Source of the DNA: Spirochaetia bacterium
Lineage (GTDB): Bacteria > Spirochaetota > Leptospiria > Turneriellales > JAOUOS01
NCBI GenBank assembly: GCA_029880265.1
Contig: JAOUOT010000002.1
Location: 117,353 to 181,352, forward strand
Length of the DNA: 64,000 nucleotides
Direction of reading: 5' to 3'
Positions 1-64,000 of the stretch are shown one piece after another. A program made the translations under genes and the position numbers. The notes under the pieces were generated by a model, which worked only from the letters and a program-made list of their open reading frames with translations, made no database searches and was not told the origin of the DNA. How positions within the stretch are numbered: the stretch's first letter is position 1; every line of letters begins with the position of its first letter.

Positions 1-474
1 AAGAGCGTCAAAAAATAAATCATTGCGGTTTGTTTTTATATCTCCATACGCCCCAAATTCAAATTTATCGGCAATCTCTTTAAGCTTTATTTTGGCCGCT
101 TTTTTAAAGTTTCCGGTTAATAACGCCGGAGTATAACCTGACGATTTTTCTAAAAAATCGGTAAACTCTCTTGCGCCTTTCAAATAATTGGTAGGCTTAT
201 CTCTAAGCTCTTCAAGCAAATTTCTTATATAAACGGTTTTAAATTCTGTTAGATCGACAGAAAATCTGTTTTTAGGATAAATTTTTTTTAGAATATGCTT
301 AAAGATATATGAATCTGTTCTGCCTGCTACGTCTTTCGCGTTTAATTTTATAGTTTGCCCAAAAAGACTTTCACAGGCTTTTTCCATCGACTTTCTGCCG
401 GCGCCTCCCGAATCTATAAGCGTTCCGTCAATGTCTAATATATATAAATAATCTTTTTTTTTATTTTTATTCAA
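1..474 (-). CDS. HAD-superfamily hydrolase (phosphatase-like); N-terminus in window, C-terminus runs off the window start
   Basis: Not in the ORF track because it has no ATG. My own minus-strand translation from a TTG at 474 reads (M)NKNKKKDYLYILDIDGTLIDSGGAGRKSMEKACESLFG...PALLTGNFKKAAKIKLKEIADKFEFGAYGD. DIDGT is HAD motif I (DxDxT). The frame stays open to the window edge. Confidence 0.6.
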   Translation of the reverse strand, partial: MNKNKKKDYLYILDIDGTLIDSGGAGRKSMEKACESLFGQTIKLNAKDVAGRTDSYIFKHILKKIYPKNRFSVDLTEFKTVYIRNLLEELRDKPTNYLKGAREFTDFLEKSSGYTPALLTGNFKKAAKIKLKEIADKFEFGAYGDIKTNRNDLFFDAL

Positions 475-484
475 ATAAGTTATT

Positions 485-1141
485 TTACTGCTGCTCAAGC
501 GTTAAAATCTTCTCATGCTCAACATCGTCTAAGCGAAATTCTTTGTCGGTATGAAATTGTACAATTCTAATAAGTTTTTTTAATTGATTCAAATATTTTC
601 TTAAGAATTTGTTTCTTTGAACATAGGTTTTCATATCTTTTAATCTGGCGCTTATTAACTTTCCGGTTGTTGTTTCGTATGTCATGTTTAAATCGGCATA
701 ATTTTTACCCGCCGATTCATTTTCAATAACTCTTGTTTCGGTATTTTCAGATAATACGGCAGATTGAGTATATTGAAATTTTATACTTTTAATATTCGAC
801 CCTGAAGATTTTATTATTGCCTGTTCATGAAAAATAACTATTTCTCTCATCATTATTTTTTCGCCTGCATCCATTTCAATTATTAGGTCGTCGTTATTTT
901 TTGATTGTTTATTTTTTTGATTTTTTAGGCCTTGATATTGTTCTATCGCTTCGCCTAATTCTTTTTGAATAGCGTTTACTTCTTCTTCTAAGATTTCTGA
1001 AACCAACGGTTCATTTTTATTTTTTTGTTGCGCCTCAACATCGCCGTTAGAATAAAGTCCTATAAAGAGAGAACAAACAGGCAATAGGTATAATTTGAAA
1101 TATTTGTTTATTCGTTTTGAATAAGATATTTTTTTCGTCAT
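485..1141 (-). CDS. hypothetical exported protein or lipoprotein
   Basis: 218-aa ORF. The N-terminal hydrophobic segment contains a Cys (YLLPVCSLFIGLYS). The rest is charged and coiled-coil-like. No family recognised. Confidence 0.5.
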   Translation of the reverse strand: MTKKISYSKRINKYFKLYLLPVCSLFIGLYSNGDVEAQQKNKNEPLVSEILEEEVNAIQKELGEAIEQYQGLKNQKNKQSKNNDDLIIEMDAGEKIMMREIVIFHEQAIIKSSGSNIKSIKFQYTQSAVLSENTETRVIENESAGKNYADLNMTYETTTGKLISARLKDMKTYVQRNKFLRKYLNQLKKLIRIVQFHTDKEFRLDDVEHEKILTLEQQ

Positions 1142-1246
1142 AATCTGTTATCTCCTATATGTTTTACATAAAATAAGCTTGCATTGTGTTTAAGACTATC
1201 GAAAATATTTGCCATAAACAGGCAAGCATAAAAACAGGAAAATAAA

Positions 1247-1579
1247 ATGGAAATTAAGATACAAAATAAAGAAAAATATATTATAATACAGATATTCGGA
1301 AACCTGGATATTTATACCGCCGTAGATTTAAAATCGCATTTTGATAAAATAAATATCGCAAAAGACGCGCCTCTTGTACTTGAACTGTCAAATCTTTCAT
1401 ATATGGATTCCAGCGGAATTGGGGCTTTAATAAAGTTAGCAAATCAGGTGAAAGAGGCAAATGGTATTTTATATCTGACAGGCATTAAACCGATTATTCA
1501 GAAAGTCTTTAAAATAGCCGGACTAACAGGATACTTTAATGTTCTTTCTGAAGATGATTTTTTATCAAAATTTTCTTGA
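1247..1579 (+). CDS. STAS-domain anti-sigma factor antagonist (SpoIIAA/RsbV-like)
   Basis: 110 aa, the typical length. The motif LSNLSYMDSSGIGALIKL carries the conserved phosphorylatable Ser (DSSG), followed by ...LTGIKPIIQKVFKIAGL. Confidence 0.8.
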   Translation: MEIKIQNKEKYIIIQIFGNLDIYTAVDLKSHFDKINIAKDAPLVLELSNLSYMDSSGIGALIKLANQVKEANGILYLTGIKPIIQKVFKIAGLTGYFNVLSEDDFLSKFS

Positions 1580-1678
1580 CCGTTGAAAATCTTTAAATTT
1601 TACATGTTCTTCGGGATTATCAGGTAAATCTCGGCTAAAGCATGCCTTATTTAAAACAAATTTTAATTTTTTCCTAAA

Positions 1679-4600
1679 ATGCCGAATAAGTCACAGATAC
1701 ATATATTATTAATCTCTATTACTTCGATTATAGGATCATTTTCATTATTTTATGCGAATATATCCGATAAAAATACTGTCGCAGTCCAAAAAGGGAAAAA
1801 AACCGATCCAAAACCGCCCACTGAACAAAAAATAAACCCCTATGAAGAAAGCGACAATAATTCTCAAGAAATCGAGCTTTCTAACGAAGATTTTTTCAAA
1901 TACAAAAATAAACAACTTTATTCTAAAGATAAAGATTTGAATTTGGGTAAATCTTATCTTGATATCTTTCACCCGCTGGAATACAAAAATAAAGACGTAA
2001 AATTATATATTTTTGGAAACATGGATATGAGCACGGGATTTAAATATAATTACTGCGACCCCTGCGATCAAAGAAGCACCGCCACGTTTGACTTTGACCT
2101 TGCAAAGAATGATAAGGTCGTTCCACATATGAAGCCTACAAGTATGCAGGTAAGCGTTAAAGGTAAATTAGGAAAAAAAATTAACGTTAATATAGACTAT
2201 AATAAAGATGAAAACAAATCTGAAAATCATTTTTGGATACAATACAAAACGCCGAAAACAAGCGATTTTCTTCAAGAAATAACCATAGGCAACATCGATC
2301 TTCTCTTTCCCAAGAGAGAGTTTGTCGTTTTTGAGCAATCAGGCAAGAAAACGATGGGTTTAGAATCGAAAATGACGCGCGGGAAATTAAATTTTCATAC
2401 AATTGCCACATTAACCCAGGGCGAATCTTATACTCAAACGTTTATAGGAAACACAAAGAAAACAGGAAAATTAATCAATGATCATAAGTTTATAAGAAGA
2501 AAATACTATCAGCTAGAGCCATTTACATACTATGATCGCTTAACGTCTGCGCCTATTATTACGGCTGCAAGTTATGACAGAGCATCAGGTGCCTCTTTAA
2601 TAACGCTAACCTCTTTTACCGCGAACCCCGACACTTATATGCCCAATTATGATATAAATATTGATCCGCTCTCGATAGAAATTTATTTAGACGACAGAGA
2701 TTCGGCAAACGATCAATTTGAAGGCGCGCAGCAGAAAATAATTTCAACAGGAACGGGAACAGACCTTGGTAATTTTCATCTTCTCAAGCAGGGAATCGAT
2801 TATATATGCGAATTTAATACGGGCAGAATTACATTTCTAAAAAATATAAATGAAAATTATAAAATATTTGTTCGGTATACTCATCATAACGGCAGCTTGA
2901 CAAGTACAGATCCCTCGGCAAGAATTGATAACGGAAAAATAGAAACATTCATTAAGTTCGGTAAAACCCTGCATGAAGATTTAAATCGCAACGGTATTCT
3001 TGACGCAGGCGAAGAGAGCATAGACGACGGCAAACTCAATTTAGACATTTACGAAGTAAGAGGCGTTTATAATCTAGGGGCTTCTGAAATCTTAGAATCT
3101 AGCTTTACTATGACCCTCGTAAAAAAAGATTTAAACCCTGAAAATGAACTAAACGATCTTGGTCGAAAAGATATAAATTATGAAACAGGCATAATATCTT
3201 TTAATTTAAGAGAGCCGTTTAAGAATGCGATAAATTCTTCAGGGGAATTTCTATTATCCGATGAAAACGCGGGAGTTATTTATAACGAATCAACCTTTGA
3301 TTATATTGCCGATTATTCAATATTAAGCTTTAGAACAGAGTTTTCAAGCATAATTCACAGCTATCAACTTACGCATTCAAATCTTATAAAAAACTCTGAA
3401 AAGGTAAAAGTAAACGCTCAGGTAATTGCGTCAAAGCTTTATTATATCGATTATAAAAGCGGTTTTTTTCAATTTTTAGATCCTCATAACCCGCAGATTG
3501 GAAGTCAAGATACCATTGAAATAAGTTATGAATACCTGCCCTTTGGTTCTTCTTCAAACGGCTATATTTTGGGCCTAAGAACCGATTATAAAGCGACGAA
3601 ATACGTTAATATCGGCGGAACAATTTTGTATAACGGAGAATTTGAAAACGCCGAAGCTCCGCAAATTGGAGAGGCCCCCGCAAGCAAACTCGTTTTTGAA
3701 GGCGATATAGACGTAAAGATAGACGAAGAAAAGGTAACGAGACTCATAAATACCATACCGGGCATAGATTTAGATTTGCTTCCCATTCAAATTGAAGGAT
3801 ACGCAGAATATGCCAAGAGTATTTACAACCCTAATACATTTGGTTATGCTTTAATTGACGACATGGAATCAAGCGAAGAATCAAATGAGGTTCCAATATC
3901 AGAAAAAGACTGGGTATTATCTGCCATACCTCCGTCTTTAACCGGAGCCTTAGAATGCGATAGATCTCCTCTATATTATCATTTTTATAGGGACCCTGAA
4001 GATTACAGTAAAGGTTTGTTAGATTTTGCGACAGGTCCTACGGCTTCGCCGGCATATTCAAGCTTATCTGGACCTTATAACGTCTCTGACGGTCACTTAG
4101 ATTCTTCACAGCTAAATTCCTCTCAGGCAGAAAAGCAGGTTTCTTTAGTATTAGATTTTGACTTTTCTAAAACGACTACGTCAAATCAAAAATTCGCCTC
4201 AATTAATACTCGCGAATTTTCTACAGTCGGAGAAGATTTTTCAAATGTTACATATTTAGAATTTTACGCAAAATTAAAAGACGCCGTAAATGTAAATTCA
4301 GGCATAAGAATCGCTTTTGATCTAGGTACGTTAAACGAAGACACAGATTCTGACGGATTTTTTGACACTGAAGATATAGGGCTCGATCTTATAAACGGAG
4401 ATACAAACGGAAATAACATAAAGGATCCCGGAGAAACATGGGATACAACAGAAAGAGACCTGAAATTGAGCCAAGATCAAAGCATAGGTTTAAACGAAGA
4501 TATCGGTTACTCTTTTAACCCTCCCGGATGCCCTTCGGCCAATACCATTGTGGGGGCCGGCCCCAATATAAGCTCTGATCCGCTTACAAAGGGAAACGGA

Positions 4601-7600
4601 ATACTAAATCAGGAAGATTTTGATAAAGACGGTAAATTCAGCCTTATTGAAAATTCGGTTCCCATTGATTCAGAGGGAAGCGTACCCTATCTTTATTTTG
4701 AACAAACTTATAAAAATATATTATCAACAAACAACTGGCAGCTTTTTCGCGTTTATCTAAACCAGGCCGAGATGTCAGATAAACAAAAGCTTGCGTTGCG
4801 CGAAGTAAAAAGCATACGATTGTATATTGTTCCCCATTCTGATTCGACTAACGCCAGCGGCAAAATATTAATTGATTCGATAAAATTTGCCGGCACGAAA
4901 TGGAGAAAAACATATACTGAAGACTTCGGATCTTCGACAAGAAATTCTAATTATGATACAACAGTATTTCGCTCGGCCTCTATAAACAATTTTACCTCAA
5001 AAATAGAATATGAGCCAAACTCATTTCTTAAAGAAGAGCGTGATGAGTGGGAACTTTTACACGGCAAAAAAACCAATACCGAACACGCTTATATTCGCGA
5101 AGGAGCCTTGAAGCTGACATACAATTTGAATTCTACCAATGAAAAAGCTTATGCCGAAAGAATATTTATTAAGGCAATGGAACTTCAGCATTATAAAACA
5201 ATTAATTTATGGGTTAACTTTAGAACGCCTGAAATTACAGGGCATTCTTTTCTATTTCGGGTGGGCTCCAGCGAAAACGATTATTATGAATATGAATTTC
5301 CTATAAACTCGTCAGGTTGGCAAAAATTAAGCTTTGATCTGAAAAACCCTGAAAGAGAATATGGTAACTTCAATATGTTAAAGACCAATATAATGGCCGT
5401 AGGCGTTAAAAAACCTGATTCATCTTTACAATTATTAGAAGGAACTATATGGGTAAACGATATTTTTACTTCTGATCCTATTTCTGAAGATGCAAACGCT
5501 TACAAATATGAAAGTACAATAAAAATTACTAAACCGATATACAAAACCGAATCTGGCGTAGAGATAATATCTGATTTTAAGGCTACTTTTAAGAAAATTC
5601 ATAAAGACCGTTATTTCAACTCTATAGGCATATCTGAAAAATTTAAAGATATCGAAACAGACGATAAATCATGGAATATTGAAAGCAATCTTCTGCCTTT
5701 CTGGAAGGCAAACTACTTATATGAAAACAATAAAACAAACGCTTTGCCCGAAGATTTTCAGGAAGAGATGAGTTTTGACGGATTTACAAAAACAATTACT
5801 CATAACACAACGCATACAATAAAATTTAAGCCGGCATGGTATCCTGTTATTAACACAGGCTTTTTATTCAGCCGTGTTGAAAATGATCTTGAAGAAACCT
5901 TTGGAAACTCTTTTCTCAATATACGGCAGTTAACCAATAAGATAAAAAAGAATAACGCGCCGACTTTTTCTATAAAACATAAAATTCCAAAATTCCTTTC
6001 TACTCAAATTGAATATGACTTAGAAAATAAATTTAACCTTCTCTCAGAAATAGAAACCGGTTCCCTGAAAGAAGAAAACCTCCTATCTCCCAATAAAGAT
6101 AATCGTCAAAAAGAATTAACCGAAGAAACTAAAAATAACCTTAAGATAAAAATCGGCGAATTTTTAATAGAACCCGTATATTCTCACAAAAGAGTGCGTC
6201 TTTTAGAAAAAAATTATACCGATGACAGCAATATAAATATGATAAACGGCTCGTTTTACATACCCATAATTGAATCACCGAAAGATTTTAGATTCAGAGA
6301 AAGAATGACTAAATATGAATTAAAAACCGAGTACAAAAAGCTATGGATATTTTCTCCAAAAATAAAGACTGCAATTAATTACAAAGAATCTTCTTTTACC
6401 GATAATTTATCTACTTTTGATCGAGATAAGTTTCAAAGATTAAAACAACCCAGCACTTTAACCTCTTTAGAAATGAGCATTCCTGTTGAAATGAAAAATA
6501 ATTGGTTTTTATTAAATATTTTTAAAAAAATAAAGCCCGCTTTTTACCGCGAAATTAATCTAGTAGAAAAGAATATGCCGTTTACTAATATGACAGATCT
6601 TTACAAAGACGAATTTGGCTTTAATAGAACTTTGCCTCCTTTGATGAACAATACCTTTAATCTTTACGAATATCCTTTTTGGAGATTTTTTTATTCAGAT
6701 TCAACAAGAAAAAATAACAATTATTCAAACGGAAGAGATTATGTTTATAAAACTCAATATATTCCCGATATACCGCCTGAATATTCAGACTCCCTTTTAA
6801 TTTATAATAATTCTCTTTCGCTTAAAGAAAAAATATCGGGCCTGATAACGTGGGACATCTGGAAACCCTTAACATTAAGAACAGATATCAATCTTTCGCA
6901 GGAAATTAACAGACCGACTGTTGACGCTCTGCCTACGCAAAAAGCGACATGGGGATTTTTTATAGAGCAAAAATACGATTTCATGAAAATTTTTAACTTC
7001 TGGTTCTGGTCGCAAAAAAAGAAACGGCAATCAAACTTTGAATTTAATTTCAAATATGAAAGGAATATGTATATTACATTAAATCAAAAAGAAGATAAAT
7101 ATACGCCCGAAACTTCTATTTTATTTTCATGGTTCAATAAAGATAACGCTTCTACTTCTATTTCGGTTACTTTCGGTTTGAATTTAAGAATATTTAATCA
7201 TAAAGAATACATCTCTGACGAAAACGAAGACGACGCCGTTATATATCTGCAAATACCCTCTCTGCCGGAACTCGGCATTAAAGAAAAAGACACCGGCTAT
7301 GATTTTAAAATTACATATAAGACAGAACTTCCCAGTCTAAAAAAATATTTTAACGATATTACCAGCCTCAATATTAAATATCATCCCGCTTATACTTTAG
7401 ACTTTCTCATTGACTTAAATAAAGCAAATTACAATTTACCCGAAAAAAAAATCGGCGATTTAACCAATGCCTATTCTGTTAAGCAGTCTTTATCGGCAAA
7501 TTTACACGCAAATGTCAGCGGAAAGATAAGTTTTGAATATAAATATAATATTATCAAGCAAATTCAGGGAACAGTCATCGAAAAAAAGAAAACGATTTTA

Positions 7601-7630
7601 TTTGATATTGGCATTAAAATATTATTTTAA
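1679..7630 (+). CDS. giant (1983 aa) predicted outer-membrane/surface protein; possibly SprA-like (unverified)
   Basis: Uninterrupted 5.9-kb ORF with an N-terminal signal/anchor (ILLISITSIIGSFSLFYA). There are Asp-rich Ca-binding-like stretches (DTDSDGFFDTEDIGLDLINGDTNGNNIKDPGE; NRNGILDAGEESIDDGKLNLD). The C-terminal third is Y/F/N/K-rich with alternating strands and ends ...FDIGIKILF, a terminal aromatic typical of OM beta-barrels. Confidence 0.6.
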   Translation: MPNKSQIHILLISITSIIGSFSLFYANISDKNTVAVQKGKKTDPKPPTEQKINPYEESDNNSQEIELSNEDFFKYKNKQLYSKDKDLNLGKSYLDIFHPLEYKNKDVKLYIFGNMDMSTGFKYNYCDPCDQRSTATFDFDLAKNDKVVPHMKPTSMQVSVKGKLGKKINVNIDYNKDENKSENHFWIQYKTPKTSDFLQEITIGNIDLLFPKREFVVFEQSGKKTMGLESKMTRGKLNFHTIATLTQGESYTQTFIGNTKKTGKLINDHKFIRRKYYQLEPFTYYDRLTSAPIITAASYDRASGASLITLTSFTANPDTYMPNYDINIDPLSIEIYLDDRDSANDQFEGAQQKIISTGTGTDLGNFHLLKQGIDYICEFNTGRITFLKNINENYKIFVRYTHHNGSLTSTDPSARIDNGKIETFIKFGKTLHEDLNRNGILDAGEESIDDGKLNLDIYEVRGVYNLGASEILESSFTMTLVKKDLNPENELNDLGRKDINYETGIISFNLREPFKNAINSSGEFLLSDENAGVIYNESTFDYIADYSILSFRTEFSSIIHSYQLTHSNLIKNSEKVKVNAQVIASKLYYIDYKSGFFQFLDPHNPQIGSQDTIEISYEYLPFGSSSNGYILGLRTDYKATKYVNIGGTILYNGEFENAEAPQIGEAPASKLVFEGDIDVKIDEEKVTRLINTIPGIDLDLLPIQIEGYAEYAKSIYNPNTFGYALIDDMESSEESNEVPISEKDWVLSAIPPSLTGALECDRSPLYYHFYRDPEDYSKGLLDFATGPTASPAYSSLSGPYNVSDGHLDSSQLNSSQAEKQVSLVLDFDFSKTTTSNQKFASINTREFSTVGEDFSNVTYLEFYAKLKDAVNVNSGIRIAFDLGTLNEDTDSDGFFDTEDIGLDLINGDTNGNNIKDPGETWDTTERDLKLSQDQSIGLNEDIGYSFNPPGCPSANTIVGAGPNISSDPLTKGNGILNQEDFDKDGKFSLIENSVPIDSEGSVPYLYFEQTYKNILSTNNWQLFRVYLNQAEMSDKQKLALREVKSIRLYIVPHSDSTNASGKILIDSIKFAGTKWRKTYTEDFGSSTRNSNYDTTVFRSASINNFTSKIEYEPNSFLKEERDEWELLHGKKTNTEHAYIREGALKLTYNLNSTNEKAYAERIFIKAMELQHYKTINLWVNFRTPEITGHSFLFRVGSSENDYYEYEFPINSSGWQKLSFDLKNPEREYGNFNMLKTNIMAVGVKKPDSSLQLLEGTIWVNDIFTSDPISEDANAYKYESTIKITKPIYKTESGVEIISDFKATFKKIHKDRYFNSIGISEKFKDIETDDKSWNIESNLLPFWKANYLYENNKTNALPEDFQEEMSFDGFTKTITHNTTHTIKFKPAWYPVINTGFLFSRVENDLEETFGNSFLNIRQLTNKIKKNNAPTFSIKHKIPKFLSTQIEYDLENKFNLLSEIETGSLKEENLLSPNKDNRQKELTEETKNNLKIKIGEFLIEPVYSHKRVRLLEKNYTDDSNINMINGSFYIPIIESPKDFRFRERMTKYELKTEYKKLWIFSPKIKTAINYKESSFTDNLSTFDRDKFQRLKQPSTLTSLEMSIPVEMKNNWFLLNIFKKIKPAFYREINLVEKNMPFTNMTDLYKDEFGFNRTLPPLMNNTFNLYEYPFWRFFYSDSTRKNNNYSNGRDYVYKTQYIPDIPPEYSDSLLIYNNSLSLKEKISGLITWDIWKPLTLRTDINLSQEINRPTVDALPTQKATWGFFIEQKYDFMKIFNFWFWSQKKKRQSNFEFNFKYERNMYITLNQKEDKYTPETSILFSWFNKDNASTSISVTFGLNLRIFNHKEYISDENEDDAVIYLQIPSLPELGIKEKDTGYDFKITYKTELPSLKKYFNDITSLNIKYHPAYTLDFLIDLNKANYNLPEKKIGDLTNAYSVKQSLSANLHANVSGKISFEYKYNIIKQIQGTVIEKKKTILFDIGIKILF

Positions 7631-7660
7631 ATTAATCATTTTTGCAAAAATTTTATATTC

Positions 7661-8014
7661 TCACGAGACAAAATTTTCGCCTACAATCCCTTCTTCTAAT
7701 AAAGAAATTAAATTATCTGTTTTATCTTTTAATTCTCTAAATGTGGGATTATCTTCTCCCGAACTCAAATCGTCAATTTGCTTTTTCAACTGCAGCAACT
7801 CATCGGTAATATTGAGGGCCGCTAAAAGTATTAACTTGCTTTCGTCTTTTTCGTTTATCTTTTTTTTTAATTCAATTATCTTTTCATTAACATAACCGGC
7901 TACATTTCTCATATAAGCGGGGTCAATATCGCCTATTAAAGTATATGGTTTGCCCGATATTTGAACTTTCGTTCTTTCAATATAATTATTGTTTTCTGAA
8001 AGTTCTGAACTCAT
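7661..8014 (-). CDS. zapA: cell division protein ZapA
   Basis: 117 aa. The core KVQISGKPYTLIGDIDPAYMRNVAGYVNEKIIELKKK...LILLAALNITDELLQLKKQIDDL matches the ZapA fold pattern (compare B. subtilis ZapA), with a C-terminal coiled coil. Confidence 0.8.
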   Translation of the reverse strand: MSSELSENNNYIERTKVQISGKPYTLIGDIDPAYMRNVAGYVNEKIIELKKKINEKDESKLILLAALNITDELLQLKKQIDDLSSGEDNPTFRELKDKTDNLISLLEEGIVGENFVS

Positions 8015-8018
8015 TTTA

Positions 8019-8957
8019 TTACTCTTTTTCGTTTTCTTCTACGATCAGAAAGTCTTCGTCATCGTCTTCGTCAAAAATTCCCAGAACATCGTCGTCGTCT
8101 TCAACTACGATTTCTCCATCTGCAGCCGGAGTCTCTTCTGAAGGCTCTGAATCGCCCTGCTCATCAGTATTTTTCTCGTCTTCTAATTCAAGATTATCAA
8201 TGGGTTCGTCATCTGTGATGACAATTTCTTCGTCGTCGTCTTCCAGTAAAACAATATCATCGGAATCGTCATCTTCTTCGCCGCCTTCAAAAGAGTCTTC
8301 GGCTATTTCTGGCGCGTCATTAACCGAAACCGGCTCTGGTTCTGATTCTAATTCCGGTTCTGATTCTAATTCCGGTTCTGATTGCGGCTCAGATTCATTC
8401 TCTGCCTGCGGTTCGGGTTCGGGTTCAGGCTGCGAAGATATTTCAGCGTCATTAGGGTCGCCTTCAATTAAACTCATCGACTCGCTTTCTTCGCCTACTT
8501 CATCTTCAATGTCTATTTCAACTTGAGTTTCTTCTTCTGTTAAAATATCTTCGCCTTCAGACTCTTCTTTAACCGTTTCAACCTCTGGGGCTTTATCAGA
8601 CGACACTGCGGCCGCAGCAGTCGGTGCAGCGGCGCCAACAGCCCCGGAAGAGACCGCGTCAGTTTGACCGCCTTTAAGGGAGTCTAATTTTCCAATGATT
8701 TGTACTATTTTTGTTTCCAGATCTTTTTCTTTTGATTTAAGTTTACTTAGCTCAGATGTAGCCTCGGCTAATTGTTCCTGAAGTTTTTTTGATTCAATTT
8801 CCTTTTCTTCGGCCGAAAGTTTCAGTTGATCATTGCTTGATTTGAGCGTATCAACTTCTTTTTCAAGATGATTATTTTCAACTCTTAGGTCAGATATAAG
8901 TTCAAGAGCCTTGGCTATTCTTCCTTCTAGTAGTTCTAATTGTTCCATTGTTACCAT
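8019..8957 (-). CDS. ZapB-like coiled-coil protein with a long hyper-acidic, repeat-containing tail
   Basis: The N-terminus MEQLELLEGRIAKALELISDLRVENNHLEKEVDTLKSSNDQLK resembles ZapB. About 200 aa of D/E-rich low complexity follow, including SEPELESEPELESEPEP. It lies 4 nt upstream of zapA on the same strand. Confidence 0.55.
   Translation of the reverse strand: MVTMEQLELLEGRIAKALELISDLRVENNHLEKEVDTLKSSNDQLKLSAEEKEIESKKLQEQLAEATSELSKLKSKEKDLETKIVQIIGKLDSLKGGQTDAVSSGAVGAAAPTAAAAVSSDKAPEVETVKEESEGEDILTEEETQVEIDIEDEVGEESESMSLIEGDPNDAEISSQPEPEPEPQAENESEPQSEPELESEPELESEPEPVSVNDAPEIAEDSFEGGEEDDDSDDIVLLEDDDEEIVITDDEPIDNLELEDEKNTDEQGDSEPSEETPAADGEIVVEDDDDVLGIFDEDDDEDFLIVEENEKE
8339..8392. repeat. 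18-bp tandem repeat (2 perfect units plus 1 diverged) inside the acidic-tail coding region
   Basis: ggttctgattctaattcc occurs at 8339-8356 and 8357-8374. A diverged unit ggttctgattgcggctca follows at 8375-8392. On the minus strand it encodes the ELESEP repeats. Confidence 0.85.
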
Positions 8958-8975
8958 AGTATTCTCCTTAGTAGT

Positions 8976-10046
8976 TTATTTAATATTCTCTTTTTTTAAT
9001 TCTTTTTTAGTATATTCTATCGGAAGTTCCGGATACATATTCAACGGATTTTCGACTAATTGAGCATTTGGAGGCGGTTTATAATTAAATAAACTTTTTT
9101 TTATGCCGGTTCCAATTTTAATCTCATTAAACTTGAACGTATGAGTTATTTCTTCTGATTTAAAATTAATTTCTTTTAGCATCTCATTATCTACTGAAAT
9201 TATTATTTCAGAAATATCCCTTTTGTCATTCTTATACACATATTGACTATTTTCTTCGACATAACTTCCCTTATAATATTTCAAAAACTCAAATATTCCC
9301 CCTGAATTTTCCGCCACCTCTTGTTTGGCGCAGATTTCAGTCTCGGGATTATATATCCACAAGAACTTACCGTTCGTTGCTATAATACTATTATCGGCAA
9401 GTATGATGTGAAGTTTGTCGGGATATTCATAAGAAATTTTACCTTTTTTATTAATGCCTGACGAACTACGATATTCGACATCGGCCATAAAGCTTGAAAA
9501 AATACCCTTTGCTTTGTCTTTTATTTCTTCAATGCCAACCGAAGAACTTATGTCAGCCGCATTGAAAAATAAGCTAAACGCTACTATCCATTTAAAAAAA
9601 TTCAAAGAAACCGAACGTAAGAAATTTATTATCTGTATATTGATAGGATCATGAGACTCGATTGAACCGTTTTCTATTTTATTCCAGTATTTCTTTATTT
9701 TATCCATTTCGTCGCCGTCTACCCATATTGAACCGCATTTTTCGCAATAATCTAAAATTATATTCGACATGCTCAAAAAATTTACTTTTATCATATGTGT
9801 ATTTTCGCAATAACCGCATGGAATATAATCATGATTATCTTTATGCGGGTCATGATCAATCGACGAAAATTCGATATCTTCTGTAGGAAAAAATCCCTCA
9901 TAGTGAGGAATCATCTGATTTAATTCGCCTTTATGAAGGTACATTCCTTCACATTTTTGGCATGCTATAATTTTTTTACCGTCTTTTTCAATAATTTTTA
10001 ATTTTTGATTATTTTTACATACCGGACAATTTTCAATTTTTGCCAT
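8976..10046 (-). CDS. double zinc-ribbon / transmembrane / LolA-like domain protein
   Basis: Two CxxC...CxxC units are present. They are CPVCKN...CQKCEGMYLHKGEL and CGYCEN...CEKCGSIWVDGDEMDKI, the zf-TFIIB-type pattern C-x2-C...C-x2-C-G-x-W-x-D. A hydrophobic segment (FFKWIVAFSLFF) follows, then a C-terminal LolA-like string (KGKISYEYPDKLHIILADNSIIATNGKFLWIYNPETE). Confidence 0.55.
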   Translation of the reverse strand: MAKIENCPVCKNNQKLKIIEKDGKKIIACQKCEGMYLHKGELNQMIPHYEGFFPTEDIEFSSIDHDPHKDNHDYIPCGYCENTHMIKVNFLSMSNIILDYCEKCGSIWVDGDEMDKIKKYWNKIENGSIESHDPINIQIINFLRSVSLNFFKWIVAFSLFFNAADISSSVGIEEIKDKAKGIFSSFMADVEYRSSSGINKKGKISYEYPDKLHIILADNSIIATNGKFLWIYNPETEICAKQEVAENSGGIFEFLKYYKGSYVEENSQYVYKNDKRDISEIIISVDNEMLKEINFKSEEITHTFKFNEIKIGTGIKKSLFNYKPPPNAQLVENPLNMYPELPIEYTKKELKKENIK

Positions 10047-10205
10047 ATCCGCCTTCTTTTCATTGTTTATTTTATACTTGATACTATTATCTATTAACCA
10101 TAAATGTTAATATTTTTTATTTAAATATGCAATATAGTCATTATTTTAGTTTTCATCAATAAAAACTATTAAATTTTATATATATTTTTCTTTAATATCT
10201 TAAAA

Positions 10206-11795
10206 TCAGTTATATTCGTTCTCTGGCCGATATAGTATATCAATTCCTGAATCTAGATAACCAATCCACACAAAATCATCTTCTATACGAATCATTGTCA
10301 CTTCGTTAGAGCTAAGGCCTTCAATTGCTCTTAGTTTTTCAATTTTTTCGGTTTCTCTATTAAAAATTCGAATGCCGTTGCCCGATGTTCCAATCCATAT
10401 TTCTTTATCTTTTTTAGCTATCGTGGTGGGGAAAGGAATTCCCCAATCAAAAGATTTAATCTTTTTTTGAATCATATCATATCGATATATTCCGGCTTTA
10501 TGAACGCCAATCCACAAATAACGTCCATCAATAAACAGCGCCTTTATATTATCTTCTTTGAGAAATCCGTTTTTTTTATTTAAATATAGAATTTCATTAT
10601 TTTTTTTATCTTTTATAATGACGCCGTTTTCCAGAGTTCCAAAAGCGATATATTGATGATCTGCTACGATAGAGTAAACATAATTTGTTTTAATAAATGA
10701 ATTAACGTCGAGTATTTCAATGCTTTTCTTATAGATATCATATTTTACCGCTCCGTTTGAAAGAGTTGTAAAGTATATATATCTATCGTCTTTTATTACT
10801 TTTTGAGCCAAAGTGAACATCTTTTCTTTTTGGTTTAACGAGTACACCCTGCTTTTTTTCTTGTCATAAACAAAAATTCCGTCATATGAAGCCAGATATA
10901 GATTATCAAAATCGACATAAGCTGATCTTAGCTGGCTCGAGGGCAGCGATATTCTGTCAAAAATTTCTCTTGAACGAGAAAAGCGGGCCAATCCCCTTCC
11001 CCATGTTACCACCCATACGTCGTCTCCGTCGACCCTTATATCGGCGACCGCATTATCGGGCAGACCTTCTTTATTTGTTATATTAATTAAAGTTAATTTT
11101 CTAAGTAAAAATTTTAATTTGGGCGTCTCTATCTTGCCAAGCTGCATTGATCTTAGTAAATATGAATAAGCCAGATGGTTTTTTCTGAATTTATTTGCGA
11201 AAAGCAATCCCAATTTATAATATGCTTTTTGTATTGCTTTATTTTTTTCGTTTTCAGACATGCCGATATTTTGCGCTTCAAGCAGCCTTAGCGCATTTTG
11301 ATAATATTTTGTCGCATTTTTCCATTGTCTGCTATCTTCCATTAATTGCCCCAAAATCATATACGCGTTTATAATTTGATTTTTTTTATCTGTTTTTTTC
11401 TCTTGATTTAAATATTCTTTCAGGTAATATTCTGATCTTTGAGTAATTTTTAATTCATAATAACAATTTCCAAATAAATAAAGAATTTCTTTTCGATAAC
11501 GGTTATGCGGATATCTCTTTTGTAATTTGCTGTAGTATGAAATTGCGTCAAAATATTCTTTTTGATTACGGGCGATTTCTCCTAAGTAAAAAAAAGCGTC
11601 GCGAACCTCATATTCATAAGGATTTTGTTTAATAAAAGCGTTAAATTTTACTTTGGCTTCGTTCCATTCTTTATCTTCAAAATGATCAATTCCTTCTTCA
11701 AAAAGCTCTAAAGAAGTTGAAGCATCTATAAAATAAGGCGCGGCAAAAAACAACAATAATATTATTTTTATTTCAAATCTACGATTGAATTTCAT
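10206..11795 (-). CDS. exported TPR-repeat plus beta-propeller (two-component-regulator-propeller-like) protein
   Basis: Signal peptide (IILLLFFAAPYFIDAS). The N-terminal half is TPR-like (YYLGEIARNQKEYFDAISYYSKLQKRYP...). The C-terminal half has repeated D..VW.GT..GL-type blades (DGDDVWVVTWGRGLARF; EIWIGTSGNGIRIF; DDFVWIGYLDSGIDIL). Confidence 0.6.
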   Translation of the reverse strand: MKFNRRFEIKIILLLFFAAPYFIDASTSLELFEEGIDHFEDKEWNEAKVKFNAFIKQNPYEYEVRDAFFYLGEIARNQKEYFDAISYYSKLQKRYPHNRYRKEILYLFGNCYYELKITQRSEYYLKEYLNQEKKTDKKNQIINAYMILGQLMEDSRQWKNATKYYQNALRLLEAQNIGMSENEKNKAIQKAYYKLGLLFANKFRKNHLAYSYLLRSMQLGKIETPKLKFLLRKLTLINITNKEGLPDNAVADIRVDGDDVWVVTWGRGLARFSRSREIFDRISLPSSQLRSAYVDFDNLYLASYDGIFVYDKKKSRVYSLNQKEKMFTLAQKVIKDDRYIYFTTLSNGAVKYDIYKKSIEILDVNSFIKTNYVYSIVADHQYIAFGTLENGVIIKDKKNNEILYLNKKNGFLKEDNIKALFIDGRYLWIGVHKAGIYRYDMIQKKIKSFDWGIPFPTTIAKKDKEIWIGTSGNGIRIFNRETEKIEKLRAIEGLSSNEVTMIRIEDDFVWIGYLDSGIDILYRPENEYN

Positions 11796-11807
11796 GTTTT
11801 TTTTAAC

Positions 11808-13154
11808 TTAAAATAATTCTGTTAATATATTCTCGGACGCTAAGCGGTATTTCAACAATCTTTTGATAAAATCGTCAGATTCTGTTTTAATATAAGCCGA
11901 CGCTAAAGAAGAATAATTTTTTATCCATTCCATTGGAATATACGCATACGCAATTTTTCTTAACGATTTATCTTTATTTCCAAATATCCATCTAATAAAC
12001 CGCCGGTTATTAAACTCGGGCAGTAAAAATATTTTTGTTAAATTCTGCTTTACTGCCGCCGCTTTCATCTCTTCAGGCATACCATCCCAAAACTCAAAAG
12101 ATTTTTCGGGCATTGTTTTTAATCTAACGCGAAAGCATGCACAGCTTATTTCTACTTTGCATCTGTCTTTTAAAATATTTTGTTCATTTGAATGCATTCT
12201 ATCATAATTTGAAGAGAACAAGTAAACGGCGCTTGTGGTTTCATTTGCGGATATAATTTGATTAAATATTTTCTTTAACCTGTCTCTTCTTGAAGAGTCG
12301 CGATGTTCCAGCGCGGTAAAATAAGACGAGATTAGCCAACGGTTTATGATAGAAGAATTTTTTTTTGCTAATTTTTCATAATCAGCCCCGTCAAATTGAT
12401 ATTTATCAATAATATTTAAGATTTGGGTTAGTCTATGTTTAGGAACCCCGCTGATATCAAAATCTAAAAAGGCGTCGGATAGATCTTTTATATTTCCTTT
12501 TTTATTTTCAGCTAAAAGAACTCCCCAAAATATATTATGTATTTCTTCTGTGTTAAGCAGTTTCGCTTCAGTTAAATATGGCTTTATTAAATCGATTATT
12601 TTGCGATCATGTTCTCTTGAAGCTAAAAACCACTCATGCCCAAGTTGAAAGCGATAAAACACCTGTTGAAACCATTCTATTTCTTCGGATCCCGGATTTT
12701 CAACCGTTTTAATAAAGTATAGCCCAAGTTTTCGGTTATCTTTTTTCTTGAATAATTTAGCCAGAATAAATCTAAATTTTTTTGAATCAATCTTTGCCAG
12801 AATCTTAACGATTTTTTCGGCAAAATTTCTCTTCTTATTTTTTTGTAAAAAAGAAAACAGCGAATTAAAGTGATTTTGGGGCAAAATAATTTCCATTTGA
12901 ATTAATATTCTATTTATAACATTCTTTGAGTTCTCTTTATATAAATGATTGAATATCTTTTCTGTCAGATTTTTATTTTTCTTTTCAAATGCCTCATTTA
13001 TCATTTTGAGTTTTTCATCGTCTGATCCAGATTCTAATTTTTTAATTAATGTTTCCTGATAGTTGTCTTTTGACTTTTTTTTTTGAACAGAATATAAAGA
13101 AGTATTCATAAATATGAATATGTAAAAGACTATAAGATAAGGCAGAATTCGCAT
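11808..13154 (-). CDS. hypothetical exported alpha-helical repeat protein
   Basis: 448-aa ORF with an N-terminal signal-like segment (ILPYLIVFYIFIFMNTSLYS). It is helical and Lys-rich, and no family was recognised. It is co-directional and tightly spaced with its neighbours. Confidence 0.45.
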   Translation of the reverse strand: MRILPYLIVFYIFIFMNTSLYSVQKKKSKDNYQETLIKKLESGSDDEKLKMINEAFEKKNKNLTEKIFNHLYKENSKNVINRILIQMEIILPQNHFNSLFSFLQKNKKRNFAEKIVKILAKIDSKKFRFILAKLFKKKDNRKLGLYFIKTVENPGSEEIEWFQQVFYRFQLGHEWFLASREHDRKIIDLIKPYLTEAKLLNTEEIHNIFWGVLLAENKKGNIKDLSDAFLDFDISGVPKHRLTQILNIIDKYQFDGADYEKLAKKNSSIINRWLISSYFTALEHRDSSRRDRLKKIFNQIISANETTSAVYLFSSNYDRMHSNEQNILKDRCKVEISCACFRVRLKTMPEKSFEFWDGMPEEMKAAAVKQNLTKIFLLPEFNNRRFIRWIFGNKDKSLRKIAYAYIPMEWIKNYSSLASAYIKTESDDFIKRLLKYRLASENILTELF

Positions 13155-13172
13155 ATTATAATAATAATTAGT

Positions 13173-13649
13173 TTATTCTTCTTTTTTGGCGGTATCAGAT
13201 TTTTGTTTTAAAATCCAAAATACAAAAGTTAATACTAGAATCAATATTGAAACGGCCGCAATATAAATATTTCTTAATGAATTAATATCTATAAGCGTAT
13301 TTTCTTGCTCTTCAATACTCTTTTTCTCGTCGATAAATTTCCATATTTGAACGTCATTATCGTAATATAAATATGTTTTAGCAAAGTCTTTACCGGCTTC
13401 TTTATCGTTTTTTAGTATGCCTATTTTATTTTCTAATTTGCTTATTGAATTATTTATCGATGCTATTTCATTTTCCAGATTTTTCTTTTTAATTAATTCA
13501 TTTTGATACTCGAGATATCCGTTTCTACCAAAATAAAAATTATATACGATTATACATAAAATTAAAAATAAAAAGGGCCATAAAAGCCAATTTTCATAAC
13601 TCGATTTTAACAATTCGCGAATTTTCACTAAATATAACTTAATTATCAT
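13173..13649 (-). CDS. ftsB: septum formation initiator (FtsB/DivIC family)
   Basis: An N-terminal TM is followed by FGRNGYLEYQNELIKKKNLENEIASINNSISKLENKIGILKND, the TM plus leucine-zipper pattern of FtsB/DivIC. It lies directly downstream of eno, a widely conserved arrangement. An extra C-terminal TM is present. Confidence 0.6.
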   Translation of the reverse strand: MIIKLYLVKIRELLKSSYENWLLWPFLFLILCIIVYNFYFGRNGYLEYQNELIKKKNLENEIASINNSISKLENKIGILKNDKEAGKDFAKTYLYYDNDVQIWKFIDEKKSIEEQENTLIDINSLRNIYIAAVSILILVLTFVFWILKQKSDTAKKEE

Positions 13650-13678
13650 GACTATTTAAGTCAAGAAAAATATATTAT

Positions 13679-14974
<1,296 letters not shown>

Positions 14975-15146
14975 TTAAAGAGCTCTTGTAAACGGCAATT
15001 TTTTATATTTTTTCCAAAAAAAATCAATTTTAAGCGGAATGATTTTGAAATAAAGGGGTATTTATATATTAATATGAGATTACAAAAAAACATCGGAGAG
15101 TTGCTCATTTCTTGTAGTCTCAATATAATAGTTAAAGGAGAAAAAA

Positions 15147-15518
15147 ATGTACGAAAACAAAATGCAAATTCACCAAATCGTGGGACGTCTGGTAAAAGAC
15201 CCTGAACTTAAAGAAACGAAAACAGGAAAGCTTCTGCTGAACTTTACCATAGCATATAACACAAGAAGAACGTCAGACTCAGAGGGTTCCCATTCTAATT
15301 TTCTGCCCGTTGAAATTTGGGAAAAAAGCGCCGAGAAGTTTTCTAAGATATTAAAAAAAGGGATGAAAATCATCGCCAAAGGCGAACTGCTTCAGAATCG
15401 ATGGAAAAATGAGAATGGAGAAACACGCTCAACCATACGCCTTTCGGCTGAAGATATCGCCGTCGCAGATTTGAAATTCAGGCCCTCTGAAGAGATAGTA
15501 GCGCAGCTTACAGCCTAA
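15147..15518 (+). CDS. ssb: single-stranded DNA-binding protein (short form, no acidic tail)
   Basis: OB-fold pattern: IVGRLVKDPELKETKTGKLLLNFTIAYN...FLPVEIWEKSAEKFSKILKKGMKIIAKGELLQNRWKNENGETRSTIRLSAEDI. It ends ...EEIVAQLTA without a DDDIPF-type tip. Confidence 0.7.
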   Translation: MYENKMQIHQIVGRLVKDPELKETKTGKLLLNFTIAYNTRRTSDSEGSHSNFLPVEIWEKSAEKFSKILKKGMKIIAKGELLQNRWKNENGETRSTIRLSAEDIAVADLKFRPSEEIVAQLTA

Positions 15519-15549
15519 TTGCTTTACAAAGAGTTTTGCAAAATTAAAT

Positions 15550-15695
15550 GGTTGTGTAATAAGCGGTATTTCGATACATTTTCGGCCGTTCATTGAGTTA
15601 AAAATGCCTAAAATAAGCATTTTTCGTATCGCAAGCAAAGCTAGCCGAAGGCTGATGAGGCGGAAAACACTCAATAACCGACTTATTACACAGCC
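15550..15695 (+). ncRNA. candidate structured RNA (unknown class) between ssb and the DUF167 gene
   Basis: A 14-bp closing stem pairs 15550-15563 with 15682-15695; its one G-U pair is valid only on the plus strand. Further pairing: 15564-15567/15777-style continuation (cggt/accg at 15677-15680) and a 7-bp helix 15592-15598/15669-15675. An internal perfect 8-bp hairpin pairs 15600-15607 with 15617-15624. The span has no ORF. Confidence 0.3.
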
Positions 15696-15713
15696 CCATA
15701 ATTTCGATTTAAC

Positions 15714-15929
15714 ATGATAATTAACGTAAAAGCTCATACCAATTCTTCTGAAAAAAAAATATTAATCAAAGACGAAACTTTTCACGTTTACATTCATATA
15801 GCGGCCGAAAAAGGAAAAGCAAACAAAGAGCTGATAAAATTAATCGCTGAATATTTTAAGGTTCCTTTAAGCAAGGTAAAGATAATCAAAGGATTACGTT
15901 CTCGCAGCAAGAAAGTTGAAGTTCTTTAA
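15714..15929 (+). CDS. DUF167 (YggU-like) family protein
   Basis: 71 aa. The pattern INVKAHTNSSEKKI...VYIHIAAEKGKANKELIKLIAEYFKVPLSKVKIIKGLRSRSKKVEV matches the YggU/DUF167 consensus (KA.pna...G.AN..l...la..l.v....v.i..G..sr.K.v.i). Confidence 0.7.
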   Translation: MIINVKAHTNSSEKKILIKDETFHVYIHIAAEKGKANKELIKLIAEYFKVPLSKVKIIKGLRSRSKKVEVL

Positions 15930-17072
15930 TCAGTTGCGGCGTCTCGCGGTCTTGGGCGTAAGCGCGTCAATAAATTCAAGATAGCGTTTAGATTCTTTTT
16001 CGCCTTCGGCAAAACCCGTAATTTTAACGCCTATAATTACGTCATTTGCAGGGTTAGTTCCAAAATAAGCGATTTCAGAAAAAACGCTTATCGGCTTTTG
16101 AACTCCAAAGATTATATCAAAGCTAAATCCTTTTTGTTGTATTAAATTTTTCTTCAAAGCCGCGTCAGTGATGAGAAGCTGAAGCCCTCTTTTTGAAATA
16201 TTTCTGACTATCTGGTTCGTATGCACATAAACCGCATTCGCTTCTCTAACCTTATCAATCATGCTATTCGCGATTTCTTTTATTTCATCGGCCATCTCAA
16301 TGGAAATTGGATTTTTTTTATTCACTAATTGAATATAACCAATAGACATTTTTTTGCCGTCATGCCCTACATAATTGATGGGAACAATAAGCTCAGATAC
16401 GATTTTCTTGCTTTTATATTCATGAATAACCTTGTTTATGTCGCTTTCCATTTCGTTTCTGTAATCAATGAATTTTTCATGATCGTCAGACATATAAGAA
16501 TATTCATCTGTAGTGTCTGATATATATAACATTTTTCCCGATTTTCTTACAAGTTCAAATTTTTCTGTTTTTTTATCAAAAACTTCTACATGTATATCGT
16601 CAGCCTTGTCTGATAAAACATTTTCATATTGTTTAAAATAAACCTTTATAGATGTAGGCACATTAAATAATAAGGAGCTTATCACCTGTTTTGTCGCCCT
16701 TATATTGCTGACATGAACCTTATTTCTTTCAATGGGAATTCTTTGGTCTTTTCTATCTTCTAATGAAACTTTTATTTCGCGCAATTCAGCCGTATAGTTT
16801 TCTCTGTCATGTCTTTCTTTTATGGCCGCGTTTATCAACATATATTTTCCGTTCATGCGATAAAATATGGCACTTTCCTTCAGTTCATATTCTGTTTTAA
16901 TCTCTATTTCAAGGGGATCTTTTACCTCGCGAACTGTTAAGACGATAGGATTATACAAACCTTTGATAAAAAAAGTATTTCCTGAGAGATAATTTCCCGC
17001 CATTTTTTTTAAGCCGTCAGTATCATTGATAATCTGAAACTTGCGCTGTAGTCTTTCGTGAAAAGTTCCCAT
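15930..17072 (-). CDS. hypothetical protein, possible GAF-like middle and degenerate PilZ-like C-terminal domains
   Basis: 380-aa ORF. LIVPINYVGHDGKKMSIGYIQLVNKK is GAF-like. NISKRG fits the (D/N)xSxxG half of a PilZ motif, but no clear RxxxR lies upstream. The assignment is weak. Confidence 0.35.
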   Translation of the reverse strand: MGTFHERLQRKFQIINDTDGLKKMAGNYLSGNTFFIKGLYNPIVLTVREVKDPLEIEIKTEYELKESAIFYRMNGKYMLINAAIKERHDRENYTAELREIKVSLEDRKDQRIPIERNKVHVSNIRATKQVISSLLFNVPTSIKVYFKQYENVLSDKADDIHVEVFDKKTEKFELVRKSGKMLYISDTTDEYSYMSDDHEKFIDYRNEMESDINKVIHEYKSKKIVSELIVPINYVGHDGKKMSIGYIQLVNKKNPISIEMADEIKEIANSMIDKVREANAVYVHTNQIVRNISKRGLQLLITDAALKKNLIQQKGFSFDIIFGVQKPISVFSEIAYFGTNPANDVIIGVKITGFAEGEKESKRYLEFIDALTPKTARRRN

Positions 17073-17079
17073 TTTATTT

Positions 17080-18324
17080 TTAATCTTTTAATAAATGCCC
17101 TAATTTTGAAAATTTTGTATCTAAATATTTTTGATTATATTTATTGGGTTTGATGACAAGCGGGACCCTTTCTACAACTTCGAGATTATAGGCATCTAGA
17201 CCCACAATTTTTCTTGGATTATTGGTTAATAGTCTGATTTTTTTTAATCCCAATTTTACCAGTATCTGAGCTCCTATACCATAATCTCTTAAATCAGGCG
17301 GAAATCCGAGTTTTTCATTTGCTTCAACCGTATCTAAACCTTCATCTTGCATATGATAGGCCTTTAGCTTATTTACAATGCCTATTCCCCGGCCTTCCTG
17401 GCGCATATACAATATTACTCCCTTTTTCTGATCTGCTATTAATTTCATTGCCGCTTCAAGTTGTTCTCCGCAATCGCATCTTTGGGAATTAAAAACGTCA
17501 CCCGTTAAACACTCTGAATGAACCCTTACCAGTATGGGTTCCTGTTCGTTCCAGGAGCCCATTGATAAAGCCATATGCACCTTTTTATCTAATGAGCACT
17601 TGAATGCCTTAACGTTAAAAACACCATATTTTGTGGGTATTTTAGCCTCGGCCTCAAAATTTACATTTTTTTCGCGTTTTCTTCGATATGCGATTAAATC
17701 TTTAATCGTTACTATTTTTAAATTATGCTTCTGCGCGAACTTTATAAGATCCTTCATTCTTGCCATAGTGCCGTCAGAGTTCATTATCTCGCAAATTACG
17801 CCCGCCGGTTTTTTACCAGCTAAATTCATTAAATCAATACATGCTTCAGTGTGACCTGCCCGCACCAGTACTCCTCCGTCTTTTGCGACTAAGGGGAAAA
17901 CATGCCCCGGTTTAACAAAATCTTCAGAGTTTGTTTTAAAATCGCTTAGTTGTTTTATTGTTTTTGACCTATCTGAAGCCGATATCCCTGTTTTAATATT
18001 ATGCTTTGCGTCGACTGAAATAGTAAAAGCCGTTCTATGAACATCCTGATTTTCTTTTACCATAGGACCAAGCTCTAATTGCGCGGCCCTTTCTGAAGTA
18101 ATGGGAGCGCATATTAAACCTCTGCCATGAGACGCCATAAAATTTATTTTTTCAGGAGTCGCGTCTTGCGCCGACATCACCAAATCTCCCTCATTTTCGC
18201 GATCTTCAGAGTCTGTCACAATCAGCATCCTGCCCGATTTAATGTCTTTAATGGCCTCTTCAATGGACGATAATATTTCTTTCTCGTTTTTCTTTTTTTT
18301 AAGTTTTGAAAGTACAGCTCTCAT
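17080..18324 (-). CDS. ribBA: bifunctional 3,4-dihydroxy-2-butanone-4-phosphate synthase / GTP cyclohydrolase II
   Basis: 414 aa. The RibB half carries [17 protein letters not shown] and RAGHTEA. The RibA half carries [13 protein letters not shown]...RCDCG and [10 protein letters not shown]. Confidence 0.95.
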
Positions 18325-18439
18325 TTTTTATTCTCTTCTTATTGTAATTTATTTCTTATTATAAAATTAATATAATTTTTACGCTTTTTGGCATTAAAAA
18401 ATATATTCTTTAACATTTATGATTTTGCTTTATAAAAGC

Positions 18440-19387
18440 TCATTCAAAAATTTTGACAGAAGCCGCATATTTTAGAATTTTTTTGCTCAATAAATCTTTA
18501 TCTAAATTTCCTTCGGAACCATAAGAAACCGTATATGCAAATTCAGGACTTTTATTCTTACTGTACTTAGGGTGTAAAGATTGTATTATAGTATAACCTT
18601 CGTTAAAAAAAGCCACTTTGTTATAGGGATGTTTTTCATTTGTTATTTTTTTCCATTCGTCTTTATAAGAATCGCTTAAATCTTTATCGGGAGATATGTA
18701 CCGATAAAGATAAAAAACCCCTCCTTTGTTTTCATGCTCTCCGATGACAATACCCGATATGTTCCAAACAACGTCGGTTTTATCTTGATGATAAGATAAA
18801 ACAAGCTTTAAATAACTTTTATCGTCAATATCGTGCATATCGTTTTCATATGATATAGAAAGTCTTTTCGATTTAAATTTTGCCCATTTTTTATTTTTAT
18901 AGCTAAAATCAACTTTTCTTAAAACATCGGGCAGATAATCTTTATATTCTAAAAATTCTTTCCATTCTTGAAAGGTTCCATAATATGATAAATACAGAAA
19001 ATCTACTAATATCTTTGTATCAACTATAAAACTAAAATCTATCGCTCCCGTGCTTCCGAACCTTAAAATCACGACCATGCCCGCCGGCGTCGGCATTGAA
19101 AAGGTCATTATCTTTTGATCAGAGTATTCGAGGTTCCAGGAGCGAACAATCCATTTTCTACTGTATTTATCGACATGAACATATTCTTCATCGGCTTTTC
19201 CCATAGAAGTAATTCTTACTTTATCAGATCCTACATTTCTCGAAATTGGAACCCCTTCTAATATTAAATCAAAAAACATTTTTGAATCGGAATATAAATC
19301 TCTTAATTTCATATCATCGGGTTTTTGAATTCTCATTAAAAAATATTCATTTATCCATCCATACTGTATAAATCCGTTTTTTCCCAA
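18440..19387 (-). CDS. hypothetical protein; probably the detached C-terminal part of the upstream protease gene
   Basis: The 315-aa ORF begins at a TTG. Its frame is open for a further ~46 codons upstream and overlaps the 3' end of the protease ORF. See the finding on the T6 tract at 19491-19496. Confidence 0.5.
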   Translation of the reverse strand: MGKNGFIQYGWINEYFLMRIQKPDDMKLRDLYSDSKMFFDLILEGVPISRNVGSDKVRITSMGKADEEYVHVDKYSRKWIVRSWNLEYSDQKIMTFSMPTPAGMVVILRFGSTGAIDFSFIVDTKILVDFLYLSYYGTFQEWKEFLEYKDYLPDVLRKVDFSYKNKKWAKFKSKRLSISYENDMHDIDDKSYLKLVLSYHQDKTDVVWNISGIVIGEHENKGGVFYLYRYISPDKDLSDSYKDEWKKITNEKHPYNKVAFFNEGYTIIQSLHPKYSKNKSPEFAYTVSYGSEGNLDKDLLSKKILKYAASVKIFE

Positions 19388-19446
19388 ATCGGCCTTTCCT
19401 TTTTCTGAAGGACCAAAGGCATCCCAGTATCCGTCTTTTCCCTGAG

Positions 19447-20412
19447 CTATAATATTGGGAAATACCGTTGAATAATTTGAATGAAGCAGATTTTTTGACT
19501 TGGGCCGCGGGGAAATATTTCTTTTTCATATTTATTAAACATCCCTTTCAATATTTTTTCTGTATATTCTTTTGTATCTTTTTCAAATTTTTCATTTAAA
19601 GACTTATATGTATCGGGTAAATTAAATTCTTTATGATATATATCATAATCGCTGTAACTCATATTATCTAAGCCATACTTAATCTGTTTATGCGAAATTG
19701 CAATAGGCTTTTCAGTCAAGGCCTCGCCAATAGGAAGAGCATAGTTTAAATTTTCATTGGATGATTTCATGCACACAATACCGATAACTTTTCCGTTTTT
19801 ATTCAACAAAGGACCGCCGCTGTTTCCCGGAGAGGCGGCCGCTGAAAATCGTATCCACTTCCATTCACCGTTTTCTTGTTCGGGCGTATTCGACGTATAC
19901 AAGCCGTCTCTAATAACAATTCCCTCTCCTAAGGCGTTGCCTACGGCATAAACTTTTTCATTTAGTACGGGATTTTTATCAATGCTTAAAAATTTCGCCG
20001 CTTTCTTATTTTTCAGATTAAAAACTACGAAATCTCTATGATCAGAATAATTTAATATATTATCTATTTCAAAGACGTTCCCTTTTTTATCTCTTATAAA
20101 GACTTCGCGATATTGGCTTCCGTCGCCTATCGGCATAACATGAGCCGCAGAAACATATTTGTTAGATTCTATCGCAAACGCGCTGCCGATAGAGATATAT
20201 TTATCGTTTCGAACAGCGTAAGGAATTAAATGCATTGGAAGTTCTTTTTCATAGGTAACGTCAATAGGTTCGTTCTTCTTTACAATAACTTCATATACGG
20301 CTTCATTGATAGTTTCAATTGTTAACGACGATAAGCCGTTACCTGTCTCTTGAGCCGCAATATTATAAATAGATATTAATAATAACCCGTTTATTAATAT
20401 AAACTTCTTCAT
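19447..20412 (-). CDS. secreted trypsin-like (S1/chymotrypsin fold) serine protease
   Basis: Signal peptide (ILINGLLLISIYNIAAQ). His motif SAAHV, Asp in DFVVF, and Ser motif GNSGGPLLN give the catalytic triad in the order typical of S1-family proteases. Confidence 0.8.
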   Translation of the reverse strand: MKKFILINGLLLISIYNIAAQETGNGLSSLTIETINEAVYEVIVKKNEPIDVTYEKELPMHLIPYAVRNDKYISIGSAFAIESNKYVSAAHVMPIGDGSQYREVFIRDKKGNVFEIDNILNYSDHRDFVVFNLKNKKAAKFLSIDKNPVLNEKVYAVGNALGEGIVIRDGLYTSNTPEQENGEWKWIRFSAAASPGNSGGPLLNKNGKVIGIVCMKSSNENLNYALPIGEALTEKPIAISHKQIKYGLDNMSYSDYDIYHKEFNLPDTYKSLNEKFEKDTKEYTEKILKGMFNKYEKEIFPRGPSQKICFIQIIQRYFPIL

Positions 20413-20557
20413 ATTTTTTACTTTCCTTTCGTAATTTTCAATTATATAAATAAATATGAATCATATACGTCAAGTCATTATTAAAACAAGACAGGCGCAA
20501 TGAGGCGGTTACGAATTGCCAACTCTGTTGATTTTGTAGTCTTAAGATAAAGATTTT

Positions 20558-21052
20558 TTATACTTGTTCGCCGCCGATATAGTTTTTACTTCTCTCTATC
20601 GATTGAAGAGCTAAATATTGAATGCCGTACCTTTCAAGATTTGCATATTCATCGTCATATTGACTAAAATGCCTTTCTTCGTCAAGCACCAGCTCTTCAA
20701 AAATCTTTTTAGATACAGAATCTGCGTTTTGTGAACATTCATTGGCACATTGGTTATAATCTTTCATACTTTCTTCTTCCATCTGTTTTGCGGTTTCTAA
20801 CATTTTTTTAACGTCTTGTATTTTTGTTATATCGCCGTTTGTCTTCATTTCGACATCGCCCTTTAAAAACAGTATTCTTTCGGCAATTTTTTCAACATGC
20901 ATCATTTCTTCTATAGCGGTTTTTCTAAACAAACCTGCCAATAAATCAAAACCCTGATCGTCACAGTGAAAATGAAAATACATATACTGGTGTACCGCAA
21001 AAAGCTCATCTGCCACGGCCTTATTTAATAGTTCAATGCTTTTTTTATACAT
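20558..21052 (-). CDS. bfr: bacterioferritin-family protein
   Basis: 164 aa. It aligns by eye with E. coli Bfr: LLNKAVADELFAVHQYMYFH, AIEEMMHVEKIAERILFLKG (including a Met at the haem-ligand position), and LVLDEERHFSQY. Confidence 0.8.
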   Translation of the reverse strand: MYKKSIELLNKAVADELFAVHQYMYFHFHCDDQGFDLLAGLFRKTAIEEMMHVEKIAERILFLKGDVEMKTNGDITKIQDVKKMLETAKQMEEESMKDYNQCANECSQNADSVSKKIFEELVLDEERHFSQYDDEYANLERYGIQYLALQSIERSKNYIGGEQV

Positions 21053-21156
21053 TTTTAACTCCTATAATGTTCATTTGCTAATAATTCATATAATATTTAC
21101 TAAAGACATAGAGCAAACTACTTTTATTTTTTTTAATATAAAATAATAAAAAAAAA

Positions 21157-21185
21157 TTGCCATTATTTTATATTTAGCATATAAT
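21157..21185 (+). promoter_or_regulatory. sigma70-type promoter of the TetR operon
   Basis: The -35 TTGCCA (21157-21162), a 17-bp spacer and the -10 TATAAT (21180-21185) were read directly. Confidence 0.55.
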
Positions 21186-21210
21186 GTTAGTTAGTATTAA
21201 CTAACATTAT
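21181..21210. promoter_or_regulatory. palindromic operator (13-bp perfect arms, 4-bp spacer), presumed TetR binding site
   Basis: ataatgttagtta-gtat-taactaacattat. The arms are exact reverse complements. The site overlaps the -10 element and ends 6 nt before the TetR ATG. Confidence 0.65.
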
Positions 21211-21216
21211 CAGACT

Positions 21217-21789
21217 ATGAATAAAGTATCAAGAAAAGAATCTATAATAAATGCCGCCATTGCAGTTTTAGGAGAAAAAGGAGCTCCCCATTTGACTATG
21301 CTTGAAATTGCCGATAAAGCCGGAATTACCGACGCCGCTATCTACAGACATTTTAAAAATAAAACAGATCTTCTAACGTCTATAGTAAAGAAAATCTCTT
21401 CTTCATTAACGACAATAACAAGCGCAGATTCCGGCGAGACCCCTGAAAAGAGACTAAAAAACATCTTAAATAAACAACTTGAACTTATCGAAAGAAATCC
21501 GGGAATTCCAAGAATATTATTTTCAGATTACCTTCATATACATGACGCATCATTGAAAAAAATGATGTTAGATACGGTTCAAAGCTATATGAATAAAATC
21601 GAGGCGATTTTTCAAGAGGCTGTTGTTAAAGAAATTTTTCGTCAAGATTTAAATTCAAAAGCCGCTTCTTATGTTTTTTTAGGGCTCATTCAATCAAACG
21701 CCATTATCTGGTCGTTATCAGACTTTTCGTTTTCGCTTTCAGATAAATCAGAAGATCTCTGGGAAGCAGCTTTAAAAGGACTAAAATAA
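21217..21789 (+). CDS. TetR/AcrR-family transcriptional regulator
   Basis: 190 aa. The N-terminal HTH reads IINAAIAVLGEKGAPHLTMLEIADKAGITDAAIYRHFKNKTDLL, typical of TetR_N. Confidence 0.85.
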   Translation: MNKVSRKESIINAAIAVLGEKGAPHLTMLEIADKAGITDAAIYRHFKNKTDLLTSIVKKISSSLTTITSADSGETPEKRLKNILNKQLELIERNPGIPRILFSDYLHIHDASLKKMMLDTVQSYMNKIEAIFQEAVVKEIFRQDLNSKAASYVFLGLIQSNAIIWSLSDFSFSLSDKSEDLWEAALKGLK

Positions 21790-21807
21790 TTAGAATAGGA
21801 GAAAACA

Positions 21808-22272
21808 ATGAAAAACAACAAGAAAAAAATGATTTTAGGCATAGGAGTTCTGCTTCTTATTGCAGCCCTTCTTTTGACAATACATCATCTTCATTCGGGA
21901 CATGAGCACAGCGAACATGAACACGGAGAAGTTTCGACCGAGATGACGCTTAACAATGGCGAGAAATGGAAAGCAGATATTCAGACAAAAAGATTTGTTA
22001 TGGCTATGATCCATTTTGTCGAGAAAGTTTCGGTCAAAGAGAATTTGACAAAAGCTGAATATATAGACGCGGGCGAGACTCTTAAGGGCAGTTTCAACTC
22101 TATCATTGCCAATTGCACCATGGAAGGGCAGGCTCATGATGAACTGCACAAATTTCTTATGAAGCTAAGCCCTAATATTGAAGAGCTTAGAAAGGGAAAC
22201 TTAGAAACCGCAAAGCATGCTTTAGAAGAAAGCAAGAATACTCTTAAGCTGTTTCAAAATTATTTCAAATAA
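21808..22272 (+). CDS. membrane-anchored His-rich protein (putative metal-binding)
   Basis: 154 aa. An N-terminal TM is followed by the cluster HHLHSGHEHSEHEHGE. It starts 18 nt after the TetR stop and has its own AGGAG RBS. Confidence 0.5.
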   Translation: MKNNKKKMILGIGVLLLIAALLLTIHHLHSGHEHSEHEHGEVSTEMTLNNGEKWKADIQTKRFVMAMIHFVEKVSVKENLTKAEYIDAGETLKGSFNSIIANCTMEGQAHDELHKFLMKLSPNIEELRKGNLETAKHALEESKNTLKLFQNYFK

Positions 22273-22292
22273 AACCATACTCGCTTGTTTTC

Positions 22293-22337
22293 GGAGTTTA
22301 GTATAAATAAACAGTATTTATACTAAACTCCTTTTTT
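22293..22337 (+). terminator. rho-independent terminator of the TetR/His-rich operon
   Basis: A perfect 17-bp stem (ggagtttagtataaata / tatttatactaaactcc) with a 5-nt loop is followed by T6. Confidence 0.8.
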
Positions 22338-22463
22338 ATTTATGCATAATTATATCTTTTTCTTTGCGGGAAAATCATTTTATAATAAACGTTTATTCAT
22401 GAAAATTGATAAAATAAGCCACTTTAGGTTGACGCTATGAATTAAGATATTTCTGCTATTCTT

Positions 22464-25157
22464 ATGAAAAAATATAAAAATAAATTAATCTTATTACTGG
22501 CGGCTTTATTTATAATTTTTTTACCGCTCTCTTCAGAAATAGCCGGTTTTCTGGTTGATAAAAAATGGTTTTCGGCCGTGGGATATTCAGAAGTTTTTTG
22601 GACAACGCTTACCTCAAAAGGTTATGTATTTATTACTTTTTTTCTTATCTTCTTAATTTTATTAAAGATAAACTACCGCGTTGCCTGGAGACTTAGCGGT
22701 CAAAAGACGCTCAATAATGTGGCAGGCTTTCAAATTCCAGGCGAAAAGTTTATTCACATTATCGCCTCATTGCTGATTCTTATTTTTTCATTTCTGGCAG
22801 CCTCGGCGGCTTTGCCAAAATGGCAGACTGTTTTAGAATTTATTTACGGTGAAAAATTTAATATAAAAGACCCTATTTTTAATAATGATTTAAGTTTTTA
22901 TTTTTTTAGCGTTCCTTTTTTTGAAAGCATCAAAAACTGGCTTTTTGCTTTTTTTATATTGGCCGCTATTATGGCCGCTTTGGTTTATATAATTACCGGC
23001 GCGGTACAATGGGTGCGCGGATGGAAGCACGGTTTTTCAATTCCGGCGAGAATGCATTTAAGCGTTCTTTTGGCGGGGTTTACTCTTGTTCTTTCTTTTG
23101 GTTATTGGATTGAAAAATACAGCCTTCTTTATTCGGCTTCGGGAGTGGTTTACGGAGCCGGCTATACAGACGCTCATGCGAGAGTCTTTTCATATAATTT
23201 CATGATTTTTGCCGCCTTAACGGCTTTTTGCGTCGTCATTATATCTTTATTTAGAAAAACGTTTTTATTATTAATTTCAGCCGCCGTTCTTCTTTTTGGT
23301 TCCCTTCTTATCATCCACTGGATATATCCCGCTTTTCAAGAGAAATTTGTCGTTGGGCCCAATGAACTTGAAAAAGAAAAGCCTTATATTGAGCATAATA
23401 TTAAATATACTAAAATGGCATATAATCTTTCAGACATACAAACTAAAAAATTTTCAGGAACCGGAGAACTAACGCGCAGCGACCTGATAGAAAATAAAAC
23501 AACCATCGATAATATCAGGCTTTGGGATTGGCGTCCGCTATTAAACACATACAAGCAAATTCAGGAAATTCGTCTTTACTATAAATTTAACGATGTTGAT
23601 ATAGACAGATATTTAATAAACGGCGAATATCGACAAGTCATGGTCGCCGCAAGAGAACTGGCCTTTGAACAGGTACCCGAACAGGCTAAAACATGGGTAA
23701 ACCAGCGTTTAAAATATACTCACGGCTACGGCATTGTAATGAGTCCGGTAAATCAGGTTACCGAACAGGGAATGCCCGAACTTTTTATCAAAGACATTCC
23801 TCCTATTTCAGAAATAGATATTAAAATTAATCGACCCGAAATTTACTATGGAGAAGAAACAAATCATTATATTTTTACCGGAACCTCGACTGAAGAGTTC
23901 GACTATCCCGTTGGCGGAAGCAACAAATTCACGAAATATACGGGCAAAGGGGGGGTTGCGATACCTTCTTTTTTTGACAGACTTTTGTTTGCCTATCATT
24001 TTCGAAGTATGAAAATCTTAATTTCTGAATATTTCACCGAAAACAGCAAAATCTTATACAAAAGGAACATATTAAAAAGAATAAAAGAAATTGCTCCTTT
24101 TTTAATATATGATCAAGACCCTTATCTTGTTATTTCTGACGGTAAATTAATTTGGGTTATCGACGCTTACACCACGGGAACCAAATATCCCTACGCTGAA
24201 CCTATTCCTAAATCTGATATTAATTATATTAGAAATTCAGTAAAGGTAACTATTGACGCCTATCATGGCGACGTCATTTTTTACGCTTTAGACGAAAATG
24301 ACCCTGTGTTAAAAACATATGTGAAAATATTTCCGACTTTGTTTCAACGGGCCGATAAAATTCCCGAAGATATAAAAAATCATTTTCGATATCCCTTAGA
24401 TTTATTCAAGGTACAGGCACATATGTATGCCAAATATCATATGAATGATTCGGGCGTATTCTATAATAAAGAAGACCTATGGCGGGTTCCGACAGAAATT
24501 TATGATTCTAAAGAACAAGAAATGCAGCCCTATTATGTTATCATGAAACTTCCTGAGAAACAGAAAGAAGAGTTCTTGCTGATTCAGCCTTTCACTCCGG
24601 TAAATAAAAACAATATGGTAGCGTGGATGGCGGCCCAATCTGACAAAGAAAATTATGGTAAGCTGATTGTTTATGAGTTTCCCAAAAAAGAGCTTATTTA
24701 CGGCCCTATGCAAATTGAGGCTAGAATAGATCAGGCCCCCGCCATATCTGAACTTTTAACCCTATGGAGCCAAAAAGGCTCAAGCGTAATTAGAGGGAAC
24801 TTAATGGTTATTCCCATAAAAGACGCCCTGCTTTACATTGAACCGCTTTATTTAAAGGCGGAACAGGGAGAAATGCCTGAGCTTAAAAGAGTAATAGCCG
24901 CCCATGGCAATAAAATTGTTATGAAAGAAAACTTAAAATTGGCTCTAGAGGCTATCTTTGGCAGACCCTCATCTCAAGATATCGTAGACGATCCCGGCCT
25001 AGAAGCAAGTCTTAAATCATTGATAGAAACCGCCAATAAATTATTCAATGAAGGCCAAAAAAGTCTAAAACAAGGCGATTGGAACGCTTACGGAGCGGCG
25101 CAAAAACAATTACAAATTATGCTTGAAAAACTTCAAGACAAAGCCGCGAAAAATTAA
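22464..25157 (+). CDS. UPF0182-family large membrane protein
   Basis: 897 aa. The N-terminal ~290 aa holds about 7 TM segments and begins ...FLVDKKWFSAVGYSEVFWT. A large soluble domain follows with YTHGYGIVMSPVN, LIWVIDAYTT and LYIEPLYLKAEQGEMPELKRV, strings I associate with the UPF0182 family. Confidence 0.7.
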   Translation: MKKYKNKLILLLAALFIIFLPLSSEIAGFLVDKKWFSAVGYSEVFWTTLTSKGYVFITFFLIFLILLKINYRVAWRLSGQKTLNNVAGFQIPGEKFIHIIASLLILIFSFLAASAALPKWQTVLEFIYGEKFNIKDPIFNNDLSFYFFSVPFFESIKNWLFAFFILAAIMAALVYIITGAVQWVRGWKHGFSIPARMHLSVLLAGFTLVLSFGYWIEKYSLLYSASGVVYGAGYTDAHARVFSYNFMIFAALTAFCVVIISLFRKTFLLLISAAVLLFGSLLIIHWIYPAFQEKFVVGPNELEKEKPYIEHNIKYTKMAYNLSDIQTKKFSGTGELTRSDLIENKTTIDNIRLWDWRPLLNTYKQIQEIRLYYKFNDVDIDRYLINGEYRQVMVAARELAFEQVPEQAKTWVNQRLKYTHGYGIVMSPVNQVTEQGMPELFIKDIPPISEIDIKINRPEIYYGEETNHYIFTGTSTEEFDYPVGGSNKFTKYTGKGGVAIPSFFDRLLFAYHFRSMKILISEYFTENSKILYKRNILKRIKEIAPFLIYDQDPYLVISDGKLIWVIDAYTTGTKYPYAEPIPKSDINYIRNSVKVTIDAYHGDVIFYALDENDPVLKTYVKIFPTLFQRADKIPEDIKNHFRYPLDLFKVQAHMYAKYHMNDSGVFYNKEDLWRVPTEIYDSKEQEMQPYYVIMKLPEKQKEEFLLIQPFTPVNKNNMVAWMAAQSDKENYGKLIVYEFPKKELIYGPMQIEARIDQAPAISELLTLWSQKGSSVIRGNLMVIPIKDALLYIEPLYLKAEQGEMPELKRVIAAHGNKIVMKENLKLALEAIFGRPSSQDIVDDPGLEASLKSLIETANKLFNEGQKSLKQGDWNAYGAAQKQLQIMLEKLQDKAAKN

Positions 25158-25161
25158 ATTT

Positions 25162-25674
25162 TTATTCTTCAGGTCTTTTGAAAATTTCTGAATAAATAAA
25201 CGCTTTTTGTGTTGTATTGTAATTTTTTTCAATAAAATCAAATATATGTTTTTTAGTTTTATTATCTTTATTTAAAGATTTTTTTTCATTAGACAACAAA
25301 TTGTCAACTTTATCAACGATTTCTTTTTTGGCGCTTTTTACGAATTTTATATTTTCAACATCTATTAAGGTCTTTTTATGACCGCCATTATTAAAATCGG
25401 CGTCATCATAATTTTTTTCAAATTGATCTTCTAAATAGTCTTCATATTTTTTCTCTTCAGATTCATAATCAATATATTCGTTTTCATTAAGCTCTTCATC
25501 AAGATCATCATCAGGACGATATGACTCCGAAAAATCTTCAGGTTTTTTTTGGTTAAATTCTTCTTTGTATTTGTCTAAAAATTTTTTAATAAAACTGATA
25601 AAATAAAAAAATAATATTATCCACCAAATATTCTTAAAGATAAATCTAATTACATCATTAATTTCTATTTGCAT
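25162..25674 (-). CDS. hypothetical membrane-anchored acidic protein
   Basis: 170-aa ORF with one N-terminal TM (IWWIILFFYFISFI) and an acidic low-complexity middle. It lies downstream of floA on the same strand. Confidence 0.4.
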   Translation of the reverse strand: MQIEINDVIRFIFKNIWWIILFFYFISFIKKFLDKYKEEFNQKKPEDFSESYRPDDDLDEELNENEYIDYESEEKKYEDYLEDQFEKNYDDADFNNGGHKKTLIDVENIKFVKSAKKEIVDKVDNLLSNEKKSLNKDNKTKKHIFDFIEKNYNTTQKAFIYSEIFKRPEE

Positions 25675-25714
25675 TTAGAATTTTTCATTTGCTCTTTCTA
25701 AAATAAAGAGAATT

Positions 25715-26686
25715 CTACTTTTCTTCTTTATCTGATATTGATTCCCGCATATTGGTATCGGCTTGTATATTTTTTAGACGATAATAATCCATGATTCCCA
25801 GATTTCCGGTTTCAAAAGCTTTGGCAATCGATAAGGGTATTCTCGCTTCGGCTTCTCTTAATTTTGCTTCCATCTCGGTTACCAAAGCTTTATTCTCCTG
25901 TTCTTTGGCCACGGCCATCACTCTTTTTTCTTCAGCTTTGGCCTGGGCCACTGTCTTATCGGTTTCTGCCTGATCTGCCTGAAGCTTGGCGCCGATATTT
26001 TCTCCTACGTCTACGTCTGCGATATCAATCGATAATATTTCAAAAGCCGTGCCGGCATCCAGACCTCTTTTTAATACCGCTTTTGAAATTAAATCGGGAT
26101 TTTCAAGAACGTCTTTATATTTTAATGCAGAGCCTATACTGCTTACAATGCCCTCGCCTACTCTGGCAATAATAGTCTCTTCTGTCGCGCCGCCTACAAG
26201 CCTGTCTAAGTCAGTTCTCACCGTAACCCTAGAGATTGCTTTTAACTGTATACCGTCTTTAGCGACAGCCGACACCATGGGGGTACTTATGACTTTGGGT
26301 AAAACAGACATTCTAACGGCTTCGAGTACGTCTCTTCCGGCAAGATCAATTGCGGCGGCTCTCTCAAAATTTAGTTCAATTTTAGCTTTATCGGCGGCTA
26401 TCAAAGCGGTTACTACTCTATTAACATGTCCTCCGGCAAGATAATGGCTCTCAAGTTGATCGCGCTTCAGCGCTATACCCGCTTTTGTTCCCGCAATTAA
26501 GGGTTCGACGATTTCACGCGGTGGTATTTTTCTCAGTTTCATCGCAATCAATGAAAATATATTGATAAAAACCCCGCTGGCCAAAGCTGAAATCCAAAGG
26601 CCAAAGGGTACAAAATAGAAAAATATTCCCGCGCCTAATACAGACACTATAATTATAAAAACTGGTGTTATTGTCATAATAACCAC
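25715..26686 (-). CDS. floA: flotillin-like protein FloA (UPF0365/YqfA family, SPFH domain)
   Basis: Near-colinear by eye with B. subtilis YqfA: [63 protein letters not shown], and [16 protein letters not shown]. Confidence 0.9.
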
Positions 26687-26874
26687 TATATAAAACCCGA
26701 ATGAAACGGCAATGTTTTTACAAAAATTATGATTGTCGCCTTGTTTTATAAAGATTTTTTGTTATTACAACTATTAACTCTTAACATAATAAATGGACAA
26801 GGTTACGAATTAGTTATAAAATAATAATTTAGATAAAAAATATAATAAATAAATTATCATAAGGGGTTATTAAA

Positions 26875-27105
26875 ATGCAAAAATTAATTGCAAATCTTAA
26901 TGAAGCTATAGAATTTCTCAAAGTTCTTTTAAAAACATTATTATACCTTATACCGGTCGCCTATCTATTAAATTTATTTTTAGGAAAAAAATTTGAGTTC
27001 CTTAATGAATTAGGAAGCGAAATTAAATCTCTACTTAAACTCGGGTCGTCTTCTATTGAGCTTCTTATCGCATTAATTTTATTGACTTATGTTGTTAAAA
27101 AGTAA
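26875..27105 (+). CDS. small hypothetical membrane protein
   Basis: 76-aa ORF with two hydrophobic segments. An AAGGGG SD-like element lies ~9 nt upstream. Confidence 0.35.
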   Translation: MQKLIANLNEAIEFLKVLLKTLLYLIPVAYLLNLFLGKKFEFLNELGSEIKSLLKLGSSSIELLIALILLTYVVKK

Positions 27106-27205
27106 TTTTTATATAATGAATAAGGTATTTTTTTAGTAATTTTTATAAATTTTTTAAACTAATTTGTTTTTTTATGTCGCAAAAAAGATATTATTTGCGT
27201 ATAAT

Positions 27206-27308
27206 ATATATGTGATGAGGTTAAGAGAGCTTCTCTTACCTTTGCCACCTTAAATAGCCTCCAATATCCCCTTTTTTTCCCGCCCCCTTGCCGGGGCGGG
27301 TTTTTTTT
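27206..27308 (+). ncRNA. candidate small RNA (orphan promoter to strong terminator)
   Basis: A TATAAT at 27200-27205 has no gene after it. A bulged 10-bp hairpin (27217-27240), a CU-rich single-stranded stretch (gccaccttaaatagcctccaatatcccc) and a GC-rich terminator follow. The only ORF inside is 12 codons. Confidence 0.25.
27279..27308 (+). terminator. strong rho-independent terminator
   Basis: An 8-bp all-G/C stem (cccgcccc / ggggcggg) with a 6-nt loop is followed by T8. Confidence 0.85.
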
Positions 27309-27313
27309 AAGAA

Positions 27314-27703
27314 CTATGTACCAGGGAAAAAAGAAGCATAAAATTTAGGGCCTTCCCATACCCGAATTTCGCTTAGAATCGTATTTTCTGGCAGCTTTTC
27401 TGTTATTTTTCTATAAATATATTTGGCTATATTTTCTGACGTAGGATTTTCTTTTTTAAAATAGTCTATATCATTTAAGCATTTATGATCTAAATAATCT
27501 ACAATTTTTTCAAGTTCTTTATGAACCGTATAATAATCTATACTAATTCCGTTTGATAACTTTTTTGATAAGCAAAACACTTCTGCCTTAAACGTATGAC
27601 CATGTAGCTCTTCATTGCGACCGTCAGAATAGTAATTGTATAAATAATGAGCGCTCTCAAAAATACCCTCTACTCTAATTTGGTACGATTCTTCAGATTT
27701 CAT
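27314..27703 (-). CDS. queD: 6-carboxy-5,6,7,8-tetrahydropterin synthase
   Basis: 129 aa. The HGHTFKAEV motif (HGH.y..ev) and the overall PTPS/QueD length and pattern are present. It lies 5 nt downstream of argS. Confidence 0.85.
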   Translation of the reverse strand: MKSEESYQIRVEGIFESAHYLYNYYSDGRNEELHGHTFKAEVFCLSKKLSNGISIDYYTVHKELEKIVDYLDHKCLNDIDYFKKENPTSENIAKYIYRKITEKLPENTILSEIRVWEGPKFYASFFPGT

Positions 27704-27708
27704 GTTCC

Positions 27709-29466
27709 TTACATTTTTTCGGGAGCGTTTATGCCCAAAATATCGAGCCCAAACGATATTACATCAGCCGTTAAGGCGCATAAACTTAAAAGCAGTTGAG
27801 CTTCTTGAATATTTTCTTTTTGTTTATCAAGAATTCTATTTTCTTTTTCATGATAAAAATTAGTAAATAAAGAGGCAACATCGTATAAGTAGGCCGACAA
27901 TCTATGAATCTCTAAATTTTCAGAAATTTCTTTCAATACTTCGGGAAATCTCAATAGAAAATTCAGCAAAATACCGCGTTTTGCTAAAAGCAGCCATTCA
28001 CTTTTGAGTTTATCTAAGTCATATAAAGCTGTTTGCTTTTCTTTATCAAACGAGGCTTCTCGAAAAATGGAATATATTCTCGCATGCGCATATTGAATGT
28101 AGTAAACCGGATTTTGATTCGATTGCGTTAGGGCCAGCTCAAGATCAAAATCAAGCGGCGTATTCTGCGAGCGCATATTAAAAAAATAACGACATACATC
28201 TACGGGAATTTTCTCAATTAAATCGCGCATTGTTTGAAATTTCCCCAGACGTTTGCTCATAACGACAGGCTTGCCTTCTTCTAGCAGATTTACCTGCTGA
28301 ACAATAAGCACTTGAAAACTTACGCCTGGCTTTGTCGTTATACCCATCGCCTGCATCGCGGCGGTCATTCTTGCGATATAACCGTGGTGGTCAGGCCCCC
28401 ATATGTCGTATATCTTCTGATATCCTCTTTCTGCCTTGTGTTTATGATAAGCGATATCTGCCAATAAATAAGTGGGACGTCCGTCGGCTCTTTTTACCAC
28501 GCGATCTTTATCGTCTTTATATTTGGCGCTTTCAAAAAACCAAGCTCCGTCTTTTTTGTATAACGCCTTATTTGCATCAAGCGCGTCAAAGGCCCTATCT
28601 ACGCTGCCGTTACCGTGTAATTTTTTTTCAGAAAAAAACTCGTCATATTCGACCCTGAAATCTTTTAGATCACTTTTGTGCGTTTCAAGTATAGCGTTTA
28701 CCGCTAGTTCAGAAAAAAAATCCCCGGCTTTTTCGGCCCATTTTTCAAAACCTTGTTTATCATCACAAAGCGGTATGTTTTCTATATAATCGGGCAAAAT
28801 TTCGATTTCTACAATGGCTTCAATTATCTTGATTAAATATTCTCCCTGATAACAATCTTCAGGCAAAACGACTTCTATATCATTTTTCTGAGCAAATCTA
28901 TACGCCAAAGATATGCCCAATAACTTAATTTGATTGCCGTAATCGTTTACATAATACTCTTTATGCACTTTTTTCCCGCATGCGCCCAAAAGACGACATA
29001 TCGAATCGCCAACGGCTGCGGCCCTTGCTGAAACGATATTCAAGGGCCCTGTGGGGTTCGCGGATACAAATTCAAATATATAAGACGGCTCTTCTTTATA
29101 AGGAAACATTTCATTTATCCATCTTTGAACGCTTATTGCCTCTTTCATTTTTTTCAGAGCATATTCTTCTGACAAAAAAAAGTTAATAAATCCGGGACCC
29201 TCGGGTTTTATTCCTTTTACAATTTCATTAAAATCTTCATTTTTTAAAAGTTCTTTTATGATATTTTCCGCAATTTCGCGAGGATTTCTTTTTAGATATC
29301 GGGCCGATTCCATGGCTAAGGGGGTTGAATAATCGCCGAATTTATATTCAGGCGGATATTCTAATCTGATTTTGTAATCTGAGGGGATTTCTGTCTGATA
29401 ATCTTTTGAAATCTCAATAAATACTTTTTCTAAATGGCCTATTATCTCTGCCTTAATCGCTTGCAT
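27709..29466 (-). CDS. argS: arginine--tRNA ligase
   Basis: 585 aa. It has the class I HIGH-region equivalent FVSANPTGPLNIVSAR, the MSKR-type loop VMSKRLGKF, and the C-terminal anticodon-binding DALR-like region. Confidence 0.95.
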   Translation of the reverse strand: MQAIKAEIIGHLEKVFIEISKDYQTEIPSDYKIRLEYPPEYKFGDYSTPLAMESARYLKRNPREIAENIIKELLKNEDFNEIVKGIKPEGPGFINFFLSEEYALKKMKEAISVQRWINEMFPYKEEPSYIFEFVSANPTGPLNIVSARAAAVGDSICRLLGACGKKVHKEYYVNDYGNQIKLLGISLAYRFAQKNDIEVVLPEDCYQGEYLIKIIEAIVEIEILPDYIENIPLCDDKQGFEKWAEKAGDFFSELAVNAILETHKSDLKDFRVEYDEFFSEKKLHGNGSVDRAFDALDANKALYKKDGAWFFESAKYKDDKDRVVKRADGRPTYLLADIAYHKHKAERGYQKIYDIWGPDHHGYIARMTAAMQAMGITTKPGVSFQVLIVQQVNLLEEGKPVVMSKRLGKFQTMRDLIEKIPVDVCRYFFNMRSQNTPLDFDLELALTQSNQNPVYYIQYAHARIYSIFREASFDKEKQTALYDLDKLKSEWLLLAKRGILLNFLLRFPEVLKEISENLEIHRLSAYLYDVASLFTNFYHEKENRILDKQKENIQEAQLLLSLCALTADVISFGLDILGINAPEKM

Positions 29467-29533
29467 ACGATTTTCAGAAATGTTTTTACAGACAGAGCGT
29501 CAACACTTCTTAGCTGACGCATATTTTCGCAAA

Positions 29534-30898
29534 TCAATTGACGACTACGGTTTTTATATTTACAAATTCACGAATTCCAAAGGTTGAAAGTTCTCTGCCG
29601 TAACCCGATTCTTTAACGCCTCCAAACGGAAGTTTGGGATCTGATTTTACAAAATCATTTATAAAACAGTTTCCTGCGTTGATTTGTTTTACGGCAATTC
29701 TTTCAGCTCTTTCAATATCTCGGCTAAATATCGCCGCCCCTAACCCGTATACAGTATCGTTGGCCAGTAAAACGGCTTCTTCTTCGGTTTTATATTTTAC
29801 AACCGCCGCCGCTGGCCCAAATGTTTCTTCTTGCCATACGGGCATATTTCTCTGTATATCAGCCAATAAAGTGGGGGGGTAATAATATCCTTTCATATCG
29901 GGTATTTTACCGCCGGTCACAAGTTTTGCTCCCATCGATACGCTTTTTTCAACAAGACCATGAATATTATCTCTTAAATCTTCCCGCGCCAAAGGGCCCA
30001 GGTCGCAGTTTTCAAGCGGGTCTCCCAAGGTTTTTGATTTCATTTTCTCTGCAAATAATTCGACGAACTTATCATATATTTTTTCATGAACAATAAATCT
30101 TTTAGCGGCAATACAACTTTGACCGGCGTTTAATAGTCTTCCGGCAATGCAACTTTCGGCTGATTTCTCAATATCTGCGTCTTCCATAATAATATATGGA
30201 TCTAATCCGCCCAGTTCTAATACCGTTTTCTTTAGCGATTTACCGGCTAAAGCGGCTACCGCCTTTCCCGCGATGGTGCCTCCCGTTAAAGAAACTCCTT
30301 GAATATGTTTATTTTCAATGATTAAAGATGTACTTTCAATTGAAGCCAATACTGTCGAAAAGAGTTTTTCGGGAAATTGCGCCTCAACAAATAATTTTTC
30401 TATTTCTAGCGCGCACATAGAAACATTGGGCGAATGTTTCAAAATCGCCCCATTTCCCGCTAGCATCGCCGGTACGGAAAAACGAAACACTTGCCAAAAA
30501 GGAAAGTTCCATGGCATAATTCCCAAAATTACGCCTAGAGGCTCAAAATATACGGTTGCTTTTTTATAATCGGTTTCAATCGGCAGCTCGCATAAAAACT
30601 GCTTTGCATGATTCGCGTAATATTCGCATAGCCATGCGCATTTTTTAATTTCTGCCGATGCCTGAACAATGGGTTTTCCCATTTCATCGGTAATTAATTT
30701 AGCGTATAAATCTTCTTTTTTATTTAATAATATGGCAATATTTTTAAATAAATCGGCTTTTTTGTCAATGGAAAATTCTTTCCAGCGTAATTGGCTTTTA
30801 TTCGAGGTCTCAATAATTTCTTTTATCTGTTCATTGGTATATTCTCTTGCCTCAAAAAAGATCTCTTCATTTTTGGGATTTATACTGACAAAACTCAT
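29534..30898 (-). CDS. NAD(P)-dependent aldehyde dehydrogenase, succinate-semialdehyde dehydrogenase-like
   Basis: 454 aa. ALDH signatures are present: the LELGG catalytic Glu region, the GQSCIAAKRF catalytic Cys, and EETFGP. Confidence 0.85.
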   Translation of the reverse strand: MSFVSINPKNEEIFFEAREYTNEQIKEIIETSNKSQLRWKEFSIDKKADLFKNIAILLNKKEDLYAKLITDEMGKPIVQASAEIKKCAWLCEYYANHAKQFLCELPIETDYKKATVYFEPLGVILGIMPWNFPFWQVFRFSVPAMLAGNGAILKHSPNVSMCALEIEKLFVEAQFPEKLFSTVLASIESTSLIIENKHIQGVSLTGGTIAGKAVAALAGKSLKKTVLELGGLDPYIIMEDADIEKSAESCIAGRLLNAGQSCIAAKRFIVHEKIYDKFVELFAEKMKSKTLGDPLENCDLGPLAREDLRDNIHGLVEKSVSMGAKLVTGGKIPDMKGYYYPPTLLADIQRNMPVWQEETFGPAAAVVKYKTEEEAVLLANDTVYGLGAAIFSRDIERAERIAVKQINAGNCFINDFVKSDPKLPFGGVKESGYGRELSTFGIREFVNIKTVVVN

Positions 30899-30929
30899 AT
30901 CTAAAAGAAATGATAAATTAAACCTTCAA

Positions 30930-32285
30930 TTATTTATTGTAACTTACGTTTTTTCTTGGCCGAGAGGCGTAATCTGTTAATTTCCGCACCATAGGCTTTC
31001 TAATCGCATTGGGTAATTTTTTTCTCATACCTATTTCCCAAAATAAGGCTTTTTGAACAGCTTCATCGTCTTTTCTTGATCTTGCGTTTATTTTATAGAA
31101 AATAAAGGCTTCTTGAAAGTAATCTTTTGTTTTAAAATTTTTAACCCAACCTGATTTATTTTTCACTTCTCTAGCGAATATTCGCTGCGAACTAAATATC
31201 TTTTCGATTTTTTCAAGTTCTTTTTTAGATAACCCCAGCTCTTCTTCAACAAGTTTACACCTTTCAGAAATCAGATTATTTATATTTTCTTTCTTAGGGT
31301 CAAAAGACATTAAATCTTCTAAAACATCCGCAATTAAAATGGAATAATAAATATTCGTATTTATATCTTCGTGTTCAAATATCATTTTATCGCTTATCAT
31401 TAACCGTTTGCCAAGTCCGCTTTCTTCAAACGAGAACTTCCCTTCTTTGGTTTTTTTGGCAAATTCCGCTATTACGGGAAACATTGCTTCAAATATGCCA
31501 TATTCAAACATATCTTTGAATATAGCGTATGATTGTCCCGTTCGAAAAATTTTATTAAATTCTTCATGAAGGCGCGCTATTGAGGTTTTTGTTATAAGTC
31601 TTTTGTGTTTTTTTATTCCTCTAATTAAATTACTATGCAGATTAAAACCTAATAAAGCCGAAAACTTTACCGCTCTTAGCATTCGAACCGGATCTTCAGG
31701 AAATGAAATATCTTCGTCTCCTATTATTCTTATCAGTTTTTCTTTTAAATCTTCAACGCCGCCGGTATAATCAATAATCGTTTCGCTTCTAATATCAAAA
31801 AAGAGAGAATTTATAGTAAAATCGCGCCTGGCCGCGTCTTCTTTAAATGTGCCGAATTTATTATCTTTTTTCAAATACAATTCTTCGGCCTTTTTTCCCG
31901 AATTTCTGGAATCGGGCAATGATCGCGTTGTCGATACCTCAATTATTTTATTCATTCGAAATACTATATGTACAATTTTAAAACGTCTTCCTATCAAGCG
32001 ACTGTTGGCAAATATTTTTCTAATTTCATTTGGCTTTGCGTTTGTGACGACGTCATAGTCTTTCGGTTGTTTTCCTAAAAGCAAATCGCGAACACATCCG
32101 CCGACTATATACGCCTTATATCCAAAACTTTGAATTCTACTGATTACTTTAATCGCATCGGGATCGATATAAGACTTTCTAATATTATGAAAATCTTGAT
32201 AATATCGTTTACCCTGCGGATATTTTAAAATATCGTCAGCGCCAACAGTCTTTTTTAGAATGACTTTCTTTAGCCATTTTATCAT
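30930..32285 (-). CDS. pcnB: poly(A) polymerase I-type nucleotidyltransferase (PcnB/CCA-adding family)
   Basis: GGCVRDLLLGKQPKDYDVVT is the nucleotidyltransferase motif. RLIGRRFKIVHIVF is a PcnB-like string, and RRDFTINSLF is also present. Confidence 0.7.
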   Translation of the reverse strand: MIKWLKKVILKKTVGADDILKYPQGKRYYQDFHNIRKSYIDPDAIKVISRIQSFGYKAYIVGGCVRDLLLGKQPKDYDVVTNAKPNEIRKIFANSRLIGRRFKIVHIVFRMNKIIEVSTTRSLPDSRNSGKKAEELYLKKDNKFGTFKEDAARRDFTINSLFFDIRSETIIDYTGGVEDLKEKLIRIIGDEDISFPEDPVRMLRAVKFSALLGFNLHSNLIRGIKKHKRLITKTSIARLHEEFNKIFRTGQSYAIFKDMFEYGIFEAMFPVIAEFAKKTKEGKFSFEESGLGKRLMISDKMIFEHEDINTNIYYSILIADVLEDLMSFDPKKENINNLISERCKLVEEELGLSKKELEKIEKIFSSQRIFAREVKNKSGWVKNFKTKDYFQEAFIFYKINARSRKDDEAVQKALFWEIGMRKKLPNAIRKPMVRKLTDYASRPRKNVSYNK

Positions 32286-32423
32286 AGTCTAATATGAAAA
32301 TGAAGGCGTAGATTTCAAGTATAATAATTTTTAGTTGTCAGAATTTTATAAAAGTATTATTGACCGATTATATTAAATTCTTTACGCACTGTTTTGAAAA
32401 ATAATTATAACTGTACAAATTCA

Positions 32424-32510
32424 GGAGAGATGTCCGAGCGGTTGAAGGAGCAGCATTGGAAATGCTGTGTACGGGAAACTGTACCGAGGGTTCGAATCCC
32501 TCTCTCTCTG
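32424..32510 (+). tRNA. tRNA-Ser (anticodon GGA)
   Basis: Hand-folded. The acceptor is GGAGAGA/TCTCTCT with a terminal G-U. The D arm is GTCCGAGCGGTTGAAGGAG. The anticodon stem-loop is CAGCATTGGAAATGCTG (loop TTGGAAA). A long variable arm (GTACGGGAAACTGTAC) and T arm GAGGGTTCGAATCCCTC follow. CCA is not encoded. Confidence 0.9.
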
Positions 32511-32620
32511 AGTACAGAAAGAAAGGGGTTTGAACCCGAATAACTTAGGTTTATAAAGGTTTACTTCGGCACGATAATGGCGAATCTCTGTCTTTCTGAT
32601 TTAAAAAAAGGTTTGAGCCC

Positions 32621-33346
32621 ATGAAAAAAAAAGTATTCCTTATAGGAGCGGGTCCCGGAGATCCTACTCTATTAACTGTAAAAGCGGTTGAAACCTTAAA
32701 ACGATGCGACGCGGTACTTTATGATCAGCTTGTCAGCAAAGAAATCTTAAAATTATGCCCTAAAGACGCAGAATTTGTGTTCGCCGGTAAATATAAAAAT
32801 AAGCATATATTAACGCAAGATGAAATAAATAAAAAACTTCTTGATTTAACGCTTTCTCATAATATTATAGGACGACTAAAAGGAGGCGACCCTTTTATTT
32901 TTGGCAGAGGGGGCGAAGAAATTGAATACCTGAGAAATCATGGCATAGAAACCGAGGTGATTCCGGGAATTTCAGCGGCTCAAGGCGCGGCGGCGGCCCT
33001 TCAGATACCCCTTACTCACAGAGAACTTTCTTCAGAGCTGGTTTTTTTAACAGGACACAAGAAAAAAGATCTGGGATATCACGATTTTTCTCTGCTGACT
33101 CTTGAAAAAAAAACATATATTATTTATATGGGTATTTCTATAATCGAAGACATCATTTCAAAAATTCTTTCAAATAAGAATAATAACCCGCAAACGCCAA
33201 TCGCCGTAATTGAAAACGCAACAAAAGAAAACCAGAGAATTTTTACTGGAACGATATCGAACATTATGGAAAAAATAAAAAATAATCACCTTATATCTCC
33301 CACTTTGCTTATCATAGGAGACACCATATCGTTTATACAAGAATAA
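32621..33346 (+). CDS. cobA: uroporphyrinogen-III C-methyltransferase (SUMT; CobA/NirE-type)
   Basis: 241 aa. VFLIGAGPGDPTLLTVKAVETLKRCDAVLYDQLV and RLKGGDPFIFGRGGEE are class III methyltransferase signatures. Confidence 0.85.
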   Translation: MKKKVFLIGAGPGDPTLLTVKAVETLKRCDAVLYDQLVSKEILKLCPKDAEFVFAGKYKNKHILTQDEINKKLLDLTLSHNIIGRLKGGDPFIFGRGGEEIEYLRNHGIETEVIPGISAAQGAAAALQIPLTHRELSSELVFLTGHKKKDLGYHDFSLLTLEKKTYIIYMGISIIEDIISKILSNKNNNPQTPIAVIENATKENQRIFTGTISNIMEKIKNNHLISPTLLIIGDTISFIQE

Positions 33347-33695
33347 TATCTGCCGCGCACGGCAATTGCTTTACGCTTTGACCGAACCTTGCGCTTTACT
33401 GACTACAACGGCCCGCAAATCGCGGGTCTTATCTTGCCTGATCGCGCATTTATTAAAGTATTGAAGAAACAAAAAGAAGCTTTACCGTGCGTAACAATAT
33501 TTTAAATTATCCATGAAAAATATAAAGCGTATAATATAACATTAAGTAAGAATAATTCAATTAAATAGAATATTATAATAATAGAAATACTATAAAGTAT
33601 ATTTTACAATTAAATATTAATGTTTTTTACGCATAAAAATAAAATGCGCATACAAACGAACAATAATAAAATCAAAATTTTCAAAGAAGTAAACC

Positions 33696-35744
33696 ATGAA
33701 TATAAATCGAATAATTTATTTCACAATAATTTTTCTAATTTTATCTGTTACAACGGCAATTTCGGGACAAGTAACGTCGGCAGACGAGGCGCCTGAGGCA
33801 GAAAAAAAGAAGATAAATTTAATAGATATTGAATCTTATGAAATTGAAGATATAATTGAAAATGAAAACGAAGTTGACGGACCGGAAACTTTATACATTG
33901 AAACTGAATTTCTAAAGATAAAATTTAACGCATACGGGGCAAAGGTAACGTCGTTACAACATAAAGACGAAAATTCTACTCTTAAAAATAATATAGAAAT
34001 TGCTAAAAAAGAATTTCCTTTTGAATTTTATCCCGCAAGAAATCCTGAAACTTATCGAAACGCCGTTAATGAAATAAATTCTATATTTCAAAATTTTTTA
34101 CTGGCGGCAAAAGATATTTCAACCATTAAAAATTCTTTAAAACAAAAATTTGATAAGTTAAACTATGCATCTTCGGCTAATCTTTCTAATCTCTTATCAG
34201 ATCTTGAAAAAGAAATTGAAGAGCTTCCTGAGCAAAAAGCAAACGCTCTTTCGCTGCAGACAGATCTATCAAAAAAAATAAAAGAAATGCTCGCAAACGC
34301 GGGAAGTTTTTCAAGAAACATGATTCAACTTACGGCTGAAACAAAAAAAAAGCTGCTTAATAAAAAATACCAGCTTATAAAAACAGATTTTGACGGGGGA
34401 TTTCAGGTAAAAGCAATACTGCCTTTAACGGCGGTAATTAAAGACGCGAAATTACCGATAAAATTTATAAAAGAATTTATATTTTATAACAATTCTCATT
34501 ACTGGGAATTTTCCTGGAAAATAGAGAACTATTCAGATAAACAAATAAAAATATCGCACTTTTTTTTTCATCCTGTATCGCAGATTGGGCCGCCTCCTAA
34601 AAGCTCGTCGGCAAGAGAACAACATTCTTTTTTGAATTTTTATTATTCTGACGAGTCCTTTAAATCAGAGCCTACCTTTAATGAAGACGGCGCCTCTTCT
34701 TTCTTTTCATGCGCCTGTAGTTCCGGTTCGTCTGAGTTTCAAAATATCCGCTCCAGCATTGATTTCTTTGGAGGCTCTTCAAGATTTATGGTAATGACTT
34801 TTCAGCCTCTTGATAAAAACGCGGGTTTATTTTTATTGCCGTACAAATTGCCAAAAGAAGAACAAAACGCCGATAACAATAAACACGCTTATGAAATGCA
34901 AATGCAGACCAGATCGGTTGTAATTCCTTCAAAATCTTCTACGGCTCTTCGGTTTCTGGTTTATTCAGGGCCAAAAGTTAAAGAATTTACAAAACCGACG
35001 TCTGCCCAAATAAATGCTCACCCGAATCTGAAAAAAACTCATCCTGAGTTAAATAAAGGCTTTGATTTTGGCTGGACAGCCCCTATTCGCGACTTAATCG
35101 TAGGCATACTGAGTTTATTATACAAACTAATTCCCAACTATGGCATTGGCATTATTATTTTCGGCTTATTATTCAAAGCCGTTTTTTATCCGCTCAACGA
35201 AAAACAGGCTAAATCAATGAAGAAAATGCAGGCCTTGCAGCCGCTAATGAAAGAAATAAACGAAAAATATAAAGATAATCAACAGGAAAAACAGCGCAAA
35301 ACCATGGAGCTTTACAGAAAGCACAAGGTAAATCCCGTATCGGGATGTCTTCCTATGCTTATTCAACTGCCCATTTTTATCGCGCTTTATTCCGCTTTTT
35401 CTGACGCATACGAATTATGGAAATCTCCCTTCATAGCGGGTTGGATAAACGATCTTTCGGAACCCGACACGATTTATATTTTTAAATCATTGCCTTTACT
35501 CGGCGATTTTCACTTAAATATTCTTCCTCTGGTTATGGGTCTTACGCAATTTTATCAAACAAAAATTACCATGGTATCAGGCGACGCAAGCCAGAAAAAG
35601 ATTATGCAGCTTATGCCTTTAGTTCTTCTTTTTGTTTTCTGGCACATGCCCGCCGGGGTCGTACTATACTGGACGATAAACAATATTTTATCTGTATTAC
35701 AGCAGATTTATACCAATAAACGTACTGATAAATCAAATAATTAA
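33696..35744 (+). CDS. yidC: membrane protein insertase YidC (long form with a large periplasmic domain)
   Basis: 682 aa. The C-terminal core is YGIGIIIFGLLFKAVFYPLNEKQAKSMKKMQALQPLMKEINEKYKDN...MELYRKHKVNPVSGCLPMLIQLPIFIALY. Confidence 0.9.
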   Translation: MNINRIIYFTIIFLILSVTTAISGQVTSADEAPEAEKKKINLIDIESYEIEDIIENENEVDGPETLYIETEFLKIKFNAYGAKVTSLQHKDENSTLKNNIEIAKKEFPFEFYPARNPETYRNAVNEINSIFQNFLLAAKDISTIKNSLKQKFDKLNYASSANLSNLLSDLEKEIEELPEQKANALSLQTDLSKKIKEMLANAGSFSRNMIQLTAETKKKLLNKKYQLIKTDFDGGFQVKAILPLTAVIKDAKLPIKFIKEFIFYNNSHYWEFSWKIENYSDKQIKISHFFFHPVSQIGPPPKSSSAREQHSFLNFYYSDESFKSEPTFNEDGASSFFSCACSSGSSEFQNIRSSIDFFGGSSRFMVMTFQPLDKNAGLFLLPYKLPKEEQNADNNKHAYEMQMQTRSVVIPSKSSTALRFLVYSGPKVKEFTKPTSAQINAHPNLKKTHPELNKGFDFGWTAPIRDLIVGILSLLYKLIPNYGIGIIIFGLLFKAVFYPLNEKQAKSMKKMQALQPLMKEINEKYKDNQQEKQRKTMELYRKHKVNPVSGCLPMLIQLPIFIALYSAFSDAYELWKSPFIAGWINDLSEPDTIYIFKSLPLLGDFHLNILPLVMGLTQFYQTKITMVSGDASQKKIMQLMPLVLLFVFWHMPAGVVLYWTINNILSVLQQIYTNKRTDKSNN

Positions 35745-35760
35745 AAAATAGGAGTATGAA

Positions 35761-36546
35761 ATGTTAATACTAGAAACGCATGCGATGAATGAAAAAGAGG
35801 CTTTAGATTTGGGAAGTCAATTTTTAGAAATTGAACCCGAATTTATAAGAATATCTCTTCAGAAAAAAGGTTCTACCGGATTTCTTGGCTTTGGCTCAAA
35901 AACGCCATCACTGTTTCAAATTGAAGCTATCGAAGGCAAGACGCCTGTTGATGCCGTAATAAAGGGCGTCGTTACCACGATTTTACAAAAAATGGGATAT
36001 AAAATAAATTTTAAAAAAATTGAAAAACTCGAAGACGGTAAAACATACGTAGAAATTGTTTCAAATCAAGCCGGGTATGTAATCGGAAAAAGAGGCAAAA
36101 CATTAGAATCTTTACAATTTTTAACAAATTTACTGGTTCAAAATTTTACCAAAGAACCGCCAAAGATTTTATTAGATCTTGAAAACTATAGAGAAAAAAG
36201 AGCAAATCACTTAGCTGATATTGCCAATAAAATTGCAAATTTTGTAATTAAAACTGGCAAAAGCCGCCTTATGGATCCTCTAAATCCATATGAAAGAAGA
36301 ATTATTCATATGACGCTTCAGGAAAACGAACTAGTAAAAACTGAATCTGAAGGCACGGGAGTTCATAAAAGAATCAGGGTTTTTCCCTCTCGTACCGGCA
36401 CTATACAAAATGACGATTCGCGCGAGGTCTCTGAAGAAGAGATTAAAGAACTAGAAGAATCTCTTGATTCATCTATTGCTGAAGAATCTGAAGAAAGTAT
36501 TGTCGAAGCTTTAGAATCTGCAGAATCTGTAGAAAATAATTCTTAA
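35761..36546 (+). CDS. jag: Jag/KhpB RNA-binding protein (Jag_N, KH, R3H)
   Basis: The KH-like string is VIGKRGKTLESLQFL. The R3H motif is PLNPYERRIIHMTLQ. It holds the canonical position between yidC and mnmE. Confidence 0.85.
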   Translation: MLILETHAMNEKEALDLGSQFLEIEPEFIRISLQKKGSTGFLGFGSKTPSLFQIEAIEGKTPVDAVIKGVVTTILQKMGYKINFKKIEKLEDGKTYVEIVSNQAGYVIGKRGKTLESLQFLTNLLVQNFTKEPPKILLDLENYREKRANHLADIANKIANFVIKTGKSRLMDPLNPYERRIIHMTLQENELVKTESEGTGVHKRIRVFPSRTGTIQNDDSREVSEEEIKELEESLDSSIAEESEESIVEALESAESVENNS

Positions 36547-36557
36547 AGACAAGTTTT

Positions 36558-37994
36558 ATGGCACGACCAATATGTGCCTTAGCGACTCCAATAGGCAGAA
36601 GCCCCGTCGCGATTATAAGAATGTCGGGAGAAAATACTTTTAAATTAATTGAAAAGATATTTTCTGCGGCGACAAAAGTCAACTCGCTACAAAATTCGCA
36701 TAAAACCGCATTATACGGATATATTCGTTATAACAATGTTATATTAGACGAAGTTATACTTTTGCCCTTTAAGAAGCCGCATTCTTACACGGGAGAAGAA
36801 TCTGCCGAAATACAATGTCACGGAAATCCCATAATCATAAAAAAACTGCTTCATGCTTTATATGAAATCGGCTTTGAAAAAGCGCAGCCGGGAGAATTTA
36901 CCAAGCGCGCATTTTTAAATAATAAATTAGATTTAACCCAGGCTGAAGCGGTTAAAGACATTATAGAAGCCAGAAGCGATAAAGAACTGCAAAGCGCACA
37001 ATTATTAAAAACGGGCGAATTTAGAAAAGTAATCTTAGAATTTAAATCTTCTTTATTAAACCTATATGCGGATCTTTCTGCAGAGTTAGACTTTTGCGAC
37101 GAAGATATTGAATTTATTTCTTTTGAAAATAAGTTAAATACCCTTTCTGATATCGTCAAAAAAGCAAAATCGCTTCTGCTTAAGTCTAATGAAATTCAAA
37201 AATTTCGCGAAGGTCTTGAGGCCGTAATATTTGGAGCGCCGAATGTCGGCAAATCTTCATTATTAAATCATTTTGCGGGCATCGAAAGAGCCATTGTATC
37301 AGAAATTCCCGGTACTACCAGAGATTTTCTGGAAATTGAACTTACAATCGACGGGATTTCCTTAAAATTGATCGACACGGCGGGAATTCATCAGAAAACC
37401 ATTGATAATATAGAAAAAGAAGGTATGCTAAGAAGCATACAAAAGACTAAAGAAGCCGATATTATTTTTATCTTATTGGACGGATCAATAACAGTTGAAG
37501 ATTCTTTTCTAGAATCTCCCATTTTTGAATTGGCAAAATTTGAAAATCTGAAAAACGCTTCTATATTTTTCTTGTTGAATAAACAAGATATTGCCCATAA
37601 ATCATGGCAGAAGAAAACTCTAAAAAATATATTTACAGATTTAATAAAAATAAATAATATTAATATAAATTCTTTTAAAGATATTTTCTTTCATAAAATT
37701 TCTTTAAAAACAAACGAAGGATTAGATTCTCTGCATGAAAAGCTGCGCCTTGAAGTACAAAATATTAGCCCCCATTTTGAAGGAATTATGATGGCAGAAT
37801 GGCAAAAAGATATTTTCAATAAGATTATCGACGACCTAAATGCTACAAAAGCTCTGATTGTTAACAAAGAACCTCTTGAAATTATTTTATCTTCGCTTCA
37901 AAACGCTATTGATAATATCGCTCTTCTCTTGGGAGATATCAAATCTGAAGATATCTTAGGCAGAATATTCAGTCGTTTTTGTATCGGAAAATAA
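36558..37994 (+). CDS. mnmE: tRNA uridine-5-carboxymethylaminomethyl modification GTPase MnmE
   Basis: 478 aa. The G1 motif is GAPNVGKSSLLN, G3 is DTAGI, and the C-terminal CIGK tetrapeptide is present. Confidence 0.95.
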   Translation: MARPICALATPIGRSPVAIIRMSGENTFKLIEKIFSAATKVNSLQNSHKTALYGYIRYNNVILDEVILLPFKKPHSYTGEESAEIQCHGNPIIIKKLLHALYEIGFEKAQPGEFTKRAFLNNKLDLTQAEAVKDIIEARSDKELQSAQLLKTGEFRKVILEFKSSLLNLYADLSAELDFCDEDIEFISFENKLNTLSDIVKKAKSLLLKSNEIQKFREGLEAVIFGAPNVGKSSLLNHFAGIERAIVSEIPGTTRDFLEIELTIDGISLKLIDTAGIHQKTIDNIEKEGMLRSIQKTKEADIIFILLDGSITVEDSFLESPIFELAKFENLKNASIFFLLNKQDIAHKSWQKKTLKNIFTDLIKINNININSFKDIFFHKISLKTNEGLDSLHEKLRLEVQNISPHFEGIMMAEWQKDIFNKIIDDLNATKALIVNKEPLEIILSSLQNAIDNIALLLGDIKSEDILGRIFSRFCIGK

Positions 37995-37996
37995 TC

Positions 37997-39274
37997 TTAA
38001 ATCAGCTCAAATACCGATATTTCAGGGGGGCAATTAACGCGAAAAGGCATCCAATGCCCCAACCCCTGGTTTACATAAAGATGAGTGCCGTTTTCAAAAT
38101 AATATCCCTTATAGTACCTGTAAAAATTACTGCCAAATGACAGCGGCGATTCTCTGTCTTTTGTAAAGCATACCTGCCCCCCATGGGTATGGCCCGCTAA
38201 AACAAGATCGATTTTTTCTTCTCTAAAAAAAACAAACTCGTCTGGATGATGATTCAATAAGATTACAGGATCTTGGGAATTTACCTTTTTTAGCGACTCA
38301 TAAAAGAATTTTTTGGCCATCTGCATTCTTTTTTCTCTTTGACGCCTGTAAAAAATAGGATAATCAAGCCCCAATAGATTTAATTTTCCGTTTCCTCTTT
38401 TGAGAAGCGAAACGTCATTTCTAATTACGTTAACATTTGCATTTGTAAGCGTATCAGACACAAGCTGCGGATTTACAAAAAAATCATGATTCCCTAAAAC
38501 GGCATGTATTCCCATGGGGATTGATTTCGATAATCGGTAAAAAAATTCCTGAGCTTCTTTGGCGTAATATAAATTATCTATAATATCTCCCGTAACGACC
38601 AGAATATCCGCTTTAATTTCATTAATGGCCTCTTCGGCAACTTTCAGATATTCGCCGTTTACAATACTGCCTATATGAATATCCGCAATTTGCGCAATTC
38701 GCAAACCCTGAAAATCTCTATGCAAATTGTCTATTTTAATTTTATTTTCAACAACTGTAAAATGCTCTTTATTAAGCATCATTGTTCCATAAGCGCCCGT
38801 TGTTATGACAAAAGGCATCAAGTCAAATGCCCAGTCGGCGCTTTTTTTGAAAAAAGCTTTTCTCGATAAGATTTTCTTTTTCTTTTCATTTTTTTCGACT
38901 ATTAAATTTTTTATATTTTGTCTATTATTGGTTTTTAATAAATTTTTATAATATGCATTTGCTTTAATATACAATTTTTTTAACACAAAATATAACGCAT
39001 ATACGGGAAAAGTAAAAGCCAATGTATATTGCCATGCTAAAACAAAATAATGAAAAGGCATAATATAAATTATATCAATATATGAGCCAACGTTTTTTTG
39101 CAATAAAATATAAATAAAGAAATATGACTGGGTTATGAGTATTATACTCCAGTATAATTTTACAAATAAACTATACCATTTTTTTTGATAGAATCTTGAC
39201 CGTATTCTTCTGAATAATATATATTCAAATAACAATATATATGCCGTTATGCCTAGCAGTATCAATTGAAACAT
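37997..39274 (-). CDS. membrane-anchored metallophosphoesterase (calcineurin-like)
   Basis: Four to five N-terminal TM segments are followed by the motifs QIADIHIG, TGDIID, GNHD and GHTHGGQ. Confidence 0.8.
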   Translation of the reverse strand: MFQLILLGITAYILLFEYILFRRIRSRFYQKKWYSLFVKLYWSIILITQSYFFIYILLQKNVGSYIDIIYIMPFHYFVLAWQYTLAFTFPVYALYFVLKKLYIKANAYYKNLLKTNNRQNIKNLIVEKNEKKKKILSRKAFFKKSADWAFDLMPFVITTGAYGTMMLNKEHFTVVENKIKIDNLHRDFQGLRIAQIADIHIGSIVNGEYLKVAEEAINEIKADILVVTGDIIDNLYYAKEAQEFFYRLSKSIPMGIHAVLGNHDFFVNPQLVSDTLTNANVNVIRNDVSLLKRGNGKLNLLGLDYPIFYRRQREKRMQMAKKFFYESLKKVNSQDPVILLNHHPDEFVFFREEKIDLVLAGHTHGGQVCFTKDRESPLSFGSNFYRYYKGYYFENGTHLYVNQGLGHWMPFRVNCPPEISVFELI

Positions 39275-39437
39275 GGGTTTTCTATATAGATTTTTTTATT
39301 TATATAGAAATATATATATGAATTTTAAGGCTTTGGCTTTTTTTTTATTAATCTTGACATATTTTTTTAAAAACGATTTTCAGTCATAAACGCTTAAAAA
39401 TACTGGAACTATAATGATTTTTACATAAGGATTCAAC

Positions 39438-39998
39438 ATGATAAATTCAAACCATATAAAAAGAGGGATGGCGCTAAAGATTGATCAGGATATTTTTCTG
39501 GTGCAAAGCTTTCAACATCACAAACCGGGCAAGGGAGCGGCCATCGTTCGTATAAAACTTAAAAGTCTTAGCAAGGGCACAACGCTTGAAAAGACTTATC
39601 GTTCAGGCGAATCAATCGAAGATATAGAGCTTGATAAGCGTACGGCTGTTTATTCTTATGAAGATACCGACAGCATAGTTTTTATGGATAACAATACCTA
39701 TGATCAAATCTCTGTACCCAAAGAAGATATCTCTGACATACTTCCCTTTATGAAAGAAGGTATGGAACTGACCATTTTGCTGTATGAAGAAAAACCCGTA
39801 AGTATATTGCCGCCAAACTTCATTGAACTCGAAGTTACCTACGCTGAAGAGGGCCTTAAAGGCGATACGGCCACTAACCCTACAAAAGAAGTAACGTTAG
39901 AAACCGGAGCCCATATACAGGTTCCTCTATTTGTAAAAAACGGAGATATTATTAAAATTGATCTGCGCGACTTTTCATACGTTGAAAGAGTCAATTAA
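39438..39998 (+). CDS. efp: translation elongation factor P
   Basis: 186 aa. The signature reads FQHHKPGKGAAIVRIKLKSLSKG..EKTYRSGE. The loop carrying the modified residue is KPGKG. The three-domain length fits. Confidence 0.95.
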   Translation: MINSNHIKRGMALKIDQDIFLVQSFQHHKPGKGAAIVRIKLKSLSKGTTLEKTYRSGESIEDIELDKRTAVYSYEDTDSIVFMDNNTYDQISVPKEDISDILPFMKEGMELTILLYEEKPVSILPPNFIELEVTYAEEGLKGDTATNPTKEVTLETGAHIQVPLFVKNGDIIKIDLRDFSYVERVN

Positions 39999-40007
39999 TT
40001 CTCAAAA

Positions 40008-41276
40008 GTGACGGAAAATAAAAATTCAATTTTAAGAATTTATAATTTTATCAGAGAAGGAAGTTTTAAAGAAGCTTCTGACGAAGCTTTTGAAATTATA
40101 AAAAACGACGGTAATAACTTTTGGGCCTTATTTTTAGGTTCCGTTGCTTATGGTTTTCTCGATAACAGAAAATATTTTCTAGAATATCTTGAAAAAGCAA
40201 AAGAGCTCGACCCTGAATCTCCATATCTTTGGTATTTAATGGCATATAGCGCCCTTTGGGAAGAAGATCTGGAAAAAGCTTTATGGTTTTGGACAAAGAT
40301 TACCGAAACCAGCGAAGGATGGCTCGCTAAAGAACTCATAGAAAAAGCCCGAAAAAGAAACTCTCTTGTTAAAATGGCAAACGAGGGGCAGATTTCTAAT
40401 TTTTTTATTTTGCCCGATTTCTTTAATGAAATAAAACCTCCCGATGAATCTCAAGAAAATGCTAAGCAAAAAAAAGTTACTATTCAATCAAAAAAGAAAA
40501 CAAGAAGAATAAATACTTCAACTCTAGATACTAAAAAATTAAAGCTGAAAATAAACCAGTATCAGAAAACAATCTTTATTGTATCGTTTAGCGCATTGTT
40601 TTTTTTATTGGTTTTTATTTTTAATGATAACATCATTAATTTATTCAATAACCAGCCTACCGACATACAATCTAAAGACGATAACCGCTGGATGAAATTA
40701 TCTATCGAATCAGACGCTTCTTTAAGCGGTTCTTCAGTAAATCCCCACCCTTTATATATATATCAAAACAGCGAAAATTTAGTTGGAGACTTTAACCGCG
40801 CAAAACAATTTCTTCTGGAAAAAAAAATTAATCAAACAAGATATTATCTTCAAAGAATTTTAAATTCAAACGCAGATTTTAAAACGAAAGAAAAGTCTAA
40901 AATATTTTTAAAATTTATTCCTGAGGTTGATTATGAAGACTTTGAAGATCTTTTGTTTGTCAGCGAGATAAGAAAAGAGCCCGAATTTTTCTACGACTGC
41001 CTTGTTTTATGGGAAGGACGTCTTGTTCGCTTAAAAGACGTCGAAAACGGAAAAGAGATAAGAATGCTTATCAATGAAAAAAATGTCGAATATCTTGTAG
41101 AAGGATTTTTGCGCACAGACGAAAAAAAACCGACATGGCTTTCACATGAAGAATTTAAGAGAAAAAAATATGACATCTCTACGGGCTCTCAAAAAGCCAT
41201 TGTCTACGGTAAATTCAAGGGTCTCTTGGGGGCCGAAAAAACGGTTTATTTAGAAATTATTTCTTTTTGGAACTAG
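40008..41276 (+). CDS. hypothetical TPR-like / single-TM protein
   Basis: 422-aa ORF with a GTG start. The N-terminus is TPR-like (FWALFLGSVAYGFLDNRKYFLEYLEKAKELDPESPYLWYLMAYSAL), and a central TM is present (IFIVSFSALFFLLVFIF). No family recognised. Confidence 0.45.
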   Translation: MTENKNSILRIYNFIREGSFKEASDEAFEIIKNDGNNFWALFLGSVAYGFLDNRKYFLEYLEKAKELDPESPYLWYLMAYSALWEEDLEKALWFWTKITETSEGWLAKELIEKARKRNSLVKMANEGQISNFFILPDFFNEIKPPDESQENAKQKKVTIQSKKKTRRINTSTLDTKKLKLKINQYQKTIFIVSFSALFFLLVFIFNDNIINLFNNQPTDIQSKDDNRWMKLSIESDASLSGSSVNPHPLYIYQNSENLVGDFNRAKQFLLEKKINQTRYYLQRILNSNADFKTKEKSKIFLKFIPEVDYEDFEDLLFVSEIRKEPEFFYDCLVLWEGRLVRLKDVENGKEIRMLINEKNVEYLVEGFLRTDEKKPTWLSHEEFKRKKYDISTGSQKAIVYGKFKGLLGAEKTVYLEIISFWN

Positions 41277-41279
41277 TAT

Positions 41280-42470
41280 TTATTTGACAAATTCAGATAT
41301 CTTTTCTAAAGCAATTTCTATTTCTTTAAGACTTGTCGCGTAGGAACAGCGAATAAACCCCTCGCCTTCTTGCCCAAACGCGGTTCCCGGAACTACGGCT
41401 ACATTTTTTTTATCAAGAAGAGTTTTGGCAAACTCCATAGACGTTAAGTTTGTTTTTTCAATATTGGGAAAAACGTAAAAGGCACCGGCGGGCATATTGC
41501 ATGAAAGCCCCATGCTGTTAAAACCCTTTACAATTAAATCTCTGCGTTTAATATAAGCCTCTTTCATATTATCGCGATCTTCAATTCCGTTTTTTAGAGC
41601 GGCTTCGGCGGCAATTTGGCCAAGCGTCGGCGCGCATAACATAGAATATTGATGAATTTTTAACATAGCTTTTATCCATTCGGTTGGTCCGCAGGCGTAA
41701 CCGATTCTCCATCCGGTCATCGCAAAGCCCTTTGAAAACCCCCCTAATAAAACCGTTCTTTCTTTCATGCCGTTAAAGGCAGAAATCGGTATGTGTTGAA
41801 ATTCATATGATAATTCTGCGTATATTTCGTCAGAAATTACAAGCAGATCATTTTCAATGGCAAAATCGCTTATTTCTTGCAGTTGTTTATGATTAAAACT
41901 CGCGCCGGTCGGGTTAGCCGGATAGTTTAGAAATAAAATTTTTGTATTTTCTTTCATCTGTTTTTCTAATGACTTCGCGTTCATTAAAAAATTATCCTGC
42001 GCCGATGTCGATACTGGCTGCGGCTCGCCCCCCGATAAAAGAATCATAGGATCATACGATACGTAGCTTGGTTTTGCGAATAAAACTCCGTCAGATTGAT
42101 TTATAACCGATCGTAGAGCCAAATCTACCGCTTGAGAAACTCCTACCGTAACAATAATTTCTTCGTTTGGATCATAATAAACATTATACTCTTTTTGAAG
42201 ATACCTGCTGATTTCTTTTCTTAGACTAAGCAGACCCTGGTTACCCGTATAGTGAGTATAGCCTTCTCTTAATGCCTCAATTCCGCTTTCTATTACAGCC
42301 TGCGGACTTACAAAATCAGGCTCTCCCACGCCTAAAGAGATACAGTCTTTTCGATGAGCGACAACGTCAAAAAACTCTCTAATACCAGATGGTTTTAGCT
42401 CTCTTACTTTATGATTTAATCTTAAAGAAATATCTTTTTGATTTTTAATATTTGCGGTTTTCTCATTCAT
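41280..42470 (-). CDS. class I/II pyridoxal-phosphate-dependent aminotransferase (aspartate aminotransferase-like)
   Basis: 396 aa. NYPANPTG and the PLP-Lys region GGFSKGFAMTGWRIGY are present. The gene overlaps the pgk stop by 8 nt. Confidence 0.85.
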   Translation of the reverse strand: MNEKTANIKNQKDISLRLNHKVRELKPSGIREFFDVVAHRKDCISLGVGEPDFVSPQAVIESGIEALREGYTHYTGNQGLLSLRKEISRYLQKEYNVYYDPNEEIIVTVGVSQAVDLALRSVINQSDGVLFAKPSYVSYDPMILLSGGEPQPVSTSAQDNFLMNAKSLEKQMKENTKILFLNYPANPTGASFNHKQLQEISDFAIENDLLVISDEIYAELSYEFQHIPISAFNGMKERTVLLGGFSKGFAMTGWRIGYACGPTEWIKAMLKIHQYSMLCAPTLGQIAAEAALKNGIEDRDNMKEAYIKRRDLIVKGFNSMGLSCNMPAGAFYVFPNIEKTNLTSMEFAKTLLDKKNVAVVPGTAFGQEGEGFIRCSYATSLKEIEIALEKISEFVK

Positions 42471-43695
42471 CTTCTTCTGACAATAAGACTTGTATTCCCG
42501 GTAGTTTTTTGCCTTCTATATATTCAAGCATAGCGCCGCCGCCTGTTGAAAGATGAGTTATTTTTTCTTCAATTCCGGCTTTTTTTACCGCATAATACGA
42601 ATCTCCGCCGCCTGCAACAGATAAGGCCTTTGACTTTGAAATTGCCTTGGCTATAGACATGGTACCTTTAGAAAAAGCGTTCATTTCAAAAACGCCCATA
42701 GGTCCGTTCCATAAAATTGTTTTAGCGTCTTTAATATATTTTTCATATTTATCGATCGTCTTAGAGCCTATATCCATCCCCATCCATCCGGGCGGAATTT
42801 CTCTGCCCGCTTTTTTTACTTTTGCATTTTCAGAAAACTCGTCGGCAATAATATGGTCTTCAGGAAGCAAAAATTTACATCCGTTATAATCTGCCTTATC
42901 GACAATTTGAAAAGCGTTGCTTAAATATTCTTTTTCAATCAAAGAAGAACCTACCTCTAGGGCCCTTGCTTTTAAGATCGTATATGCCATCGCGCCCCCT
43001 ACCAGTATGGTATCAACTTTTGTCGCCAAGGTTTCCAGAACTTTAATCTTTGTTGAAACTTTTGAACCGCCAATGATGACAACAAAAGGTCTCTCGGGTT
43101 TTTTAAGAATTCTTTCAAGCATTTCGACTTCTTTGCCAAGCAAAAAGCCGGCGTAATGCGGCAAAAGTTCGGCCAATTCAACAATAGAAGCATGCTCTCT
43201 ATGACAGCATCCAAAAGCGTCGTCGACGTATATATCGGCTAAGACAGCCAGTTTCTTGGCCAACTTTTGCCTTTCATTTTTTTCTTTAGAAGTTTCTTCA
43301 GGATAAAATCTTATATTTTCGAGAAGCATTATTTCGCCCGGCTGCAAATTTGACGCCATCTTTTCGGCTTTTTCTCCGATGGCTTCTTCGCAAAACTGTA
43401 TTTCTCGATTTGTATATTTTTTGAGAACCGGTATGATTTTTTCAAGAGAATCTGCCTGGTTTCTGGCTCCTTTGGGTCTTCCCATATGAGAAATCAGTAT
43501 AACAGAAGCGTTATTATTAATTAAATATTCTATAGTCGGAACAGTTTTTTTAATTCTGGTTTCATCGGTAATTTCGCCCGTTTTTTTATCAAGCGGAACG
43601 TTAAAATCGGCTCTTAATATAATTTTCTTGCCGCTTATTTCGGCGTTTTTTATTTCTGAAAGGTTTACCTGCATTGAAGTTAATTCCGAAAACAA
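42463..43695 (-). CDS. pgk: phosphoglycerate kinase
   Basis: 410 aa. It carries RADFNVPL, SHMGRPKG, the GGAMAYT-type region and STGGGAMLEY. Confidence 0.95.
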   Translation of the reverse strand: MFSELTSMQVNLSEIKNAEISGKKIILRADFNVPLDKKTGEITDETRIKKTVPTIEYLINNNASVILISHMGRPKGARNQADSLEKIIPVLKKYTNREIQFCEEAIGEKAEKMASNLQPGEIMLLENIRFYPEETSKEKNERQKLAKKLAVLADIYVDDAFGCCHREHASIVELAELLPHYAGFLLGKEVEMLERILKKPERPFVVIIGGSKVSTKIKVLETLATKVDTILVGGAMAYTILKARALEVGSSLIEKEYLSNAFQIVDKADYNGCKFLLPEDHIIADEFSENAKVKKAGREIPPGWMGMDIGSKTIDKYEKYIKDAKTILWNGPMGVFEMNAFSKGTMSIAKAISKSKALSVAGGGDSYYAVKKAGIEEKITHLSTGGGAMLEYIEGKKLPGIQVLLSEEDE

Positions 43696-43737
43696 TGGCG
43701 CGTGGTAAACAATTTTTTAAGATTATTTTAGAAATAA

Positions 43738-45606
43738 TTAAATTTCAATCGCTTCTGAAGCCTGATCTATGATGCTTTTTTCCCGCTCATATCTTACAAG
43801 CTCATTATTGAGATCTTTTATAATATTAAAAAATCTGTTTTTCAACTCTTCGTTATCGCATTTAATTTGAAACGGATTTTCTTTCCATCTTTTTATTTTT
43901 AACTGTTCGCTGGCATAAATTGGCCTTAATATTTTTTCTAACTCTGGCCTGCTCATAAACTTTCCCTGACCTAAAAAGTTAAAATTGATTTTATCGTTTA
44001 TATCTTTTTTATGCTCGTATATCCAGAGTTTTTCAAGCTGTATGAGCATTGAACTAATTTGGTCGTCTTCTAAATTGCCGCCTATTTCAATATTTATTTT
44101 TCCTTTTTCAAGCCCTAAGCTAAAACCGCTTATATTTAATGCGTCTTCTTTTTCTTCTTCTATCCATTTTTCGCGCTCTTTATCGCTCATTGGTTCTTTA
44201 GCCTTAATTTTTTTAATAGACTGGCTTTTGATAGCGTTTTTTAATGAAATATCAAAGTTTTCGGTTTCATCGTAAGCCACGATGGTATGTATTCCCAGGC
44301 GCTCTAAAGCTATAATTGATTCAGGTTTAACGTCTTTTGCGATTGGTATAATTAAATCTTTTCTGTGACCTACTTTTTCGAGTATTTGCTGTACTTTTGA
44401 AATTTCAGACATTTGAGCCGTAGGGCCTATGACCATATTATCAAATTCTACCTGAGCCTCTCTTTCAAGCTGAATTTCATCGGCCACTACGGTAATTTCT
44501 TTTACGCCCATTCTTCGAAGTCTTAATTTTAAATCAGATTTAACTTCTTCTGATTTTTCAAAAACCAGAACCCTTTTACTCATGCTTAATTTTTCGGGTT
44601 GAAATTTATACAACGTTAAGGGCCTTTTTTTTCCCTTGACCTTCATCGTATCTACTTGTTCAAATAACATCCCAAGCTGACCTATGTTAGACATGCATCC
44701 TGCTGAAATCCATACTTCATTGGGAGACGTTAATGATTGTATTCTTGAGGCGATATTTACGTTATCTCCGATAACCGTAAAATCTTTTCTGGTTGACGCT
44801 CCTAGCTCGCCGATTATCACCCAGCCGCTGTTTATTCCTACATGCAATGAAAGCTCTTCGGAATATTTTTTCTTTAGCTGCGCGTTAACAATGGGCAGAT
44901 CTTTTAGTATAATATCGGTCATACAGCGAACGGCGTTTTCAGTATTTGAAAATACGATAAGCATAGCGTCGCCTATAAACTTGTCTATATCTCCTTCAAA
45001 TATCTTAATCGTATGATGCACCTTTTGATAAAAATCATTTAAGATGTTTATCACAGTTAAGGGCTCATATTTTTCTGACATTGACGTAAAGCCCACAATG
45101 TCAAGAAACGCGATTGTTCGATATCTCTTGATGGCTATTGAGTCTTCGCGTTTTGCCGCCTTGCCCTCAATATATTCTAACGCGCCGAGAGATAAAAATT
45201 GCGACATTACGCCCTGCATTTGTGTTTTTTGTATTCTTTTATTTATTACGTCGCCCGTAATATACGTTTCTGATGTCCCGATTATTGTATTATTTTTATC
45301 TAGAATAGGCGACACCACGCAATCAACGGGAATTTTAGATCCGAAACCCCTGTTAATATATAAGGTATAGTTTAATTCTTTGCCGCTTTGCATCGCTATA
45401 GTTACCGGCAATTTTCTAATATCTCTCATATTTTCAGGAATATGAGGAAACACCATATTCGAGTAAGATTTTCCTCTTAGGTCTGCGTGTGAAACGCCAA
45501 AAATATGACTCGCTTTGTAATTAATATAAACGATATTTTGATTTCTATCTAAAATGCATACGCCAGAATTTAACTGGTTTAAAATTTCTACTGCTGAAAA
45601 TGACAT
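43738..45606 (-). CDS. PAS-sensor class III adenylate/guanylate cyclase with a long C-terminal extension
   Basis: The N-terminus is PAS-like (GVCILDRNQNIVYINYKASHIFGV). The cyclase core is RTIAFLDIVGFTSMSE...DKFIGDAMLIVF...LHVGINSGWVIIGELG...FTVIGDNVNIASRIQS. About 280 further aa include a receiver-like stretch. Confidence 0.85.
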   Translation of the reverse strand: MSFSAVEILNQLNSGVCILDRNQNIVYINYKASHIFGVSHADLRGKSYSNMVFPHIPENMRDIRKLPVTIAMQSGKELNYTLYINRGFGSKIPVDCVVSPILDKNNTIIGTSETYITGDVINKRIQKTQMQGVMSQFLSLGALEYIEGKAAKREDSIAIKRYRTIAFLDIVGFTSMSEKYEPLTVINILNDFYQKVHHTIKIFEGDIDKFIGDAMLIVFSNTENAVRCMTDIILKDLPIVNAQLKKKYSEELSLHVGINSGWVIIGELGASTRKDFTVIGDNVNIASRIQSLTSPNEVWISAGCMSNIGQLGMLFEQVDTMKVKGKKRPLTLYKFQPEKLSMSKRVLVFEKSEEVKSDLKLRLRRMGVKEITVVADEIQLEREAQVEFDNMVIGPTAQMSEISKVQQILEKVGHRKDLIIPIAKDVKPESIIALERLGIHTIVAYDETENFDISLKNAIKSQSIKKIKAKEPMSDKEREKWIEEEKEDALNISGFSLGLEKGKINIEIGGNLEDDQISSMLIQLEKLWIYEHKKDINDKINFNFLGQGKFMSRPELEKILRPIYASEQLKIKRWKENPFQIKCDNEELKNRFFNIIKDLNNELVRYEREKSIIDQASEAIEI

Positions 45607-45865
45607 AATATTTCATATATCTCCCCACGGTTTTTTTGTTTTTATTGAAGAGTATTTTCAAAAGCATTTTCATTTTTCTTTTTCTATTATATGTTTACTC
45701 TTTTATTTATCAAATTTGACGTAATTTTTTATTAAAGTAAAACATACTTTTTATTTCTAACAACGAAATATATATCCCTAATATTCTGTAAAGACTTATT
45801 ATAAAATTAAACGCATTTTCAAGAAAACTTGCTTTTATTTTCGCCTGTTTAGCCGAAATTATATT

Positions 45866-46717
45866 GTGGATATGTTTCTTTTCGTAATTTTTCTTGGTAT
45901 ATTGCAGGGCATTACAGAATTTCTGCCGATTTCAAGCAGCGGTCATCTTGCTTTTACGCAAAACATACCGATGTTCTCAGAATTTTCTGATAAATTAAAA
46001 GAACAGACTTCGCTTTTGGGGTTTAATGTTATTTTACATTTAGGAACGATTGCGGCCGTAATTTATTTTTGGCGCAAAGATATTTTTAACATAATTCAAA
46101 GTTTCTTTCAAAATCTTAAAGAGAAAAATTATTCAGGAAACGGAATAAAACTAGTAGTTCTTATCATTTTTGCTACTATACCGGTTTTTTCCGTTCCATT
46201 TTATAAAGATTTCGTTGAAGAAACATCTGAAAGCCTGCAATTAGTATCTCTATTTTTTATTTTAAACGGTATCTTTCTAATTATTTCTGATGTTTTTATT
46301 ATTCAAAAAAAACGTCATCATATTCGCTTAAAGTCGCTTTTAGAATATAAGCCATTAGCCGCCTTTATTGTCGGAATTTTTCAATGCTTTGCCGTATTGC
46401 CGGGAATATCGAGATCGGGCAGCACCATTTCTGCCGGTCTTTTTACAAAACTTTCAGGCGAAGAAAGCGTTCGATTTAGTTTTTTAATTTCTATTCCCGT
46501 ATTAACGGGAGCCGCTTTTTTAGAAGGGAAAACAGCTTTTTTAAATTCATCGGGCGTTGCCCTGCGTTTTGACTGGGCATTAATCGGAATGCTATCTTCG
46601 TTTATAGCCGGATTTTTCTCATTAAAGCTTTTAGTATGGCTCGGCAGAAAATTATTATTTTATCCTTTTGGTATATATACGCTGCTTTTAGGAATTGGCG
46701 GTTTAGTTTTTATTTAA
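45866..46717 (+). CDS. uppP: undecaprenyl-diphosphate phosphatase
   Basis: 283 aa and polytopic. The BacA/UppP motifs EFLPISSSGHL and PGISRSGSTI are present. The start is GTG, with an alternative ATG 2 codons later. Confidence 0.9.
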   Translation: MDMFLFVIFLGILQGITEFLPISSSGHLAFTQNIPMFSEFSDKLKEQTSLLGFNVILHLGTIAAVIYFWRKDIFNIIQSFFQNLKEKNYSGNGIKLVVLIIFATIPVFSVPFYKDFVEETSESLQLVSLFFILNGIFLIISDVFIIQKKRHHIRLKSLLEYKPLAAFIVGIFQCFAVLPGISRSGSTISAGLFTKLSGEESVRFSFLISIPVLTGAAFLEGKTAFLNSSGVALRFDWALIGMLSSFIAGFFSLKLLVWLGRKLLFYPFGIYTLLLGIGGLVFI

Positions 46718-46730
46718 CTAGGAGAAAAAC

Positions 46731-49424
46731 ATGAAATGGATTCAAAAAAAAGAAATAAACTCAGATAAAAATATTCCCTGGTTTTCAAAAATCAATGATA
46801 TGACAAATGCATCAAATTCGCAGAGAGTCTATGAAAACATTGATGATCAAATCGATACCGAACCTGAAAAAGAATTTGAGCAAATCGCCCGCTGGGAAGA
46901 AAATACAAAAGAAAATATAAAAGAAAATGATTTTCGCGAAAATCAATATTTAACGGCTGACACGAAAAAAACCTCTTTTTCTACAACGCAAGAAAAAGTA
47001 AATAACAACCATGAAATTAAATATTTCCAAAATTTACCTCATTATACTCAAAATAAAAATGAAAATTTAGAGCCTAATTATCGATATGAAAATTTAAATT
47101 TTGCGAAAGAAAGTAAAGCCTTCGACAATGTTCAGGAAAATAAATCAAGCGAACTTTCGGCCTCTAAACGCATTTTAAATCATATAGAGAAAGGCCTTCA
47201 AGAGCAAAATAATTATGCGATTCATAGTCAAGAATTAACTGAACGGCTTAAAAATAAAGAGATTTTTTCAAAATCTGAGTTTGACAAATCCAATGTAACT
47301 GAAAATGAAGAATCTTATTTTTCTAAAATAAAACATAAGCATAACGAGAGATTAAATTTTAAAACTCCCTGGCTTGAGAAAACGAAAAAAGAAGAAAAAG
47401 AAAAACTATCGTGGTTAAAAAAATATGAAATTATTGAAAATGAAAACATTATTCCAGCCGATAAAATTGGCAAGATTACGGATTCTTATAAATCTTACAA
47501 TCAAAGCTCTCGCCATGAGAATAAATCAGATTGTTCTTTTCAAAAAATCAACGCTATTCCCGTTAATGACGCCGATTATTTTATCGATAATATTGAATTT
47601 TCAAAAAATTTTGATTTTGAAAATGATCCAAGTCTTACAACCCCCCTTGAAAGCGCGGGACCGTTATTAGAGAATCTCCCCGCTATTGATAAAAATGAAG
47701 ATTTTAAAGAGAACAAAAAACCTGTATTTAATGTTCCTATTATAAACGGTCTGGCAGATTCGATTCAAAAACCCAAAGTTCATATTGATGAAAATATTTT
47801 CGAAAAAGAAGAAAGCGAAAACAAAGAAGAAGATATAAATATAGGCGTAGATTATGACCAAACTAATGACAATCAACATATTCTAGAAAATGATAAAGAA
47901 GAAGAGATTAGTATTGAAAAGACTTTACCGGCAACCAAAGAAGCAAATCAAGTTAAAAATCAAAGTTCCAATTATGAAAGAGCGTCTATCACGCCCATTA
48001 TTCAACTGACCAGACAATATAATCTTCCTTTTAGTTTGTTATCAAAACAGGAAAATCTCTCAGCCGCAAGAAACAACGAAGAAACGCAATCAATAATAGA
48101 TACTCTCGAGACAACTTTGCGTCAATTTAATATTGAAGGACGCGTAGTCGGAATTCAAACCGGACCTATCATTACGAGATACGAAGTAAAAATGCCCCCT
48201 GGCGTTAAAGTAAATAAAATATTGGCCTTAACAGACGAATTGGCGATGGCGCTGGAGGCGTTAAAAGTAAGAATAGAGGCGCCAATTCCGGGAAGATCAA
48301 CGGTCGGCATAGAAATACCCAATAAAAAAAGATCTCTGGTATTGTTAGGGGATTTGATAAACAATGACTCATATAAAGAAACAAATAAGGCCCTTCCCTT
48401 GCCGATGGGAAAAGATATCGCTGGCAATCTGGTCATTGAAGATCTAAGCCGCATGCCGCATATTTTAATAGCGGGAGCCACCGGTTCGGGAAAGTCAGTC
48501 GCGGTAAATTCTTTTATTTCAAGCTTGATTTTGACAAAGAGCCCCGAAGAAGTCAGGTTTCTATTAGTGGATCCAAAACTTGTAGAACTATCGCATTATA
48601 ACGACATACCGCATCTTCTTCATCCCGTGATTACAGATTCACAAAAAGCGATTTTAGCGTTAAACTGGGCAGTAGAAGAAATGGAGAGACGATATGAAGA
48701 TCTGGCCGAATTACGCGTTAGAGATATACGCACATATAACGAAAAAATAAACGAATATCGCGAAGAGAATAAATCTGATAAAGAAAACCGTCCTTTAATG
48801 CCGTATATTGTCGTTTTAATTGACGAATTAGGCGATTTAATGCTTGTCGCGGGCAAAGAAGTTGAGGCGTCAATCATCAGACTTTCACAAAAAGCCAGAG
48901 CCGTAGGAATTCATCTTATTTTGGCCACCCAAAGACCGTCTGTAGACGTTATTACGGCTCTAATCAAGGCAAACTGCCCCGCCAGAATAGCCCTGCAGGT
49001 TGCGCAAAAAACCGATTCCAGAACTATTCTTGATTCTAACGGAGCCGAACAATTAATCGGCGCCGGAGATATGCTGTTTAAGCATCCTTCTCACACGGCC
49101 CTTTTAAGGGTACAGGCTCCTCTGGTATATGACGAAGAAGTTGACGATATCGTACAATATGTCAAAGATCTTGGCAGGCCGTCTTATATAACACTGGAAG
49201 ATCCTAAGTCAAATAACGGTTCTCTTGACATTGGCGAAGAAGACCTTTTTGAAGAAGCATGGCAAATTATTATTGAAAGTCAAAAAGCATCAGCAAGCTA
49301 TCTGCAAAGACGACTTCGCATAGGATACAACAGAGCTGCCAGAATTATTGAAGCGATGGAAGCAAGGGGATATATTGGGCCCCAGATAGGCTCAAAACCA
49401 AGAGAAATTTTATTAAATCCATAA
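46731..49424 (+). CDS. ftsK: DNA translocase FtsK/SpoIIIE family (motor plus gamma domain; no N-terminal TM region seen)
   Basis: Walker A is GATGSGKSV and Walker B is VVLIDELGDLM. ILATQRPSVDVIT is present, as is the gamma winged helix ASYLQRRLRIGYNRAARIIEAMEARGYIGP. The first ~420 aa are polar and low-complexity. Confidence 0.9.
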   Translation: MKWIQKKEINSDKNIPWFSKINDMTNASNSQRVYENIDDQIDTEPEKEFEQIARWEENTKENIKENDFRENQYLTADTKKTSFSTTQEKVNNNHEIKYFQNLPHYTQNKNENLEPNYRYENLNFAKESKAFDNVQENKSSELSASKRILNHIEKGLQEQNNYAIHSQELTERLKNKEIFSKSEFDKSNVTENEESYFSKIKHKHNERLNFKTPWLEKTKKEEKEKLSWLKKYEIIENENIIPADKIGKITDSYKSYNQSSRHENKSDCSFQKINAIPVNDADYFIDNIEFSKNFDFENDPSLTTPLESAGPLLENLPAIDKNEDFKENKKPVFNVPIINGLADSIQKPKVHIDENIFEKEESENKEEDINIGVDYDQTNDNQHILENDKEEEISIEKTLPATKEANQVKNQSSNYERASITPIIQLTRQYNLPFSLLSKQENLSAARNNEETQSIIDTLETTLRQFNIEGRVVGIQTGPIITRYEVKMPPGVKVNKILALTDELAMALEALKVRIEAPIPGRSTVGIEIPNKKRSLVLLGDLINNDSYKETNKALPLPMGKDIAGNLVIEDLSRMPHILIAGATGSGKSVAVNSFISSLILTKSPEEVRFLLVDPKLVELSHYNDIPHLLHPVITDSQKAILALNWAVEEMERRYEDLAELRVRDIRTYNEKINEYREENKSDKENRPLMPYIVVLIDELGDLMLVAGKEVEASIIRLSQKARAVGIHLILATQRPSVDVITALIKANCPARIALQVAQKTDSRTILDSNGAEQLIGAGDMLFKHPSHTALLRVQAPLVYDEEVDDIVQYVKDLGRPSYITLEDPKSNNGSLDIGEEDLFEEAWQIIIESQKASASYLQRRLRIGYNRAARIIEAMEARGYIGPQIGSKPREILLNP

Positions 49425-49810
49425 CATTGAAACGTTTTCTATCTATTCAAAAAAAATGAGCATATTTTTTTATTTTTTTTTATGGCGCTTATTTAAAATT
49501 ATTTTTTCAAAAAAAGGTTGACACAATAACTCTTCATGTTGCCTTGTTTGGTTTCATATAGAAACTGTTAATAAGGGTTTTTATGCAATTAACCTTGAGC
49601 CGAATAACTATTCAAATAAAACGAGTATGTAACCTAATGTATCTTAGCAAAAGCGAGATAAGAAAATGAATAATTGTTTAATTAAGCGTTCAAGGGCATA
49701 AGCAATTCTTAATAACGAATGTCGGTTAAAGTATAAACGGCAAGTTTCTAAAATCTGAACTCAAATTATATAGAGTTTAGATAATGAAACCAAAAACTAA
49801 GGAGAAAAGA

Positions 49811-51415
49811 ATGAAGAAAACTTTGAAGTTCTTAACGCCTATGCTAGCGGCATCATTTATGTTTTGCGGCGGCGGTGGTGGTAAAGATGTGCCTGCAGGA
49901 GCAGAACTTACTGAAGCCGAATTTCAAGAAGCAAACACCGTATATTTTCAAAGATGCGGCGGATGCCATGGTACTTTGAGAAAAGGCGCTACCGGTAAGC
50001 CTCTTACTCCCGATAAAACCATTGAAAAAAGCATAGAAAAACTGACAAATATTATCGCAAAAGGTACCGATGGGGGTATGCCTGGGCTAGCTACTACCGG
50101 TGAAATAACCGAAAAACAAGCAAATTTGCTGGCAAAGTATATCCAGAACAAGCCGGTTGCTCCGCCTGAATATAACATGAAAGACGTAAAAGCAACCTGG
50201 AAACTACATGTGCCATTAGAAAAAAGACCTAAAAAGGTTATGCACAAGAGAAATCTTGATAATATGTTTGCGGTGATTTTAAGAGACGCGGGTCAAATCG
50301 GTATTATTGACGGAGACACAAAAGAAATGTTTTCAGTCATTGATTCAGGATATGCCGTACACACTCTTAGATATTCTGCTTCAGGTCGATATCTTTATAC
50401 AATCGGACGTGATGCTAAAGCGACTATCGTAGACCTTTGGATGGATCCTCCGGCATTGGTTGCTGAAGTAAAAACAGGTATTGAAGCAAGATCAATTGAT
50501 AGTAGTAAATACAAAGGTTTTGAAGATAAGTATGCGGTTGTCGGAAATTACTGGCCGCCAAACTACGTAATGCTTGATGGATTAACGCTTGAACCATTAA
50601 AAATTGTTGGTACAAGAGGTTATACTTATGACACCAATGAGTATCATCAAGAGCCTAGAGTTGCTTCAATTGTAGCTTCGCATCACAACCCTGAATGGGT
50701 ATTGAATGTAAAAGAAGCTGGTATCGTATTACTAGTTGACTACAGTAAACTAGCTCAAGGCACTGTTACTGAGACAAGAATCAACGCAGAAAGATTTCTT
50801 CATGACGGCGGTTGGGATCATACCAAAAGGTATTTTCTTGTTGCCGCGAACATGAGAGATAAAATGGTTGTGATTGATACGAAACTAAGAACACGCGCAG
50901 CTATTGTGAAAACCGGAGTTAAACCTCACCCTGGTAGAGGCGCTAACTTTAAAGATCCTAAATATGGCTGGGTATACGCTACTCCACACTTAGGCGAGCC
51001 GAATGTAGCCCTAATAGGTACTGATCCTGGTCCAAACCAGTGGAAAGTTGTAAGAACTCTAAAGCCTGCGGGCGACGGAGGATTATTTCTTAAAACGCAT
51101 CCAAAATCAAAAAATCTTTGGGTAGACCATCCGCTTGCTAAAGATAATAAAATTCATAGAAGCGTATCAGTATTCAATATAAACGACCTTGACGCTCCGC
51201 CAAAAGTTATTGAACTTGGCGATAGGGGCCGAATTGTTCACTTTGAATACAATAAAGCCGGGGATGAAGTTTGGATCGCTCTTTGGGATAAAAAAGGCGA
51301 AATGATTATAATGGACGATAAAACATTAAAAGAAAAAGCCAGAATTAAAGATCCTAAAATGGTTACTCCTACAGGTAAATTTAACGTATTTAATACAATG
51401 CGTGATATCTACTAA
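49811..51415 (+). CDS. nirS: cytochrome cd1 nitrite reductase
   Basis: The haem c site is FQRCGGCHG. The d1 propeller strings are RYSASGRYLYTIGRD, YWPPNYVMLDG, EPRVASIVASH, AERFLHDGGWD, PHPGRGANF and VTPTGKFNVFNTMRDIY. These parallel Pseudomonas/Paracoccus NirS along the full length. I prefer the ATG at 49811 (AAGGAG 6 nt upstream) over the ORF-track start at 49784. Confidence 0.9.
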   Translation: MKKTLKFLTPMLAASFMFCGGGGGKDVPAGAELTEAEFQEANTVYFQRCGGCHGTLRKGATGKPLTPDKTIEKSIEKLTNIIAKGTDGGMPGLATTGEITEKQANLLAKYIQNKPVAPPEYNMKDVKATWKLHVPLEKRPKKVMHKRNLDNMFAVILRDAGQIGIIDGDTKEMFSVIDSGYAVHTLRYSASGRYLYTIGRDAKATIVDLWMDPPALVAEVKTGIEARSIDSSKYKGFEDKYAVVGNYWPPNYVMLDGLTLEPLKIVGTRGYTYDTNEYHQEPRVASIVASHHNPEWVLNVKEAGIVLLVDYSKLAQGTVTETRINAERFLHDGGWDHTKRYFLVAANMRDKMVVIDTKLRTRAAIVKTGVKPHPGRGANFKDPKYGWVYATPHLGEPNVALIGTDPGPNQWKVVRTLKPAGDGGLFLKTHPKSKNLWVDHPLAKDNKIHRSVSVFNINDLDAPPKVIELGDRGRIVHFEYNKAGDEVWIALWDKKGEMIIMDDKTLKEKARIKDPKMVTPTGKFNVFNTMRDIY

Positions 51416-51424
51416 GAGTAAACT

Positions 51425-51459
51425 AAAAAAGAGGGAGTTCTATACTCCCTCTTTTTTTA
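51425..51459 (+). terminator. rho-independent terminator after nirS
   Basis: The stem agagggag/ctccctct with a 7-nt loop is preceded by A6 and followed by T7. Confidence 0.8.
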
Positions 51460-51527
51460 TTTATAATTAATAAATCAAAAAGCTTAAAATTACACATCTA
51501 TAAAATATTTTAATTAAGGAGAAAGTG

Positions 51528-51950
51528 ATGAGAAGAACGATAGGAATAATAATACCAATCATGATGATTATGGGATTAATATATTGCGGCGAAGATAGAG
51601 TATTGCCAGAAGCTCCCGCGGAATATAAAAGCAAAAAAAATCCCATTGCAGAATCTGCTGACGCTATAGCGGCCGGCGAAGCTATTTATAAAAAGAAATG
51701 CGAAAAATGTCACGGTAACAGTGGTGACGGAAAAGGCAAAAATGCTGAAAATCTTGAAAATAAACCCATAGATTTAACCAAACCGGGATACATGGCAGGA
51801 AGATCAGACGGGCAGCTTTTCTGGTTTATAGTAACCGGCGGCAAAAAAGGAAATGAAATGGACGGGTACGGTCCGGGCACTAGCGATAACCTTTCAGAAG
51901 AAGATATTTGGAAAAGTATTTTATACTTAAGAAAAAACTTCACAAAATAA
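51528..51950 (+). CDS. small class I c-type cytochrome (NirM/NirC-like candidate electron donor)
   Basis: About 140 aa, with a signal peptide containing a Cys (MGLIYCG), the haem site CEKCHG and a distal Met region (GNEMDGYG). AAGGAG lies 6 nt before the ATG at 51528; the ORF track starts one codon earlier at a GTG. Confidence 0.8.
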   Translation: MRRTIGIIIPIMMIMGLIYCGEDRVLPEAPAEYKSKKNPIAESADAIAAGEAIYKKKCEKCHGNSGDGKGKNAENLENKPIDLTKPGYMAGRSDGQLFWFIVTGGKKGNEMDGYGPGTSDNLSEEDIWKSILYLRKNFTK

Positions 51951-51977
51951 ACATAGGAATATTTTTCAACACCATAT

Positions 51978-52006
51978 AAGGGAGGCCTATTCAGCCTCCC
52001 TTTTTA
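51978..52006 (+). terminator. rho-independent terminator after the cytochrome c gene
   Basis: The stem gggaggc/gcctccc with a 7-nt loop is followed by T5. Confidence 0.75.
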
Positions 52007-52026
52007 TTAAAACACCGTAAATATTT

Positions 52027-53466
52027 ATGAGAACAAATAAAAAAAGATTTAACATCAAAGGACATTTTTATATTTCAATATTTCTTTTAATCTCAGTTAA
52101 TTTCAACTGTAAAGAACAAGAGAATTCAAAAATATTATATTTAACCCATTGCTCGCCTTGTCATCATCCTGAGCGTTTTGGAATTTCGGCTCCGCCTTTG
52201 ATTCCTGAAACCTTAAAGCGAAAAAAAGATGGGGAGCTAAAAGAAATTATAAAAGACGGCCTCACGGCAACCAATATGCAGCCTTTTCGCGAAAAACTAA
52301 GCGACACTGATATTGAATCTATAATAAATTATATTCGTCAACCTGCGGGCGATATAAAATGGGATATAAACAATATTAGGCTGTCTAAAAATATTCCCAA
52401 AAAAAAGGGATTAAAAATCAAACCAGTATTAGACCTTATGAATTTATTTATGATTGTAGAAGGCGGCAAGGGTCTAGTGCATTTTATGAATGGAGATAAT
52501 TTTAATTTGCTTGATAATGTCTACGTGGGTCCCATTCATGGAGGACCCAAATTCGATAAAGAAATGAAATACGCTTATATGGGAAGCCGTTCGGGCTGGC
52601 TGGTAAAATATTCGTTAGAAGACTGGAAAGATGCCGGCAGAATACGTGCAGGCGTTAATATGCGAAATATCGCAATTTCTCCAGACGGTTCTCTTTTAGC
52701 CGCAGCCAACAGCCTTCCTGAAAATATCGTCATTATTGATTCGAAGACATTAGACCCTATTAAGGTGATTGAAGCAAAAGGAAAACCCTCGGCTGTATAC
52801 TCGCTTAAAAACGGCGAGGCGTTTATCGTATGTTTTCGAAATAATAAAGAATTATGGTTCATTAATTATTCTGATTTATCCATTGAAAAAATTACCGTAG
52901 ACCAGCCATTTTCAGATTTTTTTATCGGTCCTGACGAAAGATATTTTATCGGAGCCGCAAGAAACGCAAAACATATCAGTATATTTGATATTCAGTCTAA
53001 GAAGATTGTTAAAAGTATTGAAACAAAAGGCATGCCCCATTTGGCCTCGGCGGCTCTATGGAAGCAAGGTAAAAAATATCTTGCCGCTTTTCCGCATATT
53101 GGAACTCCTTTTTTAACAATTGTCGATATTGATACATGGAAAATTGAAAAATCTATTAAATTAAAAGGCTCTGGTTTTTTTGCGAGAACTCATCATAATA
53201 TTAAACATATATGGGCCGATTCAAACACCAATACCATACAACTTATAGATAAAAAAACAATGGAAATAACAAACGAAGTAACGCCTGATACGGGAAAAAA
53301 AGCAATGCATATTGAATTTACAAAGAATGGAGAATATGCCCTTGTTTCATTATGGGATAAAGACGGAGCAGTTGTCTTTTATGATACTAAAACCCTAACC
53401 GAAAAGTTGCGACTTCCCTTCATTAAACCAGTAGGAAAATATAACGCTACCAATAAAAAATATTAA
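52027..53466 (+). CDS. cytochrome c plus cd1-type beta-propeller protein (NirN/NirF-like, haem d1 maturation candidate)
   Basis: 479 aa. The N-terminal haem c site is CSPCHH, with ATNMQPF as the Met ligand region. A propeller of NirS/NirN/NirF type follows (HGGPKFD, YALVSLWDKDGAVVFYDTKTL, VGKYNATN). The length and c-haem favour NirN. Confidence 0.65.
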   Translation: MRTNKKRFNIKGHFYISIFLLISVNFNCKEQENSKILYLTHCSPCHHPERFGISAPPLIPETLKRKKDGELKEIIKDGLTATNMQPFREKLSDTDIESIINYIRQPAGDIKWDINNIRLSKNIPKKKGLKIKPVLDLMNLFMIVEGGKGLVHFMNGDNFNLLDNVYVGPIHGGPKFDKEMKYAYMGSRSGWLVKYSLEDWKDAGRIRAGVNMRNIAISPDGSLLAAANSLPENIVIIDSKTLDPIKVIEAKGKPSAVYSLKNGEAFIVCFRNNKELWFINYSDLSIEKITVDQPFSDFFIGPDERYFIGAARNAKHISIFDIQSKKIVKSIETKGMPHLASAALWKQGKKYLAAFPHIGTPFLTIVDIDTWKIEKSIKLKGSGFFARTHHNIKHIWADSNTNTIQLIDKKTMEITNEVTPDTGKKAMHIEFTKNGEYALVSLWDKDGAVVFYDTKTLTEKLRLPFIKPVGKYNATNKKY

Positions 53467-53497
53467 CTGCTTTATTGAACCGGGTTCAATAAAGCAG
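53467..53497. terminator. shared hairpin between the convergent nirN-like gene and the flagellar operon
   Basis: A near-perfect 15-bp inverted repeat (ctgctttattgaacc g ggttcaataaagcag) starts 1 nt after the plus-strand stop. It covers the minus-strand stop codon. On the minus strand a T-rich tail follows (ttaatatttttt). Confidence 0.55.
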
Positions 53498-54149
53498 CGT
53501 TATTCTCGCTCATTGATTCAAGTTTTTTCTCAATATCGACGTCGATGTTATTATTTTGCTCGATAGGCGGCAAAAGCATTTTTCTGCTTATTTCTGCTCT
53601 CCTTTTCGGCTCAAACAATGTTAATAGATATGAAACGATCGATTGCCTTCCCTCTAATTCGGCGGTTTTATCCATTTGTCTGAAAACTTCAATAATATCA
53701 AAATCGCGCCAGTCTTCCATCATTTCTTTTGCTTTTTCGGGGGGCATGCTTGCTACTTTTTGCGCCATATCTTCGATTCTTTTATTTCTGTATTCCCAAT
53801 CTTTTTTTTGCATTAAAAAATTTTTCTGTTCTTCAAGCATACTTACGGCATATTCGTTCAATATTTTTTTATCTCGTTTATAACCGGCTATTTTTTGCTC
53901 GAATTCTACTTCTTTTGCGGCAAGCTTTTCTTCTCTTTCTGCAAGCATTTCTTCCCATTTGTTATAGCTTACTTTTTCTACTATAGACGGGTTTTCTTTA
54001 TCTTCCAGCACCGGGGGGTTTTTCGGAGCCAGAAATGGGATATAAGACGATACTTGGGTAATTCCCATATTATCTAATACAAATACAAATATCCCCGAAA
54101 AAAAGAATATCGTTAAAATCAGTAAAAAAACTGTTTTTCGTTCTGTCAT
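53472..54149 (-). CDS. FlbB / MotE-like flagellar protein (MgtE_N-like)
   Basis: 225 aa with an N-terminal TM and a coiled coil. The C-terminal string is PPEKAKEMMEDWRDFDIIEVFRQMDKTAELEGRQSIVSYLLTLFEPKRRAEISRKM. It lies after fliJ as in spirochaete flgB operons, with AAGGAG 9 nt upstream. Confidence 0.45.
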   Translation of the reverse strand: MTERKTVFLLILTIFFFSGIFVFVLDNMGITQVSSYIPFLAPKNPPVLEDKENPSIVEKVSYNKWEEMLAEREEKLAAKEVEFEQKIAGYKRDKKILNEYAVSMLEEQKNFLMQKKDWEYRNKRIEDMAQKVASMPPEKAKEMMEDWRDFDIIEVFRQMDKTAELEGRQSIVSYLLTLFEPKRRAEISRKMLLPPIEQNNNIDVDIEKKLESMSENNAALLNPVQ

Positions 54150-54174
54150 AATTAATACTCCTTATTATTTATTC

Positions 54175-54354
54175 TTATGCCGGAATATTCTTTTTTATTT
54201 TTGTTAAAATCAGGCACAATTTATCCAGTTCCCGTTCTAATTTAAATATTTTTTTTCTTATCAAATGATATTTAATTTTTATCTGATACGTTTTTTTTAT
54301 ATATGAACTCTTTATGTCCCATATTTTCTTCGTCTTCTTTATTTTCATCAACAT
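54175..54354 (-). CDS. small basic hypothetical ORF (59 aa) between fliJ and the FlbB-like gene
   Basis: Below the ORF-track cutoff and translated by hand: MLMKIKKTKKIWDIKSSYIKKTYQIKIKYHLIRKKIFKLERELDKLCLILTKIKKNIPA. It starts 5 nt after the fliJ stop and is co-directional with the operon. It may simply be an AT-rich chance ORF. Confidence 0.25.
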   Translation of the reverse strand: MLMKIKKTKKIWDIKSSYIKKTYQIKIKYHLIRKKIFKLERELDKLCLILTKIKKNIPA

Positions 54355-54359
54355 ACTTC

Positions 54360-54809
54360 CTAAACCTCCATCGCCTTTTTGTTTCTTACAAACTGCTCGT
54401 CTAAAAACTTAATTTCTTCGCGGGCTATTTCATATTTATATTCTCTTTCTTTTTTTTCTTTAATAATTTCTATTACCCTTTTTTTCTTTCGCGTTTCAAT
54501 TACTTTTTCCCTTTTTCTTTGAAGAATTGGTTCTATTTCAATATATCTTCTTTCTGCAATATTTTTCTTCTTTTTCAACATGTTTAAATACAAAGAAGCC
54601 ATTTTTTGAAATTTTGCGTCATATTGCCCCATTCTTAATTTATCGGCTTCATTATATGAAATTCGAGTTGATTCAATGTTATATTGCCTTATATGATTAT
54701 TTATTTTTTCTACTTCGCTTACAGTTTTTGATAAATCAGTCAAGGCGGTTTTCTCTTCTAATTCTTTTAATTTCAAAAAACTCTCTAATTTAAACTTAAA
54801 TTTCTTCAT
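54360..54809 (-). CDS. fliJ: flagellar export chaperone FliJ
   Basis: 149 aa and all coiled coil. The N-terminus is FKFKLESFLKLKELEEK, and the gene lies immediately after fliI. Confidence 0.7.
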   Translation of the reverse strand: MKKFKFKLESFLKLKELEEKTALTDLSKTVSEVEKINNHIRQYNIESTRISYNEADKLRMGQYDAKFQKMASLYLNMLKKKKNIAERRYIEIEPILQRKREKVIETRKKKRVIEIIKEKKEREYKYEIAREEIKFLDEQFVRNKKAMEV

Positions 54810-54817
54810 TATAATTG

Positions 54818-56194
54818 TTATCTAACCCTTCTAATGCCAGACTCTCTGCCAGACTGCGATTTTTGATAAATCTCATTCAAAACTGAAAAGGTATTATCAA
54901 AAGAAGATACTTCATCTATTTCTTGGTTTAGAAATTTATCAAACTCATTTTTAAGCCTTATTGCCATATCTAATACATGATTAGAACCGCTTATATACGC
55001 GCCGAGATTTATTATTTCTTCATTTTCCTGATATTCCGCTAAATACTCTCTAAGTTTAGCCGCTTTTTGCCAATGTTGTTTTTCGGTTACAAAGGGCATG
55101 CTTCTGCTTATCGATTCGACAATTTCAACAGCGGGATAATGGCTTTTTCCCGCTAATTTTCTTGATAAGACGATATGCCCATCTAACATACCTCTTGCAG
55201 CGTCAGCTATTGGTTCATTCAAATCGTCAGCTTCGACTAATACCGTATAGACGGCTGTAATGCTTCCCTTTCTGGAGTTTCCCGCTCGCTCGATCAATTC
55301 GGGAAGTATGCTGAAAACCGATGGAGGATACCCTTTCGTAGTGGCGGGTTCCCCCGCACCGAGACCGACCTCGCGCTGCGCCATTGCCAGACGCGTTAGT
55401 GAATCCATCATTAATAGAACGTCTTTTCCTTCGTCGCGAAAATATTCGGCGATGGATGTCGCTAAATAAGCGGCTCTAACCCGATTCATTGGGCTATCGT
55501 TTGCCGATGCGACAATTATCACCGATTTTTTTAACCCCTGCTCGCCTAGTTCATTTTCAATAAATTCCAGCACTTCTCTTCCTCTTTCTCCGATTAATGC
55601 GATAACATTAACGTCAGACTTGCTGAACCTGGCAATCATACCCATCAAAGTACTTTTGCCTACCCCCGAACCTGAAAAAATCCCGACCCTTTGTCCTTTT
55701 CCCATTGTTAAAAAAGAATCTATAGATTTAATTCCCGTAACGAATGTTTCTCTGATCAAAGGCCTTTCAAGAGGATTCGGAGGATCATTGTACATACCTC
55801 CGGTTTTTTTAGTAAACAGGCTTCCTTTATCGTCAATCGGTTTGCCAATTCCATTTAAAACACGCCCTAGCAACTGTTCTCCTAACTTCACTTTTAACGG
55901 CCCGCCCATCGATAAAACCTTTGCCCCCGGATACACCCCTGTGATATTTTCTAAAGGCGAAAGAACCACGTAGCCATTTCTAAATCCAACAACTTCTGAA
56001 AGCACATATTTTTCTTCTTCTATTTTCTCTATGTGACACAAATCTCCCAAATGAACCTTCGGGCCCGACGATAGCACAATATTACCGATTACTTCAACAA
56101 CGCTTCCTAGCGCCCGAATTGTATCGGTCTTATCTACCAGTTCTTTATACTTTTCAAGTACGCCTAACGGTTTTACTATTTTTTTCGCTATCAT
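54818..56194 (-). CDS. fliI: flagellum-specific ATPase FliI
   Basis: Walker A is GSGVGKST and Walker B is VLLMMDSLTR. SITAVYTVLVEADD is present, and the organisation is F1-beta-like. Confidence 0.95.
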   Translation of the reverse strand: MIAKKIVKPLGVLEKYKELVDKTDTIRALGSVVEVIGNIVLSSGPKVHLGDLCHIEKIEEEKYVLSEVVGFRNGYVVLSPLENITGVYPGAKVLSMGGPLKVKLGEQLLGRVLNGIGKPIDDKGSLFTKKTGGMYNDPPNPLERPLIRETFVTGIKSIDSFLTMGKGQRVGIFSGSGVGKSTLMGMIARFSKSDVNVIALIGERGREVLEFIENELGEQGLKKSVIIVASANDSPMNRVRAAYLATSIAEYFRDEGKDVLLMMDSLTRLAMAQREVGLGAGEPATTKGYPPSVFSILPELIERAGNSRKGSITAVYTVLVEADDLNEPIADAARGMLDGHIVLSRKLAGKSHYPAVEIVESISRSMPFVTEKQHWQKAAKLREYLAEYQENEEIINLGAYISGSNHVLDMAIRLKNEFDKFLNQEIDEVSSFDNTFSVLNEIYQKSQSGRESGIRRVR

Positions 56195-56205
56195 CTTTTT
56201 CTTAC

Positions 56206-57129
56206 TTAAATAGGCTTCGCGTTTCTTATCGCCTCTTCAATTTCTTTGAGCTGGGTCGAAATTCTCGCGTCGATCGCGCCTACATCGGTTTCTATAATTA
56301 CGCCCCCTCTGTCTACTCTGGAATCTTCATAAATGTTTACTTTTCTAAGAGATTCCATCATCTTTATAATCTCGTCTTTATGCGCTGTCGTCAGCTCTAA
56401 ATCTGCGAAATTAACTCTAATATCAATTCTATCTCTGTCTTTTATTCGGGCAATCGCCTCTCGAATATTATTAAGAACGACCTCTTTTCTTTCAATAATT
56501 TCGTCTTTAATTACTTTTCTTGCAATCACTAGAATCATTTCAACCATTTGCTTTTCTGATTCTTTTATCACCTGTTCCCTTACGTCTATCGCGTTTCCTA
56601 ATATCGTTCCTAGTCTGTCTATCAACCTTCTTACTTCGCCCTGCCCTTCTCTATATCCCACTTCTTTTCCCGCGTTATAACCTCTTTGGTATGCCTCATG
56701 CTCAATATCTGAAACTCTCATTTCAGCTTCTTTTATCATTTTTTCGACTTCGAGTTTTGCTCTTTCTATAATTTGCTCAGACTTAGACCTTGCGTTTTCT
56801 TCTTCTTTTTTAGTTTTTTCTTTGGCGTCTTGAATCAGTCTAAACGCTTCGGCTTTGCCCTCTTCTTTGATGCGAGTCGATTCAGCTTCAGCGTTTTTAT
56901 TTTGGGTTTTTATTTTTTCTTCTGTTTCTTCTTTATATCTTTCGAGTTCATTTTCAATCTCTTCAATGGTAGGTCCCGTATATTGTTCTATTATATTGCC
57001 TTCGGTATCTAATTCAAACTCAGCCAATTCATCTAACTGTTGATATCTCTTATACCTATCGGGCAAATCAAGAATTATGGGTTCTTCTTGCGGTTTTATA
57101 TCATCCGGGTGAAATATTATTTTAGCCAT
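56206..57129 (-). CDS. fliH: flagellar assembly protein FliH
   Basis: 307 aa. An E/K-rich coiled coil precedes EAYQRGYNAGKEVGYREGQ...ILVIARKVI and the C-terminal GGVIIETDVGAIDARISTQL. It lies between fliG and fliI. Confidence 0.75.
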   Translation of the reverse strand: MAKIIFHPDDIKPQEEPIILDLPDRYKRYQQLDELAEFELDTEGNIIEQYTGPTIEEIENELERYKEETEEKIKTQNKNAEAESTRIKEEGKAEAFRLIQDAKEKTKKEEENARSKSEQIIERAKLEVEKMIKEAEMRVSDIEHEAYQRGYNAGKEVGYREGQGEVRRLIDRLGTILGNAIDVREQVIKESEKQMVEMILVIARKVIKDEIIERKEVVLNNIREAIARIKDRDRIDIRVNFADLELTTAHKDEIIKMMESLRKVNIYEDSRVDRGGVIIETDVGAIDARISTQLKEIEEAIRNAKPI

Positions 57130-57163
57130 TTTTTTTCCTTAAAACAATTCTTATCATATAAAA

Positions 57164-58177
57164 TTAGGTAACAAGTTCGTCTTCTCCCGCTCTTGCCACG
57201 ATAATTTCGCCTTCTTCTTCAAGTTTTCTGATTATATTTACAATTTTTTGCTGAGCTTCTTCAACGTCTTTGAGGCGAATCGGCCCCATAAATTCCATAT
57301 CTTCTCTTAAAAGGGCAGCGGCTCGTTTTGACATATTTCTGAAGATTTTCTCTTGAACTTCGGTATCAACCGCCTTTAGAGCTTTTGCAAGATCCTGGTT
57401 ATCTAGCTCACGCAATGTTTTTTGTATGGCCTTATCGTCTAGAAGAACGATATCTTCAAATACAAACATCTTCTTTTTTATTTCTTCGGCAAGTTCCGGA
57501 TCTTCTTCTTCAAGCGCCTCAATAATGCTCTTTTCGGTACCTCTGTCTACATTATTCAAGATTTCAACAACCGCGTCAATACCTCCGGCTGCCGCATAAT
57601 CTTCATTAGACAAAGTAGATAGTTTTCTTTCAAGAACCCTCTCGACTTCTCTTAAAACTTCGGGAGACGTTCTATCCATCTTTGCAATTCTTCTGGCCAC
57701 ATCGGCTTGAATCTGGTGAGGAAGGCTGGCAATGATAAAAGATGATTTTGCGGGGTCTATATATGATAAAATAAGAGCAATCGTTTGAGGGTGCTCATTT
57801 TGAATAAAGTTCAATAAGTGACTAGGATCCTGTCTTCTTACAAAGTCAAACGGACGAACTTGAAGCGAACTCGTCAAACGGTTAATAATATCAATCGCTT
57901 TTTGGGTACCCAGGGCTCTTTCTAAAATACCGCGGGCAGAATCAATACCGCCTTTTGTGATAAACTCCTGAGCCATCATAAGCTCTTGAAATTCCTGCAA
58001 GACTCTTTCTTTGTCGTCGGGCGTTACTTTTTCAAGTCGGGCAATTTCGTATGTTAGAGTATCTACCTCGGCCTCGGCAAGCCGCTTCATTACTTCAGAA
58101 GAAACCTCCGGGCCCACGGCGAGCAAAAAGATTGCCGCTTTTTGTTTTCCGCTCATATCAGATTGTCTACCTATCAT
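57164..58177 (-). CDS. fliG: flagellar motor switch protein FliG
   Basis: 337 aa. It carries GKQKAAIFLLAVG, EHPQTIALILSY and MFVFEDIVLLDD, and the C-terminal torque helix region is RNMSKRAAALLREDME. Confidence 0.95.
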   Translation of the reverse strand: MIGRQSDMSGKQKAAIFLLAVGPEVSSEVMKRLAEAEVDTLTYEIARLEKVTPDDKERVLQEFQELMMAQEFITKGGIDSARGILERALGTQKAIDIINRLTSSLQVRPFDFVRRQDPSHLLNFIQNEHPQTIALILSYIDPAKSSFIIASLPHQIQADVARRIAKMDRTSPEVLREVERVLERKLSTLSNEDYAAAGGIDAVVEILNNVDRGTEKSIIEALEEEDPELAEEIKKKMFVFEDIVLLDDKAIQKTLRELDNQDLAKALKAVDTEVQEKIFRNMSKRAAALLREDMEFMGPIRLKDVEEAQQKIVNIIRKLEEEGEIIVARAGEDELVT

Positions 58178-58258
58178 ATCTAACCTCTGTTATATTTATC
58201 GACTTATTTCTCATAAATAAAAACATTCATTCCTTAAGCTATTAATCTATGCGACTTT

Positions 58259-59947
58259 TTATTCATCTGCCGCAAGCCATGTTCTTAATAGCTGAGCGAC
58301 ATCTTCAGGTCTTTCTTTCGCCAGACTAACGGCGTTTTCAAGCATTTCTTTGCGAGCCTTTTCTTCAAGAGACAATTCGACCTCTACGCCTTCTTCTTCA
58401 ATGGCTCTTAACGCCGCCTCGCGCATCATTTGCTGCTGAGCCGCCAGCTCTTCTTCACGCAGACGACGCCTCTTTTCCATTTCTCGCTTAATAACATGAT
58501 AAACCGCAAAAGCCAAAAAGACCACCATTAACGATATAAGACCGACTAAAAGCATTTTGCGCATCGCTTTGCTTTTTCGAAGTTCCGCGTCTTCTTCTTC
58601 ATGTTCCCTGAATCTGTCTTTTTGTATATGCTGTACCGATATCTGATCTCCGCGAGAAGCGCTATAGTCAATGGCCTTTTTAAGAACATCTGTTATATTT
58701 CTCAACTCTTCGGCGGTAACCGTATGATATTTACGTTCATATCCGGTTTCGTCTTCTTTTTCTTTAACTCGTTCCCATTTTCCGTCTATGATTACCGCTA
58801 AATTTCGACCGCCGAACTCCCAAGGCTGTTTTTTAATTCTTCTGACATTTTCGTTAAACTTATTATTTTCAATTCTTTCTATTTTTGTATACTTTGCTTT
58901 TTGATAATCTTTATCTTTATATCCGGGCGGAAGATTCGGCTCTGAACCGGCGGGGCCCTCGGGAGTAAATCCGTTCCCTTCAAATTTCTCTTCAACCTCT
59001 TTAGTTGATACAGCAAGCGAATCTTGCACAACCTCTTCTGAATAAGGAGTATCAGGATTGTCTTTTTTCATAATAACCGGAGCAACATTGGTTTCTTCGC
59101 TTTCTTCTTCGTCCCATCGCATTTCAAGATCAAGCCTTACAACATCGGCGCGGTCTTTCCCGAAAAATGAAACCAGAGAGTTATTGATATCTGTTAAGAG
59201 TTTTATTCTTTCTCTTTCTTGAATTCTAAGTTTATCTTCAACTCGTTTTATTTTTGCTTTTTCTTTATCTAGTTCATTATCAAAATCATTCAGTATCTCG
59301 CCGTCTGGGCCGGCTATTGAAACATTTTCTTTTTTAAGACCGGGAACTGAACGGCTTACTAACGTGACGATGCCTTCTATTTCTCTTCTCGATAAATTTT
59401 CAATTCCTGGCGCATATTTTAAGATTACAGAAGCGGTTCGCGGCTCGACTCTTTCTTCAAACAATTGTTCCTTAGGAAAGGCTATATTAACCACGGCGCT
59501 ATCGACAGATTTTAATGTCGACAATGTTCTTGTGAGGGCCCCCATCAGCGCTCTTTGGGTTTTGATTTCTTTTTCAAACTGGGTCTCTGACCACTTGTCC
59601 ATATCAAAAAGTTCCCAGCCGGCGACTCCAGCCGGAATAAGCCCTTCTTGGGCAAGTTTCATCATGATTTCGCCTTTTTGCTCGGGAGATACCAAAATAA
59701 CCTCAATGCCTGAAGTCGTGAAACCAAAGCCCATTTCTTCAAGTTTGCCCGAGATGTCGGCAAATTCTTTTGCCTCTAATTTTTTTTGAAAAAGCGAAAC
59801 CTTCGATCCCGTTGACGAATAAGAGCCAATCATGACCAAAGACGCTATCGCCGTAGCCGCGACAGCGCCCGCTATAATTTTTTGAGTAGCGTCTAGTTTT
59901 TCAAAAACAGCTTTTATATTTTCAATAATTTTATTAAAGTCTGGCAT
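58259..59947 (-). CDS. fliF: flagellar MS-ring protein FliF
   Basis: 562 aa with N- and C-proximal TMs. The strings LFDMDKW..TQFEKEI..QRALMGALTRTL and SASVIL are present, and the C-terminal tail LLRTWL is the FliG-binding region. Confidence 0.9.
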   Translation of the reverse strand: MPDFNKIIENIKAVFEKLDATQKIIAGAVAATAIASLVMIGSYSSTGSKVSLFQKKLEAKEFADISGKLEEMGFGFTTSGIEVILVSPEQKGEIMMKLAQEGLIPAGVAGWELFDMDKWSETQFEKEIKTQRALMGALTRTLSTLKSVDSAVVNIAFPKEQLFEERVEPRTASVILKYAPGIENLSRREIEGIVTLVSRSVPGLKKENVSIAGPDGEILNDFDNELDKEKAKIKRVEDKLRIQERERIKLLTDINNSLVSFFGKDRADVVRLDLEMRWDEEESEETNVAPVIMKKDNPDTPYSEEVVQDSLAVSTKEVEEKFEGNGFTPEGPAGSEPNLPPGYKDKDYQKAKYTKIERIENNKFNENVRRIKKQPWEFGGRNLAVIIDGKWERVKEKEDETGYERKYHTVTAEELRNITDVLKKAIDYSASRGDQISVQHIQKDRFREHEEEDAELRKSKAMRKMLLVGLISLMVVFLAFAVYHVIKREMEKRRRLREEELAAQQQMMREAALRAIEEEGVEVELSLEEKARKEMLENAVSLAKERPEDVAQLLRTWLAADE

Positions 59948-60037
59948 GGGAAAACCTCTTTTTTATTCATATTAATTTACCCAAGTTCCCTTTGATGTTT
60001 TTTATTTTTTAATAAATCTGTTTTTTTATTCATTTAT

Positions 60038-60379
60038 TTATCTTAAATTAACAAGTTCTCTATATGTTTTTACGGCCATGTCGGCTAATGTCTTTGTATA
60101 TGTTAAAGACATCCTCGCCTTTTCAGCCGCTATCAGTACAGAATGCACGCTTACAGAGCCGGGATCTGCGACCGCTTGATGAGATAAGTTTTCTGCATAA
60201 ACCTGCTGATCGTTTACTTGCTGCAAGGCTCTCGTTAAAACTTTTGCAAAATTTTCGGCGGGCGATTCGGATGTTTTCGCAGACTTAATACCATTGTAAT
60301 GCTTCAGATCAGACGTCTTTAGCGGTATTATGTCTCCTTTAACCATGCTTTGAGTTAAGCTTTTGCTTATAATGTCCAT
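60038..60379 (-). CDS. fliE: flagellar hook-basal body complex protein FliE
   Basis: 113 aa. The C-terminal signature is HSVLIAAEKARMSLTYTKTLADMAVKTYRELVNLR. Confidence 0.85.
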   Translation of the reverse strand: MDIISKSLTQSMVKGDIIPLKTSDLKHYNGIKSAKTSESPAENFAKVLTRALQQVNDQQVYAENLSHQAVADPGSVSVHSVLIAAEKARMSLTYTKTLADMAVKTYRELVNLR

Positions 60380-60442
60380 ACTGTCTCCTATGCTATATAC
60401 TTTATATATCGTGTCAAATGTTTTTTATATATTTTTTTCTTT

Positions 60443-60898
60443 TTATCTTCCTATCTGCATTGCCGATCTAAACATGCTTTTATATCCGTTAATCATTTGC
60501 ACGTTTGCCTCATAGGCCCGGCTTGCAGATATCATATCTACCATTTCAGTCACCGGATTTATATTGGGATACTCGACATATCCCTTATAGGGCCCGATTT
60601 TAATGGAGTCTTTATGCCCCGGATCATAGACCCTTCTTACGGGGGTTTCGTCGTCCCTTTCTATTTTAACCACGCGAACGCCCTGTCCCTCGCCATTTCT
60701 AAGACCAAAAGGATAAACGGGCGATTTCCATTTTGTTCTTAAATTGACCGGTTGAAGTATGACTCTTCTTTTTTTATAGGGTCCGTCTCCCTCTGTTGTG
60801 CGCGTAGTAGAAACATTGGCCAGGTTATTTGAGATGACATCAAGCCGAAGTCTTTGGGCGCTTAATCCGGTGGAGGCTATATTTATTGCTTCAAACAT
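60443..60898 (-). CDS. flgC: flagellar basal-body rod protein FlgC
   Basis: The N-terminus is INIASTGLSAQRLRLDVISNNLANVSTTRT, and the C-terminus is MISASRAYEANVQ. Confidence 0.92.
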   Translation of the reverse strand: MFEAINIASTGLSAQRLRLDVISNNLANVSTTRTTEGDGPYKKRRVILQPVNLRTKWKSPVYPFGLRNGEGQGVRVVKIERDDETPVRRVYDPGHKDSIKIGPYKGYVEYPNINPVTEMVDMISASRAYEANVQMINGYKSMFRSAMQIGR

Positions 60899-60926
60899 AA
60901 TTCTTCTTCTTTCTTAATTAAATTTT

Positions 60927-61361
60927 CTACGGCGCTCTCATCACAATATTCATGATTCGAAAATGATGATTTATCTGCGAAGTCATAAATTCATATGTGA
61001 GTTGATTTTTAACCGCTAAACTCATTTCATGCTCTACATCTACATTATTGCCGTCGTTTCGCATTGTGGTTAAATAATCAATAACGGGTCTTGCCTTTGT
61101 TTCTCGATAATCCAATGATTTAAAAAAAGGGATATGTCGTTCGTCGGTTACTCTGGCGGGAACTTCGTTTTTTTTAACGTATTCTTCAGAATCAAGAGCC
61201 CGTCTTAATTGGGCCTCAAAAGTAACCTGAGTTCTTTTAAAATGCGGCGTGTCTACATTTGCAATATTATTGGCAATTACCTTTCTTCTAAGCTCGGCCG
61301 TATCTAACCCTTTTTCTAAAAGAGAGACTGACTTGTTCCAGTTTAACCTTGAATCTATCAT
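60927..61361 (-). CDS. flgB: flagellar basal-body rod protein FlgB
   Basis: AELRRKVIANNIANVDTPHFKR is the rod N-terminal motif. I prefer the ATG at 61361 (MIDSRLNW...) to the ORF-track TTG at 61400, because FlgB N-termini normally start close to the rod motif. Confidence 0.88.
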   Translation of the reverse strand: MIDSRLNWNKSVSLLEKGLDTAELRRKVIANNIANVDTPHFKRTQVTFEAQLRRALDSEEYVKKNEVPARVTDERHIPFFKSLDYRETKARPVIDYLTTMRNDGNNVDVEHEMSLAVKNQLTYEFMTSQINHHFRIMNIVMRAP

Positions 61362-61553
61362 TGTTATAAGTATCGTCAGAATTTTAAAAAGATTAATCAA
61401 TAAATTCGCTTGATCGCATGTCTCTGCAAAAAATACTATGAAAAGATGCAGGTAGTTTTGCGCCCAAACATTATCGACAAAACAAATCTGACCTCGTAAA
61501 AATAGACTAAATTATAATATTTTTATAATATTTAGACGTAAGCAGGATAATTT

Positions 61554-62120
61554 ATGAAAAAGAAAATCAAACCATTCTTGTTACTAGGCGGCCTTAGTTT
61601 AATAGCGGTAACATACGCTATTTATTCTCAAAGCGCGCATAGCAATTTATCAGATCCCGTGATGTTAAAAAAGTTTAAATATATTTCTGAAAGGCTCATG
61701 TGTCCCTGCGGATGCGCGCTGCCTTTAAATACCTGCAATATGTCTGACTGCATAGCGTGGGACATGAGAAAATCTGTTGAAATTCTCTTGAAATCGGGAC
61801 AATCTGAAGAATTCATTATTAACGGATTTATAAACGGCTTTGGGCCCCTTATCGACACCGACCCTGCGTTTAGGCACATGTCTTCAGGGGTTAAAAATTT
61901 ATTTCGCAGAGGTATGGGCGAAGAGGGCTTTACCGAGCCATACAACAGAAATCCCGAAATTTGGATAGCCGTATCGGCTGTTTTATTTTCTGCAATAGCC
62001 GGATGGTTTATTCGCTCTCATTTTCGCAAAATAAATCTTGCAAAAACCGGCAAAGAAAAAGAACAGGAAAAAACAACCGAAAAAGAAGAAGAACTCTATA
62101 AAAAATTGTACGACGAATAA
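61554..62120 (+). CDS. CcmH/NrfF-family-like cytochrome c maturation protein (variant CPCGC motif)
   Basis: A signal peptide is followed by ISERLMCPCGCALPLNTC and MRKSVEILLKSGQSEEFIINGFINGFG. The latter compares with E. coli CcmH LRQKVYELMQEGKSKKEIVDYMVARYG. A C-proximal TM is also present, so the architecture matches CcmH. Confidence 0.5.
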   Translation: MKKKIKPFLLLGGLSLIAVTYAIYSQSAHSNLSDPVMLKKFKYISERLMCPCGCALPLNTCNMSDCIAWDMRKSVEILLKSGQSEEFIINGFINGFGPLIDTDPAFRHMSSGVKNLFRRGMGEEGFTEPYNRNPEIWIAVSAVLFSAIAGWFIRSHFRKINLAKTGKEKEQEKTTEKEEELYKKLYDE

Positions 62121-62249
62121 TTTTTTTCATTGGCGCCTTGTTCAATTTACTGGTCATATCTATTGCTATCATTAAGCAAATTTGAAACTAATCTTTATTT
62201 CAAATTTACTTGCCGCGATATCTAAAGAAATGCTTCTCATTCACAAAAG

Positions 62250-63158
62250 ATGACGTCTGACGAACTGCAAAAAACAGAAGAAATTGCCCTGAAAATACGC
62301 CGTCTTGTTTTTGAGCATACCATTAAAAATAACGGCGGATATTTGAGCCAGGCCGCGTCTTCGGCCGATTTTCTTGCGGCTTTATACAGTAAAATATTAA
62401 ATCTGGGCAAATCAATCGCTCCTGATATGCCTCTTGCTTACGCCGGCAATCCATCTTCCATGAATAAAAACTATACAACAGGCGCCCTGTATCACGGCGA
62501 AAAAAAAGACGAATATGACAGATTTTTCGTTTCACCAGCCCATTACGCTCTGGTTATTTACGCCGCTTTAATCGCGGTCGGCAGAATGAACGAAAAGGCT
62601 CTTGACCTTTTTAATAAAGACGGCTCAAGCGTCGAGATGATAGGCGCCGAGCACTCTCCGGGTATGGAGGTCACCAACGGCTCTCTGGCACAGACTTTAA
62701 GCATGGCATCAGGAGTCGCTTTCGCCCGCAGGGTAAAAAAAGAAAAGGGCCGCGTATGGGTTTTTATCTCTGACGGCGAATTTCAAGAGGGCCAGACATG
62801 GGAGACCTTTTTAACCATGGGCCATTATAATTTAAATAATATGGCCGTTATCGCCGACATGAACGGCCAGCAATGCGACGGGGCGGTTCATACCGTCATG
62901 CAGATTGGCGATGTTGAACAAAAGCTTCGCGCCTTTGGGGCCAACGTAATGACAGTTGACGGACACAATATCAAAGAAATTTACAGGGCGTCAGAAATAA
63001 AGCCTTATAACGGCCCGCTTGTCATTTTAGCCAATACGTCCCCCTGGCGGGGCATGAACGCTTTAAAAAAAAGATACCCGAGGCTTCATTATGTTCGATT
63101 TAAAAGCGAAGCCGAAAAACAAAACCTAAAAGAAGAAATATCAAAACAGTTATATTAA
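62250..63158 (+). CDS. transketolase, N-terminal (TPP-binding) subunit
   Basis: 302 aa. GGYLSQAASSADFLAALY, SPAHYALVIY and the TPP motif ISDGEFQEGQTWE...NGQQCDG are typical of the split transketolase A subunit. Confidence 0.9.
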   Translation: MTSDELQKTEEIALKIRRLVFEHTIKNNGGYLSQAASSADFLAALYSKILNLGKSIAPDMPLAYAGNPSSMNKNYTTGALYHGEKKDEYDRFFVSPAHYALVIYAALIAVGRMNEKALDLFNKDGSSVEMIGAEHSPGMEVTNGSLAQTLSMASGVAFARRVKKEKGRVWVFISDGEFQEGQTWETFLTMGHYNLNNMAVIADMNGQQCDGAVHTVMQIGDVEQKLRAFGANVMTVDGHNIKEIYRASEIKPYNGPLVILANTSPWRGMNALKKRYPRLHYVRFKSEAEKQNLKEEISKQLY

Positions 63159-63159
63159 A

Positions 63160-64000
63160 ATGAAAGTCGTTCAAAAACCATATGCAAAGGCGTTTATTGA
63201 TTTCGCGAAAGATAAAAAAGATGTTTATTGCGTAACCGCCGATTTAACCAGCTCGTGCGAAGTCGACACCTTCAGAGATCAGCATCCTGAACGTTTTATT
63301 TCGCTGGGAATGACAGAACAGAATATGGTAAGCTTTTGCTCAGGGCTCGCGATGGAGGGCTTTTGGCCGTTTATACACACGTTTGCCGTTTTTTTATACC
63401 GCAGGGTACTCGACCAAATTATCTGCTCTGCGGCCTACCCCAACAGAAAAGTTCGTCTGATGGGGTTCTTGCCCGGCATTACAACCCCCGGCGGTATTAC
63501 GCACCAGGCAATTGAAGATATAGCGGTTTTAAGATGCATACCGAATATGACCATTCTTGAAACCGGCGACGCGACCGAAGTTGAAACCGTACTTGATATC
63601 GCCGATTCTATTGACGGCCCGGTTTATGTAAGAGTTCTTCGCGGCGAAGTACTTCGGCTTTTTGATTCGCCTTTTCAGTTTAATCGTCTTCGCCTGCTTT
63701 CAGAGGGCGAAGACATCTTGCTTTTAACGTCGGGAATCATGACAGAAGAGGCCCTGAAAGTAACCGGCGCCTTAAAAAACGCGGGCGTTTCAATTTGCCA
63801 TCTTCATGTTTCAACCTTAAAACCGTTTGCCGAAAAAGAGTTTCTCGATTGTCTCTCAAAGGTAAAGCATGGGGTTATCACTCTTGAAAACCATGTTATA
63901 ACCGGCGGTCTCGGTTCGATTGTCTCTGAAATCATGGCTGAAAACGGCGTCTCTAAAAAGCTTACGCGTCTCGGTTTAAAAGATACCTTTGCCCACGGCG
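63160..64000 (+). CDS. transketolase, C-terminal (pyrimidine-binding) subunit; 3' end beyond the window
   Basis: Not in the ORF track because it is open at the window end. The ATG at 63160 follows the upstream stop by 1 nt. My translation reads MKVVQKPYAKAFIDFAKDKKDVYCVTADLTSSCEVDTFRDQHPERFISLGMTEQNMVSFCSGLAMEG..., typical of the split transketolase B subunit. Confidence 0.9.
   Translation, partial: MKVVQKPYAKAFIDFAKDKKDVYCVTADLTSSCEVDTFRDQHPERFISLGMTEQNMVSFCSGLAMEGFWPFIHTFAVFLYRRVLDQIICSAAYPNRKVRLMGFLPGITTPGGITHQAIEDIAVLRCIPNMTILETGDATEVETVLDIADSIDGPVYVRVLRGEVLRLFDSPFQFNRLRLLSEGEDILLLTSGIMTEEALKVTGALKNAGVSICHLHVSTLKPFAEKEFLDCLSKVKHGVITLENHVITGGLGSIVSEIMAENGVSKKLTRLGLKDTFAHG

Follow-up and report, generated by a model that had tools for sequence, protein, structure and literature searches.

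A probably functional, anciently acquired nirS-cytochrome c-nirN cassette in an uncultured spirochaete

Three co-directional genes at positions 49811-53466 of the window, the whole 64-kb stretch of DNA analysed here, encode in this order the cytochrome cd1 nitrite reductase NirS, a monohaem cytochrome c, and a NirN-type protein. The window originates from a metagenome-assembled genome (MAG) of an uncultured spirochaete from estuarine sediment of San Francisco Bay. Origin and working scheme taken together, these genes very probably represent a functional cassette that was acquired by horizontal transfer long ago. An orthologous cassette is encoded by a MAG of a sister genus, 8_1_Oct_SF_Bin24 (contig JAOUOS010000007.1, loci L001 and L094), and the comparison of the two carries much of the evidence presented below.

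As had been suspected in the preliminary description, the host is a Leptospira-related spirochaete, and it probably belongs to the family JAOUOS01 of the Turneriellales within the Leptospiria. Judging by accession order, shared sample, and GC content, the window would belong to MAG 8_1_Oct_SF_Bin25 and the nearest relative used for synteny comparison, L082, to the same MAG as the sister cassette. On its 5' side, the cassette is preceded by uppP (BacA) and ftsK, identified by Pfam domains. The flagellar genes fliJ, fliI ... flgB had been named as its 3' flank; they are present, and the immediate neighbour is flbB, which precedes fliJ and encodes the flagellar collar protein of spirochaetes (NF047368, 157.6 bits, cutoff 110).

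The three gene products

NirS is encoded at 49811-51415 on the plus strand. The open reading frame opens at 49784 (543 aa), and the start at ATG 49811 (534 aa) is backed by a Shine-Dalgarno sequence and by the start of the L001 gene. The protein comprises a Cytochrom_D1 domain (Pfam, E 5.5e-124) and a c-haem domain, and it aligns end to end with the NirS proteins of Pseudomonas aeruginosa (PDB 1nir/1bl9, E 1.9e-182) and Paracoccus pantotrophus (1qks/1aof, E 1e-173), with which it shares the c-haem domain and the eight-bladed d1 propeller. Residues C58, C61, H62, M99, H193, H340, and H382 (543-aa numbering) are invariant and map to C47, C50, H51, M88, H182, H327, and H369 of the P. aeruginosa enzyme; the CXXCH motif and Met ligand of the c-haem, the proximal d1 His, and both distal His residues are thus present. 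The claim of a full-length, genuine NirS is borne out by this alignment, in which the protein is complete with its haem ligands and catalytic His. The enzyme itself is ordinary, and the GenBank record already names the protein nitrite reductase. In contrast to the two proteobacterial enzymes, which are soluble and Sec-exported with an N-terminal arm, the spirochaete NirS has a lipobox-type signal peptide (...ASFMFC-GGGGG) followed by a Gly linker, and it lacks a Tyr in the arm region. Among this NirS and its 25 nearest relatives, the lipobox Cys is found only in the two spirochaete proteins. This motif suggests that NirS is probably lipidated at its N-terminus and tethered to the membrane.

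The second gene (51528-51950, plus strand) encodes a class I cytochrome c of 140 aa from ATG 51528, the length that was also called in the Logan assembly; GTG 51525 is a possible start giving 141 aa. Its identity is supported by the haem motif CEKCH and the Pfam domains Cytochrome_CBB3 (5.7e-10) and Cytochrom_C (6.3e-09). Small c552-type cytochromes are the best PDB matches, and it does not resemble c551/NirM of P. aeruginosa. In Magnetococcales and at other loci, nirS is directly followed by a homolog with 47-53% identity, and the window cytochrome is the presumed electron donor to NirS. A Cys in lipobox-like context is also found at its N-terminus (...GLIYC-GED).

The third gene (52027-53466, plus strand) encodes a protein of 479 aa with a c-haem domain and a d1-type beta-propeller (Pfam Cytochrom_D1, 2.1e-73), which had been described as NirN/NirF-like. 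It matches NirN of P. aeruginosa (6rtd) with an E value of 1.1e-94 over residues 34-477, and the motifs HGGPKF and GMPHL are kept in this alignment. The match to NirF is far weaker (3.9e-20), as is that to NirS (about 1e-19); the protein is therefore of the NirN type, and an identity as NirF is rejected. NirN is the dihydro-haem d1 dehydrogenase, which completes the synthesis of haem d1 in the periplasm. Its N-terminus (...VNFNC-KEQ) carries a lipobox Cys as well. The open reading frames of all three genes and every motif quoted for them in the preliminary description were recovered in the translations.

All three products need the general machinery for c-haem attachment, of which a CcmH-like cytochrome c maturation protein is encoded at 61554-62120 on the plus strand, adjoining flgB (Pfam CcmH, 8.4e-12). 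The same gene also adjoins flgB in L082, which assigns it to the host backbone instead of the cassette.

The sister cassette consists of the same three genes, with amino acid identities of 91% for NirS, 70% for NirN, and 51% for the cytochrome. The lipobox Cys is shared by NirS and NirN, whereas it is absent from the sister cytochrome. In both cassettes, the nirN stop codon lies 4-5 nt from a convergent gene. The flanks are wholly different: the sister cassette lies between proA and a ResA/TlpA-like gene, the window cassette between ftsK and flbB. At four-fold degenerate sites, identity between the two is 44% for nirS, 35% for nirN, and 24% for the cytochrome gene, compared with a chance expectation of about 33% (calculated for nirS) and a host background of 28%. 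Synonymous sites are thus near saturation, and all three genes have been under strong purifying selection. As the value for nirS exceeds the host background (0.44 vs 0.28, z 3.9), nirS may have been exchanged between the two genera after their split instead of being inherited strictly vertically.

Transcription of the cassette

A non-coding stretch with 27% GC precedes the cassette; it measures 359 nt, or 386 nt if counted up to the more likely start. The AT-rich region of about 360 bp reported earlier is thus present, and its composition is normal for the genome, in which intergenic regions of more than 80 nt (n = 21) have a mean GC content of 25.3 +/- 5.3%; this one is the third longest among them. 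It contains a block at 49498-49523 (plus strand), TTATTTTTTCAAAAAAAGGTTGACA, in which a T/A-run is followed by a TTGACA hexamer resembling a -35 element. This block is identical to L001 9672-9697 at 27/28 positions, occurs once in each sequence, and lies 288 nt before the start codon in the window and 292 nt in L001. Such conservation between genomes whose cassette genes are nearly saturated at synonymous sites suggests that the block is probably a promoter or operator of the cassette; no obvious -10 hexamer was found at a distance of 16-18 nt. Transcription would probably start here and produce a long structured leader. This AT-rich putative 5' UTR (49524-49810, plus strand) ends with the Shine-Dalgarno sequence AAGGAG 8 nt before ATG 49811. 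Its predicted fold is strong (-71.5 kcal/mol, z -6.26, 0/200 shuffles as good), as is that of its counterpart in L001 (-60.4 kcal/mol, z -4.31). The leader has no match in Rfam, and the two sequences from the window and L001 do not demonstrate a common structure.

A stable hairpin follows each gene, as had been noticed before, and all three are real by sequence scan and RNA fold. Hairpin 1 (51425-51457, plus strand), after nirS, has a 14-bp stem with an A-run before and a T-run after it, as in bidirectional terminators (-22.9 kcal/mol, z -6.4). Hairpin 2 (51978-52002, plus strand), after the cytochrome gene, has a G+C-rich 9-bp stem followed by a T-run (-15.8 kcal/mol, z -6.1). Both have equivalents in L001: the first at 11621-11638 with the same GGGAGT/ACTCCC core (-17.3 kcal/mol, z -5.3), the second (GGGAGG.../...CCTCC) at about 12157-12186 (-15.9 kcal/mol, z -4.1). 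Hairpin 3 (53467-53497) is a perfect inverted repeat at the convergent nirN/flbB junction with 15-bp arms (I12, 100% complementary; -18.1 kcal/mol, z -4.5), which takes in the 3' end of flbB on the minus strand (8 codons plus the stop codon). It has no T-run on the plus strand and no equivalent in L001, where the corresponding fold is negligible (-1.5 kcal/mol, z +1.0). Overall, positions 49300-54400 contain 9 terminator-like sites compared with 4.2 +/- 1.8 in shuffled sequences.

These hairpins had been taken to indicate three separately terminated units, each with its own promoter and full terminator. The T-run hairpins could be full terminators; internal promoters would then be required, for which the AT-rich spacers of 109 and 76 nt would offer room. 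However, no internal promoters could be identified, promoter-like matches in the region do not exceed those in shuffled sequences (17 vs 17.2 +/- 4.0), and the only conserved non-coding block of promoter type lies upstream of nirS. In addition, the third hairpin overlaps flbB, has no T-run on the plus strand, and is missing from L001, and the three genes travel together in an order that is conserved across phyla. Three independent units are thus not established and appear rather unlikely, and the data are explained at least equally well by a single operon whose internal hairpins attenuate or stabilise the transcript. In such an operon, partial termination or stabilisation at the two conserved intergenic hairpins would lead to more NirS than cytochrome and NirN.

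Supply of haem d1

In P. aeruginosa, the haem d1 pathway is encoded by the operon nirSMCFDLGHJEN of 11 genes. The spirochaete cassette resembles this operon in the small c-type cytochrome gene after nirS and in a strongly orthologous NirN, but it has only 3/11 genes, and nirF, nirDLGH, nirJ, and nirE are not part of it. Neither the 64-kb window nor the 21.6 kb surrounding the sister cassette contains nirJ, nirF, or nirDLGH, and there is no spirochaete-labelled NirJ among the 120 best relatives of NirJ from L092, the closest non-spirochaete cluster. Accordingly, the cassette could be regarded as a relic or as repurposed, with the genome lacking nirJ, nirDLGH, and nirF and NirS being either inactive or fed with haem d1 or a precursor from neighbouring denitrifiers, which NirN would finish in the periplasm. 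Both cassettes keep periplasmic components only, whereas in the roughly 20 non-spirochaete loci nirN is almost always next to nirJ, and the MAGs are about 93% complete. However, the observed gene absence covers just these 64 kb and 21.6 kb of genomes of roughly 3 Mb, and most of the 120 best NirJ matches are unlabelled. Strong purifying selection has acted on all three genes in two genera that separated long ago, which speaks for an active enzyme, and we know of no organism in which uptake of haem d1 has ever been shown. A relic or externally supplied enzyme is thus improbable.

A further point against it is a stand-alone uroporphyrinogen-III C-methyltransferase (SUMT) of the CobA/NirE type encoded in the window (32621-33346, plus strand; TIGR01469, 274.5 bits, cutoff 185; Pfam TP_methylase, 4.7e-50). 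SUMT performs the committed first reaction on the routes to sirohaem and haem d1. In its best matches, it shares 39-45% identity with methyltransferase genes from 32/80 nirS loci, and it may be linked to the cassette. For a functional cassette, the remaining genes for d1 synthesis would be located elsewhere in the genome.

Origin, age and distribution

In the NirS tree, the two spirochaete proteins form a pair (200/200 bootstraps) nested within a clade of 40 sequences (200/200), whose named members are Thermodesulfovibrionales, Sulfurisoma, and MAGs labelled Deltaproteobacteria. The closest non-spirochaete NirS proteins (70-76% identity) are found in clusters of the 'Deltaproteobacteria bacterium GWC2_42_11' type (L092/L093) and their relatives P0122-P0140. 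L092/L093 share the gene order nirS-cytochrome c-nirN, but in them a cupredoxin gene and nirJ follow nirN, a SUMT gene lies upstream, GC content is 0.41, signal peptides are of the ordinary Sec type, and NirN is just 47% identical to that of the window. Specific to the spirochaete cassettes are the restriction to periplasmic components, the lipobox Cys of NirS and NirN, the upstream block with the folded leader behind it, and the two internal hairpins. The nesting of NirS in a non-spirochaete clade, together with the shared gene order, indicates horizontal transfer. The earlier suggestion of a horizontal origin is thus supported by phylogeny, while the codon bias offered as a cue for it is not. 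GC3 of nirS is 0.306 (background 0.318 +/- 0.058), and its synonymous-codon likelihood lies inside the range of other genes. CpG o/e is the lowest among genes longer than 200 aa, but at 1.05 vs 1.41 +/- 0.25 it is only about 1.5 SD low. Codon, GC3, and CpG statistics are therefore indistinguishable from the genome background, a result for which the preliminary description itself had provided that the compositional argument would fail. Host-like GC3 and codon usage, together with nearly saturated synonymous sites, show that the transfer is old and the cassette ameliorated.

A recent acquisition, in which the cassette was freshly inserted between ftsK and the flagellar operon with foreign codon usage retained, is highly improbable. 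It could be suggested by the low CpG value, the other locus in the sister genus, and the position of the cassette at a synteny breakpoint. However, the gene after flbB is different in each of the 4/4 relatives examined, which points to a general breakpoint without a clean insertion site, and in relatives lacking the cassette, ftsK is not adjacent to the flagellar operon. The GC content of the cassette follows that of the respective host (window, 0.373 vs 0.351; L001, 0.347 vs 0.326), whereas donor-like nir clusters range from 0.41 to 0.63. With no non-spirochaete NirS closer than 76% identity (L092) and no integrase, transposase, or meaningful border repeats found around the cassette, an ancient transfer remains the preferred reading. 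An assembly or binning artefact joining the cassette of another organism to spirochaete DNA might be suspected from the metagenomic source and from the great rarity of nirS elsewhere in Spirochaetota, but it can practically be dismissed. The cassette lies in the interior of a contig of 335.7 kb, is flanked on both sides by genes specific to spirochaetes, shares the composition of its host, has its nirN/flbB junction reproduced by an independent Logan assembly, and has an ortholog on an independently assembled 120-kb spirochaete contig with its own low-GC context.

Among the 80 best NirS matches in GTDB species representatives, 1/80 is from a spirochaete. In published tables, nirS, nosZ, and napA are present in Bin24 and Bin25, while norB, norC, PF00115, nirK, and narG are absent (PMC12687941, supplement file 4, 2025); published tables also list nirS for a third MAG of the Leptospiria and give nirS = 0 for the two MAGs of the sister family JAOUFE01. 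The view of nirS as an unusual trait thus holds with regard to its rarity in Spirochaetota, but the trait is neither unique, occurring in two genera of one family, nor was the gene unannotated in public records.

According to the scheme favoured here, a nir cluster of the same gene order would have passed from a non-spirochaete donor to the ancestor of the family, or long ago to both genera, with the cytoplasmic d1-synthesis genes lost or never brought along. Signal peptides would have been converted to the lipoprotein type after acquisition, and the cassette now occupies different places in the two genera. In these spirochaetes, periplasmic NirN would oxidize dihydro-haem d1 to haem d1 for insertion into NirS, the cassette cytochrome would pass electrons to the c-haem of NirS, and NirS, probably anchored to the membrane by an N-terminal lipid, would use its d1 haem to produce nitric oxide from nitrite in the periplasm.

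Composition of the nirS cassette

The preliminary description had proposed three co-directional cassette genes, and these are present on the plus strand as nirS (49784/49811-51415), a gene for a monohaem class I cytochrome c (51525/51528-51950), and nirN (52027-53466); taken as a whole, its finding is real and the outline had been correctly read. The nirS product consists of a c-haem domain (Pfam Cytochrome_CBB3, 6.9e-10) and a full d1 propeller (Cytochrom_D1, 5.5e-124, spanning positions 2-368 of the 368-position profile). Its alignments with NirS of P. aeruginosa (E 1.9e-182) and of P. pantotrophus (about 1e-173) run from end to end, the best match to NirS structures being E 1.9e-182 as compared to 1.9e-40 for the paralogue NirN and 3.5e-09 for NirF. 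In a seven-sequence alignment, the residues C58, C61, H62, M99, H193, H340, and H382 are all invariant, as expected of a genuine NirS, and they coincide with C47, C50, H51, M88, H182, H327, and H369 of the P. aeruginosa enzyme. In this well-characterised enzyme, these residues are known to ligate the c haem, to provide the proximal ligand of haem d1, and to form the distal pair of catalytic histidines. The protein thus combines a class I c-haem domain (CXXCH with a Met axial ligand) with an eight-bladed d1 propeller in which the proximal and both distal histidines are in place, and is, judged by its sequence, a canonical cytochrome cd1 nitrite reductase (NirS, EC 1.7.2.1).

Translation of nirS likely starts at ATG 49811, because this codon is preceded by AAGGAG 8 nt upstream and the same start is found for NirS in the sister genome. 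The GenBank entry of the window protein, MDH5719413.1, is named 'nitrite reductase' and exists as a PGAP call of 508 aa and as a JGI call of 543 aa in the protein cluster P0121. The PGAP call starts at V36, and the signal peptide and lipobox encoded at 49811-49894 are lost from it. No exact database match was obtained for the NirS sequence read from either start codon.

The third gene had been described as being of the NirN/NirF type. The type was right, and the protein is NirN and not NirF, because it matches the P. aeruginosa NirN structure 6rtd with an E value of 1.1e-94 over residues 34-477 as compared to about 1e-20 for NirF (3.9e-20) and NirS (4.7e-19). It combines a c-haem domain containing a CSPCH motif with a d1-type propeller (Pfam Cytochrom_D1, 2.1e-73, plus Cytochrome_CBB3), and the c-haem domain likewise rules out NirF. 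A nirN gene is also the third cassette gene in the sister contig, in the non-spirochaete locus with the most similar NirS (L092), and in other nir clusters.

In the window, a cysteine follows the hydrophobic region in NirS (FMFC/G), in the cytochrome (LIYC/G), and in NirN (NFNC/K), and NirN of the sister genome carries the canonical lipobox LISGC/K. When the window NirS was compared with its 25 nearest relatives, only the two spirochaete proteins showed a cysteine just past the hydrophobic segment, with a Gly linker next to it. Lipobox-like cysteines are also present in NirN of both genomes and in the window cytochrome. The residues F, Y, and N at position -1 of a lipobox are atypical outside spirochaetes, in which lipoproteins are very abundant. 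The position of these cysteines in NirS and NirN of both genomes and in the window cytochrome suggests that the respective cassette proteins may have been converted to lipoproteins.

Sister cassette, selection, and origin

A scan of GTDB with one genome per species revealed a single close NirS (92% identical) among the 80 best matches, on contig JAOUOS010000007.1 of a sister genus. The alignment of this contig with the window is confined to 49799-53466, with 73.7% nucleotide identity. On the sister contig, the cassette is flanked by smc, mnmG, nadD, and proA upstream and by a ResA/TlpA-like gene and ahcY downstream, and none of these flanking genes was found in the window. A search of metagenomes with NirN yielded no more spirochaete-type cassettes, the next matches being only 57-58% identical.

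Between the two cassettes, the NirS proteins are 91% identical, the NirN proteins 70%, and the cytochromes 51%, as compared to identities at four-fold degenerate sites of 44% for nirS and of 35% and 24% for the other two genes; the base composition at these sites in nirS would give about 33%. Therefore, purifying selection acts on all three genes, and the divergence of the two copies is old. As a yardstick, ten genes of the genomic backbone were compared between the window and its nearest relative by flagellar genes (L082), giving protein identities of 49-96% (FliG 96%, FliI 74%) and a pooled four-fold identity of 0.283. Beside these genes, the conservation of NirS is high without being unique. 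The synonymous similarity of nirS is modestly above this background (z 3.9), for which selection on codons, or an exchange of nirS after the two genera had split, may be responsible.

The ResA/TlpA-like gene of the sister contig (13631-14167, minus strand) is convergent with nirN and encodes a thiol-disulfide oxidoreductase of the type used in cytochrome c maturation. Its association with the cassette may be functional.

Among 5.8 billion proteins, the next relatives of the spirochaete NirS are 70-76% identical and, where labelled, are assigned to Deltaproteobacteria, Sulfurisoma, or Thermodesulfovibrionales. A neighbour-joining tree of 60 sequences (533 columns, 200 bootstraps) groups the spirochaete pair in 200/200 replicates, with one further sequence as sister (183/200), within a clade of 40 sequences containing these relatives (200/200). 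Outside this clade are Magnetococcales, Nitrospinota, and the classical proteobacterial enzymes. In L092 (NirS 76%), a divergent gene for uroporphyrinogen-III C-methyltransferase (SUMT) is followed by nirS, a cytochrome c gene, nirN, a cupredoxin gene, and nirJ, whereas the order in a second non-spirochaete locus, L090 (NirS 71%), is nirS-cytochrome c-nirF-nirDL-nirG-nirH, with nirJ-nirN further along. In the latter locus, which comes from a relative with 63% GC, two toxin-antitoxin pairs, one ParD-like with its partner and one BrnT/BrnA, split the nir cluster between nirH and nirJ (15766-17093). In the sister family JAOUFE01, nirS is scored 0 in both MAGs in a published table (PMC12687941). 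The relatives of NirS, the tree, the two gene orders, and the absence from JAOUFE01 together point to a movement of the cassette into the JAOUOS01 lineage from a putative donor with a cluster of the L092 type.

The horizontal origin considered earlier is thus upheld by the nesting of NirS in a non-spirochaete clade, but not as a recent event. A recent arrival had been suggested by an apparently foreign codon bias of nirS, which was not confirmed: its GC3 is 0.306 as compared to a background of 0.318 +/- 0.058, and its synonymous-codon likelihood lies inside the spread of the other genes. The GC content of the cassette tracks that of its host (0.373 vs 0.351 in the window, 0.347 vs 0.326 in the sister contig), donor-like loci having 0.41-0.63. 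The observed/expected ratio of CpG is 1.05 for nirS as compared to about 1.41 +/- 0.25 for coding genes of the window. Because the cassette has taken on the composition of its host and its synonymous sites are close to saturated, recent transfer can be rejected; the transfer is ancient. No integrase or transposase reading frames were found between ftsK and flbB, there is no adjacent tRNA target, and the only border repeats are weak, chance-level AT-rich matches (the candidate I3 being 72% complementary), so that the cassette has the features of neither a mobile genomic island nor a transposon-borne cassette. CpG is over-represented in the coding genes even though the genome has 35% GC, and the lowest ratios belong to nirS and to a 154-aa open reading frame at 21808-22272 (0.77).

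Genomic site and non-coding elements

To the left, the cassette is adjoined by ftsK and uppP. Its right-hand neighbour is flbB (NCBIfam equivalog, 157.6 bits), encoding the collar protein of periplasmic flagella, beyond which lie fliJ, fliI, fliH, fliG, fliF, fliE, flgC, flgB, and a CcmH-like gene. Mis-assembly can be rejected, because the nirN/flbB junction is reproduced in an independent Logan assembly of SRR7132593 and the orthologous contig agrees. The window FliI is 100% identical to a GenBank protein labelled 'MAG: Spirochaetia bacterium' and encoded on a contig of 335,701 bp, with MDH5719413.1 preceding it by five accessions. The nearest other relative of the window FliI is P0002 (74%), followed by proteins of Leptospirales, Leptospiraceae, and Turneriella (59-65%). 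The MAG 8_1_Oct_SF_Bin24, which includes the sister contig, is classified as Spirochaetota; Leptospiria; Turneriellales; f__JAOUOS01, and the sister genus JAOUOT01 is represented by 8_1_Oct_SF_Bin25 from the same sample (PMC12687941). Both MAGs are about 93% complete. Because the sequencing run is the same and the protein accessions and GC content fit, we infer that the window belongs to Bin25 and that P0002 and L082 belong to Bin24, although peptides of the window were not found in the data of that study and a ChaN protein of Bin25 had no match in the window.

The flagellar operon is retained up to flbB in four relatives, each of which has another gene beyond flbB, in no case ftsK. The 'empty site' envisaged in the preliminary description, with ftsK abutting the flagellar operon, does not exist; the cassette site is a general synteny breakpoint. 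The CcmH-like gene adjoins flgB both in the window (61554-62120) and in L082 (3992-4564), an odd but conserved link of cytochrome biogenesis with the flagellar operon, and is part of the host backbone. At the other end of the window, a very large open reading frame (1679-7630, 1983 aa) encodes a protein with an N-terminal hydrophobic segment.

The AT-rich stretch of about 360 bp reported upstream of nirS is present (359/386 nt, 27% GC), and its GC content is normal for intergenic DNA of this genome (25.3 +/- 5.3%). It contains a conserved 28-nt block, TTATTTTTTCAAAAAAA[G/A]GTTGACA, which occurs once per sequence and is located 288 nt (window) or 292 nt (sister contig) before the start codon. 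The leader following it is predicted to fold strongly in both genomes, with -71.5 kcal/mol (z -6.3) for window 49524-49815 and -60.4 kcal/mol (z -4.3) for 9698-9993 of the sister contig, none of 200 shuffled sequences being equally stable in either case, yet the two leader sequences have diverged. No Rfam family matched either leader at permissive thresholds, and RNAalifold gave a weak consensus, two sequences being too few to establish a common fold. This region of about 290 nt could represent an undescribed regulatory leader. The nirS upstream region also contains a 24-nt direct repeat (49440-49463 and 49605-49628, 83% identical, 165 nt apart), which may be a repeated binding site; the downstream copy shares positions with a block, GAGC..AATAACT..TCA, that is partly conserved in the sister contig.

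The three hairpins described earlier are all real and far stabler than shuffled controls. In the sister contig, the first two, which follow nirS and the cytochrome gene, recur at the same positions with the same core sequence, and the one after nirN has no counterpart at the nirN end. A T-run after every gene had been claimed as well, which does not hold for the third hairpin on the plus strand. This perfect inverted repeat with 15-bp arms (53467-53497) lies just 5 nt from the nirN stop codon and includes the 3' end of the convergent flbB, namely its final eight codons and its stop codon.

Haem d1 supply and partial denitrification

Among about 20 non-spirochaete loci, nearly all have nirN next to nirJ, and nirF, nirDLGH, and a SUMT gene are usually close to them. 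In both spirochaete genomes, the 3' end of nirN lies 4-5 nt from an unrelated convergent gene. Homologs of nirJ, nirF, and nirDLGH were not detectable in the 64-kb window or the sister contig, and a search with NirJ gave no spirochaete-named match among the best 120 listed. In these two sequences, the spirochaete cassette is shortened to periplasmic components only. Of the haem d1 pathway, the window encodes NirN and, within 32424-33346, a stand-alone SUMT (TIGR01469, 274 bits), the latter located directly 3' of a tRNA gene and being the sole tetrapyrrole-modification gene in the window. Sirohaem or haem d1 synthesis could draw on precorrin-2 made by this SUMT.

It would be a long shot to regard the JAOUOS01 members as haem d1 auxotrophs that rely on denitrifiers around them for d1 or dihydro-d1 and control expression by an undescribed structured leader RNA. 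What such organisms may have retained is the periplasmic end of the pathway, namely a NirS with a lipid anchor, the cytochrome serving as its donor, and NirN for finishing d1. If true, cofactor cross-feeding would be described for the first time for a cd1 nitrite reductase.

The window encodes no nor, nos, or nap genes, and a complete denitrification pathway, with nar/nap, nir, nor, and nos all encoded, was not found. In the published tables, napA, nirS, and nosZ are present in Bin24 and Bin25, and norB (K04561, COG3256, PF00115), norC, nirK, and narG are absent from both (PMC12687941, supplement file 4); nirS, nosZ, and napA are also scored present in 8_1_Oct_SF_Bin1 of the Leptonemataceae (PMC12687941, supplement file 4), the nirS of which did not appear among the close relatives. 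For none of these three Leptospiria MAGs is norB, norC, or any PF00115 haem-copper oxidase tabulated (PMC12687941). An NO reductase and any terminal oxidase of the PF00115 family appear to be missing or unrecognised in them.

The analysis shows what the genes encode, that the catalytic residues are in place, that selection acts on the genes, and which elements are conserved; we infer the remaining steps of the mechanism. Transcription would start at the conserved upstream block, and the two internal hairpins would result in graded expression, with NirS highest and NirN lowest. All three proteins would be exported and matured by the Ccm system, NirN would complete haem d1, and the cytochrome would donate electrons to NirS, which is predicted to reduce nitrite to NO, an activity supported indirectly by purifying selection.

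Denitrification is not a trait normally ascribed to spirochaetes, and results from nirS primers and marker surveys are mostly read as signals of Proteobacteria. No dedicated report on nirS in Leptospiria or Turneriellales was found in the literature, and the main text of the study tabulating these genes discusses reverse Dsr in Leptospirae MAGs and never mentions their nirS (PMC12687941). Because the gene is already annotated and its presence was tabulated in that 2025 paper, the advance is one of interpretation and not of discovery; surprises could only come from the origin of haem d1, the way in which NO is removed, and the function of the structured leader. The cassette illustrates neatly how, in an old transfer between phyla, the periplasmic module alone was kept and putative lipoprotein signals were added. 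With a conserved NirS on which selection acts in two Turneriellales genera, tabulated napA and nosZ, and no recognised NO reductase, these spirochaetes extend the range of partial denitrifiers in estuarine sediments.
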